Source: Patescibacteria group bacterium
GTDB lineage: Bacteria > Patescibacteriota > Minisyncoccia > Phycocordibacterales > JAACPR01
Assembly (NCBI GenBank): GCA_022711495.1
Contig: JAKLEX010000001.1
Span: forward strand, 436,882-500,881
Reading direction: 5' to 3'
DNA: 64,000 nucleotides
The position numbers were made by a program, and so were the translations under genes. Below the pieces are notes generated by a model. It ran no database searches. It saw nothing but the letters and a program-made list of their open reading frames with translations, and was not told where the DNA came from. How positions within the stretch are numbered: the first letter of the stretch is position 1; every line of letters begins with the position of its first letter. Of the stretch, positions 1-64,000 are shown in pieces.

Positions 1-150
1 GGCAAGTTCATAGATTTTGCTTATTTTACGGATTTGCCGGCGCCATCGCTTTGCATACGATCTTTAATTCTTTTATAATTAGGCAAGGAAATTTCACGTT
101 AGTAGGATTTTCTGTCGTATGGGTGGCAATAATAGTCATCATTTTATTAT

Positions 151-660
151 TTGAGAAAGTTAAAAAAATTAAGTCTTAAAACCATGAGAAAAAAGAGATC
201 GTTTTTTGAAAGATTAACTGGCACCGTTCGCGCCGATGATTTTGATGATGAAAATGACAGTAACGATTTTGAAGGAGAACGACCACAACGAAGCGCTTCT
301 GATTCAAGTGAAATTGAGTCAGCCTCAAATACCGGGCAGCTGGCTATTGATGTCATAAACACTCCGGCCGAAATAGTCATCCGCGCCATGATTGCTGGCG
401 TTAAACCTCAAGATTTGGATGTTCAAATAACTCGAGACATGGTAACGATCAACGGTTCAAGAGAAGAAGAGATTGAGGTCAATGAAGAAGACTATTACCA
501 CCGAGAGCTTTTTTGGGGATCATTTTCACGAAACATTTTGCTACCAGAAGAAGTTGATGTGGAATTGGCCGAAGCCAAGGAAAAACACGGCCTCCTAGAA
601 ATTCACCTGCCAAAGATAGACAGAAATCGCAAAACAAAACTTAGCGTAAAGAGCAACTAA
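151..660 (+). CDS. Hsp20/alpha-crystallin family small heat-shock protein. An alternative start at 184 gives MRKKRSFF.
   Basis: ORF translation shows an alpha-crystallin-domain-like C-terminal half (INTPAEIVIRAMIAGVKPQDLDVQI..., GLLEIHLPK) with a disordered acidic N-terminus. Recognised by family motif recall only. Confidence 0.7.
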   Translation: MRKLKKLSLKTMRKKRSFFERLTGTVRADDFDDENDSNDFEGERPQRSASDSSEIESASNTGQLAIDVINTPAEIVIRAMIAGVKPQDLDVQITRDMVTINGSREEEIEVNEEDYYHRELFWGSFSRNILLPEEVDVELAEAKEKHGLLEIHLPKIDRNRKTKLSVKSN

Positions 661-766
661 TTTATCTCACACAGGATACGAGAATATTGACAATATCTCT
701 ATATTTGTTATAATATAACAAGGATTTGAGTGAACGTTAGGTAAAATCACCAAAAAGGAGATCAGA

Positions 767-988
767 ATGAGGAGATGGATTCGGTTCTTTTTCGGAAGTC
801 CGAGGCGCGCGGTGGCAACATTGAGCGTGGTCGCCATCCTATGGTTGGTCAATTGGACCAACCCCGGGCTTATCGCCGGAGTGGCGATGCGGACAATGCA
901 CGAGCTTCAACCGCTGATTGAGGGGGGCATCATCCTCCTTATAATGTACGGCGGATTCCGAATGATTATCTACGGCCTGAAGAAATAA
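767..988 (+). CDS. Small hydrophobic membrane protein of about two TM segments. Hypothetical.
   Basis: Strong RBS AAAAGGAGATCAGAATG lies upstream and a rho-independent terminator follows. The ORF is hydrophobic. Confidence 0.4.
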   Translation: MRRWIRFFFGSPRRAVATLSVVAILWLVNWTNPGLIAGVAMRTMHELQPLIEGGIILLIMYGGFRMIIYGLKK

Positions 989-1039
989 CGGCCGGATAAT
1001 CGCTGGCCCATGGCCATAGCGACGGTGCGAACAAAAACC

Positions 1040-1082
1040 GAAAAACCGCTACGCAGAGATTGCTTAGCGGTTTTTTATTTTG
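1040..1082. terminator. Bidirectional intrinsic terminator. Stem CCGCTA/TAGCGG, with A-tract upstream and T-tract downstream.
   Basis: The hairpin aaccgcta-cgcagagattgc-ttagcggtt is followed by TTTTTTATTTT. The minus-strand version follows tRNA-Phe. Confidence 0.5.
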
Positions 1083-1125
1083 ATGTCACGCTTATCGGCA
1101 CGGGCAATGATTTTGATACTAAGTG

Positions 1126-1198
1126 TGTCAAGAGGCGGGTTCGAACCGCCGACCCCCCGCTCTTCAGGCGGATGCTCTACCAACTGAGCTATCTTGAC
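1126..1198 (-). tRNA. tRNA-Phe, anticodon GAA
   Basis: The reverse complement folds as a cloverleaf: acceptor GTCAAGA/TCTTGAC, D-arm GCTCAGTTGGTAGAGC, anticodon loop CTGAAGA, T-loop GGTTCGAAC. No CCA is encoded. Confidence 0.85.
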
Positions 1199-1220
1199 AT
1201 AAAAACATCAATCTCCTCTT

Positions 1221-1508
1221 TTAGTTTCTGTTCAACAAACTTTTGAAATCAAAATCGGGAACCTTGTCCTTAACTTCCTGTATCTGGCCGACACCTTCCA
1301 TCACCGCGTCGTAAGACGACATAATGGCGCTTATTACTGGTTGGACGAAGGTGTAGGCGCCAAAAATAACAAGGGCGATGATAACCCACTTAACGAGTGT
1401 AAACAAGGTCCCGATTCTGGACTTGCGCCGTAGCCCGTGCAGAATTTTATTATTTTCGGCTACCAGTCTTTTCAGTTCTGTGATTTCTTTTTCGGTGTCC
1501 ATCGCCAT
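1221..1508 (-). CDS. Hypothetical small membrane protein (N-terminal coiled region plus one TM).
   Basis: ORF only. There is a hydrophobic stretch VIIALVIFGAYTFV. No recognised family. Confidence 0.35.
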   Translation of the reverse strand: MAMDTEKEITELKRLVAENNKILHGLRRKSRIGTLFTLVKWVIIALVIFGAYTFVQPVISAIMSSYDAVMEGVGQIQEVKDKVPDFDFKSLLNRN

Positions 1509-1553
1509 GGGAAAATATTATCATAATTTCCGGGGAAATCAAAAACCAGATCT

Positions 1554-1628
1554 TGGTGCCCCCGGCAGGAATCGAACCTACATCCCCTCCTTAGGACGGA
1601 GGTGTTCTGTCCATTGAACTACGCGGGC
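1554..1628 (-). tRNA. tRNA-Arg, anticodon CCT. The 3' CCA is encoded.
   Basis: The reverse complement reads GCCCGCGTAGTTCAATGGACAGAAC-ACCTCCGTCCTAAGGAGG-...GGTTCGATTCC...CGGGGGCACCA. The anticodon loop is GTCCTAA. There is one G.G mismatch in the acceptor stem. Confidence 0.7.
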
Positions 1629-1685
1629 TCCAGATAAATTTAGCACAATTTTTATGGATTGGTCTAATTGGCCCGGCCAGTAATT

Positions 1686-1931
1686 CTATAAACCTAATAG
1701 TTTTGAGATGCGCTCTTCCTGGAAACCGACAATTACTTCTTCGCCCGAGTCCGTGACAATAATGATCACTGGCACTCCCATTTGACCAGATTTATCAACC
1801 ATCTCTTTTCTCTTTTTCAAATCTTCGGAGACGTCAAAATTCTCATATTTAATTTTATGAGCGTCAAAAAATTCTTTGGCTAAATTACAATAGATACAAG
1901 TCGGTGTTGAATAAATTTTTACAGTTGACAT
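1686..1931 (-). CDS. Glutaredoxin/NrdH-like thiol-disulfide redoxin (CxxC)
   Basis: The 81-aa ORF has an N-terminal CIYC active-site motif in the position typical of the thioredoxin fold (KIYSTPTCIYCNLAKEF) and a later GVPVI element. Confidence 0.7.
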   Translation of the reverse strand: MSTVKIYSTPTCIYCNLAKEFFDAHKIKYENFDVSEDLKKRKEMVDKSGQMGVPVIIIVTDSGEEVIVGFQEERISKLLGL

Positions 1932-1974
1932 ATCAATTAAATTACCAATAACAATCTTAAAATTGTATCAAAAC

Positions 1975-2358
1975 TTAGAAAGTAATCCAAGAGAGAATCT
2001 TGTCCCAGATTGACTCAATAAAAGATGTCTCTTCGGCCGGCGGAGCTGGTTCTTCTTTATCAATGATCATGATCGCCTTTTCATCTTCTTTAGCCAGAGA
2101 AAAACGACTCCGCGCCTCTTCTTCCTGGCCAACCGGGCTCTCCAGATCGCTTATTTTGTCCGCCAGTCTTTCTTTTTTCTCATCCAATTCTTCCAGCTTA
2201 TTATTGACAAGCTCCAGCTGACGGCGACTTTCACGGGTTTTTTTATAAATCTGATACGTTTCGTGCAAGAGAAAAACCAAAACAATAGCCAGCAAAACGG
2301 CCGAGACTCTAGAATAGATTGTCTTCCGAATTAGTTTCCTTTGTTCAAACTCGCGCAT
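1975..2358 (-). CDS. FtsB/DivIC-like septum formation initiator (one TM plus coiled coil).
   Basis: An N-terminal TM segment is followed by a leucine-rich coiled coil: QLELVNNKLEELDEKKERLADKISDLE. Confidence 0.5.
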   Translation of the reverse strand: MREFEQRKLIRKTIYSRVSAVLLAIVLVFLLHETYQIYKKTRESRRQLELVNNKLEELDEKKERLADKISDLESPVGQEEEARSRFSLAKEDEKAIMIIDKEEPAPPAEETSFIESIWDKILSWITF

Positions 2359-2547
2359 GTAAAAATATGGATTATGTGCTATATTTTAGCATAATTAATA
2401 TGTCGTTTTTATTTCACAAAAAAGGACGAAAAATCATGAGCAATATCTGGAAGATCATTGCCCTTTTGGTTGCTATCAGCATGATCCTGTTATACGCACC
2501 AGGACTAGTGAGAATATTTATCGGCTAATTGCCAACCAATCGGCCGG

Positions 2548-4341
2548 TTAGCCGTTTCTCATCATTTTTAAAAAGACATCTTGGCTGATATTGACCCGGC
2601 CCAGAGATTGCATTTTCTTCTTCCCCTTTTTCTGTTTCTCTCGCAATTTCATCTTGCGCGTAATATCACCACCATACATGTGTTGAGTAACATTTTTTCT
2701 CATGGCAGAAAGGGTTCTCGAAGAAATTATTCGACCTAGGGCCTTGGCTTGAATTTTTGTGGTAAACATCTGTCTCGGCAAAAGACCATAAAGTTTTTCT
2801 ACCGATTTTTCCGCTTCTTCCTGAATTCTTTGTCTGGAGACAATTTTGGCAAAAGCCGGCACTTCTTCTTCGGCTACCAACATTTCAAGCTTCACCACGT
2901 CGGCCAATCGATAATCTAACAATTCATAAGAAAGCGAAGCGTAACCGGAAGAAGCACTTTTCAATTCATCAAAGAAATTTCTCATCAATTCGCGGAGCGG
3001 CATTTCCGCATGAACGGAACTGCGATTATTGCTTAAATTATCCACCTCGCCAGTTAAGGCTTCATGACTATACAAAATTCCCATGATTTCTCCCAAATAT
3101 TGATTGGGCAAGATAATTTTTATCGCCACCCACGGTTCTTCAACTTTTTCAATGTCACCGTAATCCGGAAAAGCAATAGAAGAGTAAGCGATCAAACTTT
3201 CGCCTTTTTTAGTAATTATCTTATAAGTGATGCTCGGCAAGGTCACAATCAAATCCAGGTCAAACTCTCGGCGAAGACGTTCCGTGATAATTTCCAAATG
3301 GAGCATTCCGAGAAAGCCGCAACGGAAGCCGCGGCCGGCCGTCCCAGAAGTTTCCTCTTCAAAAGTTAAAGAACTGTCTGACAATTTCAACTTGGCCAAC
3401 GCGGATTTCAAATCGGTGAAATCATCTTGGCTTTCCGGAAAGATGCTGGCCCAAACAACTGGTTTCGGTTCTTTGTAACCACCCAACGGAGCCAGCGTTG
3501 ATTTGTTTAAAAGCAACGTATCGCCGACTTTGGCGACGCCCGGTTCTTTTATGCCGGTAACAATATAGCCGATTTCTCCGGCGGAAAGACGCTCGGTTTT
3601 CTTTTCCTGTGGCGTGAAAATTCCCACTTCGCCCGGAGTAAAAACCTTATCTGAAGCGACAAATCGCGTCGGCCGGGCCGTATCAATTTGACCGTCAAAA
3701 ACCCGAGCATAAACAATGACGCCTCGGTGGTTTGAATATGAAAAATCAAAAATCAACGCGCGAAAATCTTTGTCATTGTCAAATTGGCTGCGCGGACACG
3801 GTACGCGCTCAACGATGGTGACTAGCAATTCCGGAACCCCTTGCCCGGTTTTACCGGAAACTTCTAGAATATCTTCGCGGCGACAGCCCAGCAAAGTTAC
3901 GATTTCGCTTTTAACTTCGTCAATCCGCGCAATCGGCGAATCTATTTTTGAGATGACCGGGACAATCGCCAGTTTCAGTTCTTTGGCCATTTCCAGCGTC
4001 GTCAGAGTTTGAGCCTGCACCCCTTGGGTGGCATCAACCAAAAGAATCGTCCCTTCAACGGCCTTCAGCGCCCTGGAAACTTCATAAGCGAAATCAATGT
4101 GCCCGGGCGTATCAATTAAATTCAAAACGTACTTTTCTCCTTTATGCGAGAAATTCATGCGAACCGGGCGCATTTTGATGGTAATGCCGCGCTCACGCTC
4201 TAATTCCATGTCATCCAAAATCTGTTCGCGCATCAATCTTTTTTCCACCGTGCCAGTAATTTCAAGCAAGCGATCAGCCAAAGTAGACTTGCCGTGATCA
4301 ATGTGGGCGATTATGGAAAAATTACGGATCCGATTAATCAT
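2548..4341 (-). CDS. lepA: Elongation factor 4 (LepA) GTPase
   Basis: The N-terminus NFSIIAHIDHGKSTLADRLLE, DTPGH, a G domain and a LepA-type C-terminus all match. Length is 597 aa. Confidence 0.95.
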   Translation of the reverse strand: MINRIRNFSIIAHIDHGKSTLADRLLEITGTVEKRLMREQILDDMELERERGITIKMRPVRMNFSHKGEKYVLNLIDTPGHIDFAYEVSRALKAVEGTILLVDATQGVQAQTLTTLEMAKELKLAIVPVISKIDSPIARIDEVKSEIVTLLGCRREDILEVSGKTGQGVPELLVTIVERVPCPRSQFDNDKDFRALIFDFSYSNHRGVIVYARVFDGQIDTARPTRFVASDKVFTPGEVGIFTPQEKKTERLSAGEIGYIVTGIKEPGVAKVGDTLLLNKSTLAPLGGYKEPKPVVWASIFPESQDDFTDLKSALAKLKLSDSSLTFEEETSGTAGRGFRCGFLGMLHLEIITERLRREFDLDLIVTLPSITYKIITKKGESLIAYSSIAFPDYGDIEKVEEPWVAIKIILPNQYLGEIMGILYSHEALTGEVDNLSNNRSSVHAEMPLRELMRNFFDELKSASSGYASLSYELLDYRLADVVKLEMLVAEEEVPAFAKIVSRQRIQEEAEKSVEKLYGLLPRQMFTTKIQAKALGRIISSRTLSAMRKNVTQHMYGGDITRKMKLREKQKKGKKKMQSLGRVNISQDVFLKMMRNG

Positions 4342-4365
4342 AATTAAAGAGATATTAGCACGAGT

Positions 4366-6048
4366 CTAACCGGAAAGCTCCTCTTGGTCTATCAGGACAT
4401 TTCTGGTGCGCCAGACTTTATTTTTTATTGATTTGGCAACTTCCAAGATTTCCTCGTTTCGCAATAAAATCAGAATCAGCGCGCCAACAACTAATCCGAC
4501 GACGCCCGACAAAAATCCTTGCAAAAATATTCCGACTAATCGTGATTGATCCAGAATAACAGCAAAAAACTGTAGAGAAACATAAGACACCACGCCGGCG
4601 ATTAAAGAAGCAAACATTGTTTGAACCAGAGTCCGCCAAATAGTTAAAGAAAATCCACGGAAATCTTTTTCAAAAATAACCCACAATAAAACTACATTGA
4701 TGATAGACCCGACAGAAAAAGCCAGCGGCAGCATCAAAACAACCGAACCGGGCAAAGAAGAAACTCGCAACAGACTTTCAAAGAAATGACGAAAGCCAAC
4801 TGACGAATTAAAGATTTCGGCAAAAACAAAAGTCAGGGCGATGGTAATAATCATTGAAAAAAGATTTATCAAAAGCGGTTTCTTGGTCTGGCCGGCGGAA
4901 TAATATCCCCGGACAAACAGCAAAACTAGGCTCTGGGCCAGAGCCGAGATCGAGAAAATAGCTAGTGCTGCGGCCGTTAATTTGGTATCGGCCCAGTCAA
5001 ATTCGCCCGTTCCCAGAACAGTTCTGACGATCTGAGCACGCAAGACGATAAACATGACAATGATCGGTGTAGACCAAAAAATAATATGTCGGGCGGCAGC
5101 GATTAAATGGCCGAGAAAATCTTGGTGGTTTCCATCAGAAAAAAGTCTTGATAAGGTCGGGAAGGCCGCCATGGAGTAACTTACACCAATTATGGCCAAA
5201 GGAACGGCTTGTAAGTTATAAGAAAAATTAAAAATGGCAATAGAACCAGAAATCAGGGTGCCAGCAACCGCCACGAAAACAAATAAAATCAATTGCGTTG
5301 AGCCGAGAGTGATGGCTCGCGGCAAAGAAACCAAAACAACTTCCCTAACTACTGGCCAATTAATTTTCAAAGTTAATTTTGGAATAAGACGATTTCTAGC
5401 CACTGAAGGAAGCTGAATGATGACATGAAGTAATAATCCAACGACAACGCCGTAAATTAGACCGATAGTGCCAAAAACTGGATAAAAGAAAACAATTCCA
5501 ACGATAATACCAAGATTATAGACAACCGGGCTCATGGCATAAACAAAAAATCGGCGATAGGTTTGCACGATACTGCCAAAAAGTTGCGAGATGCCAAGTA
5601 GGATTGGCGATAAAAGCAGGATTCTGGTAAACAAAATTAGATCTCCGCCATACTGCCCCTTAACCAAAAGCGGCATAAAAGTTTTCAAGATAGTTGGAAT
5701 AAAAATAAAAACCAGAACAGATGTGGCCAAAACGGCAATCATGAATATTGAAAATAAGCTGTCAATCATTTCTTTCATTTTAGACTTGTCTAAAATAGTT
5801 CTAGACAAAAAAGGAATTAGTACAGAAGCAGAAATAAAAGAAGTTACCAAGACAAACAGAAAATCTGGAATTCTAAAAGAGGCGTAGTAAATATCAACAA
5901 TTTCCGAGGCACCGAAAGTATGAGCCAGCAATCTGTCCCTGATGACACCAAGAATTTGCGAAAAAAAAGTGAAAAAAGCCAACAAATAAGCGGCTTCGTG
6001 GAGACCCTTGATTTCCCTATTAAAAAAGCGGAGGATTCGCTCGACCAT
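4366..6048 (-). CDS. murJ: Lipid II flippase MurJ (MviN family)
   Basis: The 560-aa protein is polytopic with about 14 TM segments. The N-terminus (LLAFFTFFSQILGVIRDRLLAHTFGAS...DIYYASFRIPDF) is characteristic of MurJ. Confidence 0.85.
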   Translation of the reverse strand: MVERILRFFNREIKGLHEAAYLLAFFTFFSQILGVIRDRLLAHTFGASEIVDIYYASFRIPDFLFVLVTSFISASVLIPFLSRTILDKSKMKEMIDSLFSIFMIAVLATSVLVFIFIPTILKTFMPLLVKGQYGGDLILFTRILLLSPILLGISQLFGSIVQTYRRFFVYAMSPVVYNLGIIVGIVFFYPVFGTIGLIYGVVVGLLLHVIIQLPSVARNRLIPKLTLKINWPVVREVVLVSLPRAITLGSTQLILFVFVAVAGTLISGSIAIFNFSYNLQAVPLAIIGVSYSMAAFPTLSRLFSDGNHQDFLGHLIAAARHIIFWSTPIIVMFIVLRAQIVRTVLGTGEFDWADTKLTAAALAIFSISALAQSLVLLFVRGYYSAGQTKKPLLINLFSMIITIALTFVFAEIFNSSVGFRHFFESLLRVSSLPGSVVLMLPLAFSVGSIINVVLLWVIFEKDFRGFSLTIWRTLVQTMFASLIAGVVSYVSLQFFAVILDQSRLVGIFLQGFLSGVVGLVVGALILILLRNEEILEVAKSIKNKVWRTRNVLIDQEELSG

Positions 6049-6080
6049 AATTTCTAAAATTATACTACAAAAAACTCAAA

Positions 6081-6103
6081 CAAAAAACCGGCGCGAAGCC
6101 GGA
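6081..6103 (-). terminator. Intrinsic terminator closing the RNase P RNA gene
   Basis: On the minus strand, CCGGCTTCGCGCCGG is followed by TTTTTTG. Confidence 0.6.
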
Positions 6104-6108
6104 TTTTT

Positions 6109-6501
6109 GCGAACGTATCTATAAGCCGAATTCTGTTGAAAGTAATAATTTATCTGGGCTCAAGGTCGCCCTTGAGCTCTAGCGGCACTCTGACACGCGG
6201 CCCTTGCGGAACCACCATCAGCACGGCCTTGCACGCAAGTAAGGATTTTGCCGTTTCACCCCGACAATTACTTGTCGGACTCATCCAAATCATTTTCCTC
6301 GAGGGGTAAATGATTTGGAAGCTCTTTCCTTTCGGAAAAAAGCGTCTCTGCTCGCACCTCTTCGGAAAAGAATCTGTTACCAGAAACTTTTCTTTAGGCG
6401 GGTGTTACCCGCTACCGTTTTGCTGTCACTTGCGCGACAGCGCGTGTTCGGACTTTCCTCTCCTCACGTAAAACGCGAGGAGTAATTACTCGGTACGTCC
6501 G
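6109..6501 (-). ncRNA. rnpB: RNase P RNA, bacterial type A-like (rnpB)
   Basis: The minus strand carries P4 5' strand GAGGAGAGGAAAGUCCGAAC, GGGUAACACCCGCC (E. coli has CCAGGUAACGCCUGG), GGUGAAACGG, and P4 3' strand ACAGAAUUCGGCUUAUAG (E. coli has ACAGAACCCGGCUUA). Stems pair 5'-CGGACGUA with 3'-UACGUUCG as P1. Length is about 393 nt. There is no credible ORF; the track ORF 6412..6660 is spurious. Confidence 0.8.
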
Positions 6502-6506
6502 AAATA

Positions 6507-6535
6507 ATAATACAATAAAATTAGGAGAAAGTAAA
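6507..6535 (-). promoter_or_regulatory. Putative sigma70 promoter of rnpB
   Basis: The minus strand reads TTTACT-N17-TATTAT, ending about 6-7 nt before the inferred RNA 5' end. Confidence 0.4.
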
Positions 6536-6607
6536 TGATGATAAATAAAAAGTTGGGTTACCCACGATGTGAGTAACCCAACGGCGAGACAAGACGACTT
6601 TTTCCCC

Positions 6608-7120
6608 TCAAGCGCCTCGAGTGATAGCAAAGGCAACTTCGGCGCCGACCACATCCTCAAGATTTGAGGCGCTCAACTTGAGCCAACCGCCACGCCTCTC
6701 CACTTGTACCACCCACAAATCCCCGTTACGTTCACGAAGAATCGTACCGCCGAAGATTATGACCCTGGCGGCGAACCGGTGTTCCTCAAGAACCATGTCC
6801 CAGAGGTTTTTGTTTCCCCTGCCCGTCGTGATAAATGCTTTCGCGAATCGAGCATCGAGAGGAATAAAACCGTAGCTTTTTATTCGCTCAAGCTTCCTCT
6901 TGATCGACGTCTCCCCGACTATCCCCCTCTTGGATGCATCGTCGCAGACCATTGCGGTTGTGTTCAGTGTTAAAAGGGCTTCGCTTCTCTTGTCCTGACA
7001 AAAGACCGAAAAATCGTCACCGAAAACCTGAACTGGATCAAATGGCGGCAAAGTCATTTGGCTTTCCCCCAAATACGGACCGGTCAAAACGACGGGCTTA
7101 GATGATAATCCTTTCGACAT
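6608..7120 (-). CDS. Hypothetical protein. GC-rich orphan of about 170 aa with strong expression signals.
   Basis: The ORF is at roughly 52% GC against a ~38% background. The ATG at 7118-7120 is preceded by AAGAGGAG. The track ORF begins at a TTG six nt upstream. A hairpin plus T-tract terminator lies at about 6550-6590. No family recognised. Confidence 0.5.
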   Translation of the reverse strand: MSKGLSSKPVVLTGPYLGESQMTLPPFDPVQVFGDDFSVFCQDKRSEALLTLNTTAMVCDDASKRGIVGETSIKRKLERIKSYGFIPLDARFAKAFITTGRGNKNLWDMVLEEHRFAARVIIFGGTILRERNGDLWVVQVERRGGWLKLSASNLEDVVGAEVAFAITRGA

Positions 7121-7176
7121 TGTCAATCTCCTCTTGGTAAGTTTGTTTTACTCGTTCACCCCACACTCCGTGACCT

Positions 7177-7204
7177 ATTATACAGATACTTTATACTTTG
7201 TCAA
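7177..7204 (-). promoter_or_regulatory. Consensus sigma70 promoter (TTGACA-N16-TATAAT) for the 170-aa orphan gene
   Basis: The minus strand reads TTGACAAAGTATAAAGTATCTGTATAAT. A GAGGAG RBS and ATG follow 50-60 nt downstream. Confidence 0.55.
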
Positions 7205-7219
7205 CTCTTTATTTATCGC

Positions 7220-9529
7220 CTATTTTTGCGGCTTTATATCATCAATCTCACACACCCCGCTGGCACAAGCCAACTCTTGCTTCAAATTAGTCTCATCTTT
7301 CTGTTCATAAACCAGAATTTTTGAGAAATCAATGTGGTCCACCGTTTGCAACATCTTTTCATATCTTTCTTTACTGATTTCTTCATACGGCGCCAACTGA
7401 TAGACATAATCAAACCTCGGCAAAAAAGAAAGGCCGCCGATGTACTCCCAGTTTTCATAAACCCAGTTGCCAACTCGAATCCATTCCTCCGGTCCGATCG
7501 AAATCGTGGTGGAAGGATTATGCTCGGTGTAATTTTTCTTGACCATTTTCCAGTGTTCCAGCTGGCCGATGGCATCAAGCGAATCTTTGGTGACCGCCCC
7601 GTCCGGAGCTTTTACCGGAAACTCAATAACAAAAGTTGAGGCGTTACCTTCAGTAAAACCGACTTCAGGATAGAAAGGCACGGCTTGATCTTTCAGCATT
7701 CGGAAAAGAGAATCGGTTTTGCCGATGCGGACACGTCGAATATAGTACGGAGCATGGCGTGGATGCATTCCGGACGAACTGTCAACGACTTGAGAGACGG
7801 TTCCAGATGGTTTCGTCGTCGTCACGCAAGTAGAAGGTTTTATGCCAAATTTTTTGGCGTAAATTTTATTAATGCGAATAGCTTCGTCGCGTAATTTTGC
7901 CAGAACTTTTTCGTCGCGAACTGTTGGACAATCCCATTGACCAGTCAGCGAAACACCGAGAAGCGCTTCTTTCTGGCAATTTTGCTTCCACTCTTTTCCG
8001 AGATAGCCGAAATTTGTCAAAGTTGCCTGATAAGTACCAAGGATCGTGGCTAAGCGTACCTTTTCAAGCAAAGTTTTCTCGGTGTCCTCTGCTCGGCAAA
8101 CAACTTCTGACAAATTACAAAACTGCTTTGATTTCAAGACAATTTCTCCGCAAGGGTTAGTTCCATACGGATAATTTTCTCCATTCATTTTTACACGACG
8201 CGCCGGTAATTGCTTATTCAAAGAACCGCGATTAAAAATTCCTCTTTCACCAGAACCGGATTTTACCAAGGCCAGCCACTCATCCATAAATTCTTCGGCT
8301 TTGGGTTTTTGCTCGTAAATGGCGGAGTTATTAGCCATCGTTCTCTGCGGCGCATTAACCCAAAATTGGCCATTTTTAGCGTTGCGCATCTCCATATCGT
8401 CCAAATCCGACAAAGAAATCATGGCGCTACGACGAACTCCGCCGACAACGACAATCTGCCCGATCATGCAACACAAATCGTGCACATCAATATTAGAAAG
8501 TCTTCGGCCTTGTTTTTCCAGAATTCGTCCGCGGGCAAAATCCAGTAATTGTTTCAGCGGACCCGGACCCGAAGCTTTTCCGCCCATGATTTTCAGTCGC
8601 GCGCCTTCCGGACGAACTTGAGAATAATCAAAAGTGATATCTTTGCCGCCAAACCAAGCTTTTAATCCGGTCGTCAGCGCGTTGCACCAACCTTCTTTGC
8701 TGTCGCCGATAACGTGGACCGGCAACTTAACGCCGGTTTGTTTTTGAATTTGCGGAAGTTTTTGCACACTTTGACTTTCAACAGAAAAACCGACGCCCGT
8801 GCCACACATAGAGACATACATGATTTCAGCAAAGTCAGTCAATTTTTCCGGCGCGATATAAGAACAATTGTAAGCGCAGACATTGGTTTTGCGCGCGGCC
8901 ACGCCGGCGAATTGCATCAAGCGCATTGAAGGCATAACTCTTTGTTCCAAAATAGCTTGGCGTAATTCTTCGTATTCAGAATCTTTTAATTTGCTTTTAA
9001 GATTCTCTTTCATGAAAGAAATGTAGCGACCGACCGTTTCAATCCAGGTCTCGCGGCGATTTTCTTCTTCAATCCAGCGTGCGTAAGTTCGGTAATAAAC
9101 AAATTCGGCCAAAGGATTGCGGAAATATTTTTTGCTTTCTTCGGCTAGCTGACGAATATTGGCCGGAATCTCCGTGATTCGCGCGGCGCGAATTTTTGAA
9201 CGTTCTTCGCGGTATAAAATATAGTGCTTGGCCGTCCGAATATAACCGCTTAAAATGAGTTGTTGCTCAACAATGTCCTGAACTCCTTCAACCGTCGGCA
9301 AAAAATCCTTGATGGTCTTGGTTACAGTGACCAATTCGTCGTAAACCTTGCCGGCGACGAACTCGGCTTCTTTTCTCTCTCCTTCGTTGGTCTTGGCAAA
9401 AGCTTTGGAAATGGCAATGGTAATCTTTTCCAGATTAAATGGCACAATTGTTCCGTCTCTTTTCTTAATTTTTGGGATTAGCGAGGGCGCGATGACAGGA
9501 CTTTGGCTTTTCTTTGAAGAACGAGGCAT
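7220..9529 (-). CDS. Ribonucleoside-diphosphate reductase catalytic subunit with N-terminal ATP cone. Probably class II (B12-dependent), because no nrdB is adjacent.
   Basis: The 769-aa protein has an ATP-cone start (IVPFNLEKITIAISKAF). RNR barrel motifs are present: NPCGEI-like, SNLSEVVCRAED with the active-site Cys, and a C-terminal CASGVCEI redox pair. The class is assigned by inference only. Confidence 0.75.
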   Translation of the reverse strand: MPRSSKKSQSPVIAPSLIPKIKKRDGTIVPFNLEKITIAISKAFAKTNEGERKEAEFVAGKVYDELVTVTKTIKDFLPTVEGVQDIVEQQLILSGYIRTAKHYILYREERSKIRAARITEIPANIRQLAEESKKYFRNPLAEFVYYRTYARWIEEENRRETWIETVGRYISFMKENLKSKLKDSEYEELRQAILEQRVMPSMRLMQFAGVAARKTNVCAYNCSYIAPEKLTDFAEIMYVSMCGTGVGFSVESQSVQKLPQIQKQTGVKLPVHVIGDSKEGWCNALTTGLKAWFGGKDITFDYSQVRPEGARLKIMGGKASGPGPLKQLLDFARGRILEKQGRRLSNIDVHDLCCMIGQIVVVGGVRRSAMISLSDLDDMEMRNAKNGQFWVNAPQRTMANNSAIYEQKPKAEEFMDEWLALVKSGSGERGIFNRGSLNKQLPARRVKMNGENYPYGTNPCGEIVLKSKQFCNLSEVVCRAEDTEKTLLEKVRLATILGTYQATLTNFGYLGKEWKQNCQKEALLGVSLTGQWDCPTVRDEKVLAKLRDEAIRINKIYAKKFGIKPSTCVTTTKPSGTVSQVVDSSSGMHPRHAPYYIRRVRIGKTDSLFRMLKDQAVPFYPEVGFTEGNASTFVIEFPVKAPDGAVTKDSLDAIGQLEHWKMVKKNYTEHNPSTTISIGPEEWIRVGNWVYENWEYIGGLSFLPRFDYVYQLAPYEEISKERYEKMLQTVDHIDFSKILVYEQKDETNLKQELACASGVCEIDDIKPQK

Positions 9530-9686
9530 GTTTTAAATGTTAAAAATGATAATGTGAATATTCTATCGCCGCCGGACCAAAAATCCTTGTGGATAAGTGA
9601 GAAAAAAATGGATATGAAATGAAAAAAAAGTTTTGTAAAGAAGTCGGCGTAAAAAAACAGGTTGTTAGCGGTGGTTAAGAAGCAAT

Positions 9687-10190
9687 TTAGAGGATAACAG
9701 CCAAATCACCAATTTTGATTCCGGTTTTTTTAACAAATCCGGCGTTAACTTCCAAAATATAGAGAGCTTTTCGCGACGGCGAGAAAATTTCCGGATAAGT
9801 TTTTGGAGTGATTCCCTGTTCTATGTGAATGACTTCTTTACTTTCGCTTAGCCAAATGACATCAATGGCAAAATTCATGTCTTTCATCCAAATACCGTGA
9901 TAATCTGGCGCGTCAAAAATAAAAAACATGCCCCGTTGAGCAGCCAACGAATCTGTGCCGCTTAATCCAAGCTCGCGAGTCTCTTCGGTATCGGCGACAA
10001 TCGCGGCAATTGAGGTTTCGGCGATGACAATTCTGGCTTCTGGCGGACGATTTAATTTTTCGGTCAAAAGAGCTTTGGCTTCCTTGTAAGCTGGAATGGC
10101 GAAAAAGGACAAAAGAAAAACCATGTAGCCCAAAATAGTTTTGGTGCTAAGAATGGCCAGTTTATTTATAGTAAGCTTGGCGTCAGACAT
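9687..10190 (-). CDS. DUF192 (COG1430) family protein with an N-terminal TM anchor
   Basis: The signature matches from recall: MFFIFDAPDYHGIWMKDMNFAIDVIWL...ILEVNAGFVKKTGIKIGD. Confidence 0.55.
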   Translation of the reverse strand: MSDAKLTINKLAILSTKTILGYMVFLLSFFAIPAYKEAKALLTEKLNRPPEARIVIAETSIAAIVADTEETRELGLSGTDSLAAQRGMFFIFDAPDYHGIWMKDMNFAIDVIWLSESKEVIHIEQGITPKTYPEIFSPSRKALYILEVNAGFVKKTGIKIGDLAVIL

Positions 10191-10235
10191 GATCGGTTAT
10201 ATTTTAGCACAATTCGCATTTAAAACTTTTCTACA

Positions 10236-11000
10236 TCAAAATTTACCAGCGAGATATTTTTTGCGCGTCGCGGCGGAGAAACGCTCAATAGAATAACGGA
10301 GCGTGGTGCGAGACATCTTGAAATAATTTTCTCTTAAAAACTTTTTTAGAATTGCTTCGTTTCTCTTGCCGATCTCTCGTAACATCCAACCGACAGCTTT
10401 ATGAATCAAATCCTCGTTATCTTTGAGTAAAATTTTAGCAATTTTTAAAGTATCTGAAAATTTTTCGCGATCAATGAAATAAAAAGTTGAAATGATGGCG
10501 ATGCGGCGATCCCAAAGAGATTTTGATTTTGCTAATTTATATAAGATATTTTTAAAAGTTTCATTTTTAGATTGCGGCTCAGAAAGTGGTCGCGCTGAAA
10601 AAAGATACGCGCCAACAATTTTTGGCGCGGAAAGGTCAACTAAGTCCCAATTGTTGACGCATGAGCGATTTTTAAGATAGAAATCAAAAATTCTTTTTTG
10701 ACCAAGCGCGGATTTTTCTTTTTCAAAATTAAAAACAAGAATTCGAAGGGCGACTAGACGATCTTCGTGAATTGGGCTGGATAAAAGTTTTTTTATTTCC
10801 GCCCAGGAAATATTTTTGGACTTCTTGGCAATTTCCCGCAATTGAGGAGCGGTTCCGCCAACAAAGATATCTCCTTCGCCATATTGGCCCTTACCAGTCT
10901 TAAAAAACCTCTGCGACGTCCGCGCCCTTTGTTTATTGGCGTTTTTGCGGATCAGTTTTTGAGTGGGGGTGAGCATAAAAGTAACCCAAATTGGAGTCAC
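10236..11000 (-). CDS. DNA alkylation repair protein (AlkD/AlkC-like HEAT-repeat glycosylase)
   Basis: The 254-aa protein matches the AlkD-like pattern: FFKTGKGQYGEGDIFVGGTAPQLREIAKK..., WDLVDLSAPKIVG, and a C-terminal LKKFLRENYFKMSRTTLRYSIE. Confidence 0.65.
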   Translation of the reverse strand: MTPIWVTFMLTPTQKLIRKNANKQRARTSQRFFKTGKGQYGEGDIFVGGTAPQLREIAKKSKNISWAEIKKLLSSPIHEDRLVALRILVFNFEKEKSALGQKRIFDFYLKNRSCVNNWDLVDLSAPKIVGAYLFSARPLSEPQSKNETFKNILYKLAKSKSLWDRRIAIISTFYFIDREKFSDTLKIAKILLKDNEDLIHKAVGWMLREIGKRNEAILKKFLRENYFKMSRTTLRYSIERFSAATRKKYLAGKF

Positions 11001-11335
11001 GCAAACCTAGAAAGAACAAAAAGAGACAATATTGCCAAAATTATAGCTAAGATTTCAGCAAGAAAAAGTTTTTCTTTAAAAAATAAAGTACTAATTAAAG
11101 CTAATAAAATTATGCAGCTAACTCCATACAAGACCCCGAGAGTTGAAAGTTTTATTTTTCGCATCACGAAAAACCAACCGAGCGCCGTTAATGCGTAAAT
11201 AAAAGCTCCAAGGACAAGCAGTCTCCAACCAGAAAAAGCTTTCTGTAAAGACGCCTGTTTTATCAACATATCAGCAAAAACGGTTATGGCACTAAGCCCG
11301 ATACCTATTACAAAAGCAATTAATGTTGAGTTCAT
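10997..11335 (-). CDS. Small 4-TM DMT/EamA-like (SMR-like) membrane protein
   Basis: The 112-aa protein has four hydrophobic helices. Its stop overlaps the next gene's start. Confidence 0.45.
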   Translation of the reverse strand: MNSTLIAFVIGIGLSAITVFADMLIKQASLQKAFSGWRLLVLGAFIYALTALGWFFVMRKIKLSTLGVLYGVSCIILLALISTLFFKEKLFLAEILAIILAILSLFVLSRFA

Positions 11336-11348
11336 AAAAATTAACTCT

Positions 11349-11747
11349 TTACAAATTCAAGTAAGTTACGGTTAATTGTAATACGGTGGCAAAAGATACC
11401 CAAATCAGATAAGGAACATTGACGAGAGCAATCCAGCGAACGCGGGGGTAAATAATTTTCAGTGCCCAGATCAAGGTAAAAAGGACAAGCAAGATATTAA
11501 TAGCGGCCAGAAAATTATTTTGTAAACCAAATTGAATTGATGAAAATGCAAAATTGAAAATTAGATTAAGAATAAATGGCACGGTTACTATTTTTGGTAA
11601 TTTTCCAGTTAGAACTTTATAGAAAACAGTGGCGAAGCTGATGGCGATAATAATATAGAGAAAAGTCCAGACTGGTCCGAAAATCCAGCTCGGTGGTGCC
11701 CAAGTTGGCTTTATTAGTGTTGTGTACCATTCGGTTGTTGGGGTCAT
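11349..11747 (-). CDS. TspO/MBR family (tryptophan-rich sensory protein)
   Basis: The 132-aa, 5-TM protein has a Trp-rich N-terminus (WYTTLIKPTWAPPSWIFGPVWTFLY) typical of TspO. Confidence 0.75.
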   Translation of the reverse strand: MTPTTEWYTTLIKPTWAPPSWIFGPVWTFLYIIIAISFATVFYKVLTGKLPKIVTVPFILNLIFNFAFSSIQFGLQNNFLAAINILLVLFTLIWALKIIYPRVRWIALVNVPYLIWVSFATVLQLTVTYLNL

Positions 11748-11773
11748 GATGATTTTGTTTTAGGACTAAACAC

Positions 11774-12004
11774 CTATGGGTTCAAAAATTTAAACCTCTG
11801 TTTCTCTTCTCCGTTCACATTCACCGTATCGAAAAACATTTTTTTCGGACGAGCCCACAAAGCATTCGGGCCGAATTCTTCCGAATCATAAAGAGCGCGA
11901 TAGATTACCAGTTCTTCGAGCGTCTCACTGTGCCGAGCAACGCCAAGCATTTCGTACTGCTTGCCTTTGTAGTGTTCGTATTTTCCGAGTTTTAGTGAGG
12001 GCAT
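11774..12004 (-). CDS. DUF1653 family protein
   Basis: The 76-aa protein carries KYEHYKGKQYEMLGVARHSETLEELVIYRALY, which matches the DUF1653 signature. Confidence 0.6.
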   Translation of the reverse strand: MPSLKLGKYEHYKGKQYEMLGVARHSETLEELVIYRALYDSEEFGPNALWARPKKMFFDTVNVNGEEKQRFKFLNP

Positions 12005-12018
12005 GATTAGTGATTATT

Positions 12019-12579
12019 TTATTGCCAATCCGGACATAGTGTCCTTATTCTCTCTCTGACGGCTCGGATTATGGGCCCGGCCGCAGGAAATCCCTTCGCC
12101 CTCTTCTCAAAAATATAACGCCAATTAACAAACGCTTCGGACATTTCCTCTAGAACAGTTTCTAACTCAAGATCCACATCCGGGCGGCTTTTCTTTATAT
12201 TACAAGTAATCGGATCTTTTGTAATGTGCTCATCATAGGATATTTTAATAAATTTTTGGCTATCCCCTCCTAACAAGCCATAAAGTTTACGCAGGTTATG
12301 TTTTCTAGGCACCGCAATTCCGGTCCCCTTTTCAATTAGATAGAGAGTTTTTAAATACAACTCTATAGCAAGAGAAGTCACTGTAATATATGGACTGATA
12401 TAAGTATTGAGGTCATGGGACAGCAATAGTTTTTCCGATAGCACAGAAGAAGCCTTTAAAAAATTGTTTGCTTGATTATAAACATCCCCCGCCGTGTAAT
12501 CAACTCTCGGCCCTGAATTCTTCCGTAAAAGCGAGGTTATAATCTTTACTGTTTCTTTGAAAAAATTTATTAATCGCAC
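12019..12579 (-). CDS. Hypothetical protein with a HEPN-like helical signature
   Basis: AIELYLKTLYLIEKG...RKHNLRKLYGLL resembles the HEPN helix pair with an R-x-H-like motif. This is weak, recall-based only. Confidence 0.35.
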   Translation of the reverse strand: MRLINFFKETVKIITSLLRKNSGPRVDYTAGDVYNQANNFLKASSVLSEKLLLSHDLNTYISPYITVTSLAIELYLKTLYLIEKGTGIAVPRKHNLRKLYGLLGGDSQKFIKISYDEHITKDPITCNIKKSRPDVDLELETVLEEMSEAFVNWRYIFEKRAKGFPAAGPIIRAVRERIRTLCPDWQ

Positions 12580-12672
12580 GATTTTGTTTTGTTAGTATTA
12601 TTAATTGTCTCACTAAAAGTTGGGCTCGCGATCCCAACGCAATAATGATGCTGCGTGCGGTCATGTTCCCGT

Positions 12673-12759
12673 GCGGAGAGAGCGAGATTCGAACTCGCGA
12701 TACCCTTTCGGATATACCACCTTTCCAGGGTGGCCCATTCAACCGCTCTGGCATCTCTC
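12673..12759 (-). tRNA. tRNA-Ser, anticodon GGA
   Basis: The reverse complement begins GGAGAGATGCCAGAGCGGTTGAATGG, with anticodon loop CTGGAAA, a long variable arm, and GAGTTCGAATCTCGC at the T-arm. Length is 87 nt. No CCA. Confidence 0.85.
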
Positions 12760-12781
12760 CATTATATTTAAATCCGCAAGC

Positions 12782-13720
12782 CTATTCCATCTTCAACCCG
12801 CGCAAGGCCACGACCCTCTCTTCAACTGGCGGATGCGTGCTGAAAATTTTATTCATGAGGCCAGCCTTCTTCCCTTCTTTGTAGTCAGGAATACCGTTTT
12901 TATCAAGATCACCGCCTAACGGCGAAGCAATGAACAAGTGCGCCGTGGCCCGATTCTGTGTCTGCAAACCAGCCCCATAACTGGAAATCTTTTCCAACGC
13001 GCTGGCCAACCCGTCCGGATAACGGGTAATTAGCGCACCGGTAGCATCAGCCAAATATTCCCTCTTGCGCGAAATCGCCAACTGAATGATTGTCGCTACG
13101 ATCGGCGATAAAATCGCCAGAACGATTCCGATCAAAAGTATCACCGCTCCGGCCTTGCCGTCATCACGATTGCGACTGCCTCGGAATTTTGACCTTAGAA
13201 AAATATCCGACAGCAAAGTTACAAACCCAACCAAAACCACCACGACCGTCTGCAACAAAATATCGCGATTACCAATATGCGACAATTCATGCGCCAACAC
13301 GCCTTCCAATTCCGAACGATCCAAAATTTTCAACAGACCGGTCGTCACAGCGATGGCGGCGTTCTCTTGATTGCGTCCGGTAGCAAAAGCATTCGGCGAT
13401 TCATCGTCAATAATATAGAGTCGTGGTTTTTGAATGCCGGCGGTAATACAAAGATTTTCCAGCAGACGATGGAGTTCCCGATAAGTATTTTCATCAGCCG
13501 GCCGGGCGTGACTAACGGCCAGCGCGATTTTATCCGATTTGTAATAACTAACGATATTCAGAACTAGGCTGAAGATTAACGCGATATATAAGATAGTAGA
13601 ATCGTTGTAGATATAGCTAAAAGTCCAGCCAATCAGAATTATCAGAACAAAAAACGCAATCATCAGAAACCATGTCCGAGTAACATTTTTCTCTTGTTCT
13701 GTATAAAGATTGGCCGCCAT
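12782..13720 (-). CDS. htpX: Zinc metalloprotease HtpX (M48)
   Basis: It has an HELSHIGNRD (HExxH) motif, N-terminal TM helices and the M48 architecture. Length is 312 aa. Confidence 0.85.
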   Translation of the reverse strand: MAANLYTEQEKNVTRTWFLMIAFFVLIILIGWTFSYIYNDSTILYIALIFSLVLNIVSYYKSDKIALAVSHARPADENTYRELHRLLENLCITAGIQKPRLYIIDDESPNAFATGRNQENAAIAVTTGLLKILDRSELEGVLAHELSHIGNRDILLQTVVVVLVGFVTLLSDIFLRSKFRGSRNRDDGKAGAVILLIGIVLAILSPIVATIIQLAISRKREYLADATGALITRYPDGLASALEKISSYGAGLQTQNRATAHLFIASPLGGDLDKNGIPDYKEGKKAGLMNKIFSTHPPVEERVVALRGLKME

Positions 13721-13757
13721 TTAGCGTTGAAAATTAATTACCCAAGTTTGCGCCGAA

Positions 13758-14312
13758 CTAGAACTTAACTTGTACCGGTTCTCGAGCCGCTTCCTCGCCC
13801 AATTCAAAGAATTCCTTTTTGGCAAACTTAAACATATTGGCCACAATATTTTGTGGGAAAGAATCAACGCCAATATTCAAGTCGCGAACGTTAGTGTTGT
13901 AGAAGCGTCGTGAAGCCTGAATCTTATTTTCCGTGTCAGACAATTCTCTCTGCAATTCAAGAAAGTTCGTGTTAGCTTTCAAATCAGGATAAGACTCTGC
14001 TACCGCAAACAATGATTTCAAGGTCTGCGACAAAGCATTTTCAGCTTTGGCATGATCGGCCACCGTTTGTGCGCTCATAGCTGAAGTTCGCGCGTTCGTA
14101 ACTTTCTGCAAAGTGTCTTTTTCGTGCGTGGCGTAACCGGAAACCGTGTTAACTAAATTCGGAATCAGGTCATATCGCCTTTTCAATTGCACATCAATAT
14201 CCGACCAGGCCTCATCGGCTCGCGTTCGGAGTCTGATAAATCGATTGTAGATTGCCGCCACCCAAAGGGCAATCGCCACCAAAATCGCCAATATTATATA
14301 TACCGCTGTCAT
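13758..14312 (-). CDS. LemA family protein
   Basis: An N-terminal TM segment is followed by NRFIRLRTRADEAWSDIDVQLKRRYDLIPNLV, a hallmark of LemA. Confidence 0.8.
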   Translation of the reverse strand: MTAVYIILAILVAIALWVAAIYNRFIRLRTRADEAWSDIDVQLKRRYDLIPNLVNTVSGYATHEKDTLQKVTNARTSAMSAQTVADHAKAENALSQTLKSLFAVAESYPDLKANTNFLELQRELSDTENKIQASRRFYNTNVRDLNIGVDSFPQNIVANMFKFAKKEFFELGEEAAREPVQVKF

Positions 14313-14360
14313 AATTATTACTTATCTTTTAATGGAGATATTATACACCAAAACCGACCA

Positions 14361-14963
14361 TTAATTTAGCAATTCGCCGTTCAAATAGACTTGAACTGAT
14401 TTAACGTTGCCAAATTGTTTGCCGGCCGCGACGATTTGAGAAATCAGCCGATCTGAAGCGCAATCATCTTCCGTGTCCAATTTCAATTCGCCGTTCAAGT
14501 AAGCTTTGGCGATGCCATTTTCAATCACCGCTTTTTCTATCGCAGCGTTTTTCTGTTCCGCTAAAGGATTACCCGGCAAAAATCCCAAATTCATGTCGGC
14601 GTTCTTCATCGCCTCCAAAGTCGCCCGCCAAACAAATTGCGGTTGCGGCACACTGGTTCTAACCCAGACAATCTCGTCGCCGCAGGAATTTTGCTGACCA
14701 GAATAATCAAACATGTCCGGATCAGCCAAAACTGGATACTGAATTTTCGCCGCCAAAGCAGAAGCGGCCATAGCCGCAGAAACTTCCTCCGTGCTTGACG
14801 CGATGTCCAATACTTCCGAAACATTCGCTAATTGATTTTCACTATTTCCGGAAAATCCTCCCTTACCCAAAAGAACTGCCAAAATTATTACTAATACCAC
14901 CGTTCCGGCCACAATCCCTATAGTAGCCTTATTTTCAACGATTTTTTGCTTTATATCTTGCAT
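14361..14963 (-). CDS. Membrane-anchored secreted hypothetical protein. Any GerMN-like relation is uncertain.
   Basis: An N-terminal TM anchor precedes an extracytoplasmic domain. There is no confident family assignment. Confidence 0.35.
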   Translation of the reverse strand: MQDIKQKIVENKATIGIVAGTVVLVIILAVLLGKGGFSGNSENQLANVSEVLDIASSTEEVSAAMAASALAAKIQYPVLADPDMFDYSGQQNSCGDEIVWVRTSVPQPQFVWRATLEAMKNADMNLGFLPGNPLAEQKNAAIEKAVIENGIAKAYLNGELKLDTEDDCASDRLISQIVAAGKQFGNVKSVQVYLNGELLN

Positions 14964-15061
14964 ATTCCTGCATTATCAATATTTTCAAACAGAATGCAAG
15001 TAAATATCACACTCCCCCTTGCCTTTATTTTTATATCTGCTATTATCAACCTCGCTACGTT

Positions 15062-15289
15062 ATGGCAACTATTTTGCCGATAATCCAAATAGTCATTTCA
15101 GTATTGTTGATTGCTGGAATCTTACTACAACTAAACTCCGCCGGAATGGGTGGCGCTTTAGGTGGTTCTGACAACGTTGACGCCGGGTATCATACTCGTC
15201 GCGGTGCTGAAAAGTGGTTCTTTAACGGGACAATAATTCTTGCTATACTATTCGTTATAGTTTCAATTATTTCCTTCGTTACTGCCTAG
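15062..15289 (+). CDS. secG: Preprotein translocase subunit SecG
   Basis: The 75-aa protein has two TM segments, with ILLQLNSAGMGGALGGS between them. Confidence 0.8.
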   Translation: MATILPIIQIVISVLLIAGILLQLNSAGMGGALGGSDNVDAGYHTRRGAEKWFFNGTIILAILFVIVSIISFVTA

Positions 15290-15317
15290 TTTCCAAGATA
15301 TTTGGACATAGCTTTTT

Positions 15318-17156
15318 GTGAAAACAGAAATTGATTCTACAGAAAATAATAAGCTTTCTCGTTTTTGCTTGATCAAAAAAATCGGGCGAATCGTTAGAAC
15401 TTTTTCATTGACCGAAAAAACGATTTTCGGGGTGCTTTTGGGAATTTTTGTCATCTCTGGCGCCGGAATTTTATTAAAAGTTAATAATTCTTTTCTGGTT
15501 GACGTACCTCGGGGCGGCGGAACTTTGCGTGAAGGCATCATCGGCACACCAAGATTTATCAATCCTCTGATCGCTGTTTCTACCGCTGATAAAGATTTAA
15601 CTTCTCTGGTTTTTGCCGGTCTAACCCGCAAAGACGCTGACGGCAACATCGTTCCCGATCTAGCTGAGAGATACGAGATTTCCGAAGATCAATTGGAATA
15701 TCGGTTCTTCTTGAGAGACGATTTAAAATTTCACGACGGCGAAAAATTGACGACTGACGATGTCGTTTTCACCGTCTTGAAAGCGCAGGATCCGGAAATT
15801 GCCAGCCCGAAACGTTCCGAATGGGTCGGTGTCTCAATGGAAAAAATCAGCGACACGGAAATCGTTTTTCATCTTAAGCAACCTTACGGACCTTTCTTGG
15901 AAAACACCACGGTTGGAATTTTGCCAAGACACCTTTGGGAAAAGATCATGACTGGTGGCTTCAGTTTGAGCAAATACAACACCGAACCAATCGGCGCCGG
16001 CCCTTACAAATTAGACGACATTAAAAGAGACAAGACTGATATCCCAGAATCTTATACTCTATCAGCGTTTAAAAATTACTCTCTCGGGCGACCTTTTATA
16101 GATAAAATTGTCTTATCATTCGTCAAAAACGAAGAGGAGTTAATCGGGCTATTCGGCGCCGGAGAGATTGATTCTTTCGGTGGTATCAATCCGGCTACGG
16201 CTAAAATTCTGGAACAAGCCAGTGCCAACATCTTAACTTCACCGCTTCCAAGAATTTTTGGTCTTTTCTTCAATCAAAACGAGGCTCGAATTTTGGCTGA
16301 AAGCGCAGTAAGAAGAGCTCTGGAAGTCGCCACGCCAAAGGAGCAGATCATAACGGACGTTTTATCGGGCTTTGCCAGATCCGTCAACGGCTCCATCCCT
16401 TCAAGATTGGTGACAGACGAAAATTTGAGCAATGAAGACGCAGACGAGAGTGACACGCCAGAAGAGAGCGAAGAGACAGAGGGGGGCGCCGAAACAGAAG
16501 AAGGCGCTGAATCAGATGAAAGCGCCGAGGATTACGACGAGGCCATCGCTACCGCTCAATCTATTTTAGAAAAGAGCGGCTGGGAAAAAAATGACGATGG
16601 TATTTATGAAAAAGAAAAGGACAAACAGATTTCTTTGCTTTCGTTAAGCATCTCAACTAACGATGTTCCGGAATTGGTTGAAACGGCAAATCTGGTGGCA
16701 GATTCCTGGAAAAAAATTGGGGCCGATGTGTCAGTTAAAGTTTTTGAACCCGGCGACCTAAGCCAGACAATTATTCGTCCGAGAAATTTTGAGGTTCTTC
16801 TCTTCGGCATGGTTATTCACAATTACCCGGATCTCTACGCTTTCTGGCACTCTTCTCAAAGAATAGACCCGGGCTTAAATATCACCAATTACGCCAATAT
16901 CACAGTTGATAAATTATTAGATAATTTAAGAAATCTAACTGATAAAACTGAAATACGAGCTACTATCAAAAAGTTCAATGAAAATATTGCCGAAGATCGA
17001 CCGGCCATATTCTTGTATTCGCCAGAATTTATTTATGTTCTTCCGGCGGAAATTCAAGGGGTAAAGTTTAATAATATTACTAGTGGCGAAGATCGCTTCA
17101 CCAATATCTACGAGTGGTTTATTGAAACCGATAGAGTTTGGGGAATCTTTAATTAA
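15318..17156 (+). CDS. ABC transporter substrate-binding protein, family 5 (peptide/nickel type)
   Basis: The 612-aa protein has an N-terminal anchor, an SBP_bac_5-like core, and an internal acidic D/E-rich insert (EDADESDTPEESEETEGGAETEEGAESDESAEDYDE). Confidence 0.65.
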   Translation: MKTEIDSTENNKLSRFCLIKKIGRIVRTFSLTEKTIFGVLLGIFVISGAGILLKVNNSFLVDVPRGGGTLREGIIGTPRFINPLIAVSTADKDLTSLVFAGLTRKDADGNIVPDLAERYEISEDQLEYRFFLRDDLKFHDGEKLTTDDVVFTVLKAQDPEIASPKRSEWVGVSMEKISDTEIVFHLKQPYGPFLENTTVGILPRHLWEKIMTGGFSLSKYNTEPIGAGPYKLDDIKRDKTDIPESYTLSAFKNYSLGRPFIDKIVLSFVKNEEELIGLFGAGEIDSFGGINPATAKILEQASANILTSPLPRIFGLFFNQNEARILAESAVRRALEVATPKEQIITDVLSGFARSVNGSIPSRLVTDENLSNEDADESDTPEESEETEGGAETEEGAESDESAEDYDEAIATAQSILEKSGWEKNDDGIYEKEKDKQISLLSLSISTNDVPELVETANLVADSWKKIGADVSVKVFEPGDLSQTIIRPRNFEVLLFGMVIHNYPDLYAFWHSSQRIDPGLNITNYANITVDKLLDNLRNLTDKTEIRATIKKFNENIAEDRPAIFLYSPEFIYVLPAEIQGVKFNNITSGEDRFTNIYEWFIETDRVWGIFN

Positions 17157-17162
17157 AAAATT

Positions 17163-19133
17163 ATGACAGATGATAATGTACAACAAGGTGCGGCGGATAG
17201 ATTAGGTAGTTGGAGCAGTTCAACCAATAAAAACCGACCAAGCTTCCATCGGCACGACAATGGCAGACGCCATGATTCTCAACACCGACCTCATGACGGA
17301 AATCGTCCGAGAAGTTCCGGTCCAACCGGCCGACCGGGGAGCAATCCGCGCGGACGAAGCAAAAAACTTTCGCGATTCGCCCCTTCTCTCCGCACGACTT
17401 TGCGACAACAAAGAAGCAATAAAAATTTAGAGCGGCAAAAACCACAGTTACCGATCCCTTCCGTCGGCAATAATGTCAGAATCATTACGCTCGGCGGCGT
17501 GGAAGAAGTCGGCCGAAACATGTTAGCGGTAGAAATCGGCAACGATATTATCATCGTTGACGCTGGTTTTCAGTTCAAGGACGCTTCAACTCCCGGCATT
17601 GATTATATTCTCCCAAACACTACTTATCTTGAAGAAAGAAAAGATAAAATCCGCGGAGTTTTCATCACTCACGGTCACTTGGATCATATCGGAGCCATCC
17701 CTTACATCATGGAAAAATTAGGCAATCCGCCGATTTATTCCAGAAAGTTCGGCGCCATCATGATTCAAAAAAAGATGGAAGATTTCCCCCATCTACCAAA
17801 GGCCGATATCCGCATTATTGACAGTGATGAGGCCATTCGCGCCGGCTCCATAAAAGTCATAACTTTCCCTATTTCGCATACTATTCCGGATTCCATGGGA
17901 CTAATTATTGACACGCCAATGGGAGACGTCGTTATCATAGAAGACGTTCGCGTTGACAACATTGACGGCATACCAACAGAAGAAGAAATTGAACATTATA
18001 AAAGATTCAAAGACCGAAACATTTTGCTTTTGACGATGGACTCAACTTCCATTGAAAAACCAGGCTTCTCTATCTCGGAAGACGTCGTCGTTAAAAATAT
18101 AGAAAAAATCCTAAAAAATACCACGAACCGATTAATTATCGGCACCTTCGCTTCTCAGGTTGAAAGAATTCTAGCAATCATAGAAATGGCGGAGAAATAT
18201 AACAAGAAAATTGTCGTAGAGGGCCGCTCCATGAAATCAAATCTTGATATCGTGAAATATCTCGGATTGATAAAAACTCACAACATCATTCCGGTCACAG
18301 AAATGGAACAATATCCGCCGGATAAAATCGTGATGTTGGTTACCGGCTCACAGGGAGAAGAATTTGCCGCGCTGATGAGGATGGCTAATAAATCCCACAA
18401 ATACATTACCTTGAGAAAAACGGACACGATCTTGCTCTCGTCTTCAATTATTCCGACAAATTATATGTCCGTGGTAAAACTGAAAGACAGCTTATACCGA
18501 TCAGAAGCCAAGGTCATCACTTATTTGGATTCCGACGTTCACGCTTCGGGTCACGGAAACCGCGATGAATTAAAGTGGATTCACCAACAGATTCCTTATA
18601 AATATTTCATCCCGGTTCACGGTTTTCATTACATGTTGAGACAACACGCCGAAATGGCCGAATCAATCGGAACCAAAGAAGAAAATATTGTCGTGCCGGA
18701 AAACGGATCAATCATTGAAATCCGTGCCGAGGATCAGAAAATCGTCAAACTGCCAATGAAAGCGCCCCGTGACCCGGTCACGGTTGACGGTCTGGCCGTC
18801 GGCACAATTCAGGACGTCGTCTTAGAAGATCGCCAATTATTGGCCGAAGCCGGAATTTTCGTCGTTGTCGCCAGCATCAACGTCAGAAACGGCAAACTTA
18901 AAAAATCGCCGGACATTATCTCTCGGGGGTTCGTCTATTTGAGAGAATCGCAAGAACTATTGAGAAAAGCGCGATTTATCACCCAAAGAACCGTGGAAAA
19001 TCATTTGGCCCGCAACAAAGGCCCTGTGGATTTTGACCGTTTAAAAAAGATTCTGTCCGATGAATTGTCCAAATTTCTGTTTCAAGAGACGGCCAAACAG
19101 CCCTTGGTTATACCGGTTTTGATCGGCGTTTAG
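17163..19133 (+). CDS. rnj: Ribonuclease J (metallo-beta-lactamase / beta-CASP)
   Basis: The HGHLDHIG metal motif, beta-CASP and the RNase J C-terminal domain are present. A ~100-aa Arg/Ser-rich disordered N-terminal extension precedes them. Confidence 0.85.
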   Translation: MTDDNVQQGAADRLGSWSSSTNKNRPSFHRHDNGRRHDSQHRPHDGNRPRSSGPTGRPGSNPRGRSKKLSRFAPSLRTTLRQQRSNKNLERQKPQLPIPSVGNNVRIITLGGVEEVGRNMLAVEIGNDIIIVDAGFQFKDASTPGIDYILPNTTYLEERKDKIRGVFITHGHLDHIGAIPYIMEKLGNPPIYSRKFGAIMIQKKMEDFPHLPKADIRIIDSDEAIRAGSIKVITFPISHTIPDSMGLIIDTPMGDVVIIEDVRVDNIDGIPTEEEIEHYKRFKDRNILLLTMDSTSIEKPGFSISEDVVVKNIEKILKNTTNRLIIGTFASQVERILAIIEMAEKYNKKIVVEGRSMKSNLDIVKYLGLIKTHNIIPVTEMEQYPPDKIVMLVTGSQGEEFAALMRMANKSHKYITLRKTDTILLSSSIIPTNYMSVVKLKDSLYRSEAKVITYLDSDVHASGHGNRDELKWIHQQIPYKYFIPVHGFHYMLRQHAEMAESIGTKEENIVVPENGSIIEIRAEDQKIVKLPMKAPRDPVTVDGLAVGTIQDVVLEDRQLLAEAGIFVVVASINVRNGKLKKSPDIISRGFVYLRESQELLRKARFITQRTVENHLARNKGPVDFDRLKKILSDELSKFLFQETAKQPLVIPVLIGV

Positions 19134-19174
19134 TGTTTAGGAGTTAAATATAACTCTTGTTATAATTCAGCTTA

Positions 19175-20407
19175 ATGGAAAGGCAAGATTTTGATATCGG
19201 ATCAGGGATACTCCGTCCAACGATCAAAAAAGGGGTTATTTACGTATTGGTTTTTTTATTGGCACTTCATGTCACCCCTTCCCTTTACGTCAATTCAAGT
19301 CTGCTAAGTAAATTCATCGGCGAAGAAAAAGTCGGCCTTATTTTCACCATCAGTTCCATCCTGGTTTTAGGCTCATATCTATTCATCAAGCGAGTCCTGA
19401 GAAAAATCGGCAATTATCGCGTATTCATGTCCATGCTGGCCGTTGATTTTCTGTCTTCGGCAGTTATGGCAGCAGTCTTACTGATAAATAGCGCGCATAT
19501 CGAGGCTTTTTTCATTTCGGCTTTTGTTATCTGTTATGTCAGCCGAGTTTTGATGATTTTAAATCTTGATATCTTCTTGGAAAGTCAGTCAGCTGATGCC
19601 GAAACCGGCGGAATTCGCGGATTCTATCTGACTTCTTTAAATTTGGCTTATGTTATCGGACCTTTGTTCGGCGGACTTTTAATAATGGAACACCTCGGTC
19701 CAGTACCAGGAGTCACCGGCATTGCGCCCGTTTATATTTGGGCGAGTTTATTGTTAATACCGATGGCCCTGATCGCCAGAAAATATCTGAGGCCGTTTGT
19801 TGATGGAAATTATCAAAAAAGTGGCGTTTTTGAAACATTAAGAAAAATTTCCTATAACTTTGATTTGGTCAAAATCTGTGGATCAAGTTTTGTTTTAAAC
19901 TTTTTCTACTCTTGGATGATTATTTATATGCCGATATTTTTGCATTCAATCGGTTTCAGCCTGAGCCAGGTCGTCTCAATCGTCGGTATCGCTCTGATTC
20001 CCTTTGTGCTTCTGCAAGCTCTGGCCGGAAAAGTCGCTGACAAAATACTTGGAGAAAAAGAGCTGATGACTGCCGGCTTTATTGTCGCCGGATTAGCAAC
20101 TTTGGCGATCTCCTTTATCGGATCAGGTTCTTTCTGGGTCTGGGCCGGAATTTTGTTTACAACCAGAATCGGGGCCTGTGTTGTTGAGATCATGAACGAG
20201 ACATATCTTTTCAAGAAAATTAATGCCAACGATGTGGATATCTTAAGTTTGTATCGCGCCATCGGCGAATCAGCTTATTTAATAGCGCCAGTTATAGCCT
20301 CTATTTTCTTAGTCTTTGTCATTGACATAAAATATCTTTTCGTAGCGTTGGGAATTATTACTTTATACGGAATTCGTTTTAGTTTAACTTTAAAAGACAC
20401 CCGATAA
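19175..20407 (+). CDS. MFS family transporter
   Basis: The 410-aa protein has about 12 TM segments in a 6+6 organisation. Confidence 0.6.
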   Translation: MERQDFDIGSGILRPTIKKGVIYVLVFLLALHVTPSLYVNSSLLSKFIGEEKVGLIFTISSILVLGSYLFIKRVLRKIGNYRVFMSMLAVDFLSSAVMAAVLLINSAHIEAFFISAFVICYVSRVLMILNLDIFLESQSADAETGGIRGFYLTSLNLAYVIGPLFGGLLIMEHLGPVPGVTGIAPVYIWASLLLIPMALIARKYLRPFVDGNYQKSGVFETLRKISYNFDLVKICGSSFVLNFFYSWMIIYMPIFLHSIGFSLSQVVSIVGIALIPFVLLQALAGKVADKILGEKELMTAGFIVAGLATLAISFIGSGSFWVWAGILFTTRIGACVVEIMNETYLFKKINANDVDILSLYRAIGESAYLIAPVIASIFLVFVIDIKYLFVALGIITLYGIRFSLTLKDTR

Positions 20408-20526
20408 AATAGGGCTAAAAACAAGGCTATAATAGCCAAAGTTAAATTTTAATCAAAGTTTAGCCAACATTTTTTTGACATAAGAAAGATTGACTACAAA
20501 CAAAAGTTTGAAACAATACATCGTCA

Positions 20527-21207
20527 ATGAAGATATTAATTGTTGAAGATAATATTTCAATCAGAAATGTCCTGCGGATGGGACTGGAAGAGCTGTCCTA
20601 CGCGGTTGACGAGGCCGGAGATGGAGAAAGGGGTTCCTATCTGGCCAGAGTCAACAAGTACGACCTGATCATACTTGACGACATTCTGCCGAAGAAGCTG
20701 GGGAAGGTCGTTTGTGAAGAAATCAGACAAATCGGGGTTCACGCCCCGATTTTATTTTTATCAGACCGGGCGGATGTTAACACCAAAATTGACCTGCTCA
20801 ATTGCGGAGCGGACGATTGCTTGTCAAAACCGTTTTCGTTCGCTGAATTGCACGCTCGGGTGAAAAGTTTGTTGCGCCGACCGCATAAGATACAAGATAC
20901 AGTTATAAAAGAAGGCGTGGTTTCGTTGAACGTTGATACTCATGACGTCGTCCATCAGAACAAAAAGTTATACTTGACCCAAAAAGAATTTTCTCTACTG
21001 GAATTATTGATGAGAAATTCTGGGCGAATTGTAACTCGTTCAACGATTATGGAAAGTGTTTGGGATATAAATGCCGATCCTTTTTCCAACACCATTGAGA
21101 CGCACATCAGAAATTTGAGATCAAAATTAAGGGACAGAAACAAAACGCTGATACGAAATATTCCAGGGCGAGGATATAAGTTTCATTCTCTGGAATTACA
21201 GAGATAG
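20527..21207 (+). CDS. OmpR/PhoB-family response regulator (receiver plus winged helix). Orphan, with no adjacent kinase.
   Basis: The receiver runs MKILIVEDN...YDLIILDDILP, and the C-terminal winged-helix motifs include LTQKEFSLLELL and GYKF. Confidence 0.8.
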   Translation: MKILIVEDNISIRNVLRMGLEELSYAVDEAGDGERGSYLARVNKYDLIILDDILPKKLGKVVCEEIRQIGVHAPILFLSDRADVNTKIDLLNCGADDCLSKPFSFAELHARVKSLLRRPHKIQDTVIKEGVVSLNVDTHDVVHQNKKLYLTQKEFSLLELLMRNSGRIVTRSTIMESVWDINADPFSNTIETHIRNLRSKLRDRNKTLIRNIPGRGYKFHSLELQR

Positions 21208-23001
21208 TTGCTTCTCAAGTTTCTCGGCTTTTTTGCGATCGTTATCGGTCAGATATTTCTTTCGCAAACGAATGTCTTTCGGTGTTATTTCCAGATATTC
21301 GTCTCCGCGCATCATGCCCAGGGCCTTTTCCAAAGTCAGATCAAATGGCGGCGCCAAAAGAACCAGGCCGTCGGAACTGTGCGATCTGACATTGGTCAGA
21401 GCTTTGCCCTTGGTCGGATTTACGTACATGTCTTCCCCTTTTACCGTATAGCCGACAACCATTCCTTCATAAATCATAGAGCCCGGCTTTATATATAAAA
21501 CGCCACGTTCCTGCAAGTTTTCCAAGGCAAAAGCCAGAACTTTTCCGGTCGCCATAGATACCATTGAACCGTATTCGGTTTTCCTGATCTCGCCAGCCAT
21601 CGGTTTAAAAGCGCTGAAAACACTGGTCATAATTCCCTCGCCTTTCGTATCAACGACAAATTCGTTTCTGTAACCCAAAAGCCCGCGAGTTGGCACTTCA
21701 AAAGATAATTTGACTTGGTGATGAACAGTCTCCATGTGAGTTAAAAGACCTTTTCTGTTTCCCAATTTCTCAATGATAATTCCCGAGAATTCTTCTGGTG
21801 ACAAAACAGAAACTTCTTCAAAAGGTTCGTATTTTTCGCCGTTGATATTTTTTATAATAACTTCCGGTTGAGAGACAGCCAATTCAAAACCCTCTCGGCG
21901 CATATTTTCAATTAAAACACCTAAATGAAGTTCCCCGCGGCCGTAGACTTTGAATCGAGAGCCCTCGGTAAAATCAACGCGCAAACCGACATTAACTTCC
22001 AGTTCTTTTTCTAGTCTCTCGCGAATCTGACGAGAAGTTAGAAATCTTCCGACTTTTCCGGCAAACGGCGAATCGTTGATAAACATGTAAACAGACAAGG
22101 TCGGCTCGTCAACGGTAATGGCCGGCAAAACTGGCGAAGTTTCATCTTCAGCGATGGTTTGGCCAATATAGATTTCGGGCAAACCGGCGATCATGACAAT
22201 ATCTCCGGTCGTGGCCTCATCTTCTTCCTTCTTGTTCATACCTTCAAAGGTGAAAAGCTTGGCGATTTTCCCGGAAAAAATTTTGCCGGAGTTGTCTTTG
22301 GCAAATATCTGCTGTCCGTTTTTTATTTTTCCGCTATAAATTCTACAAATACCCATTCGACCTAAAAAATTATCGTAGGCCAAATTAAAGACCTGGGCTT
22401 TTAACTTGTTTTTGGCCTTAATCTCGTCCGATGCCGGTGGAACTTTTTTCAAAACCATATCAAGTATAGGCATCAGATCGGCAGATTCGTCCTTCAAGTT
22501 GTTTTTGGCGATTCCTTGTCGACCAACGGCATAAAGCGTCTCAAAATTCAGCTGTTCTTTCGTCGCGCCCAAATCAAAAAATAGCTCGTAGACCTGATCG
22601 TGGGACTTTTTGACGTTGGCGGCCGGTTTATCAATTTTATTTAAAATTAAAATCGGTTTTAGCCCCAATTCAAGAGATTTCTTGAGAACAAATTTAGTCT
22701 GTGGCATTGGCCCCTCGGCCGCGTCAACCACAAGCAAAACCGAATCAACGCTACGCAAAACACGCTCTACCTCGGAACCAAAATCGGCGTGGCCGGGAGT
22801 GTCAAGAATATTAATCTTCGTCCCCTTATAAAAAGTTGAGGTATTTTTAGAGTAAATGGTTATGCCCCGTTCTTTTTCAAGAGCGTTTGAATCCATGGAA
22901 ACGCCCTCTTCAATCATGCCGGTTTGACGCAAAATCATATCAGTCAAGGTCGTCTTGCCGTGATCAACGTGAGCTATTATCGCGATATTTCTAATCTCCA
23001 T
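21196..23001 (-). CDS. typA: Translational GTPase TypA/BipA
   Basis: It begins IRNIAIIAHVDHGKTTLTD, with DTPGHADFG and the TypA C-terminal domain. Length is 601 aa. Confidence 0.95.
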   Translation of the reverse strand: MEIRNIAIIAHVDHGKTTLTDMILRQTGMIEEGVSMDSNALEKERGITIYSKNTSTFYKGTKINILDTPGHADFGSEVERVLRSVDSVLLVVDAAEGPMPQTKFVLKKSLELGLKPILILNKIDKPAANVKKSHDQVYELFFDLGATKEQLNFETLYAVGRQGIAKNNLKDESADLMPILDMVLKKVPPASDEIKAKNKLKAQVFNLAYDNFLGRMGICRIYSGKIKNGQQIFAKDNSGKIFSGKIAKLFTFEGMNKKEEDEATTGDIVMIAGLPEIYIGQTIAEDETSPVLPAITVDEPTLSVYMFINDSPFAGKVGRFLTSRQIRERLEKELEVNVGLRVDFTEGSRFKVYGRGELHLGVLIENMRREGFELAVSQPEVIIKNINGEKYEPFEEVSVLSPEEFSGIIIEKLGNRKGLLTHMETVHHQVKLSFEVPTRGLLGYRNEFVVDTKGEGIMTSVFSAFKPMAGEIRKTEYGSMVSMATGKVLAFALENLQERGVLYIKPGSMIYEGMVVGYTVKGEDMYVNPTKGKALTNVRSHSSDGLVLLAPPFDLTLEKALGMMRGDEYLEITPKDIRLRKKYLTDNDRKKAEKLEKQLSL

Positions 23002-23157
23002 AATTTTAATTGAGGCTTGGTCTATAAATCTATCAGTTTATTCCCCATTCGACAAATACAAATCTTTGCTTATTTTGGATTTAAAAGAAGTCTCCTTAGC
23101 GACAAAACAAAAACGCCCCAGTTGGGGGCGGTTCTGCCTACCATCGGCACCCGTCTT

Positions 23158-23412
23158 TTATGAAAGGTGCTTGGAAACTAGTTTGGTCATTTCAAACATA
23201 GAAACAGTTTCTTTTCCGCCGAAAACAGCTTTAAGCTTGGCGTCAGCATTGATGTTTCTCTTGTTTGTAGCGTCCTGAAGGTTGTTCTGCTTGATATAAA
23301 CCCACAAAGCCTTTACCACTTCTGAACGAGGCATTGGTCCTTTACCAACCACAGCCGCCAATTCAGAGCTGATATTCATAGGTTTCATAAATGCAGAATT
23401 TGATTTTGCCAT
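23158..23412 (-). CDS. SWIB/MDM2 domain protein
   Basis: The 84-aa protein carries VVKALWVYIKQNNLQD...KLKAVFGGKETVSMFEMTKLVSKHL, typical of the SWIB fold. Confidence 0.7.
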   Translation of the reverse strand: MAKSNSAFMKPMNISSELAAVVGKGPMPRSEVVKALWVYIKQNNLQDATNKRNINADAKLKAVFGGKETVSMFEMTKLVSKHLS

Positions 23413-23482
23413 GTCTTTAAAATTACTTTATAAACTACCGTGAGCCATATTATACAGGATATCCGGGTAAAGACAAATAAAT

Positions 23483-23521
23483 AACCCCCTAGGAATTCTT
23501 GCGAATTTCTAGGGGGTTTTG
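23483..23521. terminator. Bidirectional intrinsic terminator. Stem CCCCCTAG/CTAGGGGG.
   Basis: The plus strand has the stem followed by TTTTG. The minus strand has it followed by TTATTTATTTG, immediately after the stop of ORF 23535..24038. Confidence 0.55.
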
Positions 23522-23534
23522 AGTGGCCGCTTCC

Positions 23535-24038
23535 TTAGTTCGGACAGAGCTGCCCCTCGATGAGCAGGCAGTCGTGAGTCTCGATCGCCCGAGGCGATCG
23601 ACGAACCACGCGCGGACGCGCGAAGCGCTGTGCCCGCCAGTTGGGGTCGGCACGGTGGGTAACCAAGACACGTACCCGTCCCGACCGGTCCACACCCAGG
23701 GTCCGGCCGAAACAGCGCCGATGGCGCCGACTCGGGAAACTGATATCAATCGGTTGTTTGAGCGCGGGCGGTTTGGGCATCTCGGCCATTTCCACCGGCT
23801 CATCCTTGATGCCTGCCGCTAAGCGGGCATTTTTCATCAGGCGCCGATATCGGAACTGCGAACGCGCATAGATGCCGGCCAAAAAATCCAGGACTATAAA
23901 CACGGCGATTAAACCAGCGGAAGTTGCCGCAGAGATCCACGACCCTTCGCCGTCTGGAATGCCGGACACCACCCATCCAAAGATGGCCGCCACGAGAACC
24001 GCCAGAACAGATTCTACTAGACTTATTGAACCCTTCAC
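23535..24038 (-). CDS. Hypothetical membrane protein in a ~60% GC island. Two TM segments and an Arg-rich C-terminus.
   Basis: The RBS AAGGGAGG precedes the ATG. A terminator follows directly. GC is far above background, and overlapping ORFs in other frames are judged to be GC artefacts. Confidence 0.4.
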   Translation of the reverse strand: MKGSISLVESVLAVLVAAIFGWVVSGIPDGEGSWISAATSAGLIAVFIVLDFLAGIYARSQFRYRRLMKNARLAAGIKDEPVEMAEMPKPPALKQPIDISFPSRRHRRCFGRTLGVDRSGRVRVLVTHRADPNWRAQRFARPRVVRRSPRAIETHDCLLIEGQLCPN

Positions 24039-24146
24039 AAAGACCTCCCTTTTTGTTTTTACGATGCCGAACCATTCGGCATCTCTAGCTTAGAATGATA
24101 GCATAGAAGCAATAACTAGTCAAGAGCGGCGTAATGTATCCTGCTC

Positions 24147-25667
24147 TCATTTACTCTCTCCCTCTAGTACCCGCCAAATTTCCACCATCGCTAAGGTATC
24201 CTGCCCACAATAGTCCAAAAGAGCCCTAATTTCGCATTCTTTCTCTTCGGCGCCGTATTCCCCGCTTACGATCCGATTCCAAGTATCCGAGGCCGTTCCG
24301 CCTTCCTGAATATGCAAATTTTTATAAGAAAGTTCTGGCACCAGCGCTGGCAAAACATATTTAATTGAGGCGCTGCCATAAAATTTTGGATGATCGTAAA
24401 CCAGAGTCTTTCCATAAAAAGGAATCATCAGATCAACGACTCGGTCGTTTACTTCTTTCAAGAATTTGGCAAACTTTGGCTGTCGCTCGGCAATCTGCGC
24501 GTTAATTCCCTTTTCAAATTTCATGTTCCAAACCAAAATACTGCCGAATTTTGGTAAATCTTTTTGCAGAGAAGAGACAAAAGCTTCATCGGGGCAAGTG
24601 TCTTCGGCATGAATAAAATCGTAATGAAGTAATTCCCCACCAGGTTTTTCCATGACATGCAACGAAAACTGAAACGGAATTTGTTGGTACGGGCGATAAC
24701 CGTCAAATCTTGGCAAGGCCGATGGATAGGTCTCATAATCAAGAAATGCCACTGGGTATTTTATCGTCGCTAAAAATTCTGAGATCCCAGCGCGGTCAAT
24801 ATAAGTTCGACCAGATTGCGCCGTATCAACTTGCCGCCGTTGAATTTCTGATAATTCAAAATCTTGTGGGATATCGGCGATATTTAAAATCGAGCTGTCA
24901 ACCAATTCTTTTAACTTTTTTTTACTATTACCGATCCGAGCAATGTCGTGAACAGAATATTCAGGAATATCCGCATTGGAATATTCCGAAGTTGTACAGT
25001 GCGAACCCCGTCCTTTTAAAATACAGCCACAATGGCCTGGCGGTTCTTTTTCTGAAGATAAAACCTCAAAAGCCGAATCCATTTCCGCGCCAATTTCTTT
25101 TAAAATCTCATCAACCTCTTTAGTTAAATTCTCAACCTTAAACAAACCAAAAACATTCAACTCACCTCTTCTGATGTATTCTTTATTCAAACGAACTAGA
25201 TAAGTTTGGCCAAGGGAAATTTCGCCACTCATAATTCCGGTTTCTAGGATGACTCTCTTTTGAAAAGCCATATCAACCAGGTAGTCTTCGGTTTTCCGAC
25301 CGCCGTCTTCTTCCGAAACAGTTGAGGACTTAACTTCATATAAATCATATTTCTCTGTTTCTTTATTCCAGACCAAGATATCCGAGACGGCCAAAAATTT
25401 TTCGGAAGCAAAAACCGGCTGATAAATCACGGAAGTCCTCTCTGCTATTAATTTTTGCGTAGATTTAGAATCTTCACGAGATTTCACTAGAACGCCGCCC
25501 GGAAACAACTGCCGAGCCATTTCGTCTATCTCATTACCAGTTTCAATAATATTTTTTTCAAAAGCCGATAACGGATATTTAAAATAAATATCTGGGCGAT
25601 GAATTTTAAGCCAGGCATTTTTTTGACATTCTTTGAAAATCAGGAAATCGGTTTTAGAAAGTTTCAT
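24147..25667 (-). CDS. DUF2779-like protein (PD-(D/E)XK nuclease superfamily)
   Basis: The N-terminus MKLSKTDFLIFKECQKNAWLKIHRP and the later FLDYETYPSALPRFDGYRPYQQIPFQFSLHV fit the DUF2779 pattern from recall. Confidence 0.55.
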   Translation of the reverse strand: MKLSKTDFLIFKECQKNAWLKIHRPDIYFKYPLSAFEKNIIETGNEIDEMARQLFPGGVLVKSREDSKSTQKLIAERTSVIYQPVFASEKFLAVSDILVWNKETEKYDLYEVKSSTVSEEDGGRKTEDYLVDMAFQKRVILETGIMSGEISLGQTYLVRLNKEYIRRGELNVFGLFKVENLTKEVDEILKEIGAEMDSAFEVLSSEKEPPGHCGCILKGRGSHCTTSEYSNADIPEYSVHDIARIGNSKKKLKELVDSSILNIADIPQDFELSEIQRRQVDTAQSGRTYIDRAGISEFLATIKYPVAFLDYETYPSALPRFDGYRPYQQIPFQFSLHVMEKPGGELLHYDFIHAEDTCPDEAFVSSLQKDLPKFGSILVWNMKFEKGINAQIAERQPKFAKFLKEVNDRVVDLMIPFYGKTLVYDHPKFYGSASIKYVLPALVPELSYKNLHIQEGGTASDTWNRIVSGEYGAEEKECEIRALLDYCGQDTLAMVEIWRVLEGESK

Positions 25668-25672
25668 CGGAA

Positions 25673-26863
25673 TTATTTCTTATTTTTCGGCGCACCTTTT
25701 GCCGAGGTTTTCAGAGAAATTTTTGGCACATAATATTTTTTGCCCTTTAACTTCTCCGGCAAAAGACTTTCTTTGAGATAAAGTTCGTAATCTTTTCCAT
25801 AATTTAATTTCTTCATCAATTTTGTCACGGGATTCCTAACGATTAACGGAATCGGCAAATTGCCGAGATTTTTAGCGTCGGCCAGGGCCGATAAATAGGC
25901 CTCATAAGCCGAGCGATCCTTCGGCGCCAATGCCAAATAAACAATTCCGTGAGCCAAATTGATAGCTGCCTCCGGTAAACCGACGGTCTCTACCGCCCTA
26001 AAAACTTCATTAGCCACGACTAAAGCCGTCGGTTGAGCCATGCCAATATCTTCCGAAGCAAAAATAACCATGCGCCGAGCGATAAACTTTGGATCTTCAC
26101 CGGCTTCCAACATTCGCGAAAAATAATACAAAGCGGCGTCCGGTTGTGAAGCGCGCAAGCTTTTTATAAAAGCCGAAATAGTGTTGTAGTGCTCATCGCC
26201 TTTTTTGTCATAACGTAAAAATTTTGATTGCAAAGCGTTTTTCAGATTTTCTAGAGAAAGTTCCTTGTACAAACCAATCGTATTTTCGATTAAAGCAATC
26301 GCCTGTCGAGCATCACCTTGCGCGACGCGCAGTAGCCATTCCAGCGCCTCTTTTTTAATTTTAGCGCCAGTACGCTTTATAATTTTCTTCATGTCCTCAT
26401 CGGAAAGTTCTTCCAGAACAAAAACTCGGCAACGAGACAAAAGTGGCGGAATGACTTCAAAACTTGGATTTTCCGTGGTCGCGCCGATTAAAACTAATTT
26501 TCCTGATTCGACGTGAGGCAAGAGAAAATCCTGTTGAGCTTTGTTAAAGCGATGAATTTCGTCTAAAAACAAAATGCGCGGTCCGAACAATTCTCCACGA
26601 GTTTCAACAATTTTCTTGATGTCGTCTTTGCCGGCAGAAACGGCCGAGAGTTCATGATATTCGGCGTTCAGCGCTTTGGCATAAATTCGCGCCAGAGTCG
26701 TCTTGCCAACCCCCGGTGGTCCCCACAAAATAAAAGAAAAGACGTGCTTTTTCTCAATAGCTTCGTAAAGAGGTTTGCCCTTACCGACTAAATGGCTTTG
26801 GCCGACAAAATCGGGGAGCTTAGTCGGGCGAATTTTTGAAGCTAGTGGTTCCATGAGAAGCAT
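25673..26863 (-). CDS. rarA: Replication-associated recombination protein RarA/MgsA (AAA+)
   Basis: Walker A WGPPGVGKTTLARI, Walker B LFLDEIHRFNK, and a RarA C-terminal domain. Confidence 0.9.
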   Translation of the reverse strand: MLLMEPLASKIRPTKLPDFVGQSHLVGKGKPLYEAIEKKHVFSFILWGPPGVGKTTLARIYAKALNAEYHELSAVSAGKDDIKKIVETRGELFGPRILFLDEIHRFNKAQQDFLLPHVESGKLVLIGATTENPSFEVIPPLLSRCRVFVLEELSDEDMKKIIKRTGAKIKKEALEWLLRVAQGDARQAIALIENTIGLYKELSLENLKNALQSKFLRYDKKGDEHYNTISAFIKSLRASQPDAALYYFSRMLEAGEDPKFIARRMVIFASEDIGMAQPTALVVANEVFRAVETVGLPEAAINLAHGIVYLALAPKDRSAYEAYLSALADAKNLGNLPIPLIVRNPVTKLMKKLNYGKDYELYLKESLLPEKLKGKKYYVPKISLKTSAKGAPKNKK

Positions 26864-26921
26864 TATAGCATTTGCTCAAGGGTATTTTCTTTCTCCCGAG
26901 ATAATGCTAATAATAGTCATT

Positions 26922-28190
26922 ATGAAAAGCCGCAAACCCGAACTTCTTTCTCCGATACAGGACTACACTTCCCTGACGGCAGCGATTGATAACGGCGCTG
27001 ACGCAGTATTTTTCGGCATCAAGGGATTCAACATGCGCGCCGGGGCGAAAAATTTCGGCGTAGAAGATTTGCCTAAGATCGTGAAAATCGCGCACAACAA
27101 AAATGTCAAAGTTTACTTGGCCATAAACACGATTATCTACGAAGAAGAACTTGGCCAGATTAGTAAAATTCTGAAAAAAGTACGTGAAGCCAAGGTAGAC
27201 GCCATTATTTGCTGGGATTTAGCCGTAGTGGAAATCGCTCAAAAACTCGGTTTGGAGATTCATTTAAGCACTCAAGCCAGCGTCGCTAATTCAGCTTCGG
27301 CAAAATTTTATAAAAAACTTGGCATCAAAAGAATCGTTCTGGCCCGCGAATGTTCACTGGAACAAATTCGTGAAATAAAAAAGACCGTCGGTATGGAAGT
27401 TGAAGTTTTTATCCACGGCGCCATGTGCGTTTCAATTTCCGGGCGATGTTTCATGTCTCAATATTTATATGGCAAATCAGCCAATCGTGGCGAATGCCGA
27501 CAGCCGTGCCGAAAAAAATATTTAATTAAAGAAGTTGAGGAAGGAAAAGAGTTGGAATTGGGCGAGAATTATGTCTTAAGTCCGAATGATTTGTGCACCA
27601 TAGATTTTATAGAAAAAATACTTGATACCGGCGCGGATTGCCTGAAGATTGAGGGCCGAAACCGCAGTCCAGAATATGTCGCCACAGTAACAAGAGCTTA
27701 CCGAACAATCATTGACTTTATTTGGACAGAGAAAGGAAAAGCCTGGGGCAAAGCCGGCGCCAAGCAAGAAAATAAAGAATATCTAAAGAAACTGGCGGCG
27801 TTAAAACAGAAACTCAATAAAGATTTAGAGAAAGTTTATCATCGCGGAAAAAGCAGCGGATTTTATTTGGGTAAACCAATAAATGAGTGGACAAAAACCG
27901 ATGGCAACGAGGCCGCTCAAACCAAAGCTTTCGTAGGCAAAGTCTGGACCTATTATCCAAAAATCGGCGTGGCGGAAATAATCATCCAGGCTGTGCCCAA
28001 GATTCAGAATGGAGACACTTTAATTTTCCAAGGACCAACAACTGGCAACCGAGAGGAAAAAATAACTTCCATGGAAAAAAATCACAAGAAAATAAAATCC
28101 GCCGGGCAAGGAGAAAAAGTCGCCATAAAATTAAGCGGACCAGTCAGAAGAAATGACGAAGTATATCTGGTAGAACAACTAAAAGCTTAA
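26922..28190 (+). CDS. Peptidase U32 family protein
   Basis: The N-terminus ELLSPIQDYTSLTAAIDNGADAVFFG and the CxxxC-containing core match U32. The start is placed at ATG 26922 so that it does not overlap rarA. Confidence 0.75.
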   Translation: MKSRKPELLSPIQDYTSLTAAIDNGADAVFFGIKGFNMRAGAKNFGVEDLPKIVKIAHNKNVKVYLAINTIIYEEELGQISKILKKVREAKVDAIICWDLAVVEIAQKLGLEIHLSTQASVANSASAKFYKKLGIKRIVLARECSLEQIREIKKTVGMEVEVFIHGAMCVSISGRCFMSQYLYGKSANRGECRQPCRKKYLIKEVEEGKELELGENYVLSPNDLCTIDFIEKILDTGADCLKIEGRNRSPEYVATVTRAYRTIIDFIWTEKGKAWGKAGAKQENKEYLKKLAALKQKLNKDLEKVYHRGKSSGFYLGKPINEWTKTDGNEAAQTKAFVGKVWTYYPKIGVAEIIIQAVPKIQNGDTLIFQGPTTGNREEKITSMEKNHKKIKSAGQGEKVAIKLSGPVRRNDEVYLVEQLKA

Positions 28191-28285
28191 ATCAAAATCC
28201 ATCAGGTTTTCATTATTAGCACATACAAAACACCCGCCAGATGTGGCGGGTGTTTTGTAAAAGACCAAGTCAGTCTACATTATCA

Positions 28286-29668
28286 TTAGTGACTGGCTAT
28301 ATAAGCTCTGGTGATAGGACCAAAGTATCCAGCGGCTGGTGCAATGCCACTAGCAGCTTGGTATGAAGCCAAGGCAGCTTGTGTCAAAGAACCAAAGTAT
28401 CCCATTGATACGCCGGCTGGCATAACAAGGTAACCCTTTGATACTAAGAAAGCTTGCAATTCAGCTACATCAGATCCAGTTGATCCGATAGTTAGGTCTC
28501 TAACAAATAGACTTGTGTTAACCGTAGTTGTCGTAGTTGTCGTAGCCTGACAAATTGCGTTTATCGCAGCTCTGGTGATAGGACCAAAGTATCCAGCGGC
28601 TGGTGCAATGCCGTTAGCAGCTTGGTATGAAGCCAAGGCGGCTTGTGTCAAAGAACCAAAGTATCCCATTGATACGCCGGCTGGCATAACAAGGTAACCC
28701 TTTGATACTAAGAAAGCTTGCAATTCAGCTACGTCAGATCCAGTTGATCCAACCGTTAGATCTCGAGTAATAGACAGACAGGCTGGAGCGGCGCCTTGAG
28801 CGGCTGAAGCTCCGGTATCGCTACGTCTGCCAGAATGACGAGAACCACCGTCATCGTCATCGTCATCATCATCGTCACCTTCTTCACCAACAACGAAATC
28901 AGACAAGTGAGTAGTGGTGAAAGTACATGTGCCGTCGGCGACAAGACAACTATCTCCAGTATCTGCCCAATCACCATCGGCATCTTTTCTGTAGATGTTC
29001 AATGTTACACCGTTGTATTCTTCTCCGACCTCAACTGAAATAGTAATTGCCGGATCAACCGTCAGTCCCAAATCAGGTATACCGAAAGACAACGTTCCTA
29101 CGGCATCAACATTATCAATGTCAAAGACCGAAAGAATTGTATCGGATGCAGCCAACGCAGAGAAGTCACCGGCTTCTTCAGCAGTGAAAGTCGTGCCGGC
29201 AGGAATCGTAACGACGATACCGTCAGCAATCGTCAAAGTCGTAGTCGCATTGAAGGTAACCATAGTTGTGTCTTCAATGTCGCCGCCATTTGGGATCATG
29301 ACTCCCATCTGTACGAGACTTTCAATGTCTTCAGCGGTAATTTGGTATCCGAGGTCGTCGTCGTACTCAACTCCTTCTGCCAAATAACCATAACCGTAGC
29401 CGTAGCCGTATTGCGAGAGGTTTCCTCCGCCAGTTCGGTATCCGGAGAATGTGCCGCCATCAAACCCGTAGCCATAGCCGTAACCATAGCCGTAGCCGTA
29501 ACCCCAGCCTTCAGCGCCATCTCTTCTGGCGAATTCAGCTTGAGCGATTCCGGCTAAAACAAAAAGGGACAGGGTCAGCACCACAACTGCCTCTCTTGTT
29601 GTCAAGATCTTGCGCAAGATCGTTTTAACTTTTAACATCATCTCAATAATTTTACTTGATAAACACAA
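28286..29668 (-). CDS. Secreted protein with two tandem peptidoglycan-binding (PG_binding_1-like) domains and low-complexity regions (GY repeats, poly-Asp, poly-Thr)
   Basis: A signal/TM N-terminus is followed by GYGYGYGYGYG, an Ig-like middle region, DDDDDDDDD, then two nearly identical ~88-aa units DLTIGSTGSDVAELQAFLVSKGYLVMPAGVSMGYFGSLTQAALASYQAANGIAPAAGYFGPITRA. Confidence 0.7.
   Translation of the reverse strand: MCLSSKIIEMMLKVKTILRKILTTREAVVVLTLSLFVLAGIAQAEFARRDGAEGWGYGYGYGYGYGYGFDGGTFSGYRTGGGNLSQYGYGYGYGYLAEGVEYDDDLGYQITAEDIESLVQMGVMIPNGGDIEDTTMVTFNATTTLTIADGIVVTIPAGTTFTAEEAGDFSALAASDTILSVFDIDNVDAVGTLSFGIPDLGLTVDPAITISVEVGEEYNGVTLNIYRKDADGDWADTGDSCLVADGTCTFTTTHLSDFVVGEEGDDDDDDDDDGGSRHSGRRSDTGASAAQGAAPACLSITRDLTVGSTGSDVAELQAFLVSKGYLVMPAGVSMGYFGSLTQAALASYQAANGIAPAAGYFGPITRAAINAICQATTTTTTTVNTSLFVRDLTIGSTGSDVAELQAFLVSKGYLVMPAGVSMGYFGSLTQAALASYQAASGIAPAAGYFGPITRAYIASH
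28295..28770. repeat. Near-identical tandem duplication (period 264 bp, two copies) inside the CDS
   Basis: Units starting at 28295 and 28559 differ by only a handful of SNPs over about 200 bp. Confidence 0.85.
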
Positions 29669-29731
29669 AGAAAAGGGTTAATCTAAACCTTAGTCTTTTC
29701 TTTACTTCTAAAGTATATCACGCATGTTTAT

Positions 29732-31270
29732 ATGGACAACGATTTTCCCATTAGTTATGCACAGGCGATTTGGAAACGCAAAAAGCTGTTAATCGGATTA
29801 TTTATAGGCATATTTTTAGCCGTCGGATTTTCCCTGCGAGCTTATCATCTGGGCTCACAATCTCTCTGGATTGACGAGGGTTACACCATAAATGCAAGCT
29901 TAGCCATAGAGGAACACGGCTATCCGCTGCTCGGTTCTGGTGAATTTTACAATCAAGGACTGGGCCTGGGTTATCTGACTGCCGGATTTATGGGAATCTT
30001 CGGCTTTGATCAATTTTCGCCTTGGAGTGCTCGAGTTCCCTCGGTAATTTTTGGAGTACTCACGATAATCGCCGGATTTTTATTGGCCAGAAAACTTTTC
30101 CCCGAAACGGCCGTACCGTGGATAACTGGAGTTCTTCTCACCTTTTCAACTTGGGAAATCGCCTGGTCCAGACAGGCCCGTGGATATGTCGCTTTGCAAT
30201 TTTTTATTATCCTTTCACTTTACTTCTTCCAGAAATGGCTGGAGAGCAAATCAAAAAAATATCTGGCTTATTTTGTTCTGCTCTTTTTAGGCGCGTATCT
30301 GTCGCACACAATTGCGCCACTTTTCGTACCGGCATATATTGTAATTTTTATCTTATACACGATACTTCATCCGGAAAATCGACCGACCAGAAAACAAATG
30401 GCAACCGCCGGAATTATCGGTGTCATTCTGGTGATTGGTTATCTGTGGATCAGTGAAATAGATCTAATTGGTTACAATTACTCAAAAATTTATTTGGATT
30501 ATCTTCTGAAAGAACTTTGGCTGTTTGTGTTTTTATCCGCCATCGCCGTGATCGCGATGATCTTTGACAAAAAACGTTTCTGGCCAATTATCTTTTTGCT
30601 CTCCGTGATATTGATACCTCTAACCATAATTATGGAATACGGACAGGTCGCGCAAATCCGATATTTGTTTCCGCTATTCCCTTTTATGATTATGCTATCG
30701 GCCTACCCGGTTAGTCTGTTGATACAACAAGTCGGTAAAAAAATATTTAGGAGTTTCAACGGAAGTCGGCTGACTATAAATTTATTCTCCGTGTTGCTTA
30801 GCGTAATTATTTTCGGAAGTCATTTAACTTTTGCCACAAAAACCACGTATAATTTAGAGTGGGATTCCCCTCAACCAAATTTTAAATCTGCCTATTCCTT
30901 GATCGCCAAAATAAAGGGTCAGAATGACTTGATCGTATCTCCTTACGCCATGATGACTAAAATTTATCTCGGCGGTGAAGGTCTTTGGTTACCAGTGAGT
31001 CTTACGGGTAGGAAAGATGATCTTGAAATACTCATCGTCGATGGCAAAGATTATTATACTGGAGCAGAAATGGTGGCAAATATAGAACAATTAGATGAAA
31101 TTTTAACGAAACAAACGGGCTTTGTTGTTTTAGATGGAATGGCTTGTAATCGACTCATAAAAGGCTGCGATTCCATTGCAAAATATCCGACAGTAAAACA
31201 GATATATGGATCTGGCACAGGATTAAGTGGAATTGGAATATTTCATTTTGAGACGAAAAAGACAAAATAA
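29732..31270 (+). CDS. Glycosyltransferase family 39 / ArnT-like polytopic membrane transferase
   Basis: The N-terminus ...LRAYHLGSQSLWIDEGYTINASLAIEEHGYP has the extracytoplasmic DE motif after TM1 that typifies GT-C PMT/ArnT enzymes. There are about 12 TM segments. Confidence 0.6.
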   Translation: MDNDFPISYAQAIWKRKKLLIGLFIGIFLAVGFSLRAYHLGSQSLWIDEGYTINASLAIEEHGYPLLGSGEFYNQGLGLGYLTAGFMGIFGFDQFSPWSARVPSVIFGVLTIIAGFLLARKLFPETAVPWITGVLLTFSTWEIAWSRQARGYVALQFFIILSLYFFQKWLESKSKKYLAYFVLLFLGAYLSHTIAPLFVPAYIVIFILYTILHPENRPTRKQMATAGIIGVILVIGYLWISEIDLIGYNYSKIYLDYLLKELWLFVFLSAIAVIAMIFDKKRFWPIIFLLSVILIPLTIIMEYGQVAQIRYLFPLFPFMIMLSAYPVSLLIQQVGKKIFRSFNGSRLTINLFSVLLSVIIFGSHLTFATKTTYNLEWDSPQPNFKSAYSLIAKIKGQNDLIVSPYAMMTKIYLGGEGLWLPVSLTGRKDDLEILIVDGKDYYTGAEMVANIEQLDEILTKQTGFVVLDGMACNRLIKGCDSIAKYPTVKQIYGSGTGLSGIGIFHFETKKTK

Positions 31271-31274
31271 AAAG

Positions 31275-33452
31275 ATGAATAAGGAAATGTTGATAACGAG
31301 AATACTACTTTTAATCGGAACTATTGGTGCGGCAATTTTATTCTTTGTTTCCACATTTATTCTGGTCAAAACCCTGACGATTTTAATAATTATTTCCATA
31401 ACTTATTATTTCAAAAAGTTTGATCACGAATGGGCGATCTCGCTATTAAGGAAAGTGGCGGAGATAAAATTTAACTGGTCGTGGCTAAATTCCATAATCA
31501 AAAAAATAAGAGGGGTAAGGGTAAGTAAGGGGAAATTATTAAGGATAGTTTCTTGGTTATTTTTGTTTTGTTTGGTTATCTTAACTCTTTCTCAATTTGA
31601 TCTTTTCAAAAAGATCGGCTTCCGATTAGATGAGAATGGAAATATAACTTTGATTATCTTGGCGATTATTTTGGGGTTTATCACTTTTTATGTAAACAGA
31701 AAAAAGATTGGGGCCGAAATAGATAAAGAACAAGATGAAGAGGTGCTGGCAGAACAAAAAAGATCGGGCGAATTTTCTGAAAAATTTCCGGGAATAAACA
31801 GGATTCCGATTTTGAGAGGCCTTGTAAGATGGCTGTATAAAGAGGGGTGGTGGTCTAGTATTTGCGTTCTTGTCGTCTTGGTTTTTGCTTCTTCACTAAT
31901 TTATCCGAATCTTGGAGGGGCAGATCTTTATCATGATGAAAGTTGGCATATTAATGTTATAGACAGCCTGATTAGGGGCGATGGTTTTTATTTGAGAAAC
32001 TATATTACAGATGAGCCCACAACGAGTTACGATCATGGATACTTAACTAATTTAGGTAGTTATTTTTTTTATTCTCTTTTCCCGGGATCCATATTTTGGA
32101 TAAGATTTTTTGTCGCAACGATAAGTTTATTAAACCTTCTCCTCATTTATCTAATTTTCAAATCTTATGTTCCGAAATTAATCAGCTTATTAATAAGCTT
32201 CTTCACCTCATATAATATTATATTCCTATACATGGCCAGATTCTTAAGGCCATATCCATTGTTTTTGACCTTTTATCTTTTAGTTTTTTATTTTTTAATC
32301 CGATTACCCGGGCACACAGAAAAAGAAGATAAAAAATCTCTTTACCTATCATTGGCAGGCATACTAGTTTTCTCTATCGGGGCTCTCATTGAAAGAGAAA
32401 TGGCCAAGATACTATTCCTGCTACTGCCGTTATGCTCGGTTCCCCTAATAATTAATCACCGAGAGGTTGTGTTCGGATTATTTAAAAAAATAAATAAAAA
32501 GATAATCTTTATAATTATTTTTTTAATAATCATCTTGCTCCTATTTTTAGATTCTTTCAACATCATACACTTATCAATCGTGATTAAACAAATTCCCGAG
32601 CAACTTTCACTACAAACCCTTTTAAATCCAAACTACGACTATTACTATTATTTATTAGGTGCTCAGATGAGAGGAATTATATTATCTGCTCTTTTATTCA
32701 TATTTGGGACGGCATACTTAGTTTATTCCAGTGTAGTTAAAAATAAATTTTATACTTTTTGTCTACTCATTTTTGCTCTTGTTCCCTTCATAATAAGCGT
32801 ATACTTTTTGAAAACGTCTGAGGATTTTAGATATATTTACCACCTGATTCCGTTCTTCGCGGCCATAATTATTATAGGAATCTATATAATATCTATTTTT
32901 ATGTTCAATAGAAAAAATATGAGATTTATTTTTTGTATTTTCTTTCTCTTGTTTATGACCTCAAAGCCCCTGGTTCCCTTCTTGGAAAATTCGAACCCAC
33001 TATTCATCAAGTCTATAACGAAATGGGAAAATGATGATGGCAAGACCTATCTACATAGACGAGCAGTTGCCCCGGATTATACTAGGGCCTACGATTATCT
33101 TAATGAGAATCAGGAGCCAAGAGACGTCGTAATAATTAACGAGGCGTCTTGGAATCTTAAACCCCAAAAAGATGTGAGTTATTATTCAGTTGATAGTCTG
33201 TGGAATTATAGTAAAAATTACATAAATTCTCGAGATGGAACTATCATTGATTTTTTTGATCTGGTAAAAGAAAATGATGGCGGCAAAATGTGGTTTTTAG
33301 GTGCTTATGTTCACATGCTTGATAATAATGTAAATGAGTATCTTTTGAAAAACTGCAAAAATGTGGCGGGGGGGTTAAATATAAAGATGTATAATTATAC
33401 TTCATATTATGAGAATCGCTTTTATTGGCCGAATCTATTCTTGTGTGACTAA
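31275..33452 (+). CDS. Large polytopic membrane protein, possibly a second GT-C (GT39/ArnT-like) transferase
   Basis: About 726 aa with many TM segments. An HDESWHIN motif follows an early TM helix. The sequence is AT-rich and low-complexity. Start chosen at ATG 31275. Confidence 0.4.
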   Translation: MNKEMLITRILLLIGTIGAAILFFVSTFILVKTLTILIIISITYYFKKFDHEWAISLLRKVAEIKFNWSWLNSIIKKIRGVRVSKGKLLRIVSWLFLFCLVILTLSQFDLFKKIGFRLDENGNITLIILAIILGFITFYVNRKKIGAEIDKEQDEEVLAEQKRSGEFSEKFPGINRIPILRGLVRWLYKEGWWSSICVLVVLVFASSLIYPNLGGADLYHDESWHINVIDSLIRGDGFYLRNYITDEPTTSYDHGYLTNLGSYFFYSLFPGSIFWIRFFVATISLLNLLLIYLIFKSYVPKLISLLISFFTSYNIIFLYMARFLRPYPLFLTFYLLVFYFLIRLPGHTEKEDKKSLYLSLAGILVFSIGALIEREMAKILFLLLPLCSVPLIINHREVVFGLFKKINKKIIFIIIFLIIILLLFLDSFNIIHLSIVIKQIPEQLSLQTLLNPNYDYYYYLLGAQMRGIILSALLFIFGTAYLVYSSVVKNKFYTFCLLIFALVPFIISVYFLKTSEDFRYIYHLIPFFAAIIIIGIYIISIFMFNRKNMRFIFCIFFLLFMTSKPLVPFLENSNPLFIKSITKWENDDGKTYLHRRAVAPDYTRAYDYLNENQEPRDVVIINEASWNLKPQKDVSYYSVDSLWNYSKNYINSRDGTIIDFFDLVKENDGGKMWFLGAYVHMLDNNVNEYLLKNCKNVAGGLNIKMYNYTSYYENRFYWPNLFLCD

Positions 33453-33510
33453 TTTTGTAAAATAAGAACAAATAATGCCGTTGGCAACGGTAGGTGGCCA
33501 AAAATAAAAA

Positions 33511-34737
33511 TCAAACTAGAACTTTTTTGACTTCAATCCAATTTAGAAATAGATAAGGTACATACGAGATTGAAGTTGCAATTGCCGCTCCGCTGGCGCC
33601 ATACCGCGGGATCAAAACAAAATTTAGAATTATATTTAAAATAATAGAGATTGATAAATTGACCGCTCTTTTCTTTGCTAATCCTCTATAGTCCAGAAGT
33701 GAGCTCAGGAATATAGAGTACGAGAACATTATTAAATACGGCATCAATAGCCGCAGCGGAAGGACAGATTCTGCATAATTTTCCCCATAAATCAACGGAA
33801 TAAAAAACCGAGAAAAGAAAATAATCAGAGATGTTATCGACCCAAATACAACCGTATTTATCTTTAATAATTTATAAAACAGCTTTTTCAAAGTTTCTTT
33901 ATTTTCCATATTCATATTCGCAAAGAGAGGCATTACTCCCATAGAAATAGCTATGGCAATATGTGGAATATTCGTTATAAGTTCTTTGGCTACTGAATAA
34001 ATCCCAACTTCGTAGTCCCCCCTAAGGAATCCAATCATAACGGTATCTAATGACGTGGCTATCCAAAAACCCACGCTCACAAAAAACAAAGGAACACTAT
34101 ACCGAAAAATTTCTTTATCAAAATTTTCATTAGAAGGTCCTGCTCCACGATAGAAGTTAAAGTAAAGCAAACAAAATCCGACCGTGGCGGTAATAAGCAG
34201 AGCCAAAGAATATGAATTCACCACGGAGGCTAGGCTGGCCGAAAACATTAAAAACAAAATCGCGAATATCAGTTTTAATCCGTATTCAATAAAATTGATG
34301 ATGAGATTATATTTATTTCTGTGCAGACCAATGAAGACGGCTTTTAGATATTCAGATAGCCCGGATAAAAATATAAGCGGAACGGCCAAGAGAAATAAGT
34401 TCTCCATCTCTGGCCTATCAATTAACATGGCCAAAGGTTTATATAGAATCAACAATACGATAGAAAAAACAAGGCTCAGTAAAATTCTTAACTTAACGGA
34501 AGATTTTAAGACTGAACTAAGTTTTTCTGTCTTATTGTGTTCCGCGACATATTTCATCGCAGAAGTGTTAATTCCCCAATAAGAAAAAAGCAAAATGATT
34601 GACAGGGTTGAGAAAAAGAAAGACCACAGACCGAACTTTTCAACCCCCAGGAATCTGGCCAAAAAGATATTAATTGCGTACACCAGAAGAAAAGTTGTCC
34701 CCTTAGCGAGAAAGGACCAGATTGTTTCCTTGACCAT
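33511..34737 (-). CDS. Wzx-like oligosaccharide flippase (polysaccharide biosynthesis protein, MOP superfamily)
   Basis: About 12 TM segments, with the polysaccharide-biosynthesis-protein pattern FLARFLGVEKFGLWSFFFS. Confidence 0.65.
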   Translation of the reverse strand: MVKETIWSFLAKGTTFLLVYAINIFLARFLGVEKFGLWSFFFSTLSIILLFSYWGINTSAMKYVAEHNKTEKLSSVLKSSVKLRILLSLVFSIVLLILYKPLAMLIDRPEMENLFLLAVPLIFLSGLSEYLKAVFIGLHRNKYNLIINFIEYGLKLIFAILFLMFSASLASVVNSYSLALLITATVGFCLLYFNFYRGAGPSNENFDKEIFRYSVPLFFVSVGFWIATSLDTVMIGFLRGDYEVGIYSVAKELITNIPHIAIAISMGVMPLFANMNMENKETLKKLFYKLLKINTVVFGSITSLIIFFSRFFIPLIYGENYAESVLPLRLLMPYLIMFSYSIFLSSLLDYRGLAKKRAVNLSISIILNIILNFVLIPRYGASGAAIATSISYVPYLFLNWIEVKKVLV

Positions 34738-34779
34738 CTTTCCTCTATTTATTCTTTCTAACGAATTTCCAAGTATCAT

Positions 34780-35784
34780 TTACTTGATAATCTCAAAAAC
34801 CTCATCGATTGATTTGCGATGAGACTGACATATCTTTACTTTATCTGGATAATGACCGACGGCGACAATCATAATAACTGATTCGCTTTTATTTAATTTT
34901 AAGATTTTTCTCAATTTAATATCCTTAGTAAAATCCACAGACCAGTTTAAGCAACATGACCCGATGCCGAGAGCGTGTAAAGAATATACCACGCTCATTG
35001 AAAACATCCCGCCATCAATAAATACTTGGTTTCTTTCATTACTACCACTAAAATGATTTATATCTCCCGCAATGACAAGTATTTTTGAAATTGTGTGATC
35101 AAATCCCCTAATTCCCCCATGCACGGCCAGAATGGATTTGATTAACTTCTCATCAATAACATAATACGCTTTCCACCCTTGCCTATTACACACAGACGGA
35201 GTTTTTGTTGAAAGCCACACGGCCCTCTTAATTAAATCCGGGTCAATTGTCTCTGGAGAAAAATTTCTGATACTATAGCGGGACAAAAAAAATCTTTCCG
35301 GGTCTATCCATCTCGTGACAGACGCCAGCTGCTCTTTAGACTTTTCAATAACTCCCCCGGTCCTCCAATCAGATAAATTGTGGCCCTTTTCTAAGGCAGA
35401 AACTTTCTTGTCTAGGTTTTCAATATGTAGGTTATATCGGCCTATCTTCTTATGGAATTCAACATATTCTCGCAATGTGTGTATCGCATTTTTTACAGGG
35501 ACATCAAACCCATATCTTGGTGAAAATAATTTTATGTTTGTCAAAATCTTCGATATAGTATCCTTTCCCGAAAAAGGCTTGAATTCATCGACGGAAAGAG
35601 ATTTTTCTAGCTTATGGCAATCACGATTCATTAAGGCGTGATACTGCGTTTTATTCCTCGGGTGCCCCCCCATAATAGAATACTTTATATAGCGAGAAAA
35701 GTCATAAAGATAACTAAGCGGAAGAAAAAATAGATTTCGAACTTTGTTAATATTTCTTTTAAGACGGATGATTATTACATTCAT
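34780..35784 (-). CDS. Nitroreductase-family protein (C-terminal nitroreductase fold)
   Basis: C-terminal RAVWLSTKTPSVCNRQGWKAYYV...MIVAVGHYPD resembles the nitroreductase fold. The N-terminal 130 aa are unassigned. Confidence 0.5.
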   Translation of the reverse strand: MNVIIIRLKRNINKVRNLFFLPLSYLYDFSRYIKYSIMGGHPRNKTQYHALMNRDCHKLEKSLSVDEFKPFSGKDTISKILTNIKLFSPRYGFDVPVKNAIHTLREYVEFHKKIGRYNLHIENLDKKVSALEKGHNLSDWRTGGVIEKSKEQLASVTRWIDPERFFLSRYSIRNFSPETIDPDLIKRAVWLSTKTPSVCNRQGWKAYYVIDEKLIKSILAVHGGIRGFDHTISKILVIAGDINHFSGSNERNQVFIDGGMFSMSVVYSLHALGIGSCCLNWSVDFTKDIKLRKILKLNKSESVIMIVAVGHYPDKVKICQSHRKSIDEVFEIIK

Positions 35785-36938
35785 AAAAGCTTTTTCATTA
35801 TTAGATTATTAAAATCTTCTAAATCCTTACTTATCCTGACCAGTCCTCTTTCTATTATTGGGAGATATTTTGACTTCCAGTTAAATAATATCTCCTCTTT
35901 TTTATTTATGATAACACCTAGATTATTTTTTTGCTCTTTCATATCAACATACAAATCCTCAAGGCCAATATAGGATAAAAATAAAAACTTTTTGCTTTTA
36001 TCTCTGGGACAATCCGTCGTCTCAATGGACAAAAAAGGAGTCCTGTTTCTAATGCTAAAGATGGTCCCGTGAAAAGAATCCGTGACATTGAAACTTAATT
36101 CGCCAAATATTTTTGCCCACTGAAATGTGTTAATTACGTGATCAACGTTCAGATCTGTATTAAAGTTATTCGTCAATCCAAGTACTCCGCGATCAGAACT
36201 GGTCACCAGATATCTTTTTATGTGGTCAGGATAATTATCGTGATATATCTGGAGGCCGCAGGGCTTGGGATGTTTTTTAAAAAAAGATAATATCGTGTCT
36301 GGATATGAGACATCTCCATTAATTGGAACAAAAAAGGATGGGTCAGGGGTTATGGTCGCATCATCTCTATTGATAATATTTTTTGTGAACTTATCACGAA
36401 CAGAAACAATCGAAAAATCAGAGATTAAATCATGAATTTTTTCTTTATTTGATTCAAGTAAAGAAACGTCGGTTCCAAACGCGGATGTAGAAAATGAAAT
36501 CTTTCTGGCATCAGTTTTATAAGGTAACCAGTATTGATTGGGAAACGGCGGAAAAGGAAATTTTTTGGTTATTCTCCAAATGCAATCACTTCCGGAGACC
36601 AGAATATCTTCCTTTGACAAAAGCCTTGAAACTTTTTTCAAACTCATTTTTTCTAAGGAAAGAGTCCTGTTGGCATCTTTATTAATCAACTTATACCGAC
36701 GCCACTTTTGCAAACCGCCCCTATTTTGGGGAATGGCACGTAATAACTCATAAACAGAAAAAGAAAGGGGTAATTTATCAATGATCTTAACATCTGAATC
36801 GGGAAACAAAGTCTTGAAATTTAACTGTAGTCCATATGCCTGCAATAATGCTCCCCTGTTTATAACCTTATGATATGTGACAATTCTTATCTTCATTTTA
36901 CTGAATTCCTCGTGGCCTTTATTTTCATAATATTTCAC
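35781..36938 (-). CDS. Polysaccharide pyruvyl transferase family protein
   Basis: N-terminal KIRIVTYHKVINRGALLQAYGLQ matches the PS_pyruv_trans start motif (compare ILTFHRAHNYGAVLQAYALQ). Confidence 0.6.
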   Translation of the reverse strand: MKYYENKGHEEFSKMKIRIVTYHKVINRGALLQAYGLQLNFKTLFPDSDVKIIDKLPLSFSVYELLRAIPQNRGGLQKWRRYKLINKDANRTLSLEKMSLKKVSRLLSKEDILVSGSDCIWRITKKFPFPPFPNQYWLPYKTDARKISFSTSAFGTDVSLLESNKEKIHDLISDFSIVSVRDKFTKNIINRDDATITPDPSFFVPINGDVSYPDTILSFFKKHPKPCGLQIYHDNYPDHIKRYLVTSSDRGVLGLTNNFNTDLNVDHVINTFQWAKIFGELSFNVTDSFHGTIFSIRNRTPFLSIETTDCPRDKSKKFLFLSYIGLEDLYVDMKEQKNNLGVIINKKEEILFNWKSKYLPIIERGLVRISKDLEDFNNLIMKKLL

Positions 36939-38022
36939 TGGCCATTAATGTCTCCCTGACGCATTTACGCCATGAAAATCTCTTGATATTTTCATGGCCA
37001 TTGTTGATAATATTATGTCTTAATTTATCATCTTTTAGGGACTTTTCCATGGCGCTTGCTATTTCACCAATATTATATGGATTGACAGACACACCCCCTT
37101 CTCCAATAATTTCCGGACAAGATGTCACATTTGAAGTGAGAACCGGACAACCACAAGCTTGGGCCTCAAGTATTGGTAAACCAAAGCCCTCATATAGAGA
37201 CAGGTACAAATATAAATCAGCGGCCGAGTATAGGCAAATTAATTCCTCATCTGACACCCTTCTAATAAGAAAGGCTCTGCCCGATAAATTATCCTTTATA
37301 TATTTTTTTATGTCTTCAATCTCCCACAATAAGTTATTCGTTAAATAAATATTGTGCGGTATACGATTTTTTATCTGGTTAAATGCCATCAACATTCTCA
37401 ATATATTTTTTCTCGGACTTAGTGAGCCGCAATAGAATAAAAATGGTTTATCAACATCCAATCTTGACAGGGTTCTTTGTATTAAGTCATGGTCGGCTTG
37501 TTTTTTAAAATAGTCTTCAGCCGCCAAATAGACGACCTTTATTTTTTCAGGATTAATACCCAGACGATCTATAATATCTTGCTTCGTGTACTCTGAGATT
37601 GCGACCGTCTTGCTGGCAAGCCGACAGGATAGTTTCATGAAAACCCTCATATACAATGTATCCCAAAAACGATAAGCTTTTATTTCCCTATTAAAATAAG
37701 CCAAATCTAAAATAATATTTATCTTTTTAAATCTAAAAAATAAATGCGTAAAAGGGATAATATTCTTTGGGTATATAACGGCATCTAATTTTATTTTAAA
37801 TAAATAGGGCAGAATTTTTATATAATCCCAAAATATTTTATTGCTCTTTTTAAGATAAACAACCTTAATATTTTTATAAGCCGTTTTAAAATCTTCCTTA
37901 TCTGTAAATAAAACTAGAGAATTTTCTTTGGAAAAAAAGGCATCAAAAGTCATTAAAAAATTTTCTATATATCTAGTAACGCCCCCTTTTGTCAGTCCTC
38001 TTGCGATAAAACCGATTGTCAT
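36925..38022 (-). CDS. Glycosyltransferase family 4 (GT-B)
   Basis: Carries the EGFGLPILEAQACGCPVLTS motif (the EX7E region). Confidence 0.8.
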   Translation of the reverse strand: MTIGFIARGLTKGGVTRYIENFLMTFDAFFSKENSLVLFTDKEDFKTAYKNIKVVYLKKSNKIFWDYIKILPYLFKIKLDAVIYPKNIIPFTHLFFRFKKINIILDLAYFNREIKAYRFWDTLYMRVFMKLSCRLASKTVAISEYTKQDIIDRLGINPEKIKVVYLAAEDYFKKQADHDLIQRTLSRLDVDKPFLFYCGSLSPRKNILRMLMAFNQIKNRIPHNIYLTNNLLWEIEDIKKYIKDNLSGRAFLIRRVSDEELICLYSAADLYLYLSLYEGFGLPILEAQACGCPVLTSNVTSCPEIIGEGGVSVNPYNIGEIASAMEKSLKDDKLRHNIINNGHENIKRFSWRKCVRETLMASEIL

Positions 38023-38747
38023 ATGGTTGTTTTTCTTACCACAATCAGATAACTCAGCGGAAAGATTTTTTTCATCCCAAAAAATTTATCCAGAGTAAGG
38101 AGGCATCTTTGAATTACAAAATTAATCCAAAATGTTAGCTTGTTGATACCAGGAATATTATATGTTAGACCCAGAAATATCGTCTGAAATATATAACCCT
38201 TAAAAGCCAGCAGTCCCCCCAACTCTTTTATCTCTACAACTTCGAGACGGTTTTCTTCTATAATTTTTTTAAGGGAATATTTAGTAAATCGCCAATAATC
38301 ATGTGGCTCATTGTGGAGGTACCCAAGATACGGCACAGTTATAACGGCGTACCCCCCATCCTTTAAAACTCTACTGATTTCGCTCACGGCTTTAGTTGGG
38401 TTCGGCACATGCTCTAGGACATTCCTAGAAAATACAAAATCATAACGGCCCGAATTGATTTCTAACATATTTTGTATATCTGCAACATACGTCAAGCCGG
38501 GGTGTGTCCTTTCAAAATCCATGCTTTCATAGTCGGCCGTATATTTAGTAAGCACTTTTTTATACAATAAATTACCGGCGCCAGCGTCTAAAACTTTGCC
38601 CTTGCAATACTTTGGCAATAAGGCTCCCAATTCTTTAAAAAGAATCATGTTGCCGGCGGATGTTTTCCAGTAGTGCCAATTATCTCGAAGCCCATAATTC
38701 ATTTTTTTGATATTATTCTTTATCAAATCTTTTATCATAATGTCCAT
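38019..38747 (-). CDS. Class I SAM-dependent methyltransferase
   Basis: Motif I VLDAGAGNLL and a post-I acidic residue are present. Confidence 0.7.
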   Translation of the reverse strand: MDIMIKDLIKNNIKKMNYGLRDNWHYWKTSAGNMILFKELGALLPKYCKGKVLDAGAGNLLYKKVLTKYTADYESMDFERTHPGLTYVADIQNMLEINSGRYDFVFSRNVLEHVPNPTKAVSEISRVLKDGGYAVITVPYLGYLHNEPHDYWRFTKYSLKKIIEENRLEVVEIKELGGLLAFKGYIFQTIFLGLTYNIPGINKLTFWINFVIQRCLLTLDKFFGMKKIFPLSYLIVVRKTTI

Positions 38748-38813
38748 TTTATCTGGAATCTTACTTTAAGTGCCATAATAAAAGCATATAATAGATGCTG
38801 AGTCTGCGCTAAT

Positions 38814-39914
38814 TTATAGATATTTTTGTTTGTATTTATTTGCCGCATTTGCCCAATCTATTTTGGCAGCTAGAAAAAGTGAGGCTGATGATTGACGCTT
38901 TAGTAGTTCAGCGTCTTTATTATACATTTCAATGGCGCCCTTTAATTCTTCGGCAGATCTCATGCTAACGACAAAACCATTATCCTTGACCAGTTCGGCC
39001 GAACCACCAGTATTAGTAGCAATGATCGGCAAACCAACCGCCATGGCTTCCAAAATTGAATTAGACATGCCCTCGTTTAGAGACGGCAAAACAAAGACAT
39101 CTGATTGTTGCAATAATGAAACAATTTCAGAGTGTTCTTTTTTACCAACAAAATTAACGTTTGAATTACATTCTTTCGCTAAAGATTTTAGTCTGGGTGC
39201 CAGATTCCCATCTCCAACTAGGGTTAAAACGACATTTTTCATCCCAGAGATCGCCCTAATTGAATATTCATACCCTTTTCTTTCAATTAACCTGCCGGTA
39301 GAGATTAATCGTAAATTTTTACTTTGAACTTTTGCCGCCGTAGGTTTAAATTCTTCTAAATCAACACCATTATAAATGACCCCGATATCTTGCTTCAGTG
39401 CGGTTTTGAACGCCAAATTTTTTAAATCTTCAGAATTTGCAATTACAGATTTTGCTCTTTTCCAAACTTTTTTGCTCAAAGATTTAAAAATAAGCTTGTC
39501 TAGCCAATAAAATCTCTTGTTATAAAAAGGCACATCGCTACCGCGCAAACTCACAATGTATGGCAAACCAAGTTTCATGGCAATATACCCGCAAGGAATT
39601 CCAAAGAAAGCGTGGCAAAGATCAAACTTGTTTTGCTTCATTAATTTTTTGGCATAGCGGTAGGCTCTCCAAGAATAGAACAAAAGATCTTTATTACTTT
39701 GATAATGTAAATTCCCCCTTTTACCGATATCTAAAAAATGGATTTTTATATTTTTCGAAAATTGCTCAACTTTAAATTCATTTACCGACGAAGTCACCAA
39801 ATCAATTTCGAGATCAGGATCTTTGGCAAATTCCTTCAACAAATAATATGTCGCGTTCCCCGCTCCACCTCCCAGTGGCGGAAATTCGTAATTTAACATG
39901 AGAATTTTTTTCAT
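38814..39914 (-). CDS. Glycosyltransferase family 4 (GT-B)
   Basis: Carries NEGMSNSILEAMAVGLPIIATNTGG. Confidence 0.8.
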   Translation of the reverse strand: MKKILMLNYEFPPLGGGAGNATYYLLKEFAKDPDLEIDLVTSSVNEFKVEQFSKNIKIHFLDIGKRGNLHYQSNKDLLFYSWRAYRYAKKLMKQNKFDLCHAFFGIPCGYIAMKLGLPYIVSLRGSDVPFYNKRFYWLDKLIFKSLSKKVWKRAKSVIANSEDLKNLAFKTALKQDIGVIYNGVDLEEFKPTAAKVQSKNLRLISTGRLIERKGYEYSIRAISGMKNVVLTLVGDGNLAPRLKSLAKECNSNVNFVGKKEHSEIVSLLQQSDVFVLPSLNEGMSNSILEAMAVGLPIIATNTGGSAELVKDNGFVVSMRSAEELKGAIEMYNKDAELLKRQSSASLFLAAKIDWANAANKYKQKYL

Positions 39915-39920
39915 AGGGAT

Positions 39921-40889
39921 CTAAATTTTGAAATATTCTTTATACCAATCAATAAACAAATTGACGGCTTTTTCAACGGAAGTTTTTGGTTTCCAGCCAA
40001 GATTTTTCTCCGTGTATTCAATGTCAGCATAAGTCTCTAAAACATCGCCGGGCTGAATTTCAGTATATTTTTTCATAGCCTTCTTGCCGAGTTCTTTTTC
40101 AAGACATGAAATAAAGTATTCCAATCCGACTGGCTTATTATTCCCCAGATTGAAAATATGATAACCGCCGACCATTTCCAAAGATAAGATGACTCCTTCA
40201 GCGACATCCTCAACATAAGTAAAATCGCGGCGCATCTTACCGAAATTGAAAACCTTGATCTCTTTGCCTTTGCCGATTGAGTCGGCAAAAATCATTGGAG
40301 CCATATCTGGCCGACCCCACGGACCGATAACCGTGAAAAAGCGCAAGCCCGTGGTATTGATACCAAAAAGATGATGATAAGTATAGGCCATCAATTCGTC
40401 AGCTTTCTTTGTCGCCGCATAAAGAGATATCGGCTCATTGACCTGATCGTCCACAGAAAACGGAACTTTCTTATTGTTCCCGTAAACCGAACTTGATGAG
40501 GCATAAACAAAGTCTTTAATATTATTATTCCGAACCGCCTCTAAAATATTTACAAAAGCAACGATGTTTGATTTTACATACGATTGCGGATTTATAAGAC
40601 TGTAACGAACGCCGGCCTGAGCTGCCAAATGACAGATTTTATCAAACTTATTTTCTGTGAAGATCTTTTCGACAAATTTTGGATCGCTTAAATCGCCTCG
40701 ATAAATTTTATAATTGGGATAGCCTTCCAAAATTTTATTTCTGGCCTCCTTAAGACCGGGGTCGTAGTAATCATTAAAATTATCCGCACCAACAACGATT
40801 GCGCCATCGTCTAAAAGTTTCTTAGCAGTATGGAAACCGACAAACCCGGCGCTACCAGTTACTAATATTATTTTGCCCTTTAATCCCAT
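39921..40889 (-). CDS. NAD-dependent epimerase/dehydratase (UDP-glucuronate 4-epimerase-like)
   Basis: GSAGFVGFH Rossmann motif, DNFNDYYD, and the YAATKK catalytic motif. Confidence 0.8.
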   Translation of the reverse strand: MGLKGKIILVTGSAGFVGFHTAKKLLDDGAIVVGADNFNDYYDPGLKEARNKILEGYPNYKIYRGDLSDPKFVEKIFTENKFDKICHLAAQAGVRYSLINPQSYVKSNIVAFVNILEAVRNNNIKDFVYASSSSVYGNNKKVPFSVDDQVNEPISLYAATKKADELMAYTYHHLFGINTTGLRFFTVIGPWGRPDMAPMIFADSIGKGKEIKVFNFGKMRRDFTYVEDVAEGVILSLEMVGGYHIFNLGNNKPVGLEYFISCLEKELGKKAMKKYTEIQPGDVLETYADIEYTEKNLGWKPKTSVEKAVNLFIDWYKEYFKI

Positions 40890-40905
40890 AGCAAATTCGA
40901 AATTA

Positions 40906-41847
40906 TTACTTTTCTATCACCTCCCTTATGTAATATCTTTTCTCATAATGAGAAAGACCGAGATGGATTTTGATGAGAAGATCAATAACGATACCGAAGC
41001 TAAACAAAACGATGGCTGACAACGTCAGAAAAGTTGTTATGTAAAACCAGCCGTTTCTATTCAAACTAATTCCTAAAAAGGTTTTATCATAAATTGTCCA
41101 AAGACCGGAGGCAATAGCCAAAACAAAAGAAATTAAACTCATGTAACCAAAAAAATGCAGCGGTCGTTGAGAAAACTTATAGATGAAGCAGACATAAAGT
41201 AAATCAAGAAGACCGCGAATAGCTTTCGTGTAATTGTATTTACTTTTTCCGTGTTCTCGTAATCGGTCATTAACGATTACTTCCCCGATTTTAAAACCTT
41301 TCCAGCGCAAAAGGGTTACAACGTAACGATGCATCTCTCCACCAATATCCAATGACTTTACCGCCTCTTTTTTATAAGCTCGCAAAGTACAGCCAGAATC
41401 ATTTACCGCGTCTTTAATGAAAAACCTTCTGACGGCCTTGCCAATCAGGGTTAGCAGACAAATTCCCTTTTTATCCTTTCGATCCTTTCTCCAACCGGCG
41501 ACGACATCCAGATTCCCCTCGCGCATTTTTTGAAGCAATTTGGCAAAATCGGCCGGATCGTTCTGGCCGTCGCCGTCTATGGAAATGACAATTTCACCAG
41601 TGGCCATTTTGAAGCCCGCGTCTAGAGCCGTGGCCTGGCCATAATTACGATTCAGGTCAATAATCTTTACATTTGTCAGAGTTTTTAATTCTTCAAGCGA
41701 TCCGTCGTTGCTACCATCATTTATATAAATAATCTCAAAACTGTCAGAAATGGCCGACATTGCGGCTCTTATTTCTTGATCAAGCTTTGTGATGTTCCCT
41801 TTTTCGTTATAAACCGGAACAACAATAGAATAATCCAAATTCTTCAT
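40906..41847 (-). CDS. GT2 polyprenol-phosphate glycosyltransferase (GtrB/ArnC/DPM1-like) with a C-terminal TM pair
   Basis: YSIVVPVYNE, DGSNDGS, DGDGQND and two C-terminal TM helices. Confidence 0.8.
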   Translation of the reverse strand: MKNLDYSIVVPVYNEKGNITKLDQEIRAAMSAISDSFEIIYINDGSNDGSLEELKTLTNVKIIDLNRNYGQATALDAGFKMATGEIVISIDGDGQNDPADFAKLLQKMREGNLDVVAGWRKDRKDKKGICLLTLIGKAVRRFFIKDAVNDSGCTLRAYKKEAVKSLDIGGEMHRYVVTLLRWKGFKIGEVIVNDRLREHGKSKYNYTKAIRGLLDLLYVCFIYKFSQRPLHFFGYMSLISFVLAIASGLWTIYDKTFLGISLNRNGWFYITTFLTLSAIVLFSFGIVIDLLIKIHLGLSHYEKRYYIREVIEK

Positions 41848-41907
41848 ATCTTAACTAATTTACCATTAACACGGCTTCATGTTAAATGATTGGCGCACTT
41901 CAAAAAA

Positions 41908-41952
41908 GTTTTCCAAAAATAAAGGCCCCGAAGCGTATAACGCTCGGGGCCT
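41908..41952 (-). terminator. Strong intrinsic terminator (GGCCCCGAGCG...CGCTTCGGGGCC plus TTTATTTTTGG on the minus strand)
   Basis: A perfect GC-rich stem followed by a T-tract, directly downstream of ORF 41969..42399. Confidence 0.6.
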
Positions 41953-41968
41953 TGTTGTGTTGAAGCGG

Positions 41969-42399
41969 CTAACTTTCGTCGGCGGTAATGGCAGCACCGG
42001 CCCGACCAGCCAGAGCGGACGGATGTGCCCGTCGGTCGCGTTGTTCCTGACATTTGGCGATCAGGTGTTGGCGCGTGGACCACAGATGAGCCAAGTTGCA
42101 TCGAGCAACAAATTCCTGCGCCGTAAGCGCCAGGCTTTTGTGCTGACACAATTCAAACTCGATGGTAATGCCCCGTGCCATATCGATCTGCTGATCGATT
42201 TCCGCGATCTGCTTGCGCAGAGCGCGAATGCCGAGAGCGCCCTTTTCGCCGGTATCGTGACGCTGAACCGAAGGCGAGACCAAGACCGCGCCAGGTTCAA
42301 CAGAAGTCATGGCGTAAAAGTATTCACCGCCGTAGCAGACTGTCGTCGGCAGAATTCCTGCCACCAACATCACCAGCACCAACATTCCGATCACCTTCA
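41969..42399 (-). CDS. GC-rich small secreted hypothetical protein (signal peptide)
   Basis: The RBS AAGGAGAAGGGGG precedes the ATG (MKVIGMLVLVMLVAG...). The gene lies in a ~60% GC patch, and longer ORFs in other frames are judged to be artefacts. Confidence 0.4.
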
Positions 42400-42561
42400 T
42401 TTCCCCCTTCTCCTTTTGTTTCTGTTTGGTTAACCTATTTAACTTCAATACTCTCAATGTGCAAAGTCTAGCGAGAAATTCTACAAGATCAGCTGAAAGC
42501 GTCAACTCCAACTGTTAAAGAAAAGTGGATAAGCTAAAAATAGCGCTAATTTCGGGTATAT

Positions 42562-42606
42562 TTTAAAGAAAATAAAAGCCCCACAAGCCCGTGCTTGTGG
42601 GGGTTA
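42562..42606 (-). terminator. Intrinsic terminator (stem CCCCACAAGC/GCTTGTGGGG, loop CCGT) with TTTTATTTTCTTT on the minus strand
   Basis: A 10-bp GC-rich stem plus a long T-tract, seen in the sequence. Confidence 0.55.
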
Positions 42607-43326
42607 CAACATTTTGACCCTACTTAGAGAGGGTTCAGACCAGGATGTGTCAGCTCTACGCCTGAGAGGCGCAGAGCCTGCGTCTGACCCCGGCCATGTG
42701 TCGCCGGTGGCAGGGTTTCGCGTGATGGGCTCCCAAGGCGCCGATTTCGCTGGCCGCGTCGTCAATCGTCATCAGAACGCCGCGACCGCCACTGTCAAAC
42801 CACTTCCTGTGCATCTTCCACCTCGCTTCCTTCCTGCACCATCTGGTGCTTTCCTTGGTCCGCCAACGGTCTCTTAGACCTTGGATCGGCGAACTTCCGC
42901 GATTGACTCTACCACATCTTTCTTAACTGAAGCAACTTAAATTGTGGATAAAGAAAACGGAGAAAATAAAAAGGCGGAGAGATAGCAAGCTATTTCTCCG
43001 CCAGACGACTCTTTAATTTTCTCCATTTTCCATGCTCAACCCTGGAGAGGGGGTGTCTTCCTGGCTGATCCGGTTACCGACCAGGCTCCCGCCGCGCATT
43101 TATAAGGATGCCAGGCTAGACGGCCGCTTCGGCAGCAGCATACAGCGCCTCCCTTTCATGGGCCCAATGCTGGGGTTTCCGGGTGACCAGTTATCGTGGC
43201 CCCCACACACGTCAGCCGCCTTTATAAGGGGCCAAGATTCAAACGGTCTCAAGTAACATCTATTCGCTATGGTAGCACAGTGGCTAAAAATGTCAATAGG
43301 GAGTTGGGGGTATAGCTTGATCCGGC
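42607..43326 (-). other. GC-rich non-coding stretch with no credible ORF. Candidate structured ncRNA(s) or decayed foreign element.
   Basis: Roughly 55-65% GC. Two minus-strand terminators partition it. It contains direct repeats GCCGCGCATTTATAAGGATGCC and GCCGCCTTTATAAGGGGCC, a possible promoter TTGACA...TACCAT at about 43272-43300 (minus), and a TGTGGATAA box. Confidence 0.25.
42950..43003 (-). terminator. Intrinsic terminator (stem GGCGGAGA/TCTCCGCC) with TTTTTATTTTCTCCGTTTTCTTT on the minus strand
   Basis: An 8-bp stem with a 14-nt loop plus a long T-tract. Confidence 0.5.
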
Positions 43327-43668
43327 TTATTTAGCTAGAAAACAAGGGCACAGCTTCTTTTTCAGGAGAATTTTCTGCCTTTTAATAGAATCAACAAAGA
43401 TATTTTGTCGCGCCTTACCATCGGCTAATTTTTTATTTAGAGGAGTCAGGTGCCGATATCCGCGGCGACGAAATTCTTTTACCAACGCCTCGTGACGAAG
43501 ATAAAGCGCCTTCTTTTTTCCAGCCCAACGCAGAGTTTCTGGATGATACGAGTAACCACCCTTCCCTTTGTGCTTAGTCAAAATATTCCAAAGACCATGA
43601 AGCTCACGGTGCTCGGCCAGTAAGTGTTTTCGGCATAAATATTTTGGTGGGATGTCCCAGATACGCAT
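43327..43668 (-). CDS. Pyrimidine dimer DNA glycosylase / T4 endonuclease V-like (Pyr_excise family)
   Basis: MRIWDIPPKYLCRKHLLAEHRELHGLW matches the family's N-terminal signature (MRLWSLHPKYLD...LVAEYRE). A TGGTAGAAT extended -10 sits just upstream of this ATG, so the longer track ORF start is unlikely. Confidence 0.6.
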   Translation of the reverse strand: MRIWDIPPKYLCRKHLLAEHRELHGLWNILTKHKGKGGYSYHPETLRWAGKKKALYLRHEALVKEFRRRGYRHLTPLNKKLADGKARQNIFVDSIKRQKILLKKKLCPCFLAK

Positions 43669-43777
43669 ATTGATTTGCGGCCATTCTACCACAATCACGT
43701 GTTTGCATATTTGCGTATTTGTTGTAATATCGTAAACGGATTAAATAGTTCTCAACAAAAGAAAGGGTTGTTTCATT

Positions 43778-44185
43778 ATGCCAACATTCACAGTTGACAT
43801 GCACCAGCCAAGCATGAAAATCCTGGAAGCAATGCGCGGTTATTTGCAGGGCCTCATTGACAATTTGTCAAGAGCGATGTCCTGGCTGGAACGGCTGATT
43901 TCAGCCGAAAATCAATGGAAAAAAGAGGCCGCGCTGGATCAAGATCAGCAACGGATCAGAGAACTGCGTCTCTGGGCCGAAGAAGCGGCTTGCAATCTTA
44001 AGTTTTATTACAATGAGATTGCCAGACATTTGTCCTCCTTTCCCGAACTGATGCTGGCGTTAAATATCCCCATCCAGAGGGTCAACGCCGATTACGGCAT
44101 GCTTCTAAGGAATAAGGGACTAGCCGACGGAAGTCTCATCAAGATATCGGGAAGCGTCAGTGACCCAAAATGCCAAACGGCTTAG
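43778..44185 (+). CDS. Hypothetical protein
   Basis: ORF only (135 aa, helical). No recognised family. Confidence 0.35.
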   Translation: MPTFTVDMHQPSMKILEAMRGYLQGLIDNLSRAMSWLERLISAENQWKKEAALDQDQQRIRELRLWAEEAACNLKFYYNEIARHLSSFPELMLALNIPIQRVNADYGMLLRNKGLADGSLIKISGSVSDPKCQTA

Positions 44186-44357
44186 CCGAATAATTTGGCC
44201 GAATCATCTGGCCGTAGTCCCACCAAAGGACTTCATTACGCCGCCGAGAAGAAATTCGCGGCGGTTTTTATTTTTGATCGTCTGTGGACTAAATAAATCG
44301 GCGGGCAACGATAAGTGGTATAATTATGTGGGTTTACAAGCTAAACCTTATAAAATT

Positions 44358-44567
44358 ATGAAAGCAGTAAAAGCTATAGCCTTTATTTTAGTTATTATTG
44401 GAGGTTTAAATTGGTTACTAGTTGGCGCCTTTGGTTACGACTTGGTTGCTTCTCTACTAGGAGAAATGTCAGCTCTATCAAGAGTTGTTTATGTCCTAGT
44501 CGGTATTTCAGCAATCATTGAGCTTTTGACTATCAAGAAGAAAGCGGCCCCAGTTCAGGTCCAATAG
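44358..44567 (+). CDS. DUF378 family small membrane protein
   Basis: MKAVKAIAFILVIIGGLNWLLVGAFGYDLVASLLG...VVYVLVGISAI fits the DUF378 pattern. Start taken at the internal ATG. Confidence 0.6.
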   Translation: MKAVKAIAFILVIIGGLNWLLVGAFGYDLVASLLGEMSALSRVVYVLVGISAIIELLTIKKKAAPVQVQ

Positions 44568-44579
44568 GAACCTACTCGC

Positions 44580-44612
44580 AAAAACGCTCCCGAAATGGGA
44601 GCGTTTTTGATT
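44580..44612 (+). terminator. Intrinsic terminator (GCTCCC-GAAAT-GGGAGC plus TTTTTGATT)
   Basis: Hairpin plus T-tract after the DUF378 gene. The stem is even annotated by its own sequence, gctcccgaaatgggagcg. Confidence 0.6.
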
Positions 44613-44624
44613 ATTTAAGAAAAA

Positions 44625-44683
44625 TTATAATAAATAATAAAAAGCCCCGTCTGTTTTGATGTCATCGCAACAGATAGGGCTTC
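44625..44683 (-). terminator. Intrinsic terminator for ORF 44688..45530 (stem AAGCCCTATCTGTT/AACAGACGGGGCTT)
   Basis: The minus-strand hairpin is followed by TTTTTATTATTTATT. Confidence 0.5.
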
Positions 44684-44687
44684 AACA

Positions 44688-45530
44688 TTATTTGAATGTG
44701 GCTCCGACTCGGTAATAGCGCTGGGTAACTGCCTCCGAATCGGAAAAAACAAACTCCTCCCCCGTCCCAGAGACATTATTAGTCAGAAGCGTCCACTCCG
44801 ACGCCAGAGAAAGGTCCTCTGTGTAATACACCGCATACAGACGGCTTGTGGTTGTCTGTATTGAGAAAGAATACCCATTCGTATCCCAGCCCTCATCAAG
44901 ACAGACGGGGTGCGAGATCACTTCGCCAGTTCCCGACGTCGTAGCAAGATTAAATATCACATGCCACCCGATGGCGCCAATAGCGTCCCCGAAACTGGCA
45001 CTGCCGTCTACTAAACCAGGATCAAATAGCAGGTCAAGAACTAGTGTGTCACCGTTCAGTTGGACATTGGTTACGGTACCCCACGCATAGCTGGCCACTG
45101 GACGGCAATTTCGACTCGTCCGTCCGTAATCCGTCTCTCGCGGACCTCTTGATTCGTAATACGACAACGTCCATTCAGCATCGCCACGATCCACATCAAA
45201 TTCAAAGTTGGTCCCTGTGGGATCTTTGAAAAATGGGCTCATGATGTCTACCAGACTAGCATTGTTGATATTCAACCCATACGCCTCCGGGTCATTGAAC
45301 TCATCGCCATATAATCTAAAACTGGACGCCACTGCCACGTGCCGTGCCGTGACAATCACATCTGAATTAGCGATTTGAGTTGACCAATTAGTCTTTTCCG
45401 CCGGTGTGGCGCCAGAATAGAGAATCGCTGAAGTAAAAAAAATATCAGTAATTAATTCCGACGCGGTCCCATGTTGATATGGCATGATTACTGATGCCAT
45501 AACTAGCCATGAAAAGATTCGACTATTCAT
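44688..45530 (-). CDS. Secreted hypothetical protein with moderately elevated GC
   Basis: Signal peptide MNSRIFSWLVMASVIMPYQHG. No recognised domain. Confidence 0.4.
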   Translation of the reverse strand: MNSRIFSWLVMASVIMPYQHGTASELITDIFFTSAILYSGATPAEKTNWSTQIANSDVIVTARHVAVASSFRLYGDEFNDPEAYGLNINNASLVDIMSPFFKDPTGTNFEFDVDRGDAEWTLSYYESRGPRETDYGRTSRNCRPVASYAWGTVTNVQLNGDTLVLDLLFDPGLVDGSASFGDAIGAIGWHVIFNLATTSGTGEVISHPVCLDEGWDTNGYSFSIQTTTSRLYAVYYTEDLSLASEWTLLTNNVSGTGEEFVFSDSEAVTQRYYRVGATFK

Positions 45531-45657
45531 TTTATCCCCTTCCCGTATTGGTTTTACTGAACTCTTGTAAATGAACAAAACCCTCTTACACACTACAAAA
45601 TATTTAAGAGATTATCAACGCTCAAGGATTCCAAAAATCCGCGGGCGATTTATTCTG

Positions 45658-45728
45658 CTGCCAGACCTGGATTCGAACCAAGATACTCGCCTCCAGAGGG
45701 CGATGTCCTACCATTAGACGATCTGGCA
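45658..45728 (-). tRNA. tRNA-Gln, anticodon CTG (U1-A72, discriminator G)
   Basis: The reverse complement is TGCCAGATCGTCTAATGGTAGGACATCGCCCTCTGGAGGCGAGTATCTTGGTTCGAATCCAGGTCTGGCAG. The anticodon loop CTCTGGA reads as CUG. Confidence 0.7.
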
Positions 45729-45739
45729 ATTACTCGTGG

Positions 45740-46756
45740 CTACTCGGAGATGCACGGCTGAAACTCGGTATTCAAAACAACCGGTAATAGTCGCGACTCC
45801 GCTTCACCATTATTTTTTAACACAATTTCCACCGCGCCGCCATTTTTAACGGCTTCTGACCAATATTGATCAAAAATAAAATTACCAAGCGAATAAAAAA
45901 TCTGACCGGTACCGAATTTCCCCTCATACTCCTCCCTTTCCTGCAAAATATGCGGATGAGTTCCGACGACCAGATCGGCTCCGGCATCAATAAAATCGTG
46001 AGCAATTTTTCTGATTCTCTTTGAGACCGGCAAATATTCGTCGCCCCAATGAGCGAAAATTATTTTGAAGTCGGCTGAAGTTTCCTTGTCACTACCAGAA
46101 AAGTCTTTAAGATTTTTGATTGTTTTACTGGCCGAAACGGCGTCTGAAAATTCATTAAAAGGAATCAGAGTAAAAGTTACGTCATTTTTCGTCAAAGTCA
46201 AAATCCCGTTATTCTCATCTGTCAGATCGCCAAAATAATTCAGTCCGGATTTTAAAATATTTTCTTTGGTTTGGCGAAGACCCTCTAGACCAAAATCGGA
46301 GGCATGATTATTAGCAATGCTCACAATATTTATCCCCGAATTTTTCATGGCCGATAAAGTCTCCGGCGACATGGTGAATTTAAAAAGATTTGGATCTTTT
46401 TCAGTTTTTACTCGGCTAACCGAAGCAAAATTCGTTACCGGACCTTCCAAATTCCCAATAACAAAATCGTAATGAGAAAAGGTCGGCATGGCGCATTCAA
46501 AATAAAAATCATATCCTTTCTTCTCGGCTACCGTGCGGATATTTCTGTCCATCATGATATCGCCAACGAATAACAATCGGATTTCCGAAACCGGATTTTT
46601 CTCTGCCCTTCTTTGGACCGAAGCTTCGGCAACAGAAGCCAAGTTTGAGGAAATGGAATGAGATAAAGCCTTTATTGGCGCGTAGAAATAACGGCTTAAA
46701 CCTAAAAATACAACAAAAGTACTGACAACTAGGACGATTGTAAAATTCCTCAACAT
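45740..46756 (-). CDS. CapA/PgsA-family metallophosphatase-like protein
   Basis: N-terminal TM, then LLFVGDIMMDRNIR..., ANNHASDFG, and GADLVVGTHPHILQ, all typical of PGA_cap. Confidence 0.7.
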   Translation of the reverse strand: MLRNFTIVLVVSTFVVFLGLSRYFYAPIKALSHSISSNLASVAEASVQRRAEKNPVSEIRLLFVGDIMMDRNIRTVAEKKGYDFYFECAMPTFSHYDFVIGNLEGPVTNFASVSRVKTEKDPNLFKFTMSPETLSAMKNSGINIVSIANNHASDFGLEGLRQTKENILKSGLNYFGDLTDENNGILTLTKNDVTFTLIPFNEFSDAVSASKTIKNLKDFSGSDKETSADFKIIFAHWGDEYLPVSKRIRKIAHDFIDAGADLVVGTHPHILQEREEYEGKFGTGQIFYSLGNFIFDQYWSEAVKNGGAVEIVLKNNGEAESRLLPVVLNTEFQPCISE

Positions 46757-46787
46757 CTTTAAAAATCAATTTGAATTACAACTTGAG

Positions 46788-47603
46788 TTACAAAATATTT
46801 TTCAAATAAGCGAAACCGCCGAAAATTCCGCCGATCGATCCGAGAGTCGCTAAACGGATCTCCGGAATTTCCGGATGAATTTTCATAAGCTTGGAAATTT
46901 CTTCTTTCAACCGATCGGCGTTCAAGTCTTTGGCCATGGAACCACCAACCACCACGACATCCGGCGACCAATGCAAAATAGAATTATGAATGCCGATGGC
47001 GACATTGCGTTCAATTTTTTGCCAATGAGCCGTCTTGGCCACTTCTTTCGGATGCTTTTTATATTTCTTTTCAACCGCCGTGCCGCTGGCTAAGTCCTCC
47101 CAATTCTCTCCCGTCTCATTGTTTAAAATTTGATAACCGGGTTCAAAACCGAATTTGTTTTTCTCAAATTTTCCTCGAACAATTTTAGCGCCGCCGATAC
47201 CAGTTGAAACGGTTATGTAAACAACGGAATCAAAACCCTTCCCCGCGCCGGCCAGAGCCTCGCCCAGACCGACCATGGCCGAATCGTTCTCAATAAAAAC
47301 TTTGGCTCCGAATTCTTTTTCAAAAAATTCTTTGATGGGCACACGCTCCCAGGCTTTTAAATGATTAGACTTCAACAAAAATTCATGAGTCGGATTGATG
47401 ATGCCGGCAATGCCGAAAATAATCGCTTCAACCTTCTCTTTCTTGACCAGATTTCTGATGGTCGTAGCGATAAGTTTTAAGCCCTCCTTCGGATTAGTGG
47501 GCGTCTCTTCAATTATCGGTTCGTCAAATTCAACCAAATCTTCGGATTTGGCAACCCGAAACTGTGTTCCTCCAATATCGCAAGCAATATACATGATGAG
47601 CAA
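46788..47603 (-). CDS. ROK-family sugar kinase / repressor-like protein
   Basis: N-terminal ACDIGGTQFRVA and the central GIGGAKIV...G motifs point to a ROK/glucokinase-like fold. Confidence 0.65.
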   Translation of the reverse strand: MLIMYIACDIGGTQFRVAKSEDLVEFDEPIIEETPTNPKEGLKLIATTIRNLVKKEKVEAIIFGIAGIINPTHEFLLKSNHLKAWERVPIKEFFEKEFGAKVFIENDSAMVGLGEALAGAGKGFDSVVYITVSTGIGGAKIVRGKFEKNKFGFEPGYQILNNETGENWEDLASGTAVEKKYKKHPKEVAKTAHWQKIERNVAIGIHNSILHWSPDVVVVGGSMAKDLNADRLKEEISKLMKIHPEIPEIRLATLGSIGGIFGGFAYLKNIL

Positions 47604-47604
47604 A

Positions 47605-48870
47605 TTATATCATGAAATCCGCTTCCACTTGCCGGTCTTCGGCGATCGTTTTGTAAACATAAGCTGAATCGCGCACCGTTCGCTCCTGCGTTTTTGGATC
47701 TACTTTCACCAAGCCAAAGCGCGGCCAGAATCCCTTATCCCATTCAAAATTATCTAGAAGTGACCAATAGAAATATCCGCGGACATCAACTCCGTCTTTA
47801 ATCGCGTTGGAAACCGAAGCCAGCGCACGAACGATAAATTTTTCCCGTATCGTGTCAAAAGCATCAGCTAGGCCGTTTTCCGTAATGTAAATCGGCCGAT
47901 GATATTTTTTAAGCTCAATGAGCGCCTGATGGATTGACTCGGGATGAAATTCCCAGCCAAAATCTGTTTGCTCAATGTTGGGGTTTTTACCAAAACCGTT
48001 GTTAATAACGTTTCTATTATAATGATTGAGACCGATAAAATCCTGGTGTTTTCGTATTCGTCGTAAAAACATACTATTAACAAACCAGTCTGCGATTTTT
48101 TTCAAAAGTTTATTAACGAGAGTTGGTCGCAACGTTTGAAACGCCACCTGATGGCTGGCTATACCGACTTGCGCGTCAACCAGATTTCGTCTGATTGCTT
48201 CATATGCTAATTTATGAGCTTTAATCAAACTTTTTATCGCGCGAAAATACAGAAAAAGGCTTTTCTTCTGCGGAGGCCAAAATCCATACAAATAAGCATG
48301 CGAGGCCAATATTGTCGGCTCATTTAAGGTAATCCAAAACTTAACATCTCGGCCCAGCGCTCGAGAGACTTTCTCCGCGTATAAACGGAATTTTTCCGGG
48401 AAATCGCGGGCCAGTATTCCGCCCCTTTCCGCCAACCAATTTGGCAGAGTCCAGTGCCAAATGGTCATAAACGGCTCAATTTTCCGTGAACGCAAAGACC
48501 GAATCATCCCGCGATAGCGTGAAATGGCCGATTCATCAAACTTCCCTTCCACCGGCTCCACCCGCGACCATTCAATAGAAAAACGATAGGCACTCAAGCC
48601 GAGAAAATTTATCAGATTAAAATCTTCTTCGTACCGATTCCACGAATCGCAGGCTTTTCCTGAAACATAATTCTTGGGGTCGGTCGCTTCGTTTTTGAAC
48701 TTTGACCAATGAGGATTCCACCTGAAAGCTTCTTCAGATTCTCGTGCCAGTCTTTGAGCATTCGCCTTTTCCCATTTCGTCCAGTCGTTATTCTGGCCGC
48801 CCTCAATTTGATGAGACGCCGTCGCGGCCCCGAAGTAAAAGCCCGGAGGAAATGGAAAAATCTTTTTCAT
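47605..48870 (-). CDS. Glycoside hydrolase family 1 (beta-glucosidase-like)
   Basis: FYFGAATASHQIEGG..., TLNEP (acid/base) and ITENG (nucleophile). Confidence 0.85.
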   Translation of the reverse strand: MKKIFPFPPGFYFGAATASHQIEGGQNNDWTKWEKANAQRLARESEEAFRWNPHWSKFKNEATDPKNYVSGKACDSWNRYEEDFNLINFLGLSAYRFSIEWSRVEPVEGKFDESAISRYRGMIRSLRSRKIEPFMTIWHWTLPNWLAERGGILARDFPEKFRLYAEKVSRALGRDVKFWITLNEPTILASHAYLYGFWPPQKKSLFLYFRAIKSLIKAHKLAYEAIRRNLVDAQVGIASHQVAFQTLRPTLVNKLLKKIADWFVNSMFLRRIRKHQDFIGLNHYNRNVINNGFGKNPNIEQTDFGWEFHPESIHQALIELKKYHRPIYITENGLADAFDTIREKFIVRALASVSNAIKDGVDVRGYFYWSLLDNFEWDKGFWPRFGLVKVDPKTQERTVRDSAYVYKTIAEDRQVEADFMI

Positions 48871-48877
48871 GATTAAA

Positions 48878-49804
48878 TTATCGGTCTTTAAGGTAACGCT
48901 TGATGGCTACAAAACTGGAGACACTGCCAATAAATATTCCGGCGGCGACAATGACTAACAAAATCTGGCCGAAATTCTGCAAATAATACTCAAACAAATC
49001 CAGTCCGAAGAAGAGTTCGGCGGTGTCTTTGCCGACATATAAAGTTATCGGGTACAGCAGAATCATCACCAAAATAGATGAGACTAAGCCATAAATGGCG
49101 CCAGCAACAATAAACGGCCCGGTGATGTAACTGTGGTCGGCACCAACCAAATTCATCACTCGAATCTCATCGCGCGAAATATACATAGCCAGACGAATCG
49201 TGTTCAAAGTAATCAAAATGGAAAGAATGATAAAGATAATCGTAATGATCGCACCGAATTTTTCACCGGCATCAATGATGTTGCTAAGTTTTTCTATGAC
49301 CTCATGTTTCTTCGTTGAATTGACACTATCAATGACGGAATTAACCGTGCCGACTTCATAGTTATCCTCTAGAAATTTATTGATCGCCTCGTATTGAGAC
49401 AAATCAACAGCTTTAATTTTAAGAGAGGCGCCAAACGGATTGTCCTGTAATAATTCCAAAGCGTCCAAAGTTATCTGTTCGTCTGAATTGTCTGTGATGA
49501 ATTCTTGCAGAACTTCGTCGCGAGACAACAATTGAACCGACTCAATCTGCGGCAAAGTACTCAAGTCTTCGCGCATTTTCTCAATGGTGGCTTCTGCCGC
49601 ATCTGGCAAAAGATTAATGTTGATATCAACTTTCTGTTCAAGAGAAGTCAAAGTATGCTCCAGAAGCACGCTAGAAAATATCGCACCAGTCAAAATCAGA
49701 AGCGTAATAACCATGACAAAAATCGCCGACAGAGAAACCACCCCATTCCGCCAGAAATCAATGAACCCCGTTTTTAATATTCTTTTAAAGCTTAACCAAA
49801 ACAT
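48878..49804 (-). CDS. ftsX: Cell division ABC transporter permease FtsX
   Basis: A four-TM FtsX-like permease with a large periplasmic loop, adjacent to ftsE. Confidence 0.8.
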   Translation of the reverse strand: MFWLSFKRILKTGFIDFWRNGVVSLSAIFVMVITLLILTGAIFSSVLLEHTLTSLEQKVDININLLPDAAEATIEKMREDLSTLPQIESVQLLSRDEVLQEFITDNSDEQITLDALELLQDNPFGASLKIKAVDLSQYEAINKFLEDNYEVGTVNSVIDSVNSTKKHEVIEKLSNIIDAGEKFGAIITIIFIILSILITLNTIRLAMYISRDEIRVMNLVGADHSYITGPFIVAGAIYGLVSSILVMILLYPITLYVGKDTAELFFGLDLFEYYLQNFGQILLVIVAAGIFIGSVSSFVAIKRYLKDR

Positions 49805-49813
49805 AATGATTTA

Positions 49814-50494
49814 TTATAAAACATATCGTCCGGTTGGGTCATCTCGAACAATCCGGCCGCCTTCCAAAGTAATAACCCTCTTCCCCAATTCATCAATCAC
49901 GCCCTTGTTGTGAGTCGTCAAAATTACCGTAGTTCCTAGATCGTTGATTTTTTTCAGGATCTGAACGATTTCGTAAGTATTTATCGGATCCAAGTTACCA
50001 GTCGGCTCATCGGCCACAATAACGTCCGGCTGATTAACAATGGCCCGGGCGATAGCGACGCGTTGTCTCTCACCGCCGGATAATTCTGTTGGAAAATTAA
50101 GTTCTTTATCAGCCAAATCAACCAACTCCAAAACATAAGGCACATCGGCGACAATTTCTTCATCTGTCCGGCCAGCCGCTTCCATGGCAAAGGCGATATT
50201 TTCATAAACAGTTTTATTCGGAAGGAGACGATAGTCCTGGAAAATCGTGCCAATTCGCCGACGCAACTTGTTAACCTCAGACTTTTTAAGGGCATTGATA
50301 TTGGTAGACTCAAAAAATATTTTGCCCTCGGTCGGCTTTTCTTCAGCCAGAAGCATCTTGATCAGAGTGGTTTTGCCGGCGCCCGAGTGGCCGACAATTG
50401 AGACGAATTCCTTCGGTTCAATCTTTAAAGTGACATCACACAAGGCCTTGGTGCTGTCATCGTAAACTTTTGTGACTTTATCAAAGTAAATCAT
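49814..50494 (-). CDS. ftsE: Cell division ATP-binding protein FtsE
   Basis: Walker A GHSGAGKTTL, the ABC signature LSGGERQRVAIARA, and Walker B VIVADEPTGNLD. Confidence 0.85.
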   Translation of the reverse strand: MIYFDKVTKVYDDSTKALCDVTLKIEPKEFVSIVGHSGAGKTTLIKMLLAEEKPTEGKIFFESTNINALKKSEVNKLRRRIGTIFQDYRLLPNKTVYENIAFAMEAAGRTDEEIVADVPYVLELVDLADKELNFPTELSGGERQRVAIARAIVNQPDVIVADEPTGNLDPINTYEIVQILKKINDLGTTVILTTHNKGVIDELGKRVITLEGGRIVRDDPTGRYVL

Positions 50495-50529
50495 ACTTAA
50501 AATAAACCCGAAAAAATTACCCACCTTTC

Positions 50530-51411
50530 CTATTTTTTCATAGCTTCTATAAACAAGTCAATTCCGCCGCCAAGAACAGCTTCAACATCGGACGTTTCCG
50601 TCTTGGTGCGGTGATCTTTAACCATTTTGTACGGATGCAAAACGTAAGATCGAATCTGACTGCCCCAGGACGCTTCGGTATTTTTTGAGACAGATAACTC
50701 CGCGATGTCGTCTTTTTTCTGTTCTTCCAGAAGCTTATATATTTTACCACAAATTAACTCAAGGGCCTTCTCTTTATTTTGGGCCTGGCTTCTCTCATTT
50801 GAGACAAAGGCTGAAAGACCGGTCGGTTTGTGGACAATACGAACGGCCGTTTCTCGTTTGTTGACATTTTGTCCGCCTGGTCCGCTGGATTTAGTATAAG
50901 AAATCTCCAACTCATCATCTTTGATTTTAAGTCCGTCGTCGTCGGCAAACTCCGGCAAAACTTCAACCAGAGCGAAAGAAGTCTGTCGTTTCCCGGCTGA
51001 ATTAAATGGCGATTTTCTAACAAGCCGGTGAACGCCGGATTCGGATTTCAGTGTGCCATAAACGTTTTTACCAATTATTTCAAAAGTGGCCGAACGAAAC
51101 CCGCCATTGTCGTTTTTATTCTCATCCAGAAAATTAATCTGCCACTGACGCCGGCCGACAAACTTCATATACATTTCCAAAAGCATTCGCGTCCAATCTT
51201 CAGCGTCTTCCCCGCCGACACCGGCAAAAATATTAATGATGGCGTTATTTTTGTCGTGTTTTTCTCTGCCGGCCAGAGAATTTTTTAAATCGTCCAGTTC
51301 GCGAAGGGTTTTCTGCGCCAAGTCCTTGTTTTGCCAAAAGTCATTCTGAAGCATAAGTTGCTCAATCTCGGAGATGCGCTTTTCAATGGCAGATTTGTCC
51401 TTTTTATCCAT
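50530..51411 (-). CDS. prfB: Peptide chain release factor 2, N-terminally short, with no programmed frameshift site
   Basis: The SPF tripeptide (RKSPFNSAGKRQTSF) and the GGQ motif (SGPGGQNVNKRETAV) are present. No CTT-TGA-C frameshift motif is found, and there is no upstream coding space. Confidence 0.85.
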   Translation of the reverse strand: MDKKDKSAIEKRISEIEQLMLQNDFWQNKDLAQKTLRELDDLKNSLAGREKHDKNNAIINIFAGVGGEDAEDWTRMLLEMYMKFVGRRQWQINFLDENKNDNGGFRSATFEIIGKNVYGTLKSESGVHRLVRKSPFNSAGKRQTSFALVEVLPEFADDDGLKIKDDELEISYTKSSGPGGQNVNKRETAVRIVHKPTGLSAFVSNERSQAQNKEKALELICGKIYKLLEEQKKDDIAELSVSKNTEASWGSQIRSYVLHPYKMVKDHRTKTETSDVEAVLGGGIDLFIEAMKK

Positions 51412-51510
51412 ATCACGTCTTATCTTAACAGAAGATTGGAATTTGAAAAACAAACTCGCTTTTCAGACGAATTTCACATAAAATAGCTAACAGTTTTAAA
51501 TTCACTCAAA

Positions 51511-52197
51511 ATGCTGGGCAACGATAAAAAAGAAATCCTCCGAAATTTGGCCGGTTTAATTGTTATCTTTCTTATAATTTTCGTCTCGTTTCGGTTTTTC
51601 AATATGGATCAAGTCAGAGATTACATAGAACGCGCCGGGCTTTGGGCGCCGGTAATTTTTATTCTGGCCAAAGCTTCTACTATTGTCTTTGCTCCCCTTT
51701 CCGGCTCACCGCTCTATCCGTTAGCCGGAGTTCTCTTTGATCCGATCTTCGGATTTATTTACATTGTTCTCGGCGACGCTCTCGGAGCGACGGTTTCCTT
51801 TTATATCAGCCGATTATTTGGACGTAGTTTTATTGAAAAGTTTGTTCGTGGAGACATTCAATCCGTTGATAAAGTCCTGGGCTTCATAGAAAAGAAACGT
51901 GGCTTTTTGATCGCCAGAATTTGTTTCGCCGCGTTGCCGGAAGCCATAAGTTACGCCGCCGGACTGACCAGAATTAGGTTTCTAACTTTTTTTATGATTC
52001 ACAACGCAGTTGGATTAATTCCGTCAGCAATTTTGGTCTGGTCTGGGGCATTTTTGACGACACTTACGGGCAATCCGCTTGTCATACTGGCCATCGTGAT
52101 TATCGGATTTGTCGCCGCCGGAGCGGGAGCTTTCTTGCTAACAAGATTTGCCAATGAAAAAAGCGACCCAGCCGACCATCATGGGATGATAAACTGA
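51511..52197 (+). CDS. TVP38/TMEM64 (DedA-like) family membrane protein
   Basis: The region VFAPLSGSPLYPLAGVLFDPIFGFIYIVLGDALGATVSFYISRLFGR matches the family. Confidence 0.7.
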   Translation: MLGNDKKEILRNLAGLIVIFLIIFVSFRFFNMDQVRDYIERAGLWAPVIFILAKASTIVFAPLSGSPLYPLAGVLFDPIFGFIYIVLGDALGATVSFYISRLFGRSFIEKFVRGDIQSVDKVLGFIEKKRGFLIARICFAALPEAISYAAGLTRIRFLTFFMIHNAVGLIPSAILVWSGAFLTTLTGNPLVILAIVIIGFVAAGAGAFLLTRFANEKSDPADHHGMIN

Positions 52198-52231
52198 GTC
52201 GCTTTGAATTATTACTACACTAACCACCGGG

Positions 52232-53485
52232 TTATGGGCGCACGATAAGCGTCCACCGACGCGCTGGTCGAAGCCAGCGAAGGATATCGCGAATATCGTC
52301 CATAGTTACACGGTTCACAGCTTCGCAATATTCCGCAAGCGTTATAACCCTTTGATATACGTCCAGATCGGCAATTGCGTCGTCGCAGAGCTCTCGAGCT
52401 GTCAGATCTAACATTGTGATGCGAGAGGTTTTCATCTCCTTGACCTTTTCCAACAGGTCCTCACGATCAGAGAGAGAGGATATGCAATCCTCAATAGTCC
52501 CTTCTATTCTATCAAGCGCACTAAGAACAAACGCGTCGCAGTTGATAGAAAACTCATAGAAGTTTCTATAATTACACCAATCACCGCTTATGGCATAAGT
52601 CCAGGCGCGCTTTTCCCGGATTTCCTCTCCCAGTAATTTATCAACCATCTCCTCCAGAATCGCAATTGCGCGATTATTTACCCTTCCAGGAACTTGAGCG
52701 ACGCTTCTGTACGCGCCACTTGTAACCTGAATCCCCATGGATTTAGTCGTCTCAAACACGTGACGATTCTCCGCGGGCAGAGTGGCACCAGTTGTTGGTG
52801 TTGATAGGGGGACTCGAGCCCCAACCTTATCCACCAAAAATGCACTTTTGGAAAGGAGCTCAACGAGTTCAGATATCTGCAACCCGCCGACACCGACAAT
52901 ACTTATGTTGGCGGGAGTGTAATAATTATCGTAGTGCTTTTGCAGATCTGCCTGAGTTATACGCCGAATTGAATCTGGATCACCAAGCGTTCGAACAAAT
53001 CTACCCAACCACTTATCTGGGTATAACATCTTGCGTTCTCGCCACTTCAGATCGAGCTTGTCCCTGGTCGGATAGCGACGATTAAACTCTTCCAGGATAA
53101 CCGATCGCTCGCGCTCAATAAGTTTATCAAGTCGCGCTGAAAGCAACATGTGGCCAAACATTGAAAACGCCCGGACAATAGTTGCGGGGTCGATTGGAAG
53201 GAAGAAACTATATTTAACGTTTGAATAGCCGGTCCGACCCAGGCCGATTTTTCCACCCCTGGCCCCAAAGAAACTCCGCATTTCATCCTTTGTAACAATG
53301 GTATTTTCTGATACCAGATGTTCAACAAAATGCGATAACCCCTCTAGACCAATCGGATCGTTTTCAGCTCCACTATGGACAATAAAGCCCATTGCCTCCC
53401 ACGGCCGACCAGGCCAGTGAGCGGCATAGACAGTCAATCCATTCCATAGAACTGCTGATTCAAACTCTGCATATGGATCCCACAT
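52232..53485 (-). CDS. M16-family (pitrilysin/insulinase-like) zinc peptidase
   Basis: The inverted zinc motif HFVEH (HxxEH) lies near the N-terminus, with a downstream E. GC is moderately elevated. Confidence 0.6.
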   Translation of the reverse strand: MWDPYAEFESAVLWNGLTVYAAHWPGRPWEAMGFIVHSGAENDPIGLEGLSHFVEHLVSENTIVTKDEMRSFFGARGGKIGLGRTGYSNVKYSFFLPIDPATIVRAFSMFGHMLLSARLDKLIERERSVILEEFNRRYPTRDKLDLKWRERKMLYPDKWLGRFVRTLGDPDSIRRITQADLQKHYDNYYTPANISIVGVGGLQISELVELLSKSAFLVDKVGARVPLSTPTTGATLPAENRHVFETTKSMGIQVTSGAYRSVAQVPGRVNNRAIAILEEMVDKLLGEEIREKRAWTYAISGDWCNYRNFYEFSINCDAFVLSALDRIEGTIEDCISSLSDREDLLEKVKEMKTSRITMLDLTARELCDDAIADLDVYQRVITLAEYCEAVNRVTMDDIRDILRWLRPARRWTLIVRP

Positions 53486-53624
53486 CGTAAACCTACCTTT
53501 CTGTGTTAGTTTTTGTAATTATGAAAGAGCAAATCCGCTGCCTAAAATTATATTATATCAAGATAACAATGTCAAATATCCTTCAAAAAGTCTGGGGTTC
53601 AAAAATCAAGACGTCTAATATTAG

Positions 53625-53697
53625 AGCCAATGGCCGGGATTGAACCGGCGACCCCGTCCTTACCATGGACGTGCTCTACCAACTGAGCTACATTGGC
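53625..53697 (-). tRNA. tRNA-Thr, anticodon GGT
   Basis: The reverse complement begins GCCAATGTAGCTCAGTTGGTAGAGC, with anticodon loop ATGGTAA and T-arm GGTTCAATCC. Confidence 0.85.
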
Positions 53698-53799
53698 GGT
53701 TAAAGTCTAGTTAAATTTAATATAAAATCGCCAGAAATTCAATAAGAAGCGGTTTTAAAGCGCGACGGAAAAAATTCAAACTTGAGCATCTGCGACTTG

Positions 53800-53872
53800 A
53801 GCCACCTCGCAGAATCGAACTGCGGACCTCTGCTTTACGAAAGCATTGCTCTACCGGCTGAGCTAAGGTGGC
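53800..53872 (-). tRNA. tRNA-Thr, anticodon CGT
   Basis: The reverse complement begins GCCACCTTAGCTCAGCCGGTAGAGC, with anticodon loop TTCGTAA and T-arm AGTTCGATTCT. Confidence 0.85.
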
Positions 53873-53894
53873 AAACCTCAATCAGATTCTTCTA

Positions 53895-55079
53895 CTAAAT
53901 TATCACCCTTTTTAGATTTGGCCAAACGCGAGTCACGATTTCGTAATTAATCGTGCCGATTCTGGCGGCCAGTTCTTCGGCGGAAATTTCTTCTTTTCCT
54001 TGACGACCGAGTAAAACTACTTCGGCTTTAGAAATTTTATCAAGAAAAGATTTTGTCGGATGTCCTTTCGCCAGCCCAGTAACATCGGCAACAATCATAT
54101 TCATGGCCACTCGACCAATTATCGGACATCTTCGGTCGAGAACCAAAACTTCGGAATTATTGGAAAAGCCGCGATCATAACCGTCGCTATAACCCTGTGG
54201 AAGTACGGCGACAGTCGTCGGCGTCTTGGTAATAAAAGTACAACCATAGCCAACCGGGAAATTCTTTGGAATCTTTTTAATCTGTGCGATTCTTGTAACC
54301 CAGCGCATGACCGGTTTCAGAATTATCCTCTCTGACTTATCGGCTCCCGATTTTTTACTACCGCCAAAACGGCGTCGCAGACTTTCTGATGGCCATAAAC
54401 CATAAAGGCCAATTCCCAGTCGCACGATTTTTCCGCCCCAATTGTTTTTTTGATCCGTCAGAAAACCGGAAGTGGCCGAAATGTGGTGAAAGATATTTTT
54501 AAAACCGGCTTTGGTGGCGATTTTTTTCACCGCCAACAATTCTTGATGTTGTAACTTAGCTTGAGAAAGATTGCTGACGTCTTCAATGTTCGAAAAATGC
54601 GAATAAACCGCCTCAACCGAGAGATTTTTACATCTGCTCAGTTCGGCAAAAAATTTTTGAGCGTCTCTTCTCAATATTCCCTGCCGACCGAGAAACGCAT
54701 CAACCTTAACATGAACAGGAATAATTTTATTTCTCTTTTTAGCGGCGGCATTTAATTTTCGCGCCACCTCAAGATCATAAATTCCCAAAATCGCGTTCAG
54801 GCGAACGCATTCGTTCAAATCAGCCACGCTGACAAAACCAAAAACCAAAACAGGCTTTTTCGTGTATTGGCGGATTTCTTTCAGTTCAGCGAAGTCATCA
54901 ACTTGAAAATAATCAATGTATTTTTCGGCAATGGAGACGATTTCTTTCATCCCGTGACCATACGCGTTGGCCTTTACGACCGCGGCGATCTTGTTACCGG
55001 CCGGAAGTTTCTCGCGAATTTGACGGATATTAGAGATTAAATTCTTTCTAAAGATTTGGATTTCAGCTACGGAATTCAT
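53895..55079 (-). CDS. alr: Alanine racemase
   Basis: PLP-lysine motif AVVKANAYGHGMKEIV. 394 aa, two-domain architecture. Confidence 0.85.
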   Translation of the reverse strand: MNSVAEIQIFRKNLISNIRQIREKLPAGNKIAAVVKANAYGHGMKEIVSIAEKYIDYFQVDDFAELKEIRQYTKKPVLVFGFVSVADLNECVRLNAILGIYDLEVARKLNAAAKKRNKIIPVHVKVDAFLGRQGILRRDAQKFFAELSRCKNLSVEAVYSHFSNIEDVSNLSQAKLQHQELLAVKKIATKAGFKNIFHHISATSGFLTDQKNNWGGKIVRLGIGLYGLWPSESLRRRFGGSKKSGADKSERIILKPVMRWVTRIAQIKKIPKNFPVGYGCTFITKTPTTVAVLPQGYSDGYDRGFSNNSEVLVLDRRCPIIGRVAMNMIVADVTGLAKGHPTKSFLDKISKAEVVLLGRQGKEEISAEELAARIGTINYEIVTRVWPNLKRVII

Positions 55080-55095
55080 AAAAAATAATTTAAAT

Positions 55096-55914
55096 CTAAT
55101 TTAAACTTACCTTTTGTACCCCTATTTTTCGCCCCATTAACCGTCCGCCGATACGTCGGAACTTTTCCGTTAAATCGGTAGTATAAAAATCTCTTTTGGA
55201 GTTTTTGGCTAAAAGTCTTTCTATCTCGGGATGGCGGCGCAAATAATCAGCCAACTTTTTAGCGACAATTTTCCCTTCGCTGACAATCAGAATTTTCCGG
55301 TTGGATTTCGCTAAAATTTTCCGAATATTATTCAGTAGTAATCCGTAATGAGTGCAACCAAGAATTAAAGTATCAACATTTTTAGCTACCAACGGCTTCA
55401 AATAATTCTCAATGGAGAGATTGACAATTCTTTGATCTTTTTCGCCGGCCTCAACAATCGGAACAAGCAAAGGACAGGCTTTTTGGAAAGCTCTGATTCT
55501 GGAATCTTTTTTCTTTAATTCGGCAACGAAAGCTTCTGATTGAATAGTGCTTTCCGTTCCAAGTATGCCAATTTTACGATTCTTAGTTTTTTGAACGGCT
55601 TCCTCAATCGCCGGAATAATCACGCCCAAAACTCGTCGAGTCGGATATTTTTTAGGCAGATATGCCTGTTGAACTTTCCTCAAAGCTTCGGCTGACGCCG
55701 TGTTGCAGGCCAAAATAACCAATTGACAACCTCGAGAAAAAAGAAAATCCAGCGACTCGGTAACATATTGATATATCGTTTCTTGCGACCTTGAACCGTA
55801 TGGCGCCCGCGCGTTGTCGCCCAAATAGACAAAATCGTATTTCGGCAAAATCTTTTCAATTTGACGAAAAATATCAAGCCCGCCAAAGCCAGAATCAAAC
55901 ACCCCGATTTTCAT
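55096..55914 (-). CDS. murI: Glutamate racemase
   Basis: MKIGVFDSGFGGL..., the VYLGDNARAPYG motif and the GCTHY catalytic Cys motif. Confidence 0.85.
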   Translation of the reverse strand: MKIGVFDSGFGGLDIFRQIEKILPKYDFVYLGDNARAPYGSRSQETIYQYVTESLDFLFSRGCQLVILACNTASAEALRKVQQAYLPKKYPTRRVLGVIIPAIEEAVQKTKNRKIGILGTESTIQSEAFVAELKKKDSRIRAFQKACPLLVPIVEAGEKDQRIVNLSIENYLKPLVAKNVDTLILGCTHYGLLLNNIRKILAKSNRKILIVSEGKIVAKKLADYLRRHPEIERLLAKNSKRDFYTTDLTEKFRRIGGRLMGRKIGVQKVSLN

Positions 55915-55948
55915 AAGATTAGTATAGCAAAAGAAAGGCCCGATTGTA

Positions 55949-56341
55949 TTACAACGCTTCAATCCAGGAGACAATACTAATTGGATTAAAAGATTCGGTC
56001 TGAATTTCTATTTCACGAATTTCGCCAGAAACTGCCGCGATCACAGAAATTTGCCGGCCATCATCACCTAAATCCGACACGGTAAATTCGCAAGTTCCAC
56101 CGTTTAACGCAAATTCGTCTGTCCCCGTGTACAAGTCATCTTCTCGAATCGTCTCCAGAGCAATTTCAGCGCAAGAATTAGCCAAGGCTTGAGCGGAAAT
56201 TAGATTTTTTAAGGCGTCAGCATCGCGCAAAGACAAAAAACCGCCAGTTGAGGCCCAAATTGATAAAGCCACGGCCATACTTCCCAGAACAATCACGATA
56301 ATTAATGTGGAGAAACCTTTTTTCATAGAATTGCTTTTCAT
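55949..56341 (-). CDS. Type IV pilin-like / pseudopilin protein (prepilin-type N-terminus)
   Basis: N-terminal KKGFSTLIIVIVLGSMAVALS, resembling a prepilin leader plus a hydrophobic helix. Confidence 0.5.
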   Translation of the reverse strand: MKSNSMKKGFSTLIIVIVLGSMAVALSIWASTGGFLSLRDADALKNLISAQALANSCAEIALETIREDDLYTGTDEFALNGGTCEFTVSDLGDDGRQISVIAAVSGEIREIEIQTESFNPISIVSWIEAL

Positions 56342-56345
56342 AAAA

Positions 56346-56852
56346 TTATCTTATAGAGGCGCCGCCCCAAAAATCAACTGAATGTGAGACTTCTGTTGGA
56401 GAAGATGTCGCATTACCCACAGTAAAACTAATGGAAAGACTGCCACTGGTGCTAGACTTTGATAAATTATGGAAGATCAGGTCGCGAATATAGACATCGC
56501 CATATGTCAGAGGAGCCGCCGGGCCCGAACCGTCTGTTCGGTACAAAACACCGTTAGACAAAGAAAAAGTTACTGTTTCATCGGATGACAAAACTAGCAT
56601 GTCACCAGAAGTGGAAGTCGCCGGCGAGATTATGGCGCTTGAATTACGAATGGCTTGCGTCAAAGTTTTCAAAGATTGAACCCCTTGTCTGTTAATTTCT
56701 GATATCACTTGCGCTCGCGCTGAAAAAGAACTGATCTTGCTGGAGAAAAAGACAAGGGCTATAACAAAAACGGCGAAAAGAGCGACATAAATCAGTGTCT
56801 CAATTAAGGACAGGCCGGCGTTTTTTCTTGAGTCATGAAATTTAAGTGTCAT
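56346..56852 (-). CDS. Type IV pilin-like / pseudopilin protein
   Basis: N-terminal NAGLSLIETLIYVALFAVFVIALV, a prepilin methylation motif G-LSLIE. Confidence 0.6.
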   Translation of the reverse strand: MTLKFHDSRKNAGLSLIETLIYVALFAVFVIALVFFSSKISSFSARAQVISEINRQGVQSLKTLTQAIRNSSAIISPATSTSGDMLVLSSDETVTFSLSNGVLYRTDGSGPAAPLTYGDVYIRDLIFHNLSKSSTSGSLSISFTVGNATSSPTEVSHSVDFWGGASIR

Positions 56853-57310
56853 TTTTCTTTTTGTTTCTTAATTTTATCTTTTCTCCAATTGGTGAAAATA
56901 GAGCTTATTTCAAACTGATTGCCCGGCGAAGATGAATCCGCCCAAGTAATCAGAACGTCAACTTGTTTTTGATTTTCTTCAATATCAAGAATTTCAATTT
57001 GGCGATTAAAAGTACCTATCGGTGAAAAGCTTTCGGTGAAAGCCCATTCGCCCGTAGTTGAAGAGATGTCAAAAATACCGACGGCGAGATTATCAAAATT
57101 TTCGTCCCGGATATTTCTGACCGCTTCCAGAGTCTGATCGGCCAATAAAGCGGCCTGATTAATGTTTTCGGCGTGATTGTATTGTCGCGTTGAGTTTGAA
57201 GTAAGATTAAAGATGATATTGGCAAACAATGAAAAGATAGAAAAAGAGACAATAATCTCTATCAAAGAAAAACCCGAGTTTTTATTTCTGCGATAAAATC
57301 CGCTGTTCAT
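56849..57310 (-). CDS. Type IV pilin-like / pseudopilin protein
   Basis: N-terminal NSGFSLIEIIVSFSIFSLFA, the classic GFSLIE prepilin cleavage/methylation motif. Confidence 0.65.
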   Translation of the reverse strand: MNSGFYRRNKNSGFSLIEIIVSFSIFSLFANIIFNLTSNSTRQYNHAENINQAALLADQTLEAVRNIRDENFDNLAVGIFDISSTTGEWAFTESFSPIGTFNRQIEILDIEENQKQVDVLITWADSSSPGNQFEISSIFTNWRKDKIKKQKEK

Positions 57311-57415
57311 ATTTTCTTGAAGATATTATACACAAAAGAAGTTTTGAAAGATAAAAACACCAAGAGAAAATAAAAGGCGCCTCCCGAAGAAAGCGCCCTG
57401 AAAAATCTACCGTTC

Positions 57416-57880
57416 CTACCATTTGAAGTCCGGCCAGTCTACGGGGGTAGACTGAATCTCTTCGTCGTAGAAGACTACGCAGAGAACGAGCGTTCCGTTC
57501 CCGATTTTCCTGATTCGGAAGAAGAACGTGGAAGAATGAAAAGCTCTCTGATAGAACTCCTCGATCGCCTTTTCGTCCAGATTATCCCGGCCGTAGTAGA
57601 GCTCCTTTTCGCTAACCGCATCATAGAACTCCACACTGGCCGTGGCGTTGACGAACCCGACCGTATCCGGCGCAATAGCCCGCGCTAGAATCTTGCCAAC
57701 ATCGTCAAGCCGAAAATCAAAACTCCGGGTCTGACCGTCAACATCGGTAATCTGGACACCGAAGTCCTTTGGCTGATCACCGACAATCAGATAGTCACAC
57801 AGCGAATCGTCTTCGTCCGGGTGGTACATGTAACCAACGACGGTTCCATCCACCGCGACGATCTGAATATACGGCTTCAT
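57416..57880 (-). CDS. Hypothetical protein (first gene of the GC-elevated island)
   Basis: 154-aa ORF, roughly 50% GC. Its upstream region carries GCGCGCCGTCTG-TTTGACAT-N17-TATAGT and a TGGAACTA box. Confidence 0.4.
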   Translation of the reverse strand: MKPYIQIVAVDGTVVGYMYHPDEDDSLCDYLIVGDQPKDFGVQITDVDGQTRSFDFRLDDVGKILARAIAPDTVGFVNATASVEFYDAVSEKELYYGRDNLDEKAIEEFYQRAFHSSTFFFRIRKIGNGTLVLCVVFYDEEIQSTPVDWPDFKW

Positions 57881-57924
57881 TCCGATCTCCTTTTGTTTTC
57901 TTGTTCAAGAACTTATCGCCAAAA

Positions 57925-58040
57925 CCTAACTGTCCGAACTATAGCAAAAAATCCTCTTAATGTCAAACAGACGGCGCGTTGCTACTTGAACAAAAAACAA
58001 TTTAAAATAAATTTCAAATGGGCCTGGAACTACTATTTTA
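57925..58040 (-). promoter_or_regulatory. Promoter region of gene 57416..57880, with a variant copy of the island motif
   Basis: The minus strand reads AGCAACGCGCCGTCTGTTTGACATTAAGAGGATTTTTTGCTATAGT. The TGGAACTA element lies about 45 bp further upstream. Confidence 0.45.
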
Positions 58041-58152
58041 AAAATTTAATCGGATCAAAGGTGGAGAGTGCTATAACAAGTTTGAGGTAAAAAAGAAAAG
58101 AGCTCGTAAGTTGTTACACTAACGAGCCCTTGTGCAGATGCGACACGTGCCC

Positions 58153-58869
58153 CTAGTTCTGCATAACGCGTGCCGCTTCTTCCATCCTGACGATTTCCGC
58201 CGGAGAGAATGGGGTGTTCGTATATATCCAGCAAATTCCCAGTTTTCTCTCGATCTCCAGCTTGTGCACGGCGTCCGATTTCGATTCGTCTACCGAACCG
58301 GGCTTACCGCGCCCGCACTTAGAACAATATTCCCCCATGGCGCCCGAGCCAGCCGCCCCGCCGTGGACCATGCCATTTTTATACTCGTGCTGACACTTGC
58401 CGGCACAAACATTGCAAATGGCCCACTCGCACTCCCGCAGACCGATCATCGGAGATCGGCACTGCTGACAAAGACCAAGTGAGATGACAAAAGCATCTTT
58501 TCCCTCGATCTTCGCCGCGCCCATAAAAACCGGTTGACATCCGCCAAAATAGACGGCATCTCTGATTCCGCCAACTTCAGCCTTGTCATCATTGCTGGTC
58601 CCCTGAATCGTCACACGAATCCCGCCGACCAACTCAGTCGAGTGGACAGTGACGCAACCCTTTGTTCTCGTACGCTTCCGAGGCTTAGAGCCGAAGTGAA
58701 GGAATATCTTACAGTATTTCCCTTCGTCACCGTCGTCCTGACGACCGCCATATCTGAACGTATCGCCGGGTTTAATAGTCGACATAAGGCGAGAGAATGT
58801 CTCGCGCTCCACTTCCGTAAAAGGAACCAAAACGAAAACCCTCTTCGCGTCGTCGCGGATTATCTTCAT
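58153..58869 (-). CDS. Hypothetical protein with a Cys-rich C-terminal region (multiple CxxC, possible Zn ribbons)
   Basis: CQQCRSP...CEWAICNVCAGKCQHE...CSKCGRG, at roughly 55% GC. Confidence 0.45.
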   Translation of the reverse strand: MKIIRDDAKRVFVLVPFTEVERETFSRLMSTIKPGDTFRYGGRQDDGDEGKYCKIFLHFGSKPRKRTRTKGCVTVHSTELVGGIRVTIQGTSNDDKAEVGGIRDAVYFGGCQPVFMGAAKIEGKDAFVISLGLCQQCRSPMIGLRECEWAICNVCAGKCQHEYKNGMVHGGAAGSGAMGEYCSKCGRGKPGSVDESKSDAVHKLEIERKLGICWIYTNTPFSPAEIVRMEEAARVMQN

Positions 58870-58934
58870 AGAACTTTTCTCCTTTCTAAGAACTCTTTTT
58901 TACTTTACCCGCAAACATTGCGGATTTCTAATAA

Positions 58935-59000
58935 GGCATAATAACACAATACAAAATTATGTCAAATTGTGCGAGTTCGTGGAAATTGTTGGAACTAGTC
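58935..59000 (-). promoter_or_regulatory. Island promoter/operator repeat, copy a
   Basis: The minus strand reads TAGTTCCAACAATTTCCACGAACTCGCACAATTTGACATAATTTTGTATTGTGTTATTAT, i.e. -35 TTGACA, N16, -10 TATTAT. Confidence 0.55.
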
Positions 59001-59693
59001 TTCAATAAATTCGCCCAGCTTCCCTTCGTCAATTTTAGTCTTTTCCCAATCAACGAGTGTAATTTTTGTAATTTGAGGACCATCGGGATTTTCAAAATCA
59101 ATATCGACAATCATATCTGCTAATTTAAATTTTCTTTCAAGACCGTGCTCCAAAAACACACTTTTAAGTTCCGCGACTTTTGATTCAACTTGCTGTCTCA
59201 AATTATTAATTTCTTCGTCAGAGAGCCTCTGCTTTAAATATTCTAAATCCTTGCCGACCAGCCGATAACCTTTTACTCTCTCCATGACAATCACGTGTCC
59301 TTCCTCAGATTCAACTTTTGCGATTGGTTCCGGCGCGAGTAAATTAAGTTTCCTCACAATTTGCATTACTTTATATTCATAGAAAGGATCTCTGGATTTA
59401 GAAATTTGACCTTTCTCAATATTTACTCTTTTAGCAACAACCTGTATTTGTTCGCCAGCTCCATTTACCCAAACAGGAAAATCAACGACCGCGGTTGGAT
59501 CTTCTCTAACGCGACCAGCACCGTCGATCTCAACATTGCCTTCTTTTATCTGGACCCCCTTTTCTTCAAAGTATTTAATTGGGTCGTCAGAAAAATCTTC
59601 GGGTATAAAATCCTTATAGCGTTCAGAAGTTTCTATTTTGCTCTGTTTCTTTTCAAATTTTGGCATTCCTTCCATATTCAAGAACATTATCAC
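58995..59693 (-). CDS. Hypothetical protein with a protein-kinase-like (RIO/Kdo-kinase-like) signature
   Basis: VVAKRV (VAIK-like Lys), a downstream Glu, a hinge VIVMERVKGY, and HGLERKFKLADMIVDIDF / ITLVDWEK resembling catalytic and DFG-like loops. Recall-based and low certainty. Confidence 0.35.
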   Translation of the reverse strand: MIMFLNMEGMPKFEKKQSKIETSERYKDFIPEDFSDDPIKYFEEKGVQIKEGNVEIDGAGRVREDPTAVVDFPVWVNGAGEQIQVVAKRVNIEKGQISKSRDPFYEYKVMQIVRKLNLLAPEPIAKVESEEGHVIVMERVKGYRLVGKDLEYLKQRLSDEEINNLRQQVESKVAELKSVFLEHGLERKFKLADMIVDIDFENPDGPQITKITLVDWEKTKIDEGKLGEFIED

Positions 59694-59739
59694 ATTTGTG
59701 TGAACCAGAAAACTTCTTATTTAAGCTGTGAATCAAAGG

Positions 59740-59792
59740 GCTTGATCGGAGCACTTTCGTGGACGGTGGCGGAATTGAAATTACAAACCAAC
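59740..59792 (-). promoter_or_regulatory. Island promoter/operator repeat, copy d
   Basis: The minus strand reads TTTCAATTCCGCCACCGTCCACGAAAGTGCTCC. Confidence 0.45.
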
Positions 59793-60170
59793 AGCTTTTG
59801 AAATGAGAAAGAAGACAACGCCACCGATCCCCCAAATTGGGATGGTCAAGAGACTAGTATAACCAGAAATGCTGAATTCATCCTTGTGATATCTCCAAAG
59901 TTTGTAATTAATTGCTTTGTGATATGCGAGTCCTAATCCATACTCCAAAATAAAACCGATCAAAGAGCTAATGACATAAAACGTGAGTAACTTCGGACCA
60001 AAATATTTGGTCAGATAAATAGTCGATATTATGGGTATGATAATTAACGCAAAATACTCTCGCCAATAAAATTTCGTTGTTCTTCTGCCATATAGATAAG
60101 CAAGAAAAAAGCCCAAGAGTGATAAAAGAAAAAATCCTGAGGCTACAATAATTAAAAAATCTTGTGTCAT
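59781..60170 (-). CDS. Hypothetical 4-TM membrane protein
   Basis: 129-aa ORF with four hydrophobic helices. Confidence 0.45.
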   Translation of the reverse strand: MTQDFLIIVASGFFLLSLLGFFLAYLYGRRTTKFYWREYFALIIIPIISTIYLTKYFGPKLLTFYVISSLIGFILEYGLGLAYHKAINYKLWRYHKDEFSISGYTSLLTIPIWGIGGVVFFLISKAVGL

Positions 60171-60189
60171 ATTACTTCAATATTATCAT

Positions 60190-60235
60190 AACCGTCGTTT
60201 TCGTGGACAGTGTCGGGACCAGATTGAAAAAATGA
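60190..60235 (-). promoter_or_regulatory. Island promoter/operator repeat, copy e
   Basis: The minus strand reads TTTCAATCTGGTCCCGACACTGTCCACGAAAACGACGG. Confidence 0.45.
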
Positions 60236-60291
60236 AATAAAAAATCGTCCACACAGATTGCTCCATGTGGACGATTGTAAGGAATCTTGAA

Positions 60292-61170
60292 TCAGTCAAG
60301 CTTGGCCAGTAAGCTCTTCCAGTCCTTGACCCGGATTTCGCCAGCGTATGTGATGTCCCGATTCGACAGAACCACCCGTGCCCCACCAATGTTGAAGGGT
60401 TGGGACCCAAAGGCATCGATACAAGCCGAAGCCGGATGGTCGTGGTGACCGGCGTCAGTCAGCAGGCCGATCTTCTCCGCCCCGTTCTTCAATGCCAGAA
60501 GCATCAGAAACGGAGTAATCGGCATTTCCTGCCCGACGAAACGCTGACCCTTCGGACCTTGTGCCTTATCACTGGCCAGCACAAACAAGTCCATAAGAAC
60601 AATCTTGAAACGTCCTTGTTGAATAAGGGCTTCAGCTTGGTCGTAGGTTTGAACCGTCACAACGTTGAAGTTTTCTGACAACTGGTCACGCGCCGCTCGA
60701 CGGTGAATCGCGCTGTCATCAAACACCAGAATGTCGGGATGGCTATCCTTTCCAACACAGGTCTTGATCGCCAAGACAACTTCCTGCGATGCATAGTCTT
60801 GGATTGGTTCTGCGTATTGATGAACGGCGACCTTGTAATGAGATTCCATCAATAAAGCAAAAGCCCTGGCTCCCGGATTGCGCTGAAGAACTCGGCGGAC
60901 AATTTGAGCCATCGATTCCTGCGCGTCTTCACCAGACTCGCCCATTGGATAATTCCACGCATCAACGATGACGATCTCGGCATTTGAGCACTCTTCAATA
61001 AAGCGCTCTTCGGAATCCCCCTGAAGCGCGCCCTGACCAAAGGACACAAAATCAAGTTCAGCTCCGGACTCCCTCTGAAGTTCGTGAAAGATGACACCGC
61101 GATCTCCATAGAATGGATCCTCGGGACCCTTACCGACACAACAATACAACACGACCTTTACCTTACTCAT
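60292..61170 (-). CDS. Hypothetical protein with a central receiver (REC)-like domain
   Basis: ILVFDDSAIHRRAARDQLSENFNVVTVQTYDQAEALIQQGRFKIVLMDLFV matches the response-regulator receiver pattern (DD...D). The flanking domains are unassigned. Roughly 55% GC. Confidence 0.45.
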   Translation of the reverse strand: MSKVKVVLYCCVGKGPEDPFYGDRGVIFHELQRESGAELDFVSFGQGALQGDSEERFIEECSNAEIVIVDAWNYPMGESGEDAQESMAQIVRRVLQRNPGARAFALLMESHYKVAVHQYAEPIQDYASQEVVLAIKTCVGKDSHPDILVFDDSAIHRRAARDQLSENFNVVTVQTYDQAEALIQQGRFKIVLMDLFVLASDKAQGPKGQRFVGQEMPITPFLMLLALKNGAEKIGLLTDAGHHDHPASACIDAFGSQPFNIGGARVVLSNRDITYAGEIRVKDWKSLLAKLD

Positions 61171-61214
61171 CTGTCTATCCTTTCTTTTAAAGAGCTCACC
61201 TTCTCTAGACTACG

Positions 61215-61282
61215 CACAATATAACATAATACAAAATTATGTCAAACTGCGCGCTTCCGTGGACGAGATTGAAACTAGGATA
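61215..61282 (-). promoter_or_regulatory. Island promoter/operator repeat, copy b
   Basis: The minus strand reads TAGTTTCAATCTCGTCCACGGAAGCGCGCAGTTTGACATAATTTTGTATTATGTTATATT, i.e. -35 TTGACA, N16, -10 TATATT. Confidence 0.55.
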
Positions 61283-61307
61283 TTAAAGAGCGACAATGCC
61301 GTCGGTT

Positions 61308-62534
61308 TTATATGTTTCCCCTGACCGGTTCTTTAATTCTATTTAGTGCAAGTAAACTAATAAGTAATAAAACACCTAGAGAAAATACGCTAGACCTATA
61401 ACCATTAACAGTTTCTCCTACCACAATTAGGACGGTACTCCATACTGCTGGTCCAATAAAAGTAGCAAATCTTTCAGCTAAAACTAGGTAGCTATATGAT
61501 GTGGCTCTCAAATTTTCCGGGGACAATTGTCCAACGAGCGAACGAGAAATCGAAAAAATCGGTCCAAATAAAATTCCAGCAAATAAAAATATCGGAATGG
61601 CCGCACCGAAATTCGTCGTTGCGGCCATTGAAAACAACAAGAGACACCAAATAACAATTATTATTTTGAGGATTTTGACATTTCCAATTTTATCAGAGAC
61701 CTTGCCCAAAATTAATGCGCCAAAAGCTGATAAAATTAATATACCTGCGGTTAAAAGAGATTTGGTTGTATCTGTGGCCTTGAATACCGTCTCTAAATAC
61801 AACGGAAAATTATTTGCAAAAGTTAAGAGTGAGTCACTAAACAAAAAATATGCGATCAATATAAATGCAAGTGACTTGTGTGAGAAAACAGATTTAAATA
61901 AAGATAGCACTGTTGGTCTATCTTGGTTCTCTACGACTTCTATGACGACTTTTTCCTCGCGATATAAAAAGACCATCGGTATTGATAATAAACCAAACAA
62001 GATCGTCGCTGGTAACAAAGCCTGAGCACGTCCGGGGTCACCAAACAAAGTTATTCCACTAACAAAGGGAATGGTCAGTAAAATGCCCAAAACCTGACCT
62101 ATACTATTAGCTCCAAAGCCAATGCCAGAAACCCATGAACAATTTTCTCTTGTCGATAAGTCATTTAATATTGGTGTGTAATAAAGGAAACTAACCAAAT
62201 ATGCATAAGTCGAAAAGATAAATAGCGTAGTTGCCAATATCTCTTGACCATTTGTTAACATCATCAATAAAGCCAGAATTATGAACCCAATAAAAGAAAG
62301 CGCGGTCCAGGTTCTTAGACCAACGATCTTTTTCTTCGATGTGTCTATTACTTTCCCTATGTATGGGGCGGTCAGAAAGAATAAAATGGAAGATAAAATA
62401 AGGGCCAGATTATACCACCATGCCGGTTTGCCCTGATCTATGACCAACCATTGAGAAAAGTAAAAAAGATAGGCCATCTGCACAAACGAATTCGCAAAAT
62501 CGTACAGTGCCCAATATGCTATCTTCTTTTTCAT
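61308..62534 (-). CDS. MFS family transporter
   Basis: About 12 TM segments. Start taken at MKKKIAYWALYDF (ATG 62534), so the promoter repeat lies upstream rather than inside the CDS. Confidence 0.6.
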   Translation of the reverse strand: MKKKIAYWALYDFANSFVQMAYLFYFSQWLVIDQGKPAWWYNLALILSSILFFLTAPYIGKVIDTSKKKIVGLRTWTALSFIGFIILALLMMLTNGQEILATTLFIFSTYAYLVSFLYYTPILNDLSTRENCSWVSGIGFGANSIGQVLGILLTIPFVSGITLFGDPGRAQALLPATILFGLLSIPMVFLYREEKVVIEVVENQDRPTVLSLFKSVFSHKSLAFILIAYFLFSDSLLTFANNFPLYLETVFKATDTTKSLLTAGILILSAFGALILGKVSDKIGNVKILKIIIVIWCLLLFSMAATTNFGAAIPIFLFAGILFGPIFSISRSLVGQLSPENLRATSYSYLVLAERFATFIGPAVWSTVLIVVGETVNGYRSSVFSLGVLLLISLLALNRIKEPVRGNI

Positions 62535-62574
62535 GATGGAGATTTTATCACCCCATGCTACGTTAACAAAGTTC

Positions 62575-62622
62575 ATTATGTTCATCTGCGCGCTTTCGTG
62601 GATGGGGTTGGAACTAATTTAT
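62575..62622 (-). promoter_or_regulatory. Island promoter/operator repeat, copy c
   Basis: The minus strand reads TAGTTCCAACCCCATCCACGAAAGCGCGCAGATGAAC, followed by TGATAAAAT, an extended -10. Confidence 0.5.
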
Positions 62623-63188
62623 GGAAGAAGAAGGTTCGTCTCGGTTTGTAATTTCTCAAAATTATCTGATTCTGTAAAATGTCCTTGCTCTTTCTCTATA
62701 AATACTTGCGCTCCTAATTTATCTTTAAAGAAATCTGCTTGGTCCAATGGAACATATGGGTCATTATCCGAAAATATAGTTATTACTTTCCCTACTCGCT
62801 TTTTTACTACATCAAAATCAATAGGAGTTTCCATCCAGGGTTTAGCAATTTCCACAACCTCTTCACCTTCCTCTTCAATAGTCTGCATATCTAATTTCAT
62901 CCAAGGGGCAATGAGAATAACTTTTGAAATAATAATATTCGATTCCAGATTTTCTATAAAGCGAAGTACCCCCTGACAACCAATACTGTGGCCTATTATT
63001 AAATCAAAATCTTTATCAAAAACCGACTTTATTTTCTCAATCCAATCTGAAATTACAGGAACCGCGGGATTAGGCATTACTGGAATAGTTACTTCATGGC
63101 CAAGAGTTTCTAATTCTCTTTTTAGGTAATTATGAAGAGGCTCTTTAGGGTTGCCGTCCCAGCCGTGGATTATTAAAGCTTTTTTCAT
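62619..63188 (-). CDS. Alpha/beta-hydrolase (YdeN/RBBP9-like serine hydrolase)
   Basis: ALIIHGWDGNPKEP..., the nucleophile elbow GHSIGC, and a late D/H consistent with a catalytic triad. Confidence 0.6.
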   Translation of the reverse strand: MKKALIIHGWDGNPKEPLHNYLKRELETLGHEVTIPVMPNPAVPVISDWIEKIKSVFDKDFDLIIGHSIGCQGVLRFIENLESNIIISKVILIAPWMKLDMQTIEEEGEEVVEIAKPWMETPIDFDVVKKRVGKVITIFSDNDPYVPLDQADFFKDKLGAQVFIEKEQGHFTESDNFEKLQTETNLLLP

Positions 63189-63235
63189 ATACAAAATTCT
63201 ACCACAGTTTTAAATCCCACATCGCTGTAAAACAA

Positions 63236-63272
63236 AAGTCGCCGACTCGTTCCGAGCCGACCCCTTTGTTTT
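63236..63272 (-). terminator. Putative intrinsic terminator downstream of tRNA-Asp
   Basis: The minus strand has GTCGGCTCGGAACGAGTCGGCGAC followed by TTTTGTTTT. Confidence 0.4.
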
Positions 63273-63275
63273 ATG

Positions 63276-63349
63276 CGCGAGTGATGGGACTTGAACCCAC
63301 GACCTACCGCGTGACAGGCGGTCGCTCTAACCAGCTGAGCTACACCCGC
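63276..63349 (-). tRNA. tRNA-Asp, anticodon GTC
   Basis: The reverse complement begins GCGGGTGTAGCTCAGCTGGTTAGAGC, with anticodon loop CTGTCAC and T-arm GGTTCAAGTCC. Confidence 0.85.
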
Positions 63350-63445
63350 ATTTCGCTAAATGCGTAAGCTCTAATTTATCAAATCTGACGAAAAAGAAAA
63401 GGGCCGCCTCCTTGGACGACCCCTGGTTAAAGTGAACTGCATTGG

Positions 63446-63949
63446 TTAGGCACTGACGGCTTCCAGACTTCGGAAGAATTGGTTTTTCTTCCCTTTCTTC
63501 CCGGCCCGAATCTGGCGATCATGCTTGTCGCATACTTTTGTCGGATCGTTTGACGTCCGACAAATGCAGCATGGCTCCTTCTGCTTGGCCTTGGCGCCAG
63601 CGGTCTCGGATTTCTCCGTCTCCGGATCTCCGGGCAGAGCCATCGGCAATCGCCGTGTCCGAGCCTGAAGCGGCTTATGAAACAGCTTCCGGTTCTCTTC
63701 GCTGGACAGCTCGGCTCGGCATTCCGCACACAGACTTGGAGAGTTCCCGCCCCCGCATCGCCAACACTTCGCTTCCTCGCGCGGAGCCCATTGGCTCGGC
63801 GTGACGAGCGAAGTTTCCGGTTGCGGCGGCAAAGACTCTGTCTTCGCGGGTTCCACCGGTTGCTCGGAAATCTCGGCCAAACTTCTCGGAGCCTCGTCAA
63901 CACAAAGCCCCAAATTCATCTGCCCGGCGGCATCATGATGATGCTTCAT
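63446..63949 (-). CDS. GC-rich Cys-rich hypothetical protein (two CxxC-containing clusters; possible zinc ribbon)
   Basis: The RBS AAAGGAGAATGCGATG precedes the start. The protein contains CWRCGGG...CAEC and CCICRT...CDKHD, at roughly 60% GC. A terminator-like hairpin lies at about 63396-63425. Confidence 0.45.
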   Translation of the reverse strand: MKHHHDAAGQMNLGLCVDEAPRSLAEISEQPVEPAKTESLPPQPETSLVTPSQWAPREEAKCWRCGGGNSPSLCAECRAELSSEENRKLFHKPLQARTRRLPMALPGDPETEKSETAGAKAKQKEPCCICRTSNDPTKVCDKHDRQIRAGKKGKKNQFFRSLEAVSA

Positions 63950-64000
63950 CGCATTCTCCTTTTTGAAATTCGCTTATTAGCTACACTGAAATAACTCCTG

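What the first reader, a model, noticed from the sequence alone, without database searches (positions are those of the whole stretch)
41869..45600. Compositional mosaic: a GC-rich accessory patch carrying a secreted small protein, a T4-endoV-like pyrimidine dimer glycosylase, DUF378 and a secreted 280-aa protein
From the end of the glycan locus to tRNA-Gln, several genes and intergenic regions run at 45-65% GC. Each unit carries its own strong terminator. The glycosylase family is classically phage- or virus-associated. The patch ends at a tRNA gene (Gln, 45658-45728), which is a typical integration landmark.

Together these features fit a decayed integrated element or a set of laterally acquired cassettes. 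Similar GC-rich islets occur at 6608-7120, 23535-24038, 52232-53485, 57416-61170 and 63446-63949.
Basis: partly seen in the sequence, partly recalled or inferred. Interest (0 to 1): 0.5.

Follow-up and report, generated by a model that had tools for sequence, protein, structure and literature searches.

The report
GC-rich orphan gene cassettes beside tRNA-Gln
In a tiny-genome (Patescibacteria) bacterium, a variable stretch next to a conserved tRNA gene mixes ordinary native genes with small, self-contained GC-rich genes found nowhere else; this is a real but fairly ordinary accessory region, not a decayed integrated element.

Summary
The compositional anomaly is real but narrower than described. 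Only 41,858-43,331 is strongly GC-rich (54-60% against 42% for the window). It holds three of the six most extreme GC peaks in the 64 kb.

The glycosylase (43%) and DUF378 (39%) sit at or below the genome average. Relatives of both occur, sometimes side by side, in other low-GC Patescibacteria-like contigs, so they look native. The GC-rich parts are separate promoter-to-terminator units:
- a 143-aa signal-peptide protein;
- a 135-aa protein;
- a 280-aa secreted protein;
- two units with no credible gene.

The 143-aa and 135-aa proteins have no relative among 1.84 billion representative proteins. The 280-aa protein has one relative family, on roughly 63% GC wastewater contigs.

There is no integrase, no repeat of the tRNA end, and no phage or plasmid similarity. 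The tRNA-Gln is a conserved anchor next to the PGA_cap gene in 24 of 80 relatives. Synteny with the two closest relatives stops exactly at its 3' end.

The two gene-less units show no coding signal and no excess RNA folding, so their nature is open.

Verdict: piecemeal orphan cassettes at a variable site, a known kind of thing. Interest is low to moderate.

The parts
41915..41953 (-). Intrinsic terminator of the sec143 unit
   Evidence: Hairpin of -24.4 kcal/mol followed by TTTATTTTT (sequence read).
41969..42400 (-). sec143: gene for a 143-aa orphan protein with an N-terminal hydrophobic signal or anchor helix. GC is 56.7% and third-codon-position GC is 0.62.
   Evidence: An AAAAGGAG Shine-Dalgarno sequence lies at 42,403-42,417. 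The codon-model score is positive only in this frame (after correcting the frame). Only a self-hit was found among 1.84 billion representatives and there is no Pfam or PHROG match. A low-confidence model shows a helical hairpin.
42478..42505 (-). Promoter-like site of sec143 (TTGACG, 16 nt spacer, TAGAAT)
   Evidence: Consensus scan, 10 of 12 matches. Not tested experimentally.
42569..42935 (-). Unit B, a GC-rich (60%) unit without a convincing gene. Weak extended -10 promoter-like site at 42,906-42,935, body at 42,610-42,900, possible 52-aa ORF at 42,656-42,814 with a GAGGTGG Shine-Dalgarno sequence, terminator at 42,569-42,602.
   Evidence: Terminator found (-18.9 kcal/mol). No Rfam match. 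No protein relative in any frame. Whole-unit codon scores are at or near zero in all six frames (highest +0.010), like RNase P RNA. The 52-aa ORF scores +0.05 bits per codon with third-position GC 0.77, and gene callers called it in 3 of 4 assemblies. Folding z-score is -2.4 to -3.4, no better than GC-rich coding ORFs.
42963..43296 (-). Unit A, a GC-rich (58%) unit without a gene. Promoter-like site at 43,269-43,296 (TTGACA, 16 nt, TG-n-TACCAT), body at 43,020-43,262, terminator at 42,963-43,002. Only a 13-codon ORF follows a Shine-Dalgarno-like site (43,139-43,156). It could also act as the 3' untranslated region of the glycosylase mRNA.
   Evidence: Promoter scan gave 10 of 12 matches with TG. 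Terminator is -18.6 kcal/mol. Folding z-score is +0.4 for the core and -1.0 with the terminator. Codon scores are at or below zero in six frames. No Rfam, protein or DNA relatives. No terminator lies between the glycosylase stop codon and this unit.
43327..43668 (-). Pyrimidine-dimer DNA glycosylase (T4 endonuclease V family), 113 aa, 43.0% GC. A native gene.
   Evidence: Pfam Pyr_excise E 5e-24 and phrog_1183 E 1e-9. GC and dinucleotide signature are typical of native genes. It has 43 relatives at 64-87% identity in low-GC contigs, with DUF378 adjacent in L089 and L091.
43778..44185 (+). orf135: gene for a 135-aa orphan protein, 48.8% GC, third-position GC 0.57. Own promoter-like site at 43,703-43,730 and terminator at 44,240-44,275.
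   Evidence: Codon score is positive in its own frame only. Only a self-hit among 1.84 billion representatives. Terminator is -15.9 kcal/mol.
44358..44567 (+). DUF378 small membrane protein, 69 aa, 39% GC. A native gene.
   Evidence: Pfam DUF378 E 3e-21. Relatives lie next to the glycosylase in L089 and L091.
44579..44609 (.). Bidirectional terminator shared by DUF378 (plus strand) and sec280 (minus strand)
   Evidence: A 13-14-bp hairpin (one search counts 14 pairs, the fold 13) of -20.6 kcal/mol, flanked by T-rich sequence on both strands.
44688..45530 (-). sec280: gene for a 280-aa secreted protein of unknown function, 48.4% GC. Second-codon-position GC is high (0.46), while third-position GC (0.48) is at the top of the native range.
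   Evidence: Its only relatives are P0001 and near-identical copies: 62% identity over 239 aa, plus 44% over the C-terminal 71 aa, with about 120 extra residues in P0001. These lie on roughly 63% GC wastewater contigs, where the gene matches its neighbours in third-position GC (0.81 against 0.83-0.84). The structure model failed (pLDDT 30).
45657..45728 (-). tRNA-Gln(CTG). A conserved anchor next to PGA_cap and the point where synteny with relatives ends.
   Evidence: ARAGORN and Rfam. The same position after PGA_cap is seen in 24 of 80 relatives. Collinearity with L006 and L007 runs from about 56,350 to this tRNA and then stops. No repeat of it occurs elsewhere in the window.

Best explanation
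The region is a variable chromosomal segment in a Paceibacteria (Patescibacteria/CPR) genome. It begins at the 3' end of a conserved tRNA-Gln. It is not one element.

Two native genes, a UV-damage glycosylase and a DUF378 membrane protein, are interleaved with five small autonomous transcription units whose bodies are GC-rich. Three of these units encode lineage-specific proteins: sec143 with a signal or anchor helix, orf135, and secreted sec280. Two units (A and B) have no credible gene.

Each unit uses the genome's own style of signals: a sigma-70-type promoter, an AAGGAG ribosome-binding site and a hairpin plus T-run terminator. Only the body between those signals is compositionally foreign. 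This is the layout of the 'morons' described in phage genomes (my own knowledge of that literature), but here it sits in a chromosome.

The most likely history is piecemeal gain of single genes from GC-richer members of the same wastewater or digester community:
- sec280 is an old gain, because its synonymous sites have already drifted to the host level.
- The units at 55-60% GC are more recent gains.
- Units A and B are most likely dead or very short-ORF versions of the same kind of cassette.

What is shown: the composition, the unit layout, the orphan status, the absence from relatives, and the single high-GC relative of sec280. What is inferred: the direction and mechanism of transfer, actual transcription, secretion, and any role at the cell surface next to the glycan locus.
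For: - Composition: GC and dinucleotide outliers are confined to sec143, units A and B, orf135 and sec280, while the glycosylase is typical. Third-position GC is 0.57-0.77 in the GC-rich units against 0.40-0.48 in native genes.
- Unit layout: promoter-like sites, Shine-Dalgarno sequences and terminators flank each GC-rich body.
- Coding: all GC-rich ORFs score positive only in their own frame.
- Orphan status: sec143 and orf135 give only self-hits among 1.84 billion representatives and nothing among 5.8 billion clusters.
- sec280: its only relatives are in a lineage at about 63% GC with ordinary chromosomal neighbours (ParB, MsrA, an ABC importer) from wastewater metagenomes.
- Relatives: L006 and L007 keep GH1-ROK-PGA_cap-tRNA-Gln but carry none of the patch genes, and each has different content beyond the tRNA.
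- Native genes: the glycosylase has 43 relatives in low-GC contigs, with DUF378 adjacent in two.
- Not an assembly artefact: the 4 kb is 100% identical in four independent assemblies.
- Context: genomic islands and horizontal transfer are already documented in Patescibacteria (PMC12455944).
Against: - No donor was found for sec143, orf135 or units A and B, so their foreign origin rests on composition alone.
- The direction of the sec280 transfer is not determined. Its third-position GC is at the host level, so its GC excess may only reflect amino-acid content.
- The closest available relatives are distant (PGA_cap 57-58% identical). The synteny break may therefore be an ordinary rearrangement, and no far edge of an insertion could be defined.
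- Promoters and terminators are consensus matches only. The total number of matches in the region is no higher than in shuffled sequence.
- The unit B promoter-like site was not picked up by the promoter scan. By eye it matches 3 of 6 in the -35 element.
- There is no expression or protein evidence.
Confidence: 0.6

Rival explanations
1. The whole stretch from 41,869 to 45,600 is the decayed remnant of a single integrative element or prophage that inserted at the 3' end of tRNA-Gln.
For: - The patch lies on the 3' side of the tRNA, and synteny with relatives stops exactly there.
- A T4 endonuclease V family gene is present.
- In L006 another GC-rich patch lies about 1 kb beyond the same tRNA.
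Against: - No integrase or other mobility gene is among the ORFs.
- No repeat of 12 nt or more of the tRNA occurs anywhere in 64 kb.
- No DNA match to phages or plasmids, and no viral-contig match for either unit or for sec280.
- None of the orphan proteins matches a phage family.
- The glycosylase and DUF378 have native composition and are neighbours in other Patescibacteria-like contigs.
- GC swings between 38% and 63% over the patch rather than forming one block.
- Only 2 of 19 relatives show a strong GC-rich peak beyond this tRNA.
Confidence: 0.08
2. Units A and B are genes for new small non-coding RNAs of about 300 nt each, transcribed from their own promoters to their own terminators. 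Their GC-richness reflects RNA structure, as it does for RNase P RNA in this AT-leaning genome.
For: - Each has a promoter-like site and a strong terminator around a body with no long ORF.
- There is no coding signal in any frame, as for RNase P RNA.
- No protein relative exists in six frames.
- Unit B folds better than shuffled versions (z -3.4 with the terminator, -2.4 without).
Against: - The unit A core has no excess folding energy (z +0.4).
- Unit B is no better than the GC-rich protein ORFs (z -1.7 to -4.6), while the RNase P control reaches -6.5.
- No Rfam family matches even at E of 10 or less.
- No second copy or relative exists in the window or in about 130 loci, so covariation could not be tested.
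- Unit B contains a 52-codon ORF with a good Shine-Dalgarno sequence.
Confidence: 0.15
3. The GC-rich orphan genes were not acquired. They are native, fast-evolving or newly born genes whose composition reflects their own amino-acid content or local mutation bias.
For: - Their expression signals are entirely native in style.
- No donor is detectable for six of the seven focal and islet orphans tested exhaustively or by word index.
- Under the native codon model most still score positive in frame.
- The GC excess of sec280 lies mostly at the second codon position.
Against: - GC is raised at all three codon positions, including synonymous third positions (0.57-0.77 against 0.40-0.48).
- The dinucleotide signature is beyond the native 95th percentile for sec143, orf135, sec280 and both units.
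- sec280 has a clear relative at 62% identity in an unrelated high-GC lineage.
- Several islet proteins carry paired CxxC zinc-ribbon-like motifs, which are unlikely in newborn ORFs (read from the translations).
Confidence: 0.15
4. The mosaic is an assembly or binning artefact, with GC-rich reads from other organisms stitched into a Patescibacteria contig.
For: The source is a metagenome-assembled genome. The islets are short and have no relatives.
Against: - The 4-kb region with both flanks is 100% identical in two NCBI MAGs and two JGI metagenome contigs of 87-553 kb.
- Each GC-rich body is joined to native-style promoter, ribosome-binding site and terminator sequence.
Confidence: 0.02

Closest known systems
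Phage 'morons': autonomous promoter-ORF-terminator units inserted between phage genes, with deviant base composition
   Same: Each GC-rich unit is a single small ORF, or an ORF-less body, bracketed by its own sigma-70-type promoter-like site and a factor-independent terminator. Its composition differs from its neighbours, and it is slotted between native genes.
   Different: The surrounding DNA is chromosomal, not phage. No phage structural, replication or integration genes are present, and no orphan matches a phage protein family.
tRNA-linked genomic islands and islets, including those reported in Patescibacteria (PMC12455944)
   Same: The segment is compositionally deviant, accessory, rich in hypothetical genes, absent from relatives, and starts at the 3' side of a tRNA gene.
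   Different: There is no integrase, no flanking direct repeats and no defined far boundary. The deviant DNA is broken into units of 240-850 nt separated by native genes and native-style spacers rather than forming one block.
T4 endonuclease V / Pyr_excise family (PF03013)
   Same: The 113-aa protein matches the family model end to end (residues 11-85 of the longer ORF against profile positions 1-77 of 81, E 5e-24).
   Different: Here it is a native-composition chromosomal gene that is widespread in low-GC Patescibacteria-like contigs. It is not viral cargo and not part of the GC-rich fraction.
GC-rich structured RNAs in AT-rich genomes (for example RNase P RNA at 6,106-6,501 in this window)
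   Same: Units A and B are GC-rich, ORF-poor and end in terminators.
   Different: They lack the strong folding-energy signal of the RNase P control and match no Rfam family.

Membership tests
tRNA-integrated genomic island / integrative element | Integrase or other site-specific recombinase gene at one end | tested here: not met
   All ORFs from 41,869 to 45,600 are accounted for: Pyr_excise, DUF378 and three orphans. No recombinase family was found in Pfam. The neighbouring genes called in L001-L004 show none either.
tRNA-integrated genomic island / integrative element | Direct repeat (att) copying the 3' part of the target tRNA at the far end | tested here: not met
   No exact repeat of 12 nt or more of any part of tRNA-Gln, direct or inverted, occurs anywhere in the 64-kb window. 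The general repeat search found none either.
tRNA-integrated genomic island / integrative element | Present/absent polymorphism with an otherwise intact site in close relatives | tested here: inconclusive
   L006 and L007 lack all patch genes, but the sequence beyond the tRNA is unrelated for 3-10 kb, so no empty site can be reconstructed. All same-species assemblies are identical.
tRNA-integrated genomic island / integrative element | Base composition deviating from the host genome | tested here: met
   This holds for sec143, units A and B, orf135 and sec280 (GC z +3.3 to +10; dinucleotide distance above the native 95th percentile). It does not hold for the glycosylase. DUF378, at 207 nt, is too short for a reliable signature.
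Prophage remnant | Several genes matching phage protein families, or DNA similarity to known phages | tested here: not met
   Only the glycosylase matches a PHROG (E 1e-9), plus a marginal DUF378 hit. The eight orphan proteins tested (three in the patch, five in other islets) match none. There is no blastn match to 50,697 phage records and nothing in viral contigs.
Phage-type 'moron' unit | Own promoter and own intrinsic terminator around a single ORF | tested here: met
   Consensus promoter-like sites and hairpin plus T-run terminators are present for sec143, orf135, unit A and unit B. These are sequence matches only, and transcription has not been measured.
Phage-type 'moron' unit | Located between genes of a phage or prophage genome | tested here: not met
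   The neighbours are chromosomal: a glycan-synthesis locus, PGA_cap, ROK and GH1, which are syntenic with related Paceibacteria.
Integron gene-cassette array | IntI integrase and attC recombination sites after each cassette | tested here: not met
   There is no integrase ORF. The 3' hairpins are simple perfect stems with T-runs, which makes them terminators. attC core sites were looked for by eye only.
Known structured RNA family (Rfam) | Match to a covariance model | tested here: not met
   There is no hit at gathering score over the window apart from RNase P RNA and tRNAs. Within 42,570-43,270 the only hits at E of 10 or less are sub-threshold microRNA-model matches at the edge of unit A (E 1.3-7.1, far below their gathering scores).
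Pyr_excise (T4 endonuclease V) glycosylase family | Full-length match to PF03013 above the curated cut-off | tested here: met
   84.9 bits against a cut-off of 23, covering profile positions 1-77 of 81. Catalytic residues and activity were not tested.

The most novel reading that the evidence does not exclude
The GC-rich promoter-to-terminator mini-units scattered through this reduced genome number at least ten in the 64 kb. They may be a distinct way in which a naturally DNA-scavenging, host-attached bacterium captures short foreign fragments and wires them to native expression signals. That would yield a private, fast-turnover set of secreted or surface proteins. Units A and B would then be either new small RNAs or freshly captured fragments that are not yet, or no longer, coding.
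Probability: 0.1. Interest if true: 0.6.

Novelty: new member of a known kind. Interest (0 to 1): 0.3.

Why it matters
Patescibacteria have tiny genomes and live attached to other microbes. Which genes they can afford to gain, and how, is an active question.

This locus shows two things:
- Compositional outliers in such a genome can be single self-contained orphan genes rather than classical islands.
- A 'viral-looking' repair gene and a tRNA can give a misleading impression of an integrated element.

The orphan secreted proteins next to the surface-glycan locus are reasonable candidates for host-interaction factors. The two gene-less units are cheap targets for transcriptome checks. None of this changes current understanding, because horizontal transfer and islands in this phylum are already documented.

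Tried and rejected
- Known RNA families: the Rfam scans found only RNase P RNA and tRNAs.
- Units A and B as decayed genes: a six-frame chimeric query found no protein at E of 1 or less. tblastx against about 130 loci and the rest of the window found nothing.
- Relatives of units A and B: nhmmer and blastn against all loci gave only chance 13-15-mers.
- att sites: none.
- Phage, plasmid and viral similarity: none.
- Structure of sec280: the model failed at pLDDT 30 with a two-sequence alignment. The sec143 single-sequence model reached pLDDT 60 and showed only a generic helical hairpin, so no fold search was run.
The gene neighbourhood and 63.7% GC suggest an ordinary wastewater bacterium, but some Paceibacteria lineages are themselves GC-rich, so I cannot exclude a Patescibacteria source.
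- tRNA-Gln as a recurrent hotspot: the test was inconclusive, with only 2 of 19 relatives showing a GC-rich peak beyond it and no proper null model.
- Integron idea: rejected by inspection.

Two slips of my own were found and corrected:
- The sec143 start was off by one. The true frame is the one labelled '+2' there, and the correct coordinates are 41,969-42,400.
- One search used the wrong BLAST columns, so its table is invalid and one search replaces it.

Self-hits came back but not, so the word-indexed database seems to lack this organism's own proteins.

Full report
**What the window is.** The 64-kb window is 42.0% GC. The same sequence occurs in two NCBI metagenome-assembled genomes (GCA_035454325.1 and GCA_035453345.1, the latter on a 553-kb contig) and in JGI metagenome contigs. 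The nearest species-level relatives found with the flanking PGA_cap protein are labelled Paceibacteria, Paceibacterota or Parcubacteria, with some auto-labelled 'Saccharibacteria'. So this is a Patescibacteria (CPR) genome. The 4 kb around the finding is 100% identical in four independent assemblies. It is therefore not an assembly artefact, and there is no within-species variation to exploit.

**Names used below.** sec143 is the 143-aa signal-peptide protein gene. orf135 is the 135-aa protein gene. sec280 is the 280-aa secreted protein gene. Units A and B are the two GC-rich units without a credible gene.

**Checking the observation.** The GC profile is not uniform. For 200-nt windows the mean is 42.0%, the SD is 6.5% and the 99th percentile is 59.5%. 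Only six places exceed that percentile, and three of them are adjacent: 41,858-42,438, 42,525-42,953 and 42,944-43,331. Sixteen conserved native genes average 42.6% GC with an SD of 1.8%. Against them the features rank as follows:

| Feature | GC | z against native genes |
|---|---|---|
| sec143 | 56.7% | +8.0 |
| Unit B | 60.1% | +10.0 |
| Unit A | 57.6% | +8.5 |
| orf135 | 48.8% | +3.5 |
| sec280 | 48.4% | +3.3 |
| Glycosylase | 43.0% | +0.3 |
| DUF378 | 39% | -2.0 |

The dinucleotide signature tells the same story. sec143, both units, orf135 and sec280 lie beyond the 95th percentile of native chunks of matching length, and the glycosylase does not. So the anomaly is real.

**Anatomy.** Reading the minus strand from 43,700 downwards:
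- The glycosylase gene (43,668-43,327; Pyr_excise E 5e-24) has no terminator of its own.
- Unit A follows directly. It has a good promoter-like site at 43,296-43,269, a 58% GC body with no ORF beyond 13 codons behind a ribosome-binding site, and a terminator at 43,002-42,963.
- Unit B comes next. It has a weaker extended -10 promoter-like site at 42,935-42,906, a 60% GC body holding a possible 52-codon ORF with a GAGGTGG ribosome-binding site, and a terminator at 42,602-42,569.
- The sec143 unit comes last. It has a promoter-like site at 42,505-42,478, a 70-nt AT-rich leader, an AAAAGGAG ribosome-binding site, the ORF at 42,400-41,969, and a terminator at 41,953-41,915.

On the plus strand:
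- orf135 (43,778-44,185) has its own promoter-like site and a terminator at 44,240-44,275.
- DUF378 (44,358-44,567) ends at a bidirectional terminator (44,579-44,609) shared with sec280 (45,530-44,688, minus strand).
- sec280 lies just downstream of tRNA-Gln (45,728-45,657).

The promoter and terminator calls are consensus matches. Their total number in the region is no higher than in shuffled sequence, so it is their placement rather than their count that carries weight.

**The same build elsewhere.** The islets at 23,535-24,038, 63,446-63,949, 58,153-58,869, 60,292-61,170, 57,416-57,880, 6,608-7,120 and 767-988 have the same layout. Each has a native-style promoter, an AT-rich leader, an AAGGAG site, a GC-rich ORF with no Pfam family, and a hairpin terminator. 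The stretch 57,416-61,170 is itself a mosaic.

**Are the GC-rich ORFs real genes?** A codon-usage model was trained on them and tested leave-one-out. A second model was trained on native genes. In both, each GC-rich ORF scores positive in its annotated frame and negative in the other five. sec143 appears in the '+2' column there because I had its start off by one. GC is raised at all three codon positions, and third-position GC is 0.57-0.77 against 0.40-0.48 in native genes. Several of the islet proteins carry paired CxxC motifs (translations). They behave as real coding sequences with foreign-looking composition.

**What are units A and B?**
- No Rfam family matches, even at E of 10 or less.
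- No frame has a protein relative among 5.8 billion clusters, in about 130 fetched loci, or in the rest of the window.
- Codon scores over each whole unit are at or near zero in all six frames (highest +0.010), the same as for RNase P RNA.
- Folding energy gives no support for a structured RNA. The RNase P control has z = -6.5 and the unit A core +0.4. The unit B core at -2.4 is no better than the GC-rich protein ORFs at -1.7 to -4.6 (with terminators included).
- The 52-codon ORF in unit B has a good ribosome-binding site, third-position GC of 0.77 and a weakly positive score. Gene callers called it in three of four assemblies.

My reading is that these are the same kind of cassette as their neighbours, either dead or reduced to a very short ORF. 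A pair of unstructured small RNAs is not excluded. With no relative anywhere, covariation and substitution tests are impossible.

**Origin of the proteins.** sec143 and orf135 return only themselves from an exhaustive HMMER pass over 1.84 billion representatives. They return nothing from the word-indexed 5.8-billion-cluster search. Seven other islet ORFs also return nothing there. One of them, 63,446-63,949, has two weak relatives in the exhaustive search (E about 1e-5).

sec280 has one relative family, P0001. It is 62% identical over 239 residues and 44% over the C-terminal 71 residues, with about 120 extra residues in the middle. P0001 lies on wastewater-metagenome contigs that are 60-66% GC throughout. 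Its neighbours there are ParB, MsrA, an M48 peptidase, an ABC importer and two CNNM genes. Its third-position GC (0.81) matches those neighbours (0.83-0.84), so it is at home there.

sec280's own third-position GC (0.48) is at the host level, while its second-position GC (0.46) stays high like that of P0001 (0.49). This fits an old transfer whose synonymous sites have equilibrated. The direction of transfer is not proven, and I could not name the other lineage.

**The glycosylase and DUF378 are native.** The glycosylase has 43 relatives at 64-87% identity on contigs of 30-55% GC and up to 742 kb. DUF378 lies beside it in L089. In L091 the two are divergent neighbours with a different gene between them, mirroring the window. 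The phage-family match is real but modest (phrog_1183, E 1e-9).

**The tRNA and synteny.** tRNA-Gln follows PGA_cap on the same strand in 24 of 80 relatives, so it is a conserved anchor. The window is collinear with L006 and L007 from about 56,350 down to the tRNA. In these two relatives ROK is 83-86% and GH1 71% identical to the window's proteins. Beyond the tRNA nothing matches:
- L006 has a PPDK-N fragment, then its own GC-rich patch with signal-peptide ORFs.
- L007 has a membrane protein and a desaturase, with no GC anomaly.

The site is therefore variable, but no empty site or far edge can be defined. The relatives are distant enough that an ordinary rearrangement is possible. No repeat of the tRNA exists in the window, and there is no integrase. 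Only 2 of 19 relatives show a strong GC-rich peak beyond this tRNA.

**Comparison with known things.**
- The layout of promoter, single small ORF, terminator and deviant composition, slotted between resident genes, is that of phage 'morons' (my recollection of that literature). The setting here is chromosomal, and every phage test was negative.
- As a genomic islet next to a tRNA it meets the composition and absent-from-relatives criteria. It fails the integrase and att criteria.
- Genomic islands and gene transfer in Patescibacteria, with up to 13% of genome length attributed to horizontal transfer, are already published (PMC12455944).
- Highly expressed secreted proteins of unknown function have been proposed as host-attachment factors in digester Paceibacteria (PMC10936435). 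This gives a plausible but untested role for sec143 and sec280, which lie beside the surface-glycan locus.

**Verdict.** This is a new example of a known kind of feature. The two gene-less units are the only truly open item. Interest is 0.3.

Noticed in passing
window 58,941-58,998; 61,221-61,278; 62,560-62,617: A 58-nt sequence is repeated three times (79% and 60% identity to the first copy). On the minus strand it is a shared upstream element (CTAGTTYCAA...TCCACGRA.GCGCRCA) fused to a TTGACATAATTTTGTATTRTGTTAT promoter. It lies in front of two GC-rich orphan genes (58,153-58,869 and 60,292-61,170) and, more weakly, an MFS transporter gene. It looks like a common regulator-binding site. The 60,292 ORF has a sub-threshold response-regulator hit.
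   Followed up: partly
L006 10,000-11,520: The closest relative (about 32% GC background) has its own 47-56% GC patch about 1 kb beyond its tRNA-Gln. The patch has a 319-aa signal-peptide ORF ending in ...RF with a sub-threshold phosphate-porin match (E 0.006), and a 116-aa lipoprotein-like ORF. An outer-membrane-type protein would be foreign in a single-membrane bacterium.
   Followed up: partly
window 31,227-41,847: The glycan-synthesis locus that abuts the patch is an outlier in the opposite direction, at 35.5% GC (z -4 against native genes). The window therefore has both low-GC and high-GC accessory DNA side by side.
   Followed up: no
window 51,511-53,485: In L007 the M16 peptidase gene (47.8% GC) and the adjoining VTT-domain gene are both missing from between the tRNA-Thr pair and the release-factor gene. 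L006 keeps the VTT gene, but none of its ORFs matches the M16 gene. This looks like another variable spot next to tRNAs.
   Followed up: partly
window 6,106-6,501 (minus strand): Bacterial RNase P RNA, class A, just above the Rfam gathering score (103.9 against 100 bits). It was used as the positive control for the folding and coding tests.
   Followed up: yes
window 28,304-28,500 and 28,568-28,764: A 197-nt direct repeat at 96% identity with 264-nt spacing lies inside the gene for a 460-aa protein with peptidoglycan-binding domains (28,286-29,668). Shorter GTAGCC-type repeats lie near 29,384-29,512.
   Followed up: no
window 43,215-43,229 and 43,091-43,107 (minus strand): Unit A contains two copies of CCTTATAAA(G/T)GCG(C)GGC about 120 nt apart. 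Their meaning is unknown.
   Followed up: no
window 63,446-63,949: This GC-rich orphan ORF (two CxxC pairs) is the only islet protein with any distant relatives: two representatives at E about 1e-5 in the exhaustive search (P0006 and P0007).
   Followed up: no

What the first reader, a model, noticed from the sequence alone, without database searches (positions are those of the whole stretch)
57416..62622. GC-elevated island of six independently promoted genes sharing a ~60-bp promoter/operator repeat
Six consecutive minus-strand genes are each preceded by its own copy of a conserved module. They encode a hypothetical protein (154 aa), a Cys-rich protein, a kinase-like protein, a 4-TM protein, a REC-domain protein and an MFS transporter.

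The module, read in the coding direction, is TAGTT(C/T)CAA - short spacer - TCCACG(A/G)AAGCGCGCAG - TTGACAT - N16 - TATTAT/TATATT.
- Copies a (58935-59000) and b (61215-61282) are about 75% identical over 60 bp.
- Copies c, d and e keep the TCCACGAAAG core.
- The copy upstream of gene 57416 keeps GCGCGC...TTGACAT plus a displaced TGGAACTA box.

The genes run at 50-55% GC against a ~38% background. This pattern suggests a co-regulated, probably horizontally acquired regulon under a dedicated DNA-binding regulator, with kinase-like and receiver-domain proteins encoded inside it. The protein combination matches no module I know.
Basis: seen in the sequence. Interest (0 to 1): 0.75.

Follow-up and report, generated by a model that had tools for sequence, protein, structure and literature searches.

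The report
tRNA-Asp-anchored gene cassette array
The repeated "promoter/operator" is mostly a 30-base boundary sequence that follows each gene in a string of independently acquired gene cassettes downstream of a tRNA-Asp gene in a Paceibacteria (CPR) genome; this integron-like layout appears undescribed, and no recombinase for it was found.

Summary
The repeat is real, but it is neither island-specific nor an operator. Five minus-strand copies of a 30-nt box, plus one disrupted copy, lie between seven consecutive genes from tRNA-Asp (63275-63349) to 57374. The family consensus is TAGTTCCAACAACGTCCACGAAAGCGCGCA.

- **Significance:** four copies match a consensus taken from other genomes at 22/30 or better, against 0.005 expected.
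- **GC content:** only three of the six genes are GC-rich. Only those three have strong TTGACA-type promoters.
- **Copies a and b:** they look alike because they are box plus the same 5' module of two GC-rich cassettes.
- **Other genomes:** the same box forms same-strand arrays just downstream of tRNA-Asp in five other Paceibacteria genomes, with unrelated gene content.
- **Position:** it abuts the stop codon of the preceding gene, and its last bases (CGCGC) equal the tRNA's 3' end.
- **Flanks:** sequences that follow the tRNA recur after boxes, and true tRNA-Asp 3' duplicates occur in relatives' arrays.
- **Mobility:** a Fic cassette shared by two arrays is 84% identical in DNA against about 69% for core genes. 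Its homology stops exactly at the box's 3' end.

Best reading: a cassette-end recombination site, here fixed and decaying. No recombinase was found.

The parts
63275..63349 (-). tRNA-Asp(GTC). The array starts at its 3' end, ...GTTCAAGTCCCATCACTCGCGC|A (proposed primary attachment site).
63196..63261 (-). Right flank of the tRNA: terminator hairpin (63241-63261), then the extended -10 TGTGGTAGAAT (63196-63206) 7 nt before the ATG. It is homologous to the modules that follow boxes in relatives.
62619..63188 (-). Cassette 1 gene: Ser_hydrolase (PF06821), low GC.
62587..62616 (-). Box r1, TAGTTCCAACCCCATCCACGAAAGCGCGCA (27/30). It starts 2 nt after the hydrolase stop codon.
61308..62585 (-). Cassette 2 gene: MFS transporter (PF07690/ATG22), low GC. 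The likely true start is the ATG at 62534, preceded by GGTGATAAAAT (62542-62552) plus 7 nt. The first 17 codons of the long ORF are the shared promoter module.
61248..61277 (-). Box r2, TAGTTTCAATCTCGTCCACGGAAGCGCGCA (25/30).
61218..61245 (-). Promoter of cassette 3 (TTGACA-16-TATATT, TG-extended). This 5' module is shared with cassette 6.
60292..61170 (-). Cassette 3 gene: 292-aa GC-rich protein with a tandem receiver-like (flavodoxin-like) fold and no output domain.
60243..60276 (-). Intrinsic terminator of cassette 3, upstream of its box.
60192..60221 (-). Box r3, degenerate: TGGTCCCGACACTGTCCACGAAAACGACGG (20/30).
59781..60170 (-). Cassette 4 gene: 129-aa 4-TM protein (PF06541, ABC_trans_CmpB), low GC.
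59748..59777 (-). Box r4, CAATTCCGCCACCGTCCACGAAAGTGCTCC (22/30). It starts 3 nt after the 4-TM stop codon.
58995..59675 (-). Cassette 5 gene: 226-aa protein of an uncharacterised family, weakly protein-kinase-like, low GC. Its TAG stop codon is the first three bases of box r5.
58968..58997 (-). Box r5, TAGTTCCAACAATTTCCACGAACTCGCACA (25/30).
58938..58965 (-). Promoter of cassette 6 (TTGACA-16-TATTAT, TG-extended).
58153..58869 (-). Cassette 6 gene: 238-aa Cys-rich GC-rich orphan. It has no match in Pfam, PHROGs, NCBIfam or PADLOC.
57960..58032 (-). Disrupted sixth box: TAGTTCCA (58025-58032) and GCGCCGTCTGTTTGACAT (57960-57977), separated by about 47 nt of AT-rich sequence.
   Evidence: D13
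57938..57966 (-). Promoter of cassette 7 (TTGACA-17-TATAGT).
57416..57880 (-). Cassette 7 gene: 154-aa GC-rich orphan with no family match.
57374..57399 (-). Terminator that ends the array. The conserved pseudopilin-MurI-Alr genes follow.

Best explanation
Window 57374-63349 (minus strand) is a seven-cassette array anchored on the 3' end of tRNA-Asp in a Candidatus Paceibacterota chromosome.

**Layout.** Each cassette is a short 5' expression module (promoter, sometimes preceded by a terminator), then one ORF, then a 30-nt unstructured box (TAGTTCCAAC-AACG-TCCACGAAAG-CGCGCA).

**Proposed role of the box (inferred).**
- The box is the cassette-end recombination site. The tRNA-Asp 3' end, which ends in the same CGCGC(A), is the primary site.
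- A trans-acting site-specific recombinase, not encoded in the array, inserts circular cassettes by crossing over at the 3' edge of the box or tRNA.
- New cassettes therefore accumulate next to the tRNA. Each box stays with the gene upstream of it, and each promoter with the gene downstream.

The 60-bp "promoter/operator" is a composite. It joins the box of one cassette to the 5' module of the next. That module happens to be the same family in the two GC-rich cassettes (copies a and b).

**State in this genome.** The array looks fixed and decaying. Boxes carry 3-10 mismatches, one is disrupted, and no polymorphism was seen.

**Shown versus inferred.** Shown: the anatomy, the cross-genome arrays, the shared flanks and the cassette exchange with a boundary at the box. 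Inferred: that the mechanism is site-specific recombination, and the direction of insertion.
For: 1. **Real and clustered.** The box is statistically real and confined to the array.
2. **Sharp edges.** Conservation across 27 copies from 11 loci rises at T1 of TAG and stops at A30. Neither flank is conserved.
3. **Arrays in six genomes.** The window, L034, L028, L064, L066 and L068/L071 share the synteny LigA-GatC-GatA-335aa-...-tRNA-Asp (tRNA-Met genes and a small Cys-rich ORF also seen in most). In each, 3-7 boxes follow the tRNA on its strand (30/30 same orientation). Gene content is different: GNAT, RelB/RelE, Fic, 2'-5' RNA ligase, many orphans.
4. **Interchangeable flanks.** The sequence following the tRNA recurs after boxes, with the junction right after CGCGC(A).
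   - L034: the tRNA flank matches copies B and C over about 75 nt.
   - L066: the tRNA flank matches the copy at 12937.
   - L068: the tRNA flank matches its own boxes and the L058 box.
   - Window: the tRNA flank matches that of L028 copy 1.
5. **Duplicated tRNA ends.** True duplicates of the tRNA-Asp 3' end lie inside relatives' arrays (L064 12562, L066 12274, L028 4937, L055 1569). A partial tRNA-Asp 3' half heads a box-containing insertion between mraY and ftsW in L058.
6. **Exchanged Fic cassette.** It is shared by L064 and L068 at different array positions.
   - DNA identity is 83% over 1051 nt (84% within the ORF) and protein identity 83%. Core genes are 43-64% identical in protein and about 69% in DNA.
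   - Homology ends exactly at the 3' end of its box, which carries the same odd variant in both genomes. It begins 10 nt or less after the upstream box in L068.
7. **Orientation-independent.** Boxes flank reverse-oriented cassettes (L034 copies D/E, L064 19649).
8. **Next to the stop codon.** The box abuts or supplies the upstream stop codon in 18 of 28 copies.
Against: - No integrase or recombinase gene was found in any array, in its 10-kb flanks, or among the 29 window ORFs scanned. The rest of the genome could not be searched.
- The box has no dyad symmetry or hairpin of the kind tyrosine or serine recombinase core sites or attC sites normally show.
- There is no within-species cassette polymorphism. 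Eleven contigs of this species are identical. Twenty-four contigs of the L068 species differ only by an IS256-like insertion.
- No window cassette was found in another array.
- In about 40% of copies the box sits a fixed 67-77 nt before a leaderless ATG, inside a portable intergenic module. This also fits a promoter-associated role.
- The box contains a 10-11-bp direct repeat (GTTCCAAC / CGTCCACG) typical of winged-helix regulator sites.
Confidence: 0.6

Rival explanations
1. Promoter-associated regulatory box. The 30-nt box is the binding site of a conserved transcription factor, for example an OmpR-type response regulator recognising the direct repeat GTTCCAAC-N2-CGTCCACG. Alternatively it is an UP-like element belonging to a portable box-plus-promoter module, and so co-regulates accessory genes.
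For: - In 12 of 30 scorable copies the next ATG lies 67-77 nt after the box, within an alignable module that ends in TGTGGTAGAAT-N7-ATG.
- In window copies r2 and r5, and in L017 and L056, a promoter follows the box directly.
- The box has two half-sites one helical turn apart (sequence inspection).
- An OmpR-family regulator is encoded at 20527-21207.
Against: - The same promoter module follows tRNA-Asp itself, with the tRNA 3' end in place of the box.
- A terminator separates the box from the next gene in 13 of 36 copies, and the distance to the ATG ranges from 1 to 286 nt.
- L034 copy D is followed by a convergent gene.
- In the Fic cassette the box variant travels with the upstream gene, not the downstream one.
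- Near-perfect conservation of 30 nt with razor-sharp edges is unusual for an operator.
- L063 has the same synteny but no boxes.
Confidence: 0.15
2. 3'-UTR RNA element. The box is transcribed as the tail of each upstream mRNA, between stop codon and terminator. There it acts at the RNA level in stability, processing or localisation, perhaps mimicking the tRNA-Asp 3' trailer context for an RNase or an RNA-binding protein.
For: - The box begins at or within 20 nt of the stop codon in 18 of 28 copies. It is frequently followed by a terminator 30-70 nt downstream.
- It travels with the upstream gene.
- It occupies the same place as the tRNA 3' end in paralogous intergenic modules.
Against: - It is unstructured (z-scores +0.3 to +1.6).
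- Some copies are not downstream of a co-oriented gene (L034 copy E, L064 19649).
- Some lie after the upstream gene's own terminator (window r3, L034 copy C).
- This reading does not explain the duplicated tRNA-Asp 3' ends or the variable gene content at one locus.
Confidence: 0.12
3. Passive homology anchors. The boxes and adjoining modules are only conserved intergenic paralogs of the tRNA-Asp downstream region. Cassettes are swapped by natural transformation plus RecA-dependent or illegitimate recombination between them, with no dedicated recombinase. This resembles Neisseria minimal mobile elements.
For: - No recombinase was found.
- The array is embedded in a type IV pilin / PilD cluster in a lineage thought to depend on DNA uptake.
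- Box plus module gives about 100 nt of homology in some arrays.
Against: - The right-hand breakpoint of the shared Fic cassette lies at the last bases of the box. The flanks beyond it are completely unrelated, so 6 nt or less of shared sequence remains for homologous exchange.
- Exact tRNA 3'-end duplications are the classic footprint of site-specific integration.
- Box sequence is 30/30 identical across genomes whose core proteins are only 42-64% identical, which implies selection on every position.
Confidence: 0.1

Closest known systems
Chromosomal integrons (IntI / attI / attC cassette arrays)
   Same: - A unidirectional array of mostly single-gene cassettes.
- Each cassette ends in a conserved site that abuts or overlaps the ORF stop codon.
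- Cargo is typical of such arrays: TA pairs, GNAT, orphans.
- Content differs completely between relatives at one fixed locus.
- The cassette boundary lies at the edge of the repeat.
   Different: - No intI was found next to the array.
- The primary site is a tRNA-Asp 3' end rather than an attI.
- The 30-nt box is unstructured and non-palindromic, unlike 57-141-nt attC hairpins.
- Cassettes carry their own promoters and terminators instead of relying on a common Pc promoter.
tRNA-gene integration hot spots with tandem accretion, and integrase-less cis-mobilizable elements (CIMEs)
   Same: - Anchored at the 3' end of a tRNA gene.
- Direct repeats in the tRNA's orientation.
- Duplicated tRNA 3' ends in relatives' arrays.
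- Units lack their own integrase, as in CIMEs.
- The literature on accretion at tDNAs was retrieved, for example PMC4891358 and PMC5704250. The CIME comparison rests on my own knowledge.
   Different: - Units are 0.4-1.4 kb single genes rather than 10-100-kb islands.
- The repeat is not a copy of the tRNA end. It is a distinct, conserved 30-mer sharing only the terminal CGCGC(A) and loose similarity (GTTC..AA..GTCC).
- No integrase lies at the tRNA-proximal end.
Xer-dependent pdif modules / IMEX elements
   Same: Small gene modules, including TA systems, bounded by short conserved recombination sites and moved by a recombinase encoded elsewhere in the genome.
   Different: - pdif sites are 28-bp 11-6-11 dyads in alternating orientation.
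- The boxes lack dyad symmetry and all point the same way.
- The locus is a tRNA gene, not dif or a plasmid.
Shared-operator regulons
   Same: A conserved sequence recurs in front of several consecutive, separately promoted genes.
   Different: The sequence is tied to the end of the preceding gene and to the tRNA 3' end, not to the promoters. It recurs with unrelated genes in other genomes.

Membership tests
Integron | intI (tyrosine recombinase) gene adjacent to the array. | tested here: not met
   No Phage_integrase or recombinase domain in the arrays or their 10-kb flanks in six genomes (precomputed Pfam), nor among 29 window ORFs. The whole genome was not searchable.
Integron | attC sites: 57-141-nt imperfect palindromes (R''-L''/L'-R') that fold as single-stranded hairpins. 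| tested here: not met
   Box plus flanks fold no better than shuffles as ssDNA (z +0.3 to +1.6 for 7 copies). Conservation is limited to 30 nt.
Integron | Array of same-orientation cassettes whose content varies between relatives, with boundaries at the repeat. | tested here: met
   for the arrays. The Fic cassette boundary lies at the box's 3' end.
Integron | Promoterless cassettes expressed from a common Pc promoter. | tested here: not met
   Each cassette has its own promoter-like element, and several have terminators. No transcript data are available.
tRNA-targeting genomic island / tandem accretion | Insertion at the 3' end of a tRNA gene. | tested here: met
   The array starts at tRNA-Asp in the window and in five other genomes.
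tRNA-targeting genomic island / tandem accretion | Flanking direct repeats that are copies of the tRNA 3' end. | tested here: inconclusive
   In the window, no second copy of the tRNA end exists at 3 mismatches or fewer. The boxes share only CGCGC(A) and loose similarity. In relatives, true duplicates are present inside arrays.
tRNA-targeting genomic island / tandem accretion | Island-encoded integrase next to the tRNA. | tested here: not met
   The first gene after the tRNA is a Ser hydrolase in the window, and a GNAT, a 612-aa protein and others in relatives.
Shared-operator regulon | Site at a constant position relative to each regulated promoter. | tested here: not met
   Box-to-ATG distance is 1-286 nt. 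A terminator intervenes in 13 of 36 copies. One copy is followed by a convergent gene.
Shared-operator regulon | Site specific to a functionally coherent gene set, with a cognate regulator. | tested here: not met
   The same box separates unrelated genes in other genomes. The only regulator-like product, the 292-aa tandem REC-like protein, has no DNA-binding domain.
REP/BIME/MITE-type dispersed repeats | Palindromic units dispersed through intergenic regions genome-wide. | tested here: not met
   No hairpin. In about 78 kb of this genome all copies lie in the array; the one 20/30 hit elsewhere is at the chance level.
Xer/pdif modules | 28-bp 11-6-11 dyad sites in alternating orientation. | tested here: not met
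   No dyad in the box (sequence inspection). All 30 boxes are in the same orientation.

The most novel reading that the evidence does not exclude
A lineage of Paceibacteria (CPR) has an integron-like gene-capture system of a new type. The 3' end of tRNA-Asp serves as the attI equivalent. A 30-nt unstructured box serves as the attC equivalent, with crossover at its CGCGC 3' edge. Cassettes bring their own, often leaderless, promoters. The recombinase is encoded elsewhere and belongs to an unrecognised or unexpected family. The window holds a fossilised seven-cassette example.
Probability: 0.4. Interest if true: 0.85.

Novelty: new variant of a known kind. Interest (0 to 1): 0.62.

Why it matters
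CPR/Patescibacteria have tiny genomes, and how they gain accessory genes is poorly understood. A tRNA-anchored array of self-expressed single-gene cassettes, bounded by a short non-hairpin site, would be a compact gene-capture device distinct from integrons. It would explain where orphan, GC-deviant genes sit in these genomes. It would also give a searchable 30-nt signature for finding accessory genes, and the missing recombinase, in thousands of MAGs. For annotation of this window, the six genes should not be read as one functional module or regulon.

Tried and rejected
- **attC/REP-like hairpin:** rejected; no structure.
- **CRISPR-like repeat, DNA-uptake sequence, Ter or parS sites:** rejected by spacing and by restriction to the array (reasoning).
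- **DGR IMH element at ORF 3' ends:** rejected; nothing upstream of the box is conserved, so there is no VR/TR.
- **dif-like reading of the a/b right flank** (ACATAAT-TTTGT-ATTATGT resembles dif arms):
  - The palindrome is broken in copy a.
  - There are only two copies.
  - GC skew shows no switch across the window.
  - It is treated as a promoter.
- **Phage origin:** 0 matches to the box core in viral contigs, and no informative PHROG or PADLOC hits.
- **Within-species cassette polymorphism:** none found. In the L068 species there is only an IS256-like insertion.
- **Homologs of the Cys-rich ORF next to the tRNA:** only the protein itself.
- **Exact look-up of the 232-aa ORF:** not on record. 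The database calls the 226-aa form.
- **Single-sequence AlphaFold of the kinase-like protein:** pLDDT 41, unusable.
- **Rfam:** nothing but tRNAs and RNase P.
- **Literature:** four full-text searches found no description of such arrays in CPR.
- **Metagenome pattern scan:** only 6 short contigs.
- **Genome-collection scan:** did not include this species, so the genome-wide box distribution in this organism is untested beyond about 78 kb.

Full report
**Source and context.** The window is a chromosome segment of an uncultivated Candidatus Paceibacterota (CPR) bacterium.
- Proteins from it occur identically on 11 metagenome or MAG contigs up to 554 kb, and NCBI names them 'Candidatus Paceibacterota bacterium'.
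- The window carries housekeeping genes, seven tRNAs and RNase P RNA.
- Mean GC is 42%.

- Reading the minus strand and running the repeat finder show a shared element in every intergenic gap from 62.6 to 58.0 kb.
- A 30-nt consensus taken from other genomes (TAGTTCCAACAACGTCCACGAAAGCGCGCA) was scanned against the window.
  - Five positions match at 20/30 or better, against 0.24 expected.
  - Four positions match at 22/30 or better, against 0.005 expected.
  - All are on the minus strand between 58968 and 62616.
- The sixth 'copy', upstream of 57416, is a disrupted box.
- Copies a and b are 79% identical over 58 nt. The extra about 28 nt beyond the box (TTGACATAATTTTGTATTRTGTTAT) occurs only in these two.
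- The 'GC-elevated island' is really three GC-rich genes interleaved with three low-GC genes.
  - GC-rich (52-53% GC, GC3 0.56-0.65): 57416-57880, 58153-58869 and 60292-61170.
  - Low-GC: 35-38%.
- Strong TTGACA-N16/17-TATAYT promoters (11/12 matches) precede only the three GC-rich genes.

**The element is not island-specific.**
- A pattern scan of species-representative genomes and of metagenomes found the same 30-mer, often with 0-1 mismatches, in intergenic DNA of other CPR MAGs.
- None was found in viral contigs.
- Aligning 27 copies in register shows conservation that starts abruptly at the T of TAG and ends at position 30. Neither flank is conserved.
- As single-stranded DNA, box plus flanks fold no better than shuffled sequence.

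**Where the boxes sit.**
- In L034 (7 copies) and L028 (3 copies) the boxes form an array immediately downstream of tRNA-Asp(GTC), on the tRNA's strand.
- The same holds in the window. tRNA-Asp lies at 63275-63349.
- Orthologs of the conserved 335-aa gene upstream were used to fetch more relatives.
- The synteny LigA-GatC-GatA-335aa-...-tRNA-Asp is conserved (with a type IV pilin/PilD cluster further upstream where the flank was fetched, and tRNA-Met genes plus a small ORF before tRNA-Asp in most). Further box arrays follow the tRNA in L064 (7), L066 (4) and L068/L071 (4 or more). L063 has none.
- All 30 boxes point the same way as the tRNA.
- The genes between boxes are unrelated from genome to genome: GNAT, RelB/RelE, Fic, 2'-5' RNA ligase, CopG, many orphans.

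**Geometry argues against an operator.**
- The box begins within -3 to +20 nt of the upstream stop codon in 18 of 28 scorable copies.
- Its TAG is the stop codon of the window's kinase-like gene and of two L034 genes.
- The distance to the next ATG ranges from 1 to 286 nt.
- In 13 of 36 copies a terminator hairpin lies between box and next gene.
- Boxes also flank reverse-oriented genes (L034 copies D/E around a 208-aa gene; L064 19649 next to a reversed GNAT).

**Link to the tRNA.**
- The tRNA gene ends ...GTTCAAGTCCCATCACTCGCGC|A, and the box ends ...GTCCACGAAAGCGCGC|A.
- What follows the tRNA recurs after boxes, with the junction exactly at that point.
  - In L034, about 75 nt are shared among the tRNA flank and copies B and C.
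  - In L066 the tRNA and the copy at 12937 share their following sequence. In L068 the tRNA flank matches that of its own boxes.
  - The L068 tRNA flank is nearly identical to the flank of the L058 box. The window's tRNA flank resembles that of L028 copy 1.
- A multiple alignment shows one portable intergenic module. The box or the tRNA end occupies its 5' position. Its 3' end is TGTGGTAGAAT-N7-ATG, implying leaderless mRNAs.
- True duplicates of the tRNA-Asp 3' end lie inside relatives' arrays.
- A partial tRNA-Asp 3' half heads a box-containing insertion between mraY and ftsW in L058.
- These are classic footprints of site-specific integration into a tRNA gene.

**Evidence that cassettes move as units ending in the box.**
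- A Fic gene occurs in both the L064 and L068 arrays, at different positions and with different neighbours.
- DNA identity is 83% over 1051 nt (84% within the ORF) and protein identity 83%. By comparison GatA, LigA and PilD are 61-64% identical in protein (about 69% in DNA), and the 335-aa protein is 43% identical.
- The homology ends exactly at the 3' end of the box downstream of Fic. Both boxes carry the same unusual variant (TAGTCCCAAC...TCCG...CCGCGC), and the sequences are unrelated thereafter.
- The homology starts 10 nt or less after the upstream box in L068.
- A RelB/YafQ pair and a 291/323-aa gene are also shared between arrays, at different positions.

**Model.** Cassette = 5' expression module + ORF(s) + box.
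- Insertion is by crossover between a box and the tRNA-Asp 3' end (or another box) at CGCGC|.
- In the window this gives seven cassettes: hydrolase; MFS; 292-aa; 4-TM; kinase-like; 238-aa; 154-aa.
- The array ends at the terminator 57374-57399, before the conserved pseudopilin-MurI-Alr genes.
The two best copies are similar because the 292-aa and 238-aa cassettes share the same 5' module.
- The window's boxes are degenerate (3-10 mismatches, one disrupted). Eleven independent contigs show the same arrangement. The array therefore appears fixed and decaying here.

**Weak points.**
- No recombinase was found in or near any array, or among 29 window ORFs.
- The box lacks the dyad symmetry of usual core sites.
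- No within-species cassette polymorphism was seen.
- No window cassette recurs in another array.
- The frequent fixed spacing to a leaderless start, and an internal repeat of about 10 bp, keep a promoter-associated role alive. Site-specific recombination is therefore inferred, not shown. I give it 0.6.

**The proteins.**
- The 292-aa protein has few homologs, all in Paceibacterota, in unrelated contexts and without boxes. The gene is also GC-rich relative to those hosts: 51% against 40%.
- Its AlphaFold model (pLDDT 79) is two flavodoxin-like domains. The best PDB matches are tandem-receiver proteins (3luf, E 4.7e-5). The second domain keeps DD...D...T, and Pfam Response_reg matches below threshold.
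- The 'kinase-like' protein belongs to an uncharacterised family of 81 representative clusters.
  - A family profile hits only Ser/Thr kinases in the PDB, but at E 0.14.
  - Single family members touch Pkinase (4e-4) and APH (4e-3).
  - This is suggestive only.
- The 154-aa and 238-aa proteins have no matches in four libraries.
- Nothing links the six products functionally.

**Comparison with known systems.** The architecture works like an integron array or like tandem accretion of integrase-less elements at a tDNA. It fails the defining tests of both.
- There is no intI, no attC hairpin and no Pc-driven promoterless cassettes.
- The repeats are not tRNA copies, and no island integrase is present.
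- Four literature searches found no description of such arrays in CPR.
- I class it as a new variant of a known kind, with moderate-to-high interest. The mechanism rests on comparative evidence mostly from relatives rather than from this window.

Noticed in passing
L064:12400-12582; L066:12158-12293; L028:4786-4956; L055 near 1569; window about 63212-63226 (only the first 15 nt, acagcgatgtgggat): A GC-rich noncoding element of about 135-180 nt lies just after the tRNA-Asp terminator or, in L028 and L055, after a box terminator. It ends in a duplicate of the tRNA-Asp 3' end. Its 5' end (GTGAGTGAGGGAC) pairs with that 3' end. The RNAalifold consensus has 42 pairs, 10 with compensatory changes, but from only 3 sequences. 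There is no Rfam match.
   Followed up: partly
window 63446-63949 (-): A GC-rich (58%) 167-aa ORF with two CxxC...C zinc-ribbon-like motifs lies immediately upstream of tRNA-Asp. Similar small Cys-rich ORFs occupy the same slot in L034, L063, L064 and L066. The homolog search returned only the protein itself.
   Followed up: partly
window 63186-63206, 62532-62552, 59673-59693; L034, L064 and L066 arrays: A recurrent extended -10 element, TG(T/G)G(G/A)TA(G/T)AAT, sits 7-9 nt before an ATGAAAAA start. This implies that leaderless mRNAs are common in this lineage. The three GC-rich cassettes instead have long leaders with AGGA-type ribosome-binding sites.
   Followed up: partly
window 61308-62585 (-): The MFS ORF is probably called too long, both in the ORF list (425 aa) and in the database (422 aa). 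Its first 17 codons align with a promoter module found in front of unrelated genes in L034. The likely start is the ATG at 62534.
   Followed up: partly
window 61221-61245 and 58941-58965 (-): The shared 5' module of the two GC-rich cassettes contains the inverted repeat ACATAAT-TTTGT-ATTATGT, which resembles dif/Xer-site arms. The repeat is broken in the 58.9-kb copy. A related GTTTGAYATAATTT follows two boxes in marine contig L056.
   Followed up: no
window 23535-24038 (-), 41879-42511 (both strands): Further GC-rich patches (50-52% GC) hold ORFs with no Pfam match. They resemble the GC-rich orphans of the array, but no box or shared promoter is nearby.
   Followed up: no
L058:6660-8430 (same as L016): An accessory insertion lies between mraY and ftsW. 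It consists of a partial tRNA-Asp 3' half, a 128-aa gene, a perfect box, a terminator, a degenerate box, a 130-aa membrane protein and a GNAT. This shows that boxes also occur away from the tRNA-Asp locus.
   Followed up: partly
L068:14339-15565 versus L071:7236-7439: An IS256-family transposase (PF00872) is present in some contigs of one species and absent in others. It sits right after a box module inside the array.
   Followed up: no
window 60292-61170 (-), alignment A2: The 292-aa family has an invariant HHDHPASAC motif inside its second receiver-like domain. Its function is unknown.
   Followed up: no
window 20527-23001: An OmpR-family response regulator (REC + Trans_reg_C) lies next to a convergent 601-aa ORF. 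It is the only obvious winged-helix regulator seen in the window.
   Followed up: no
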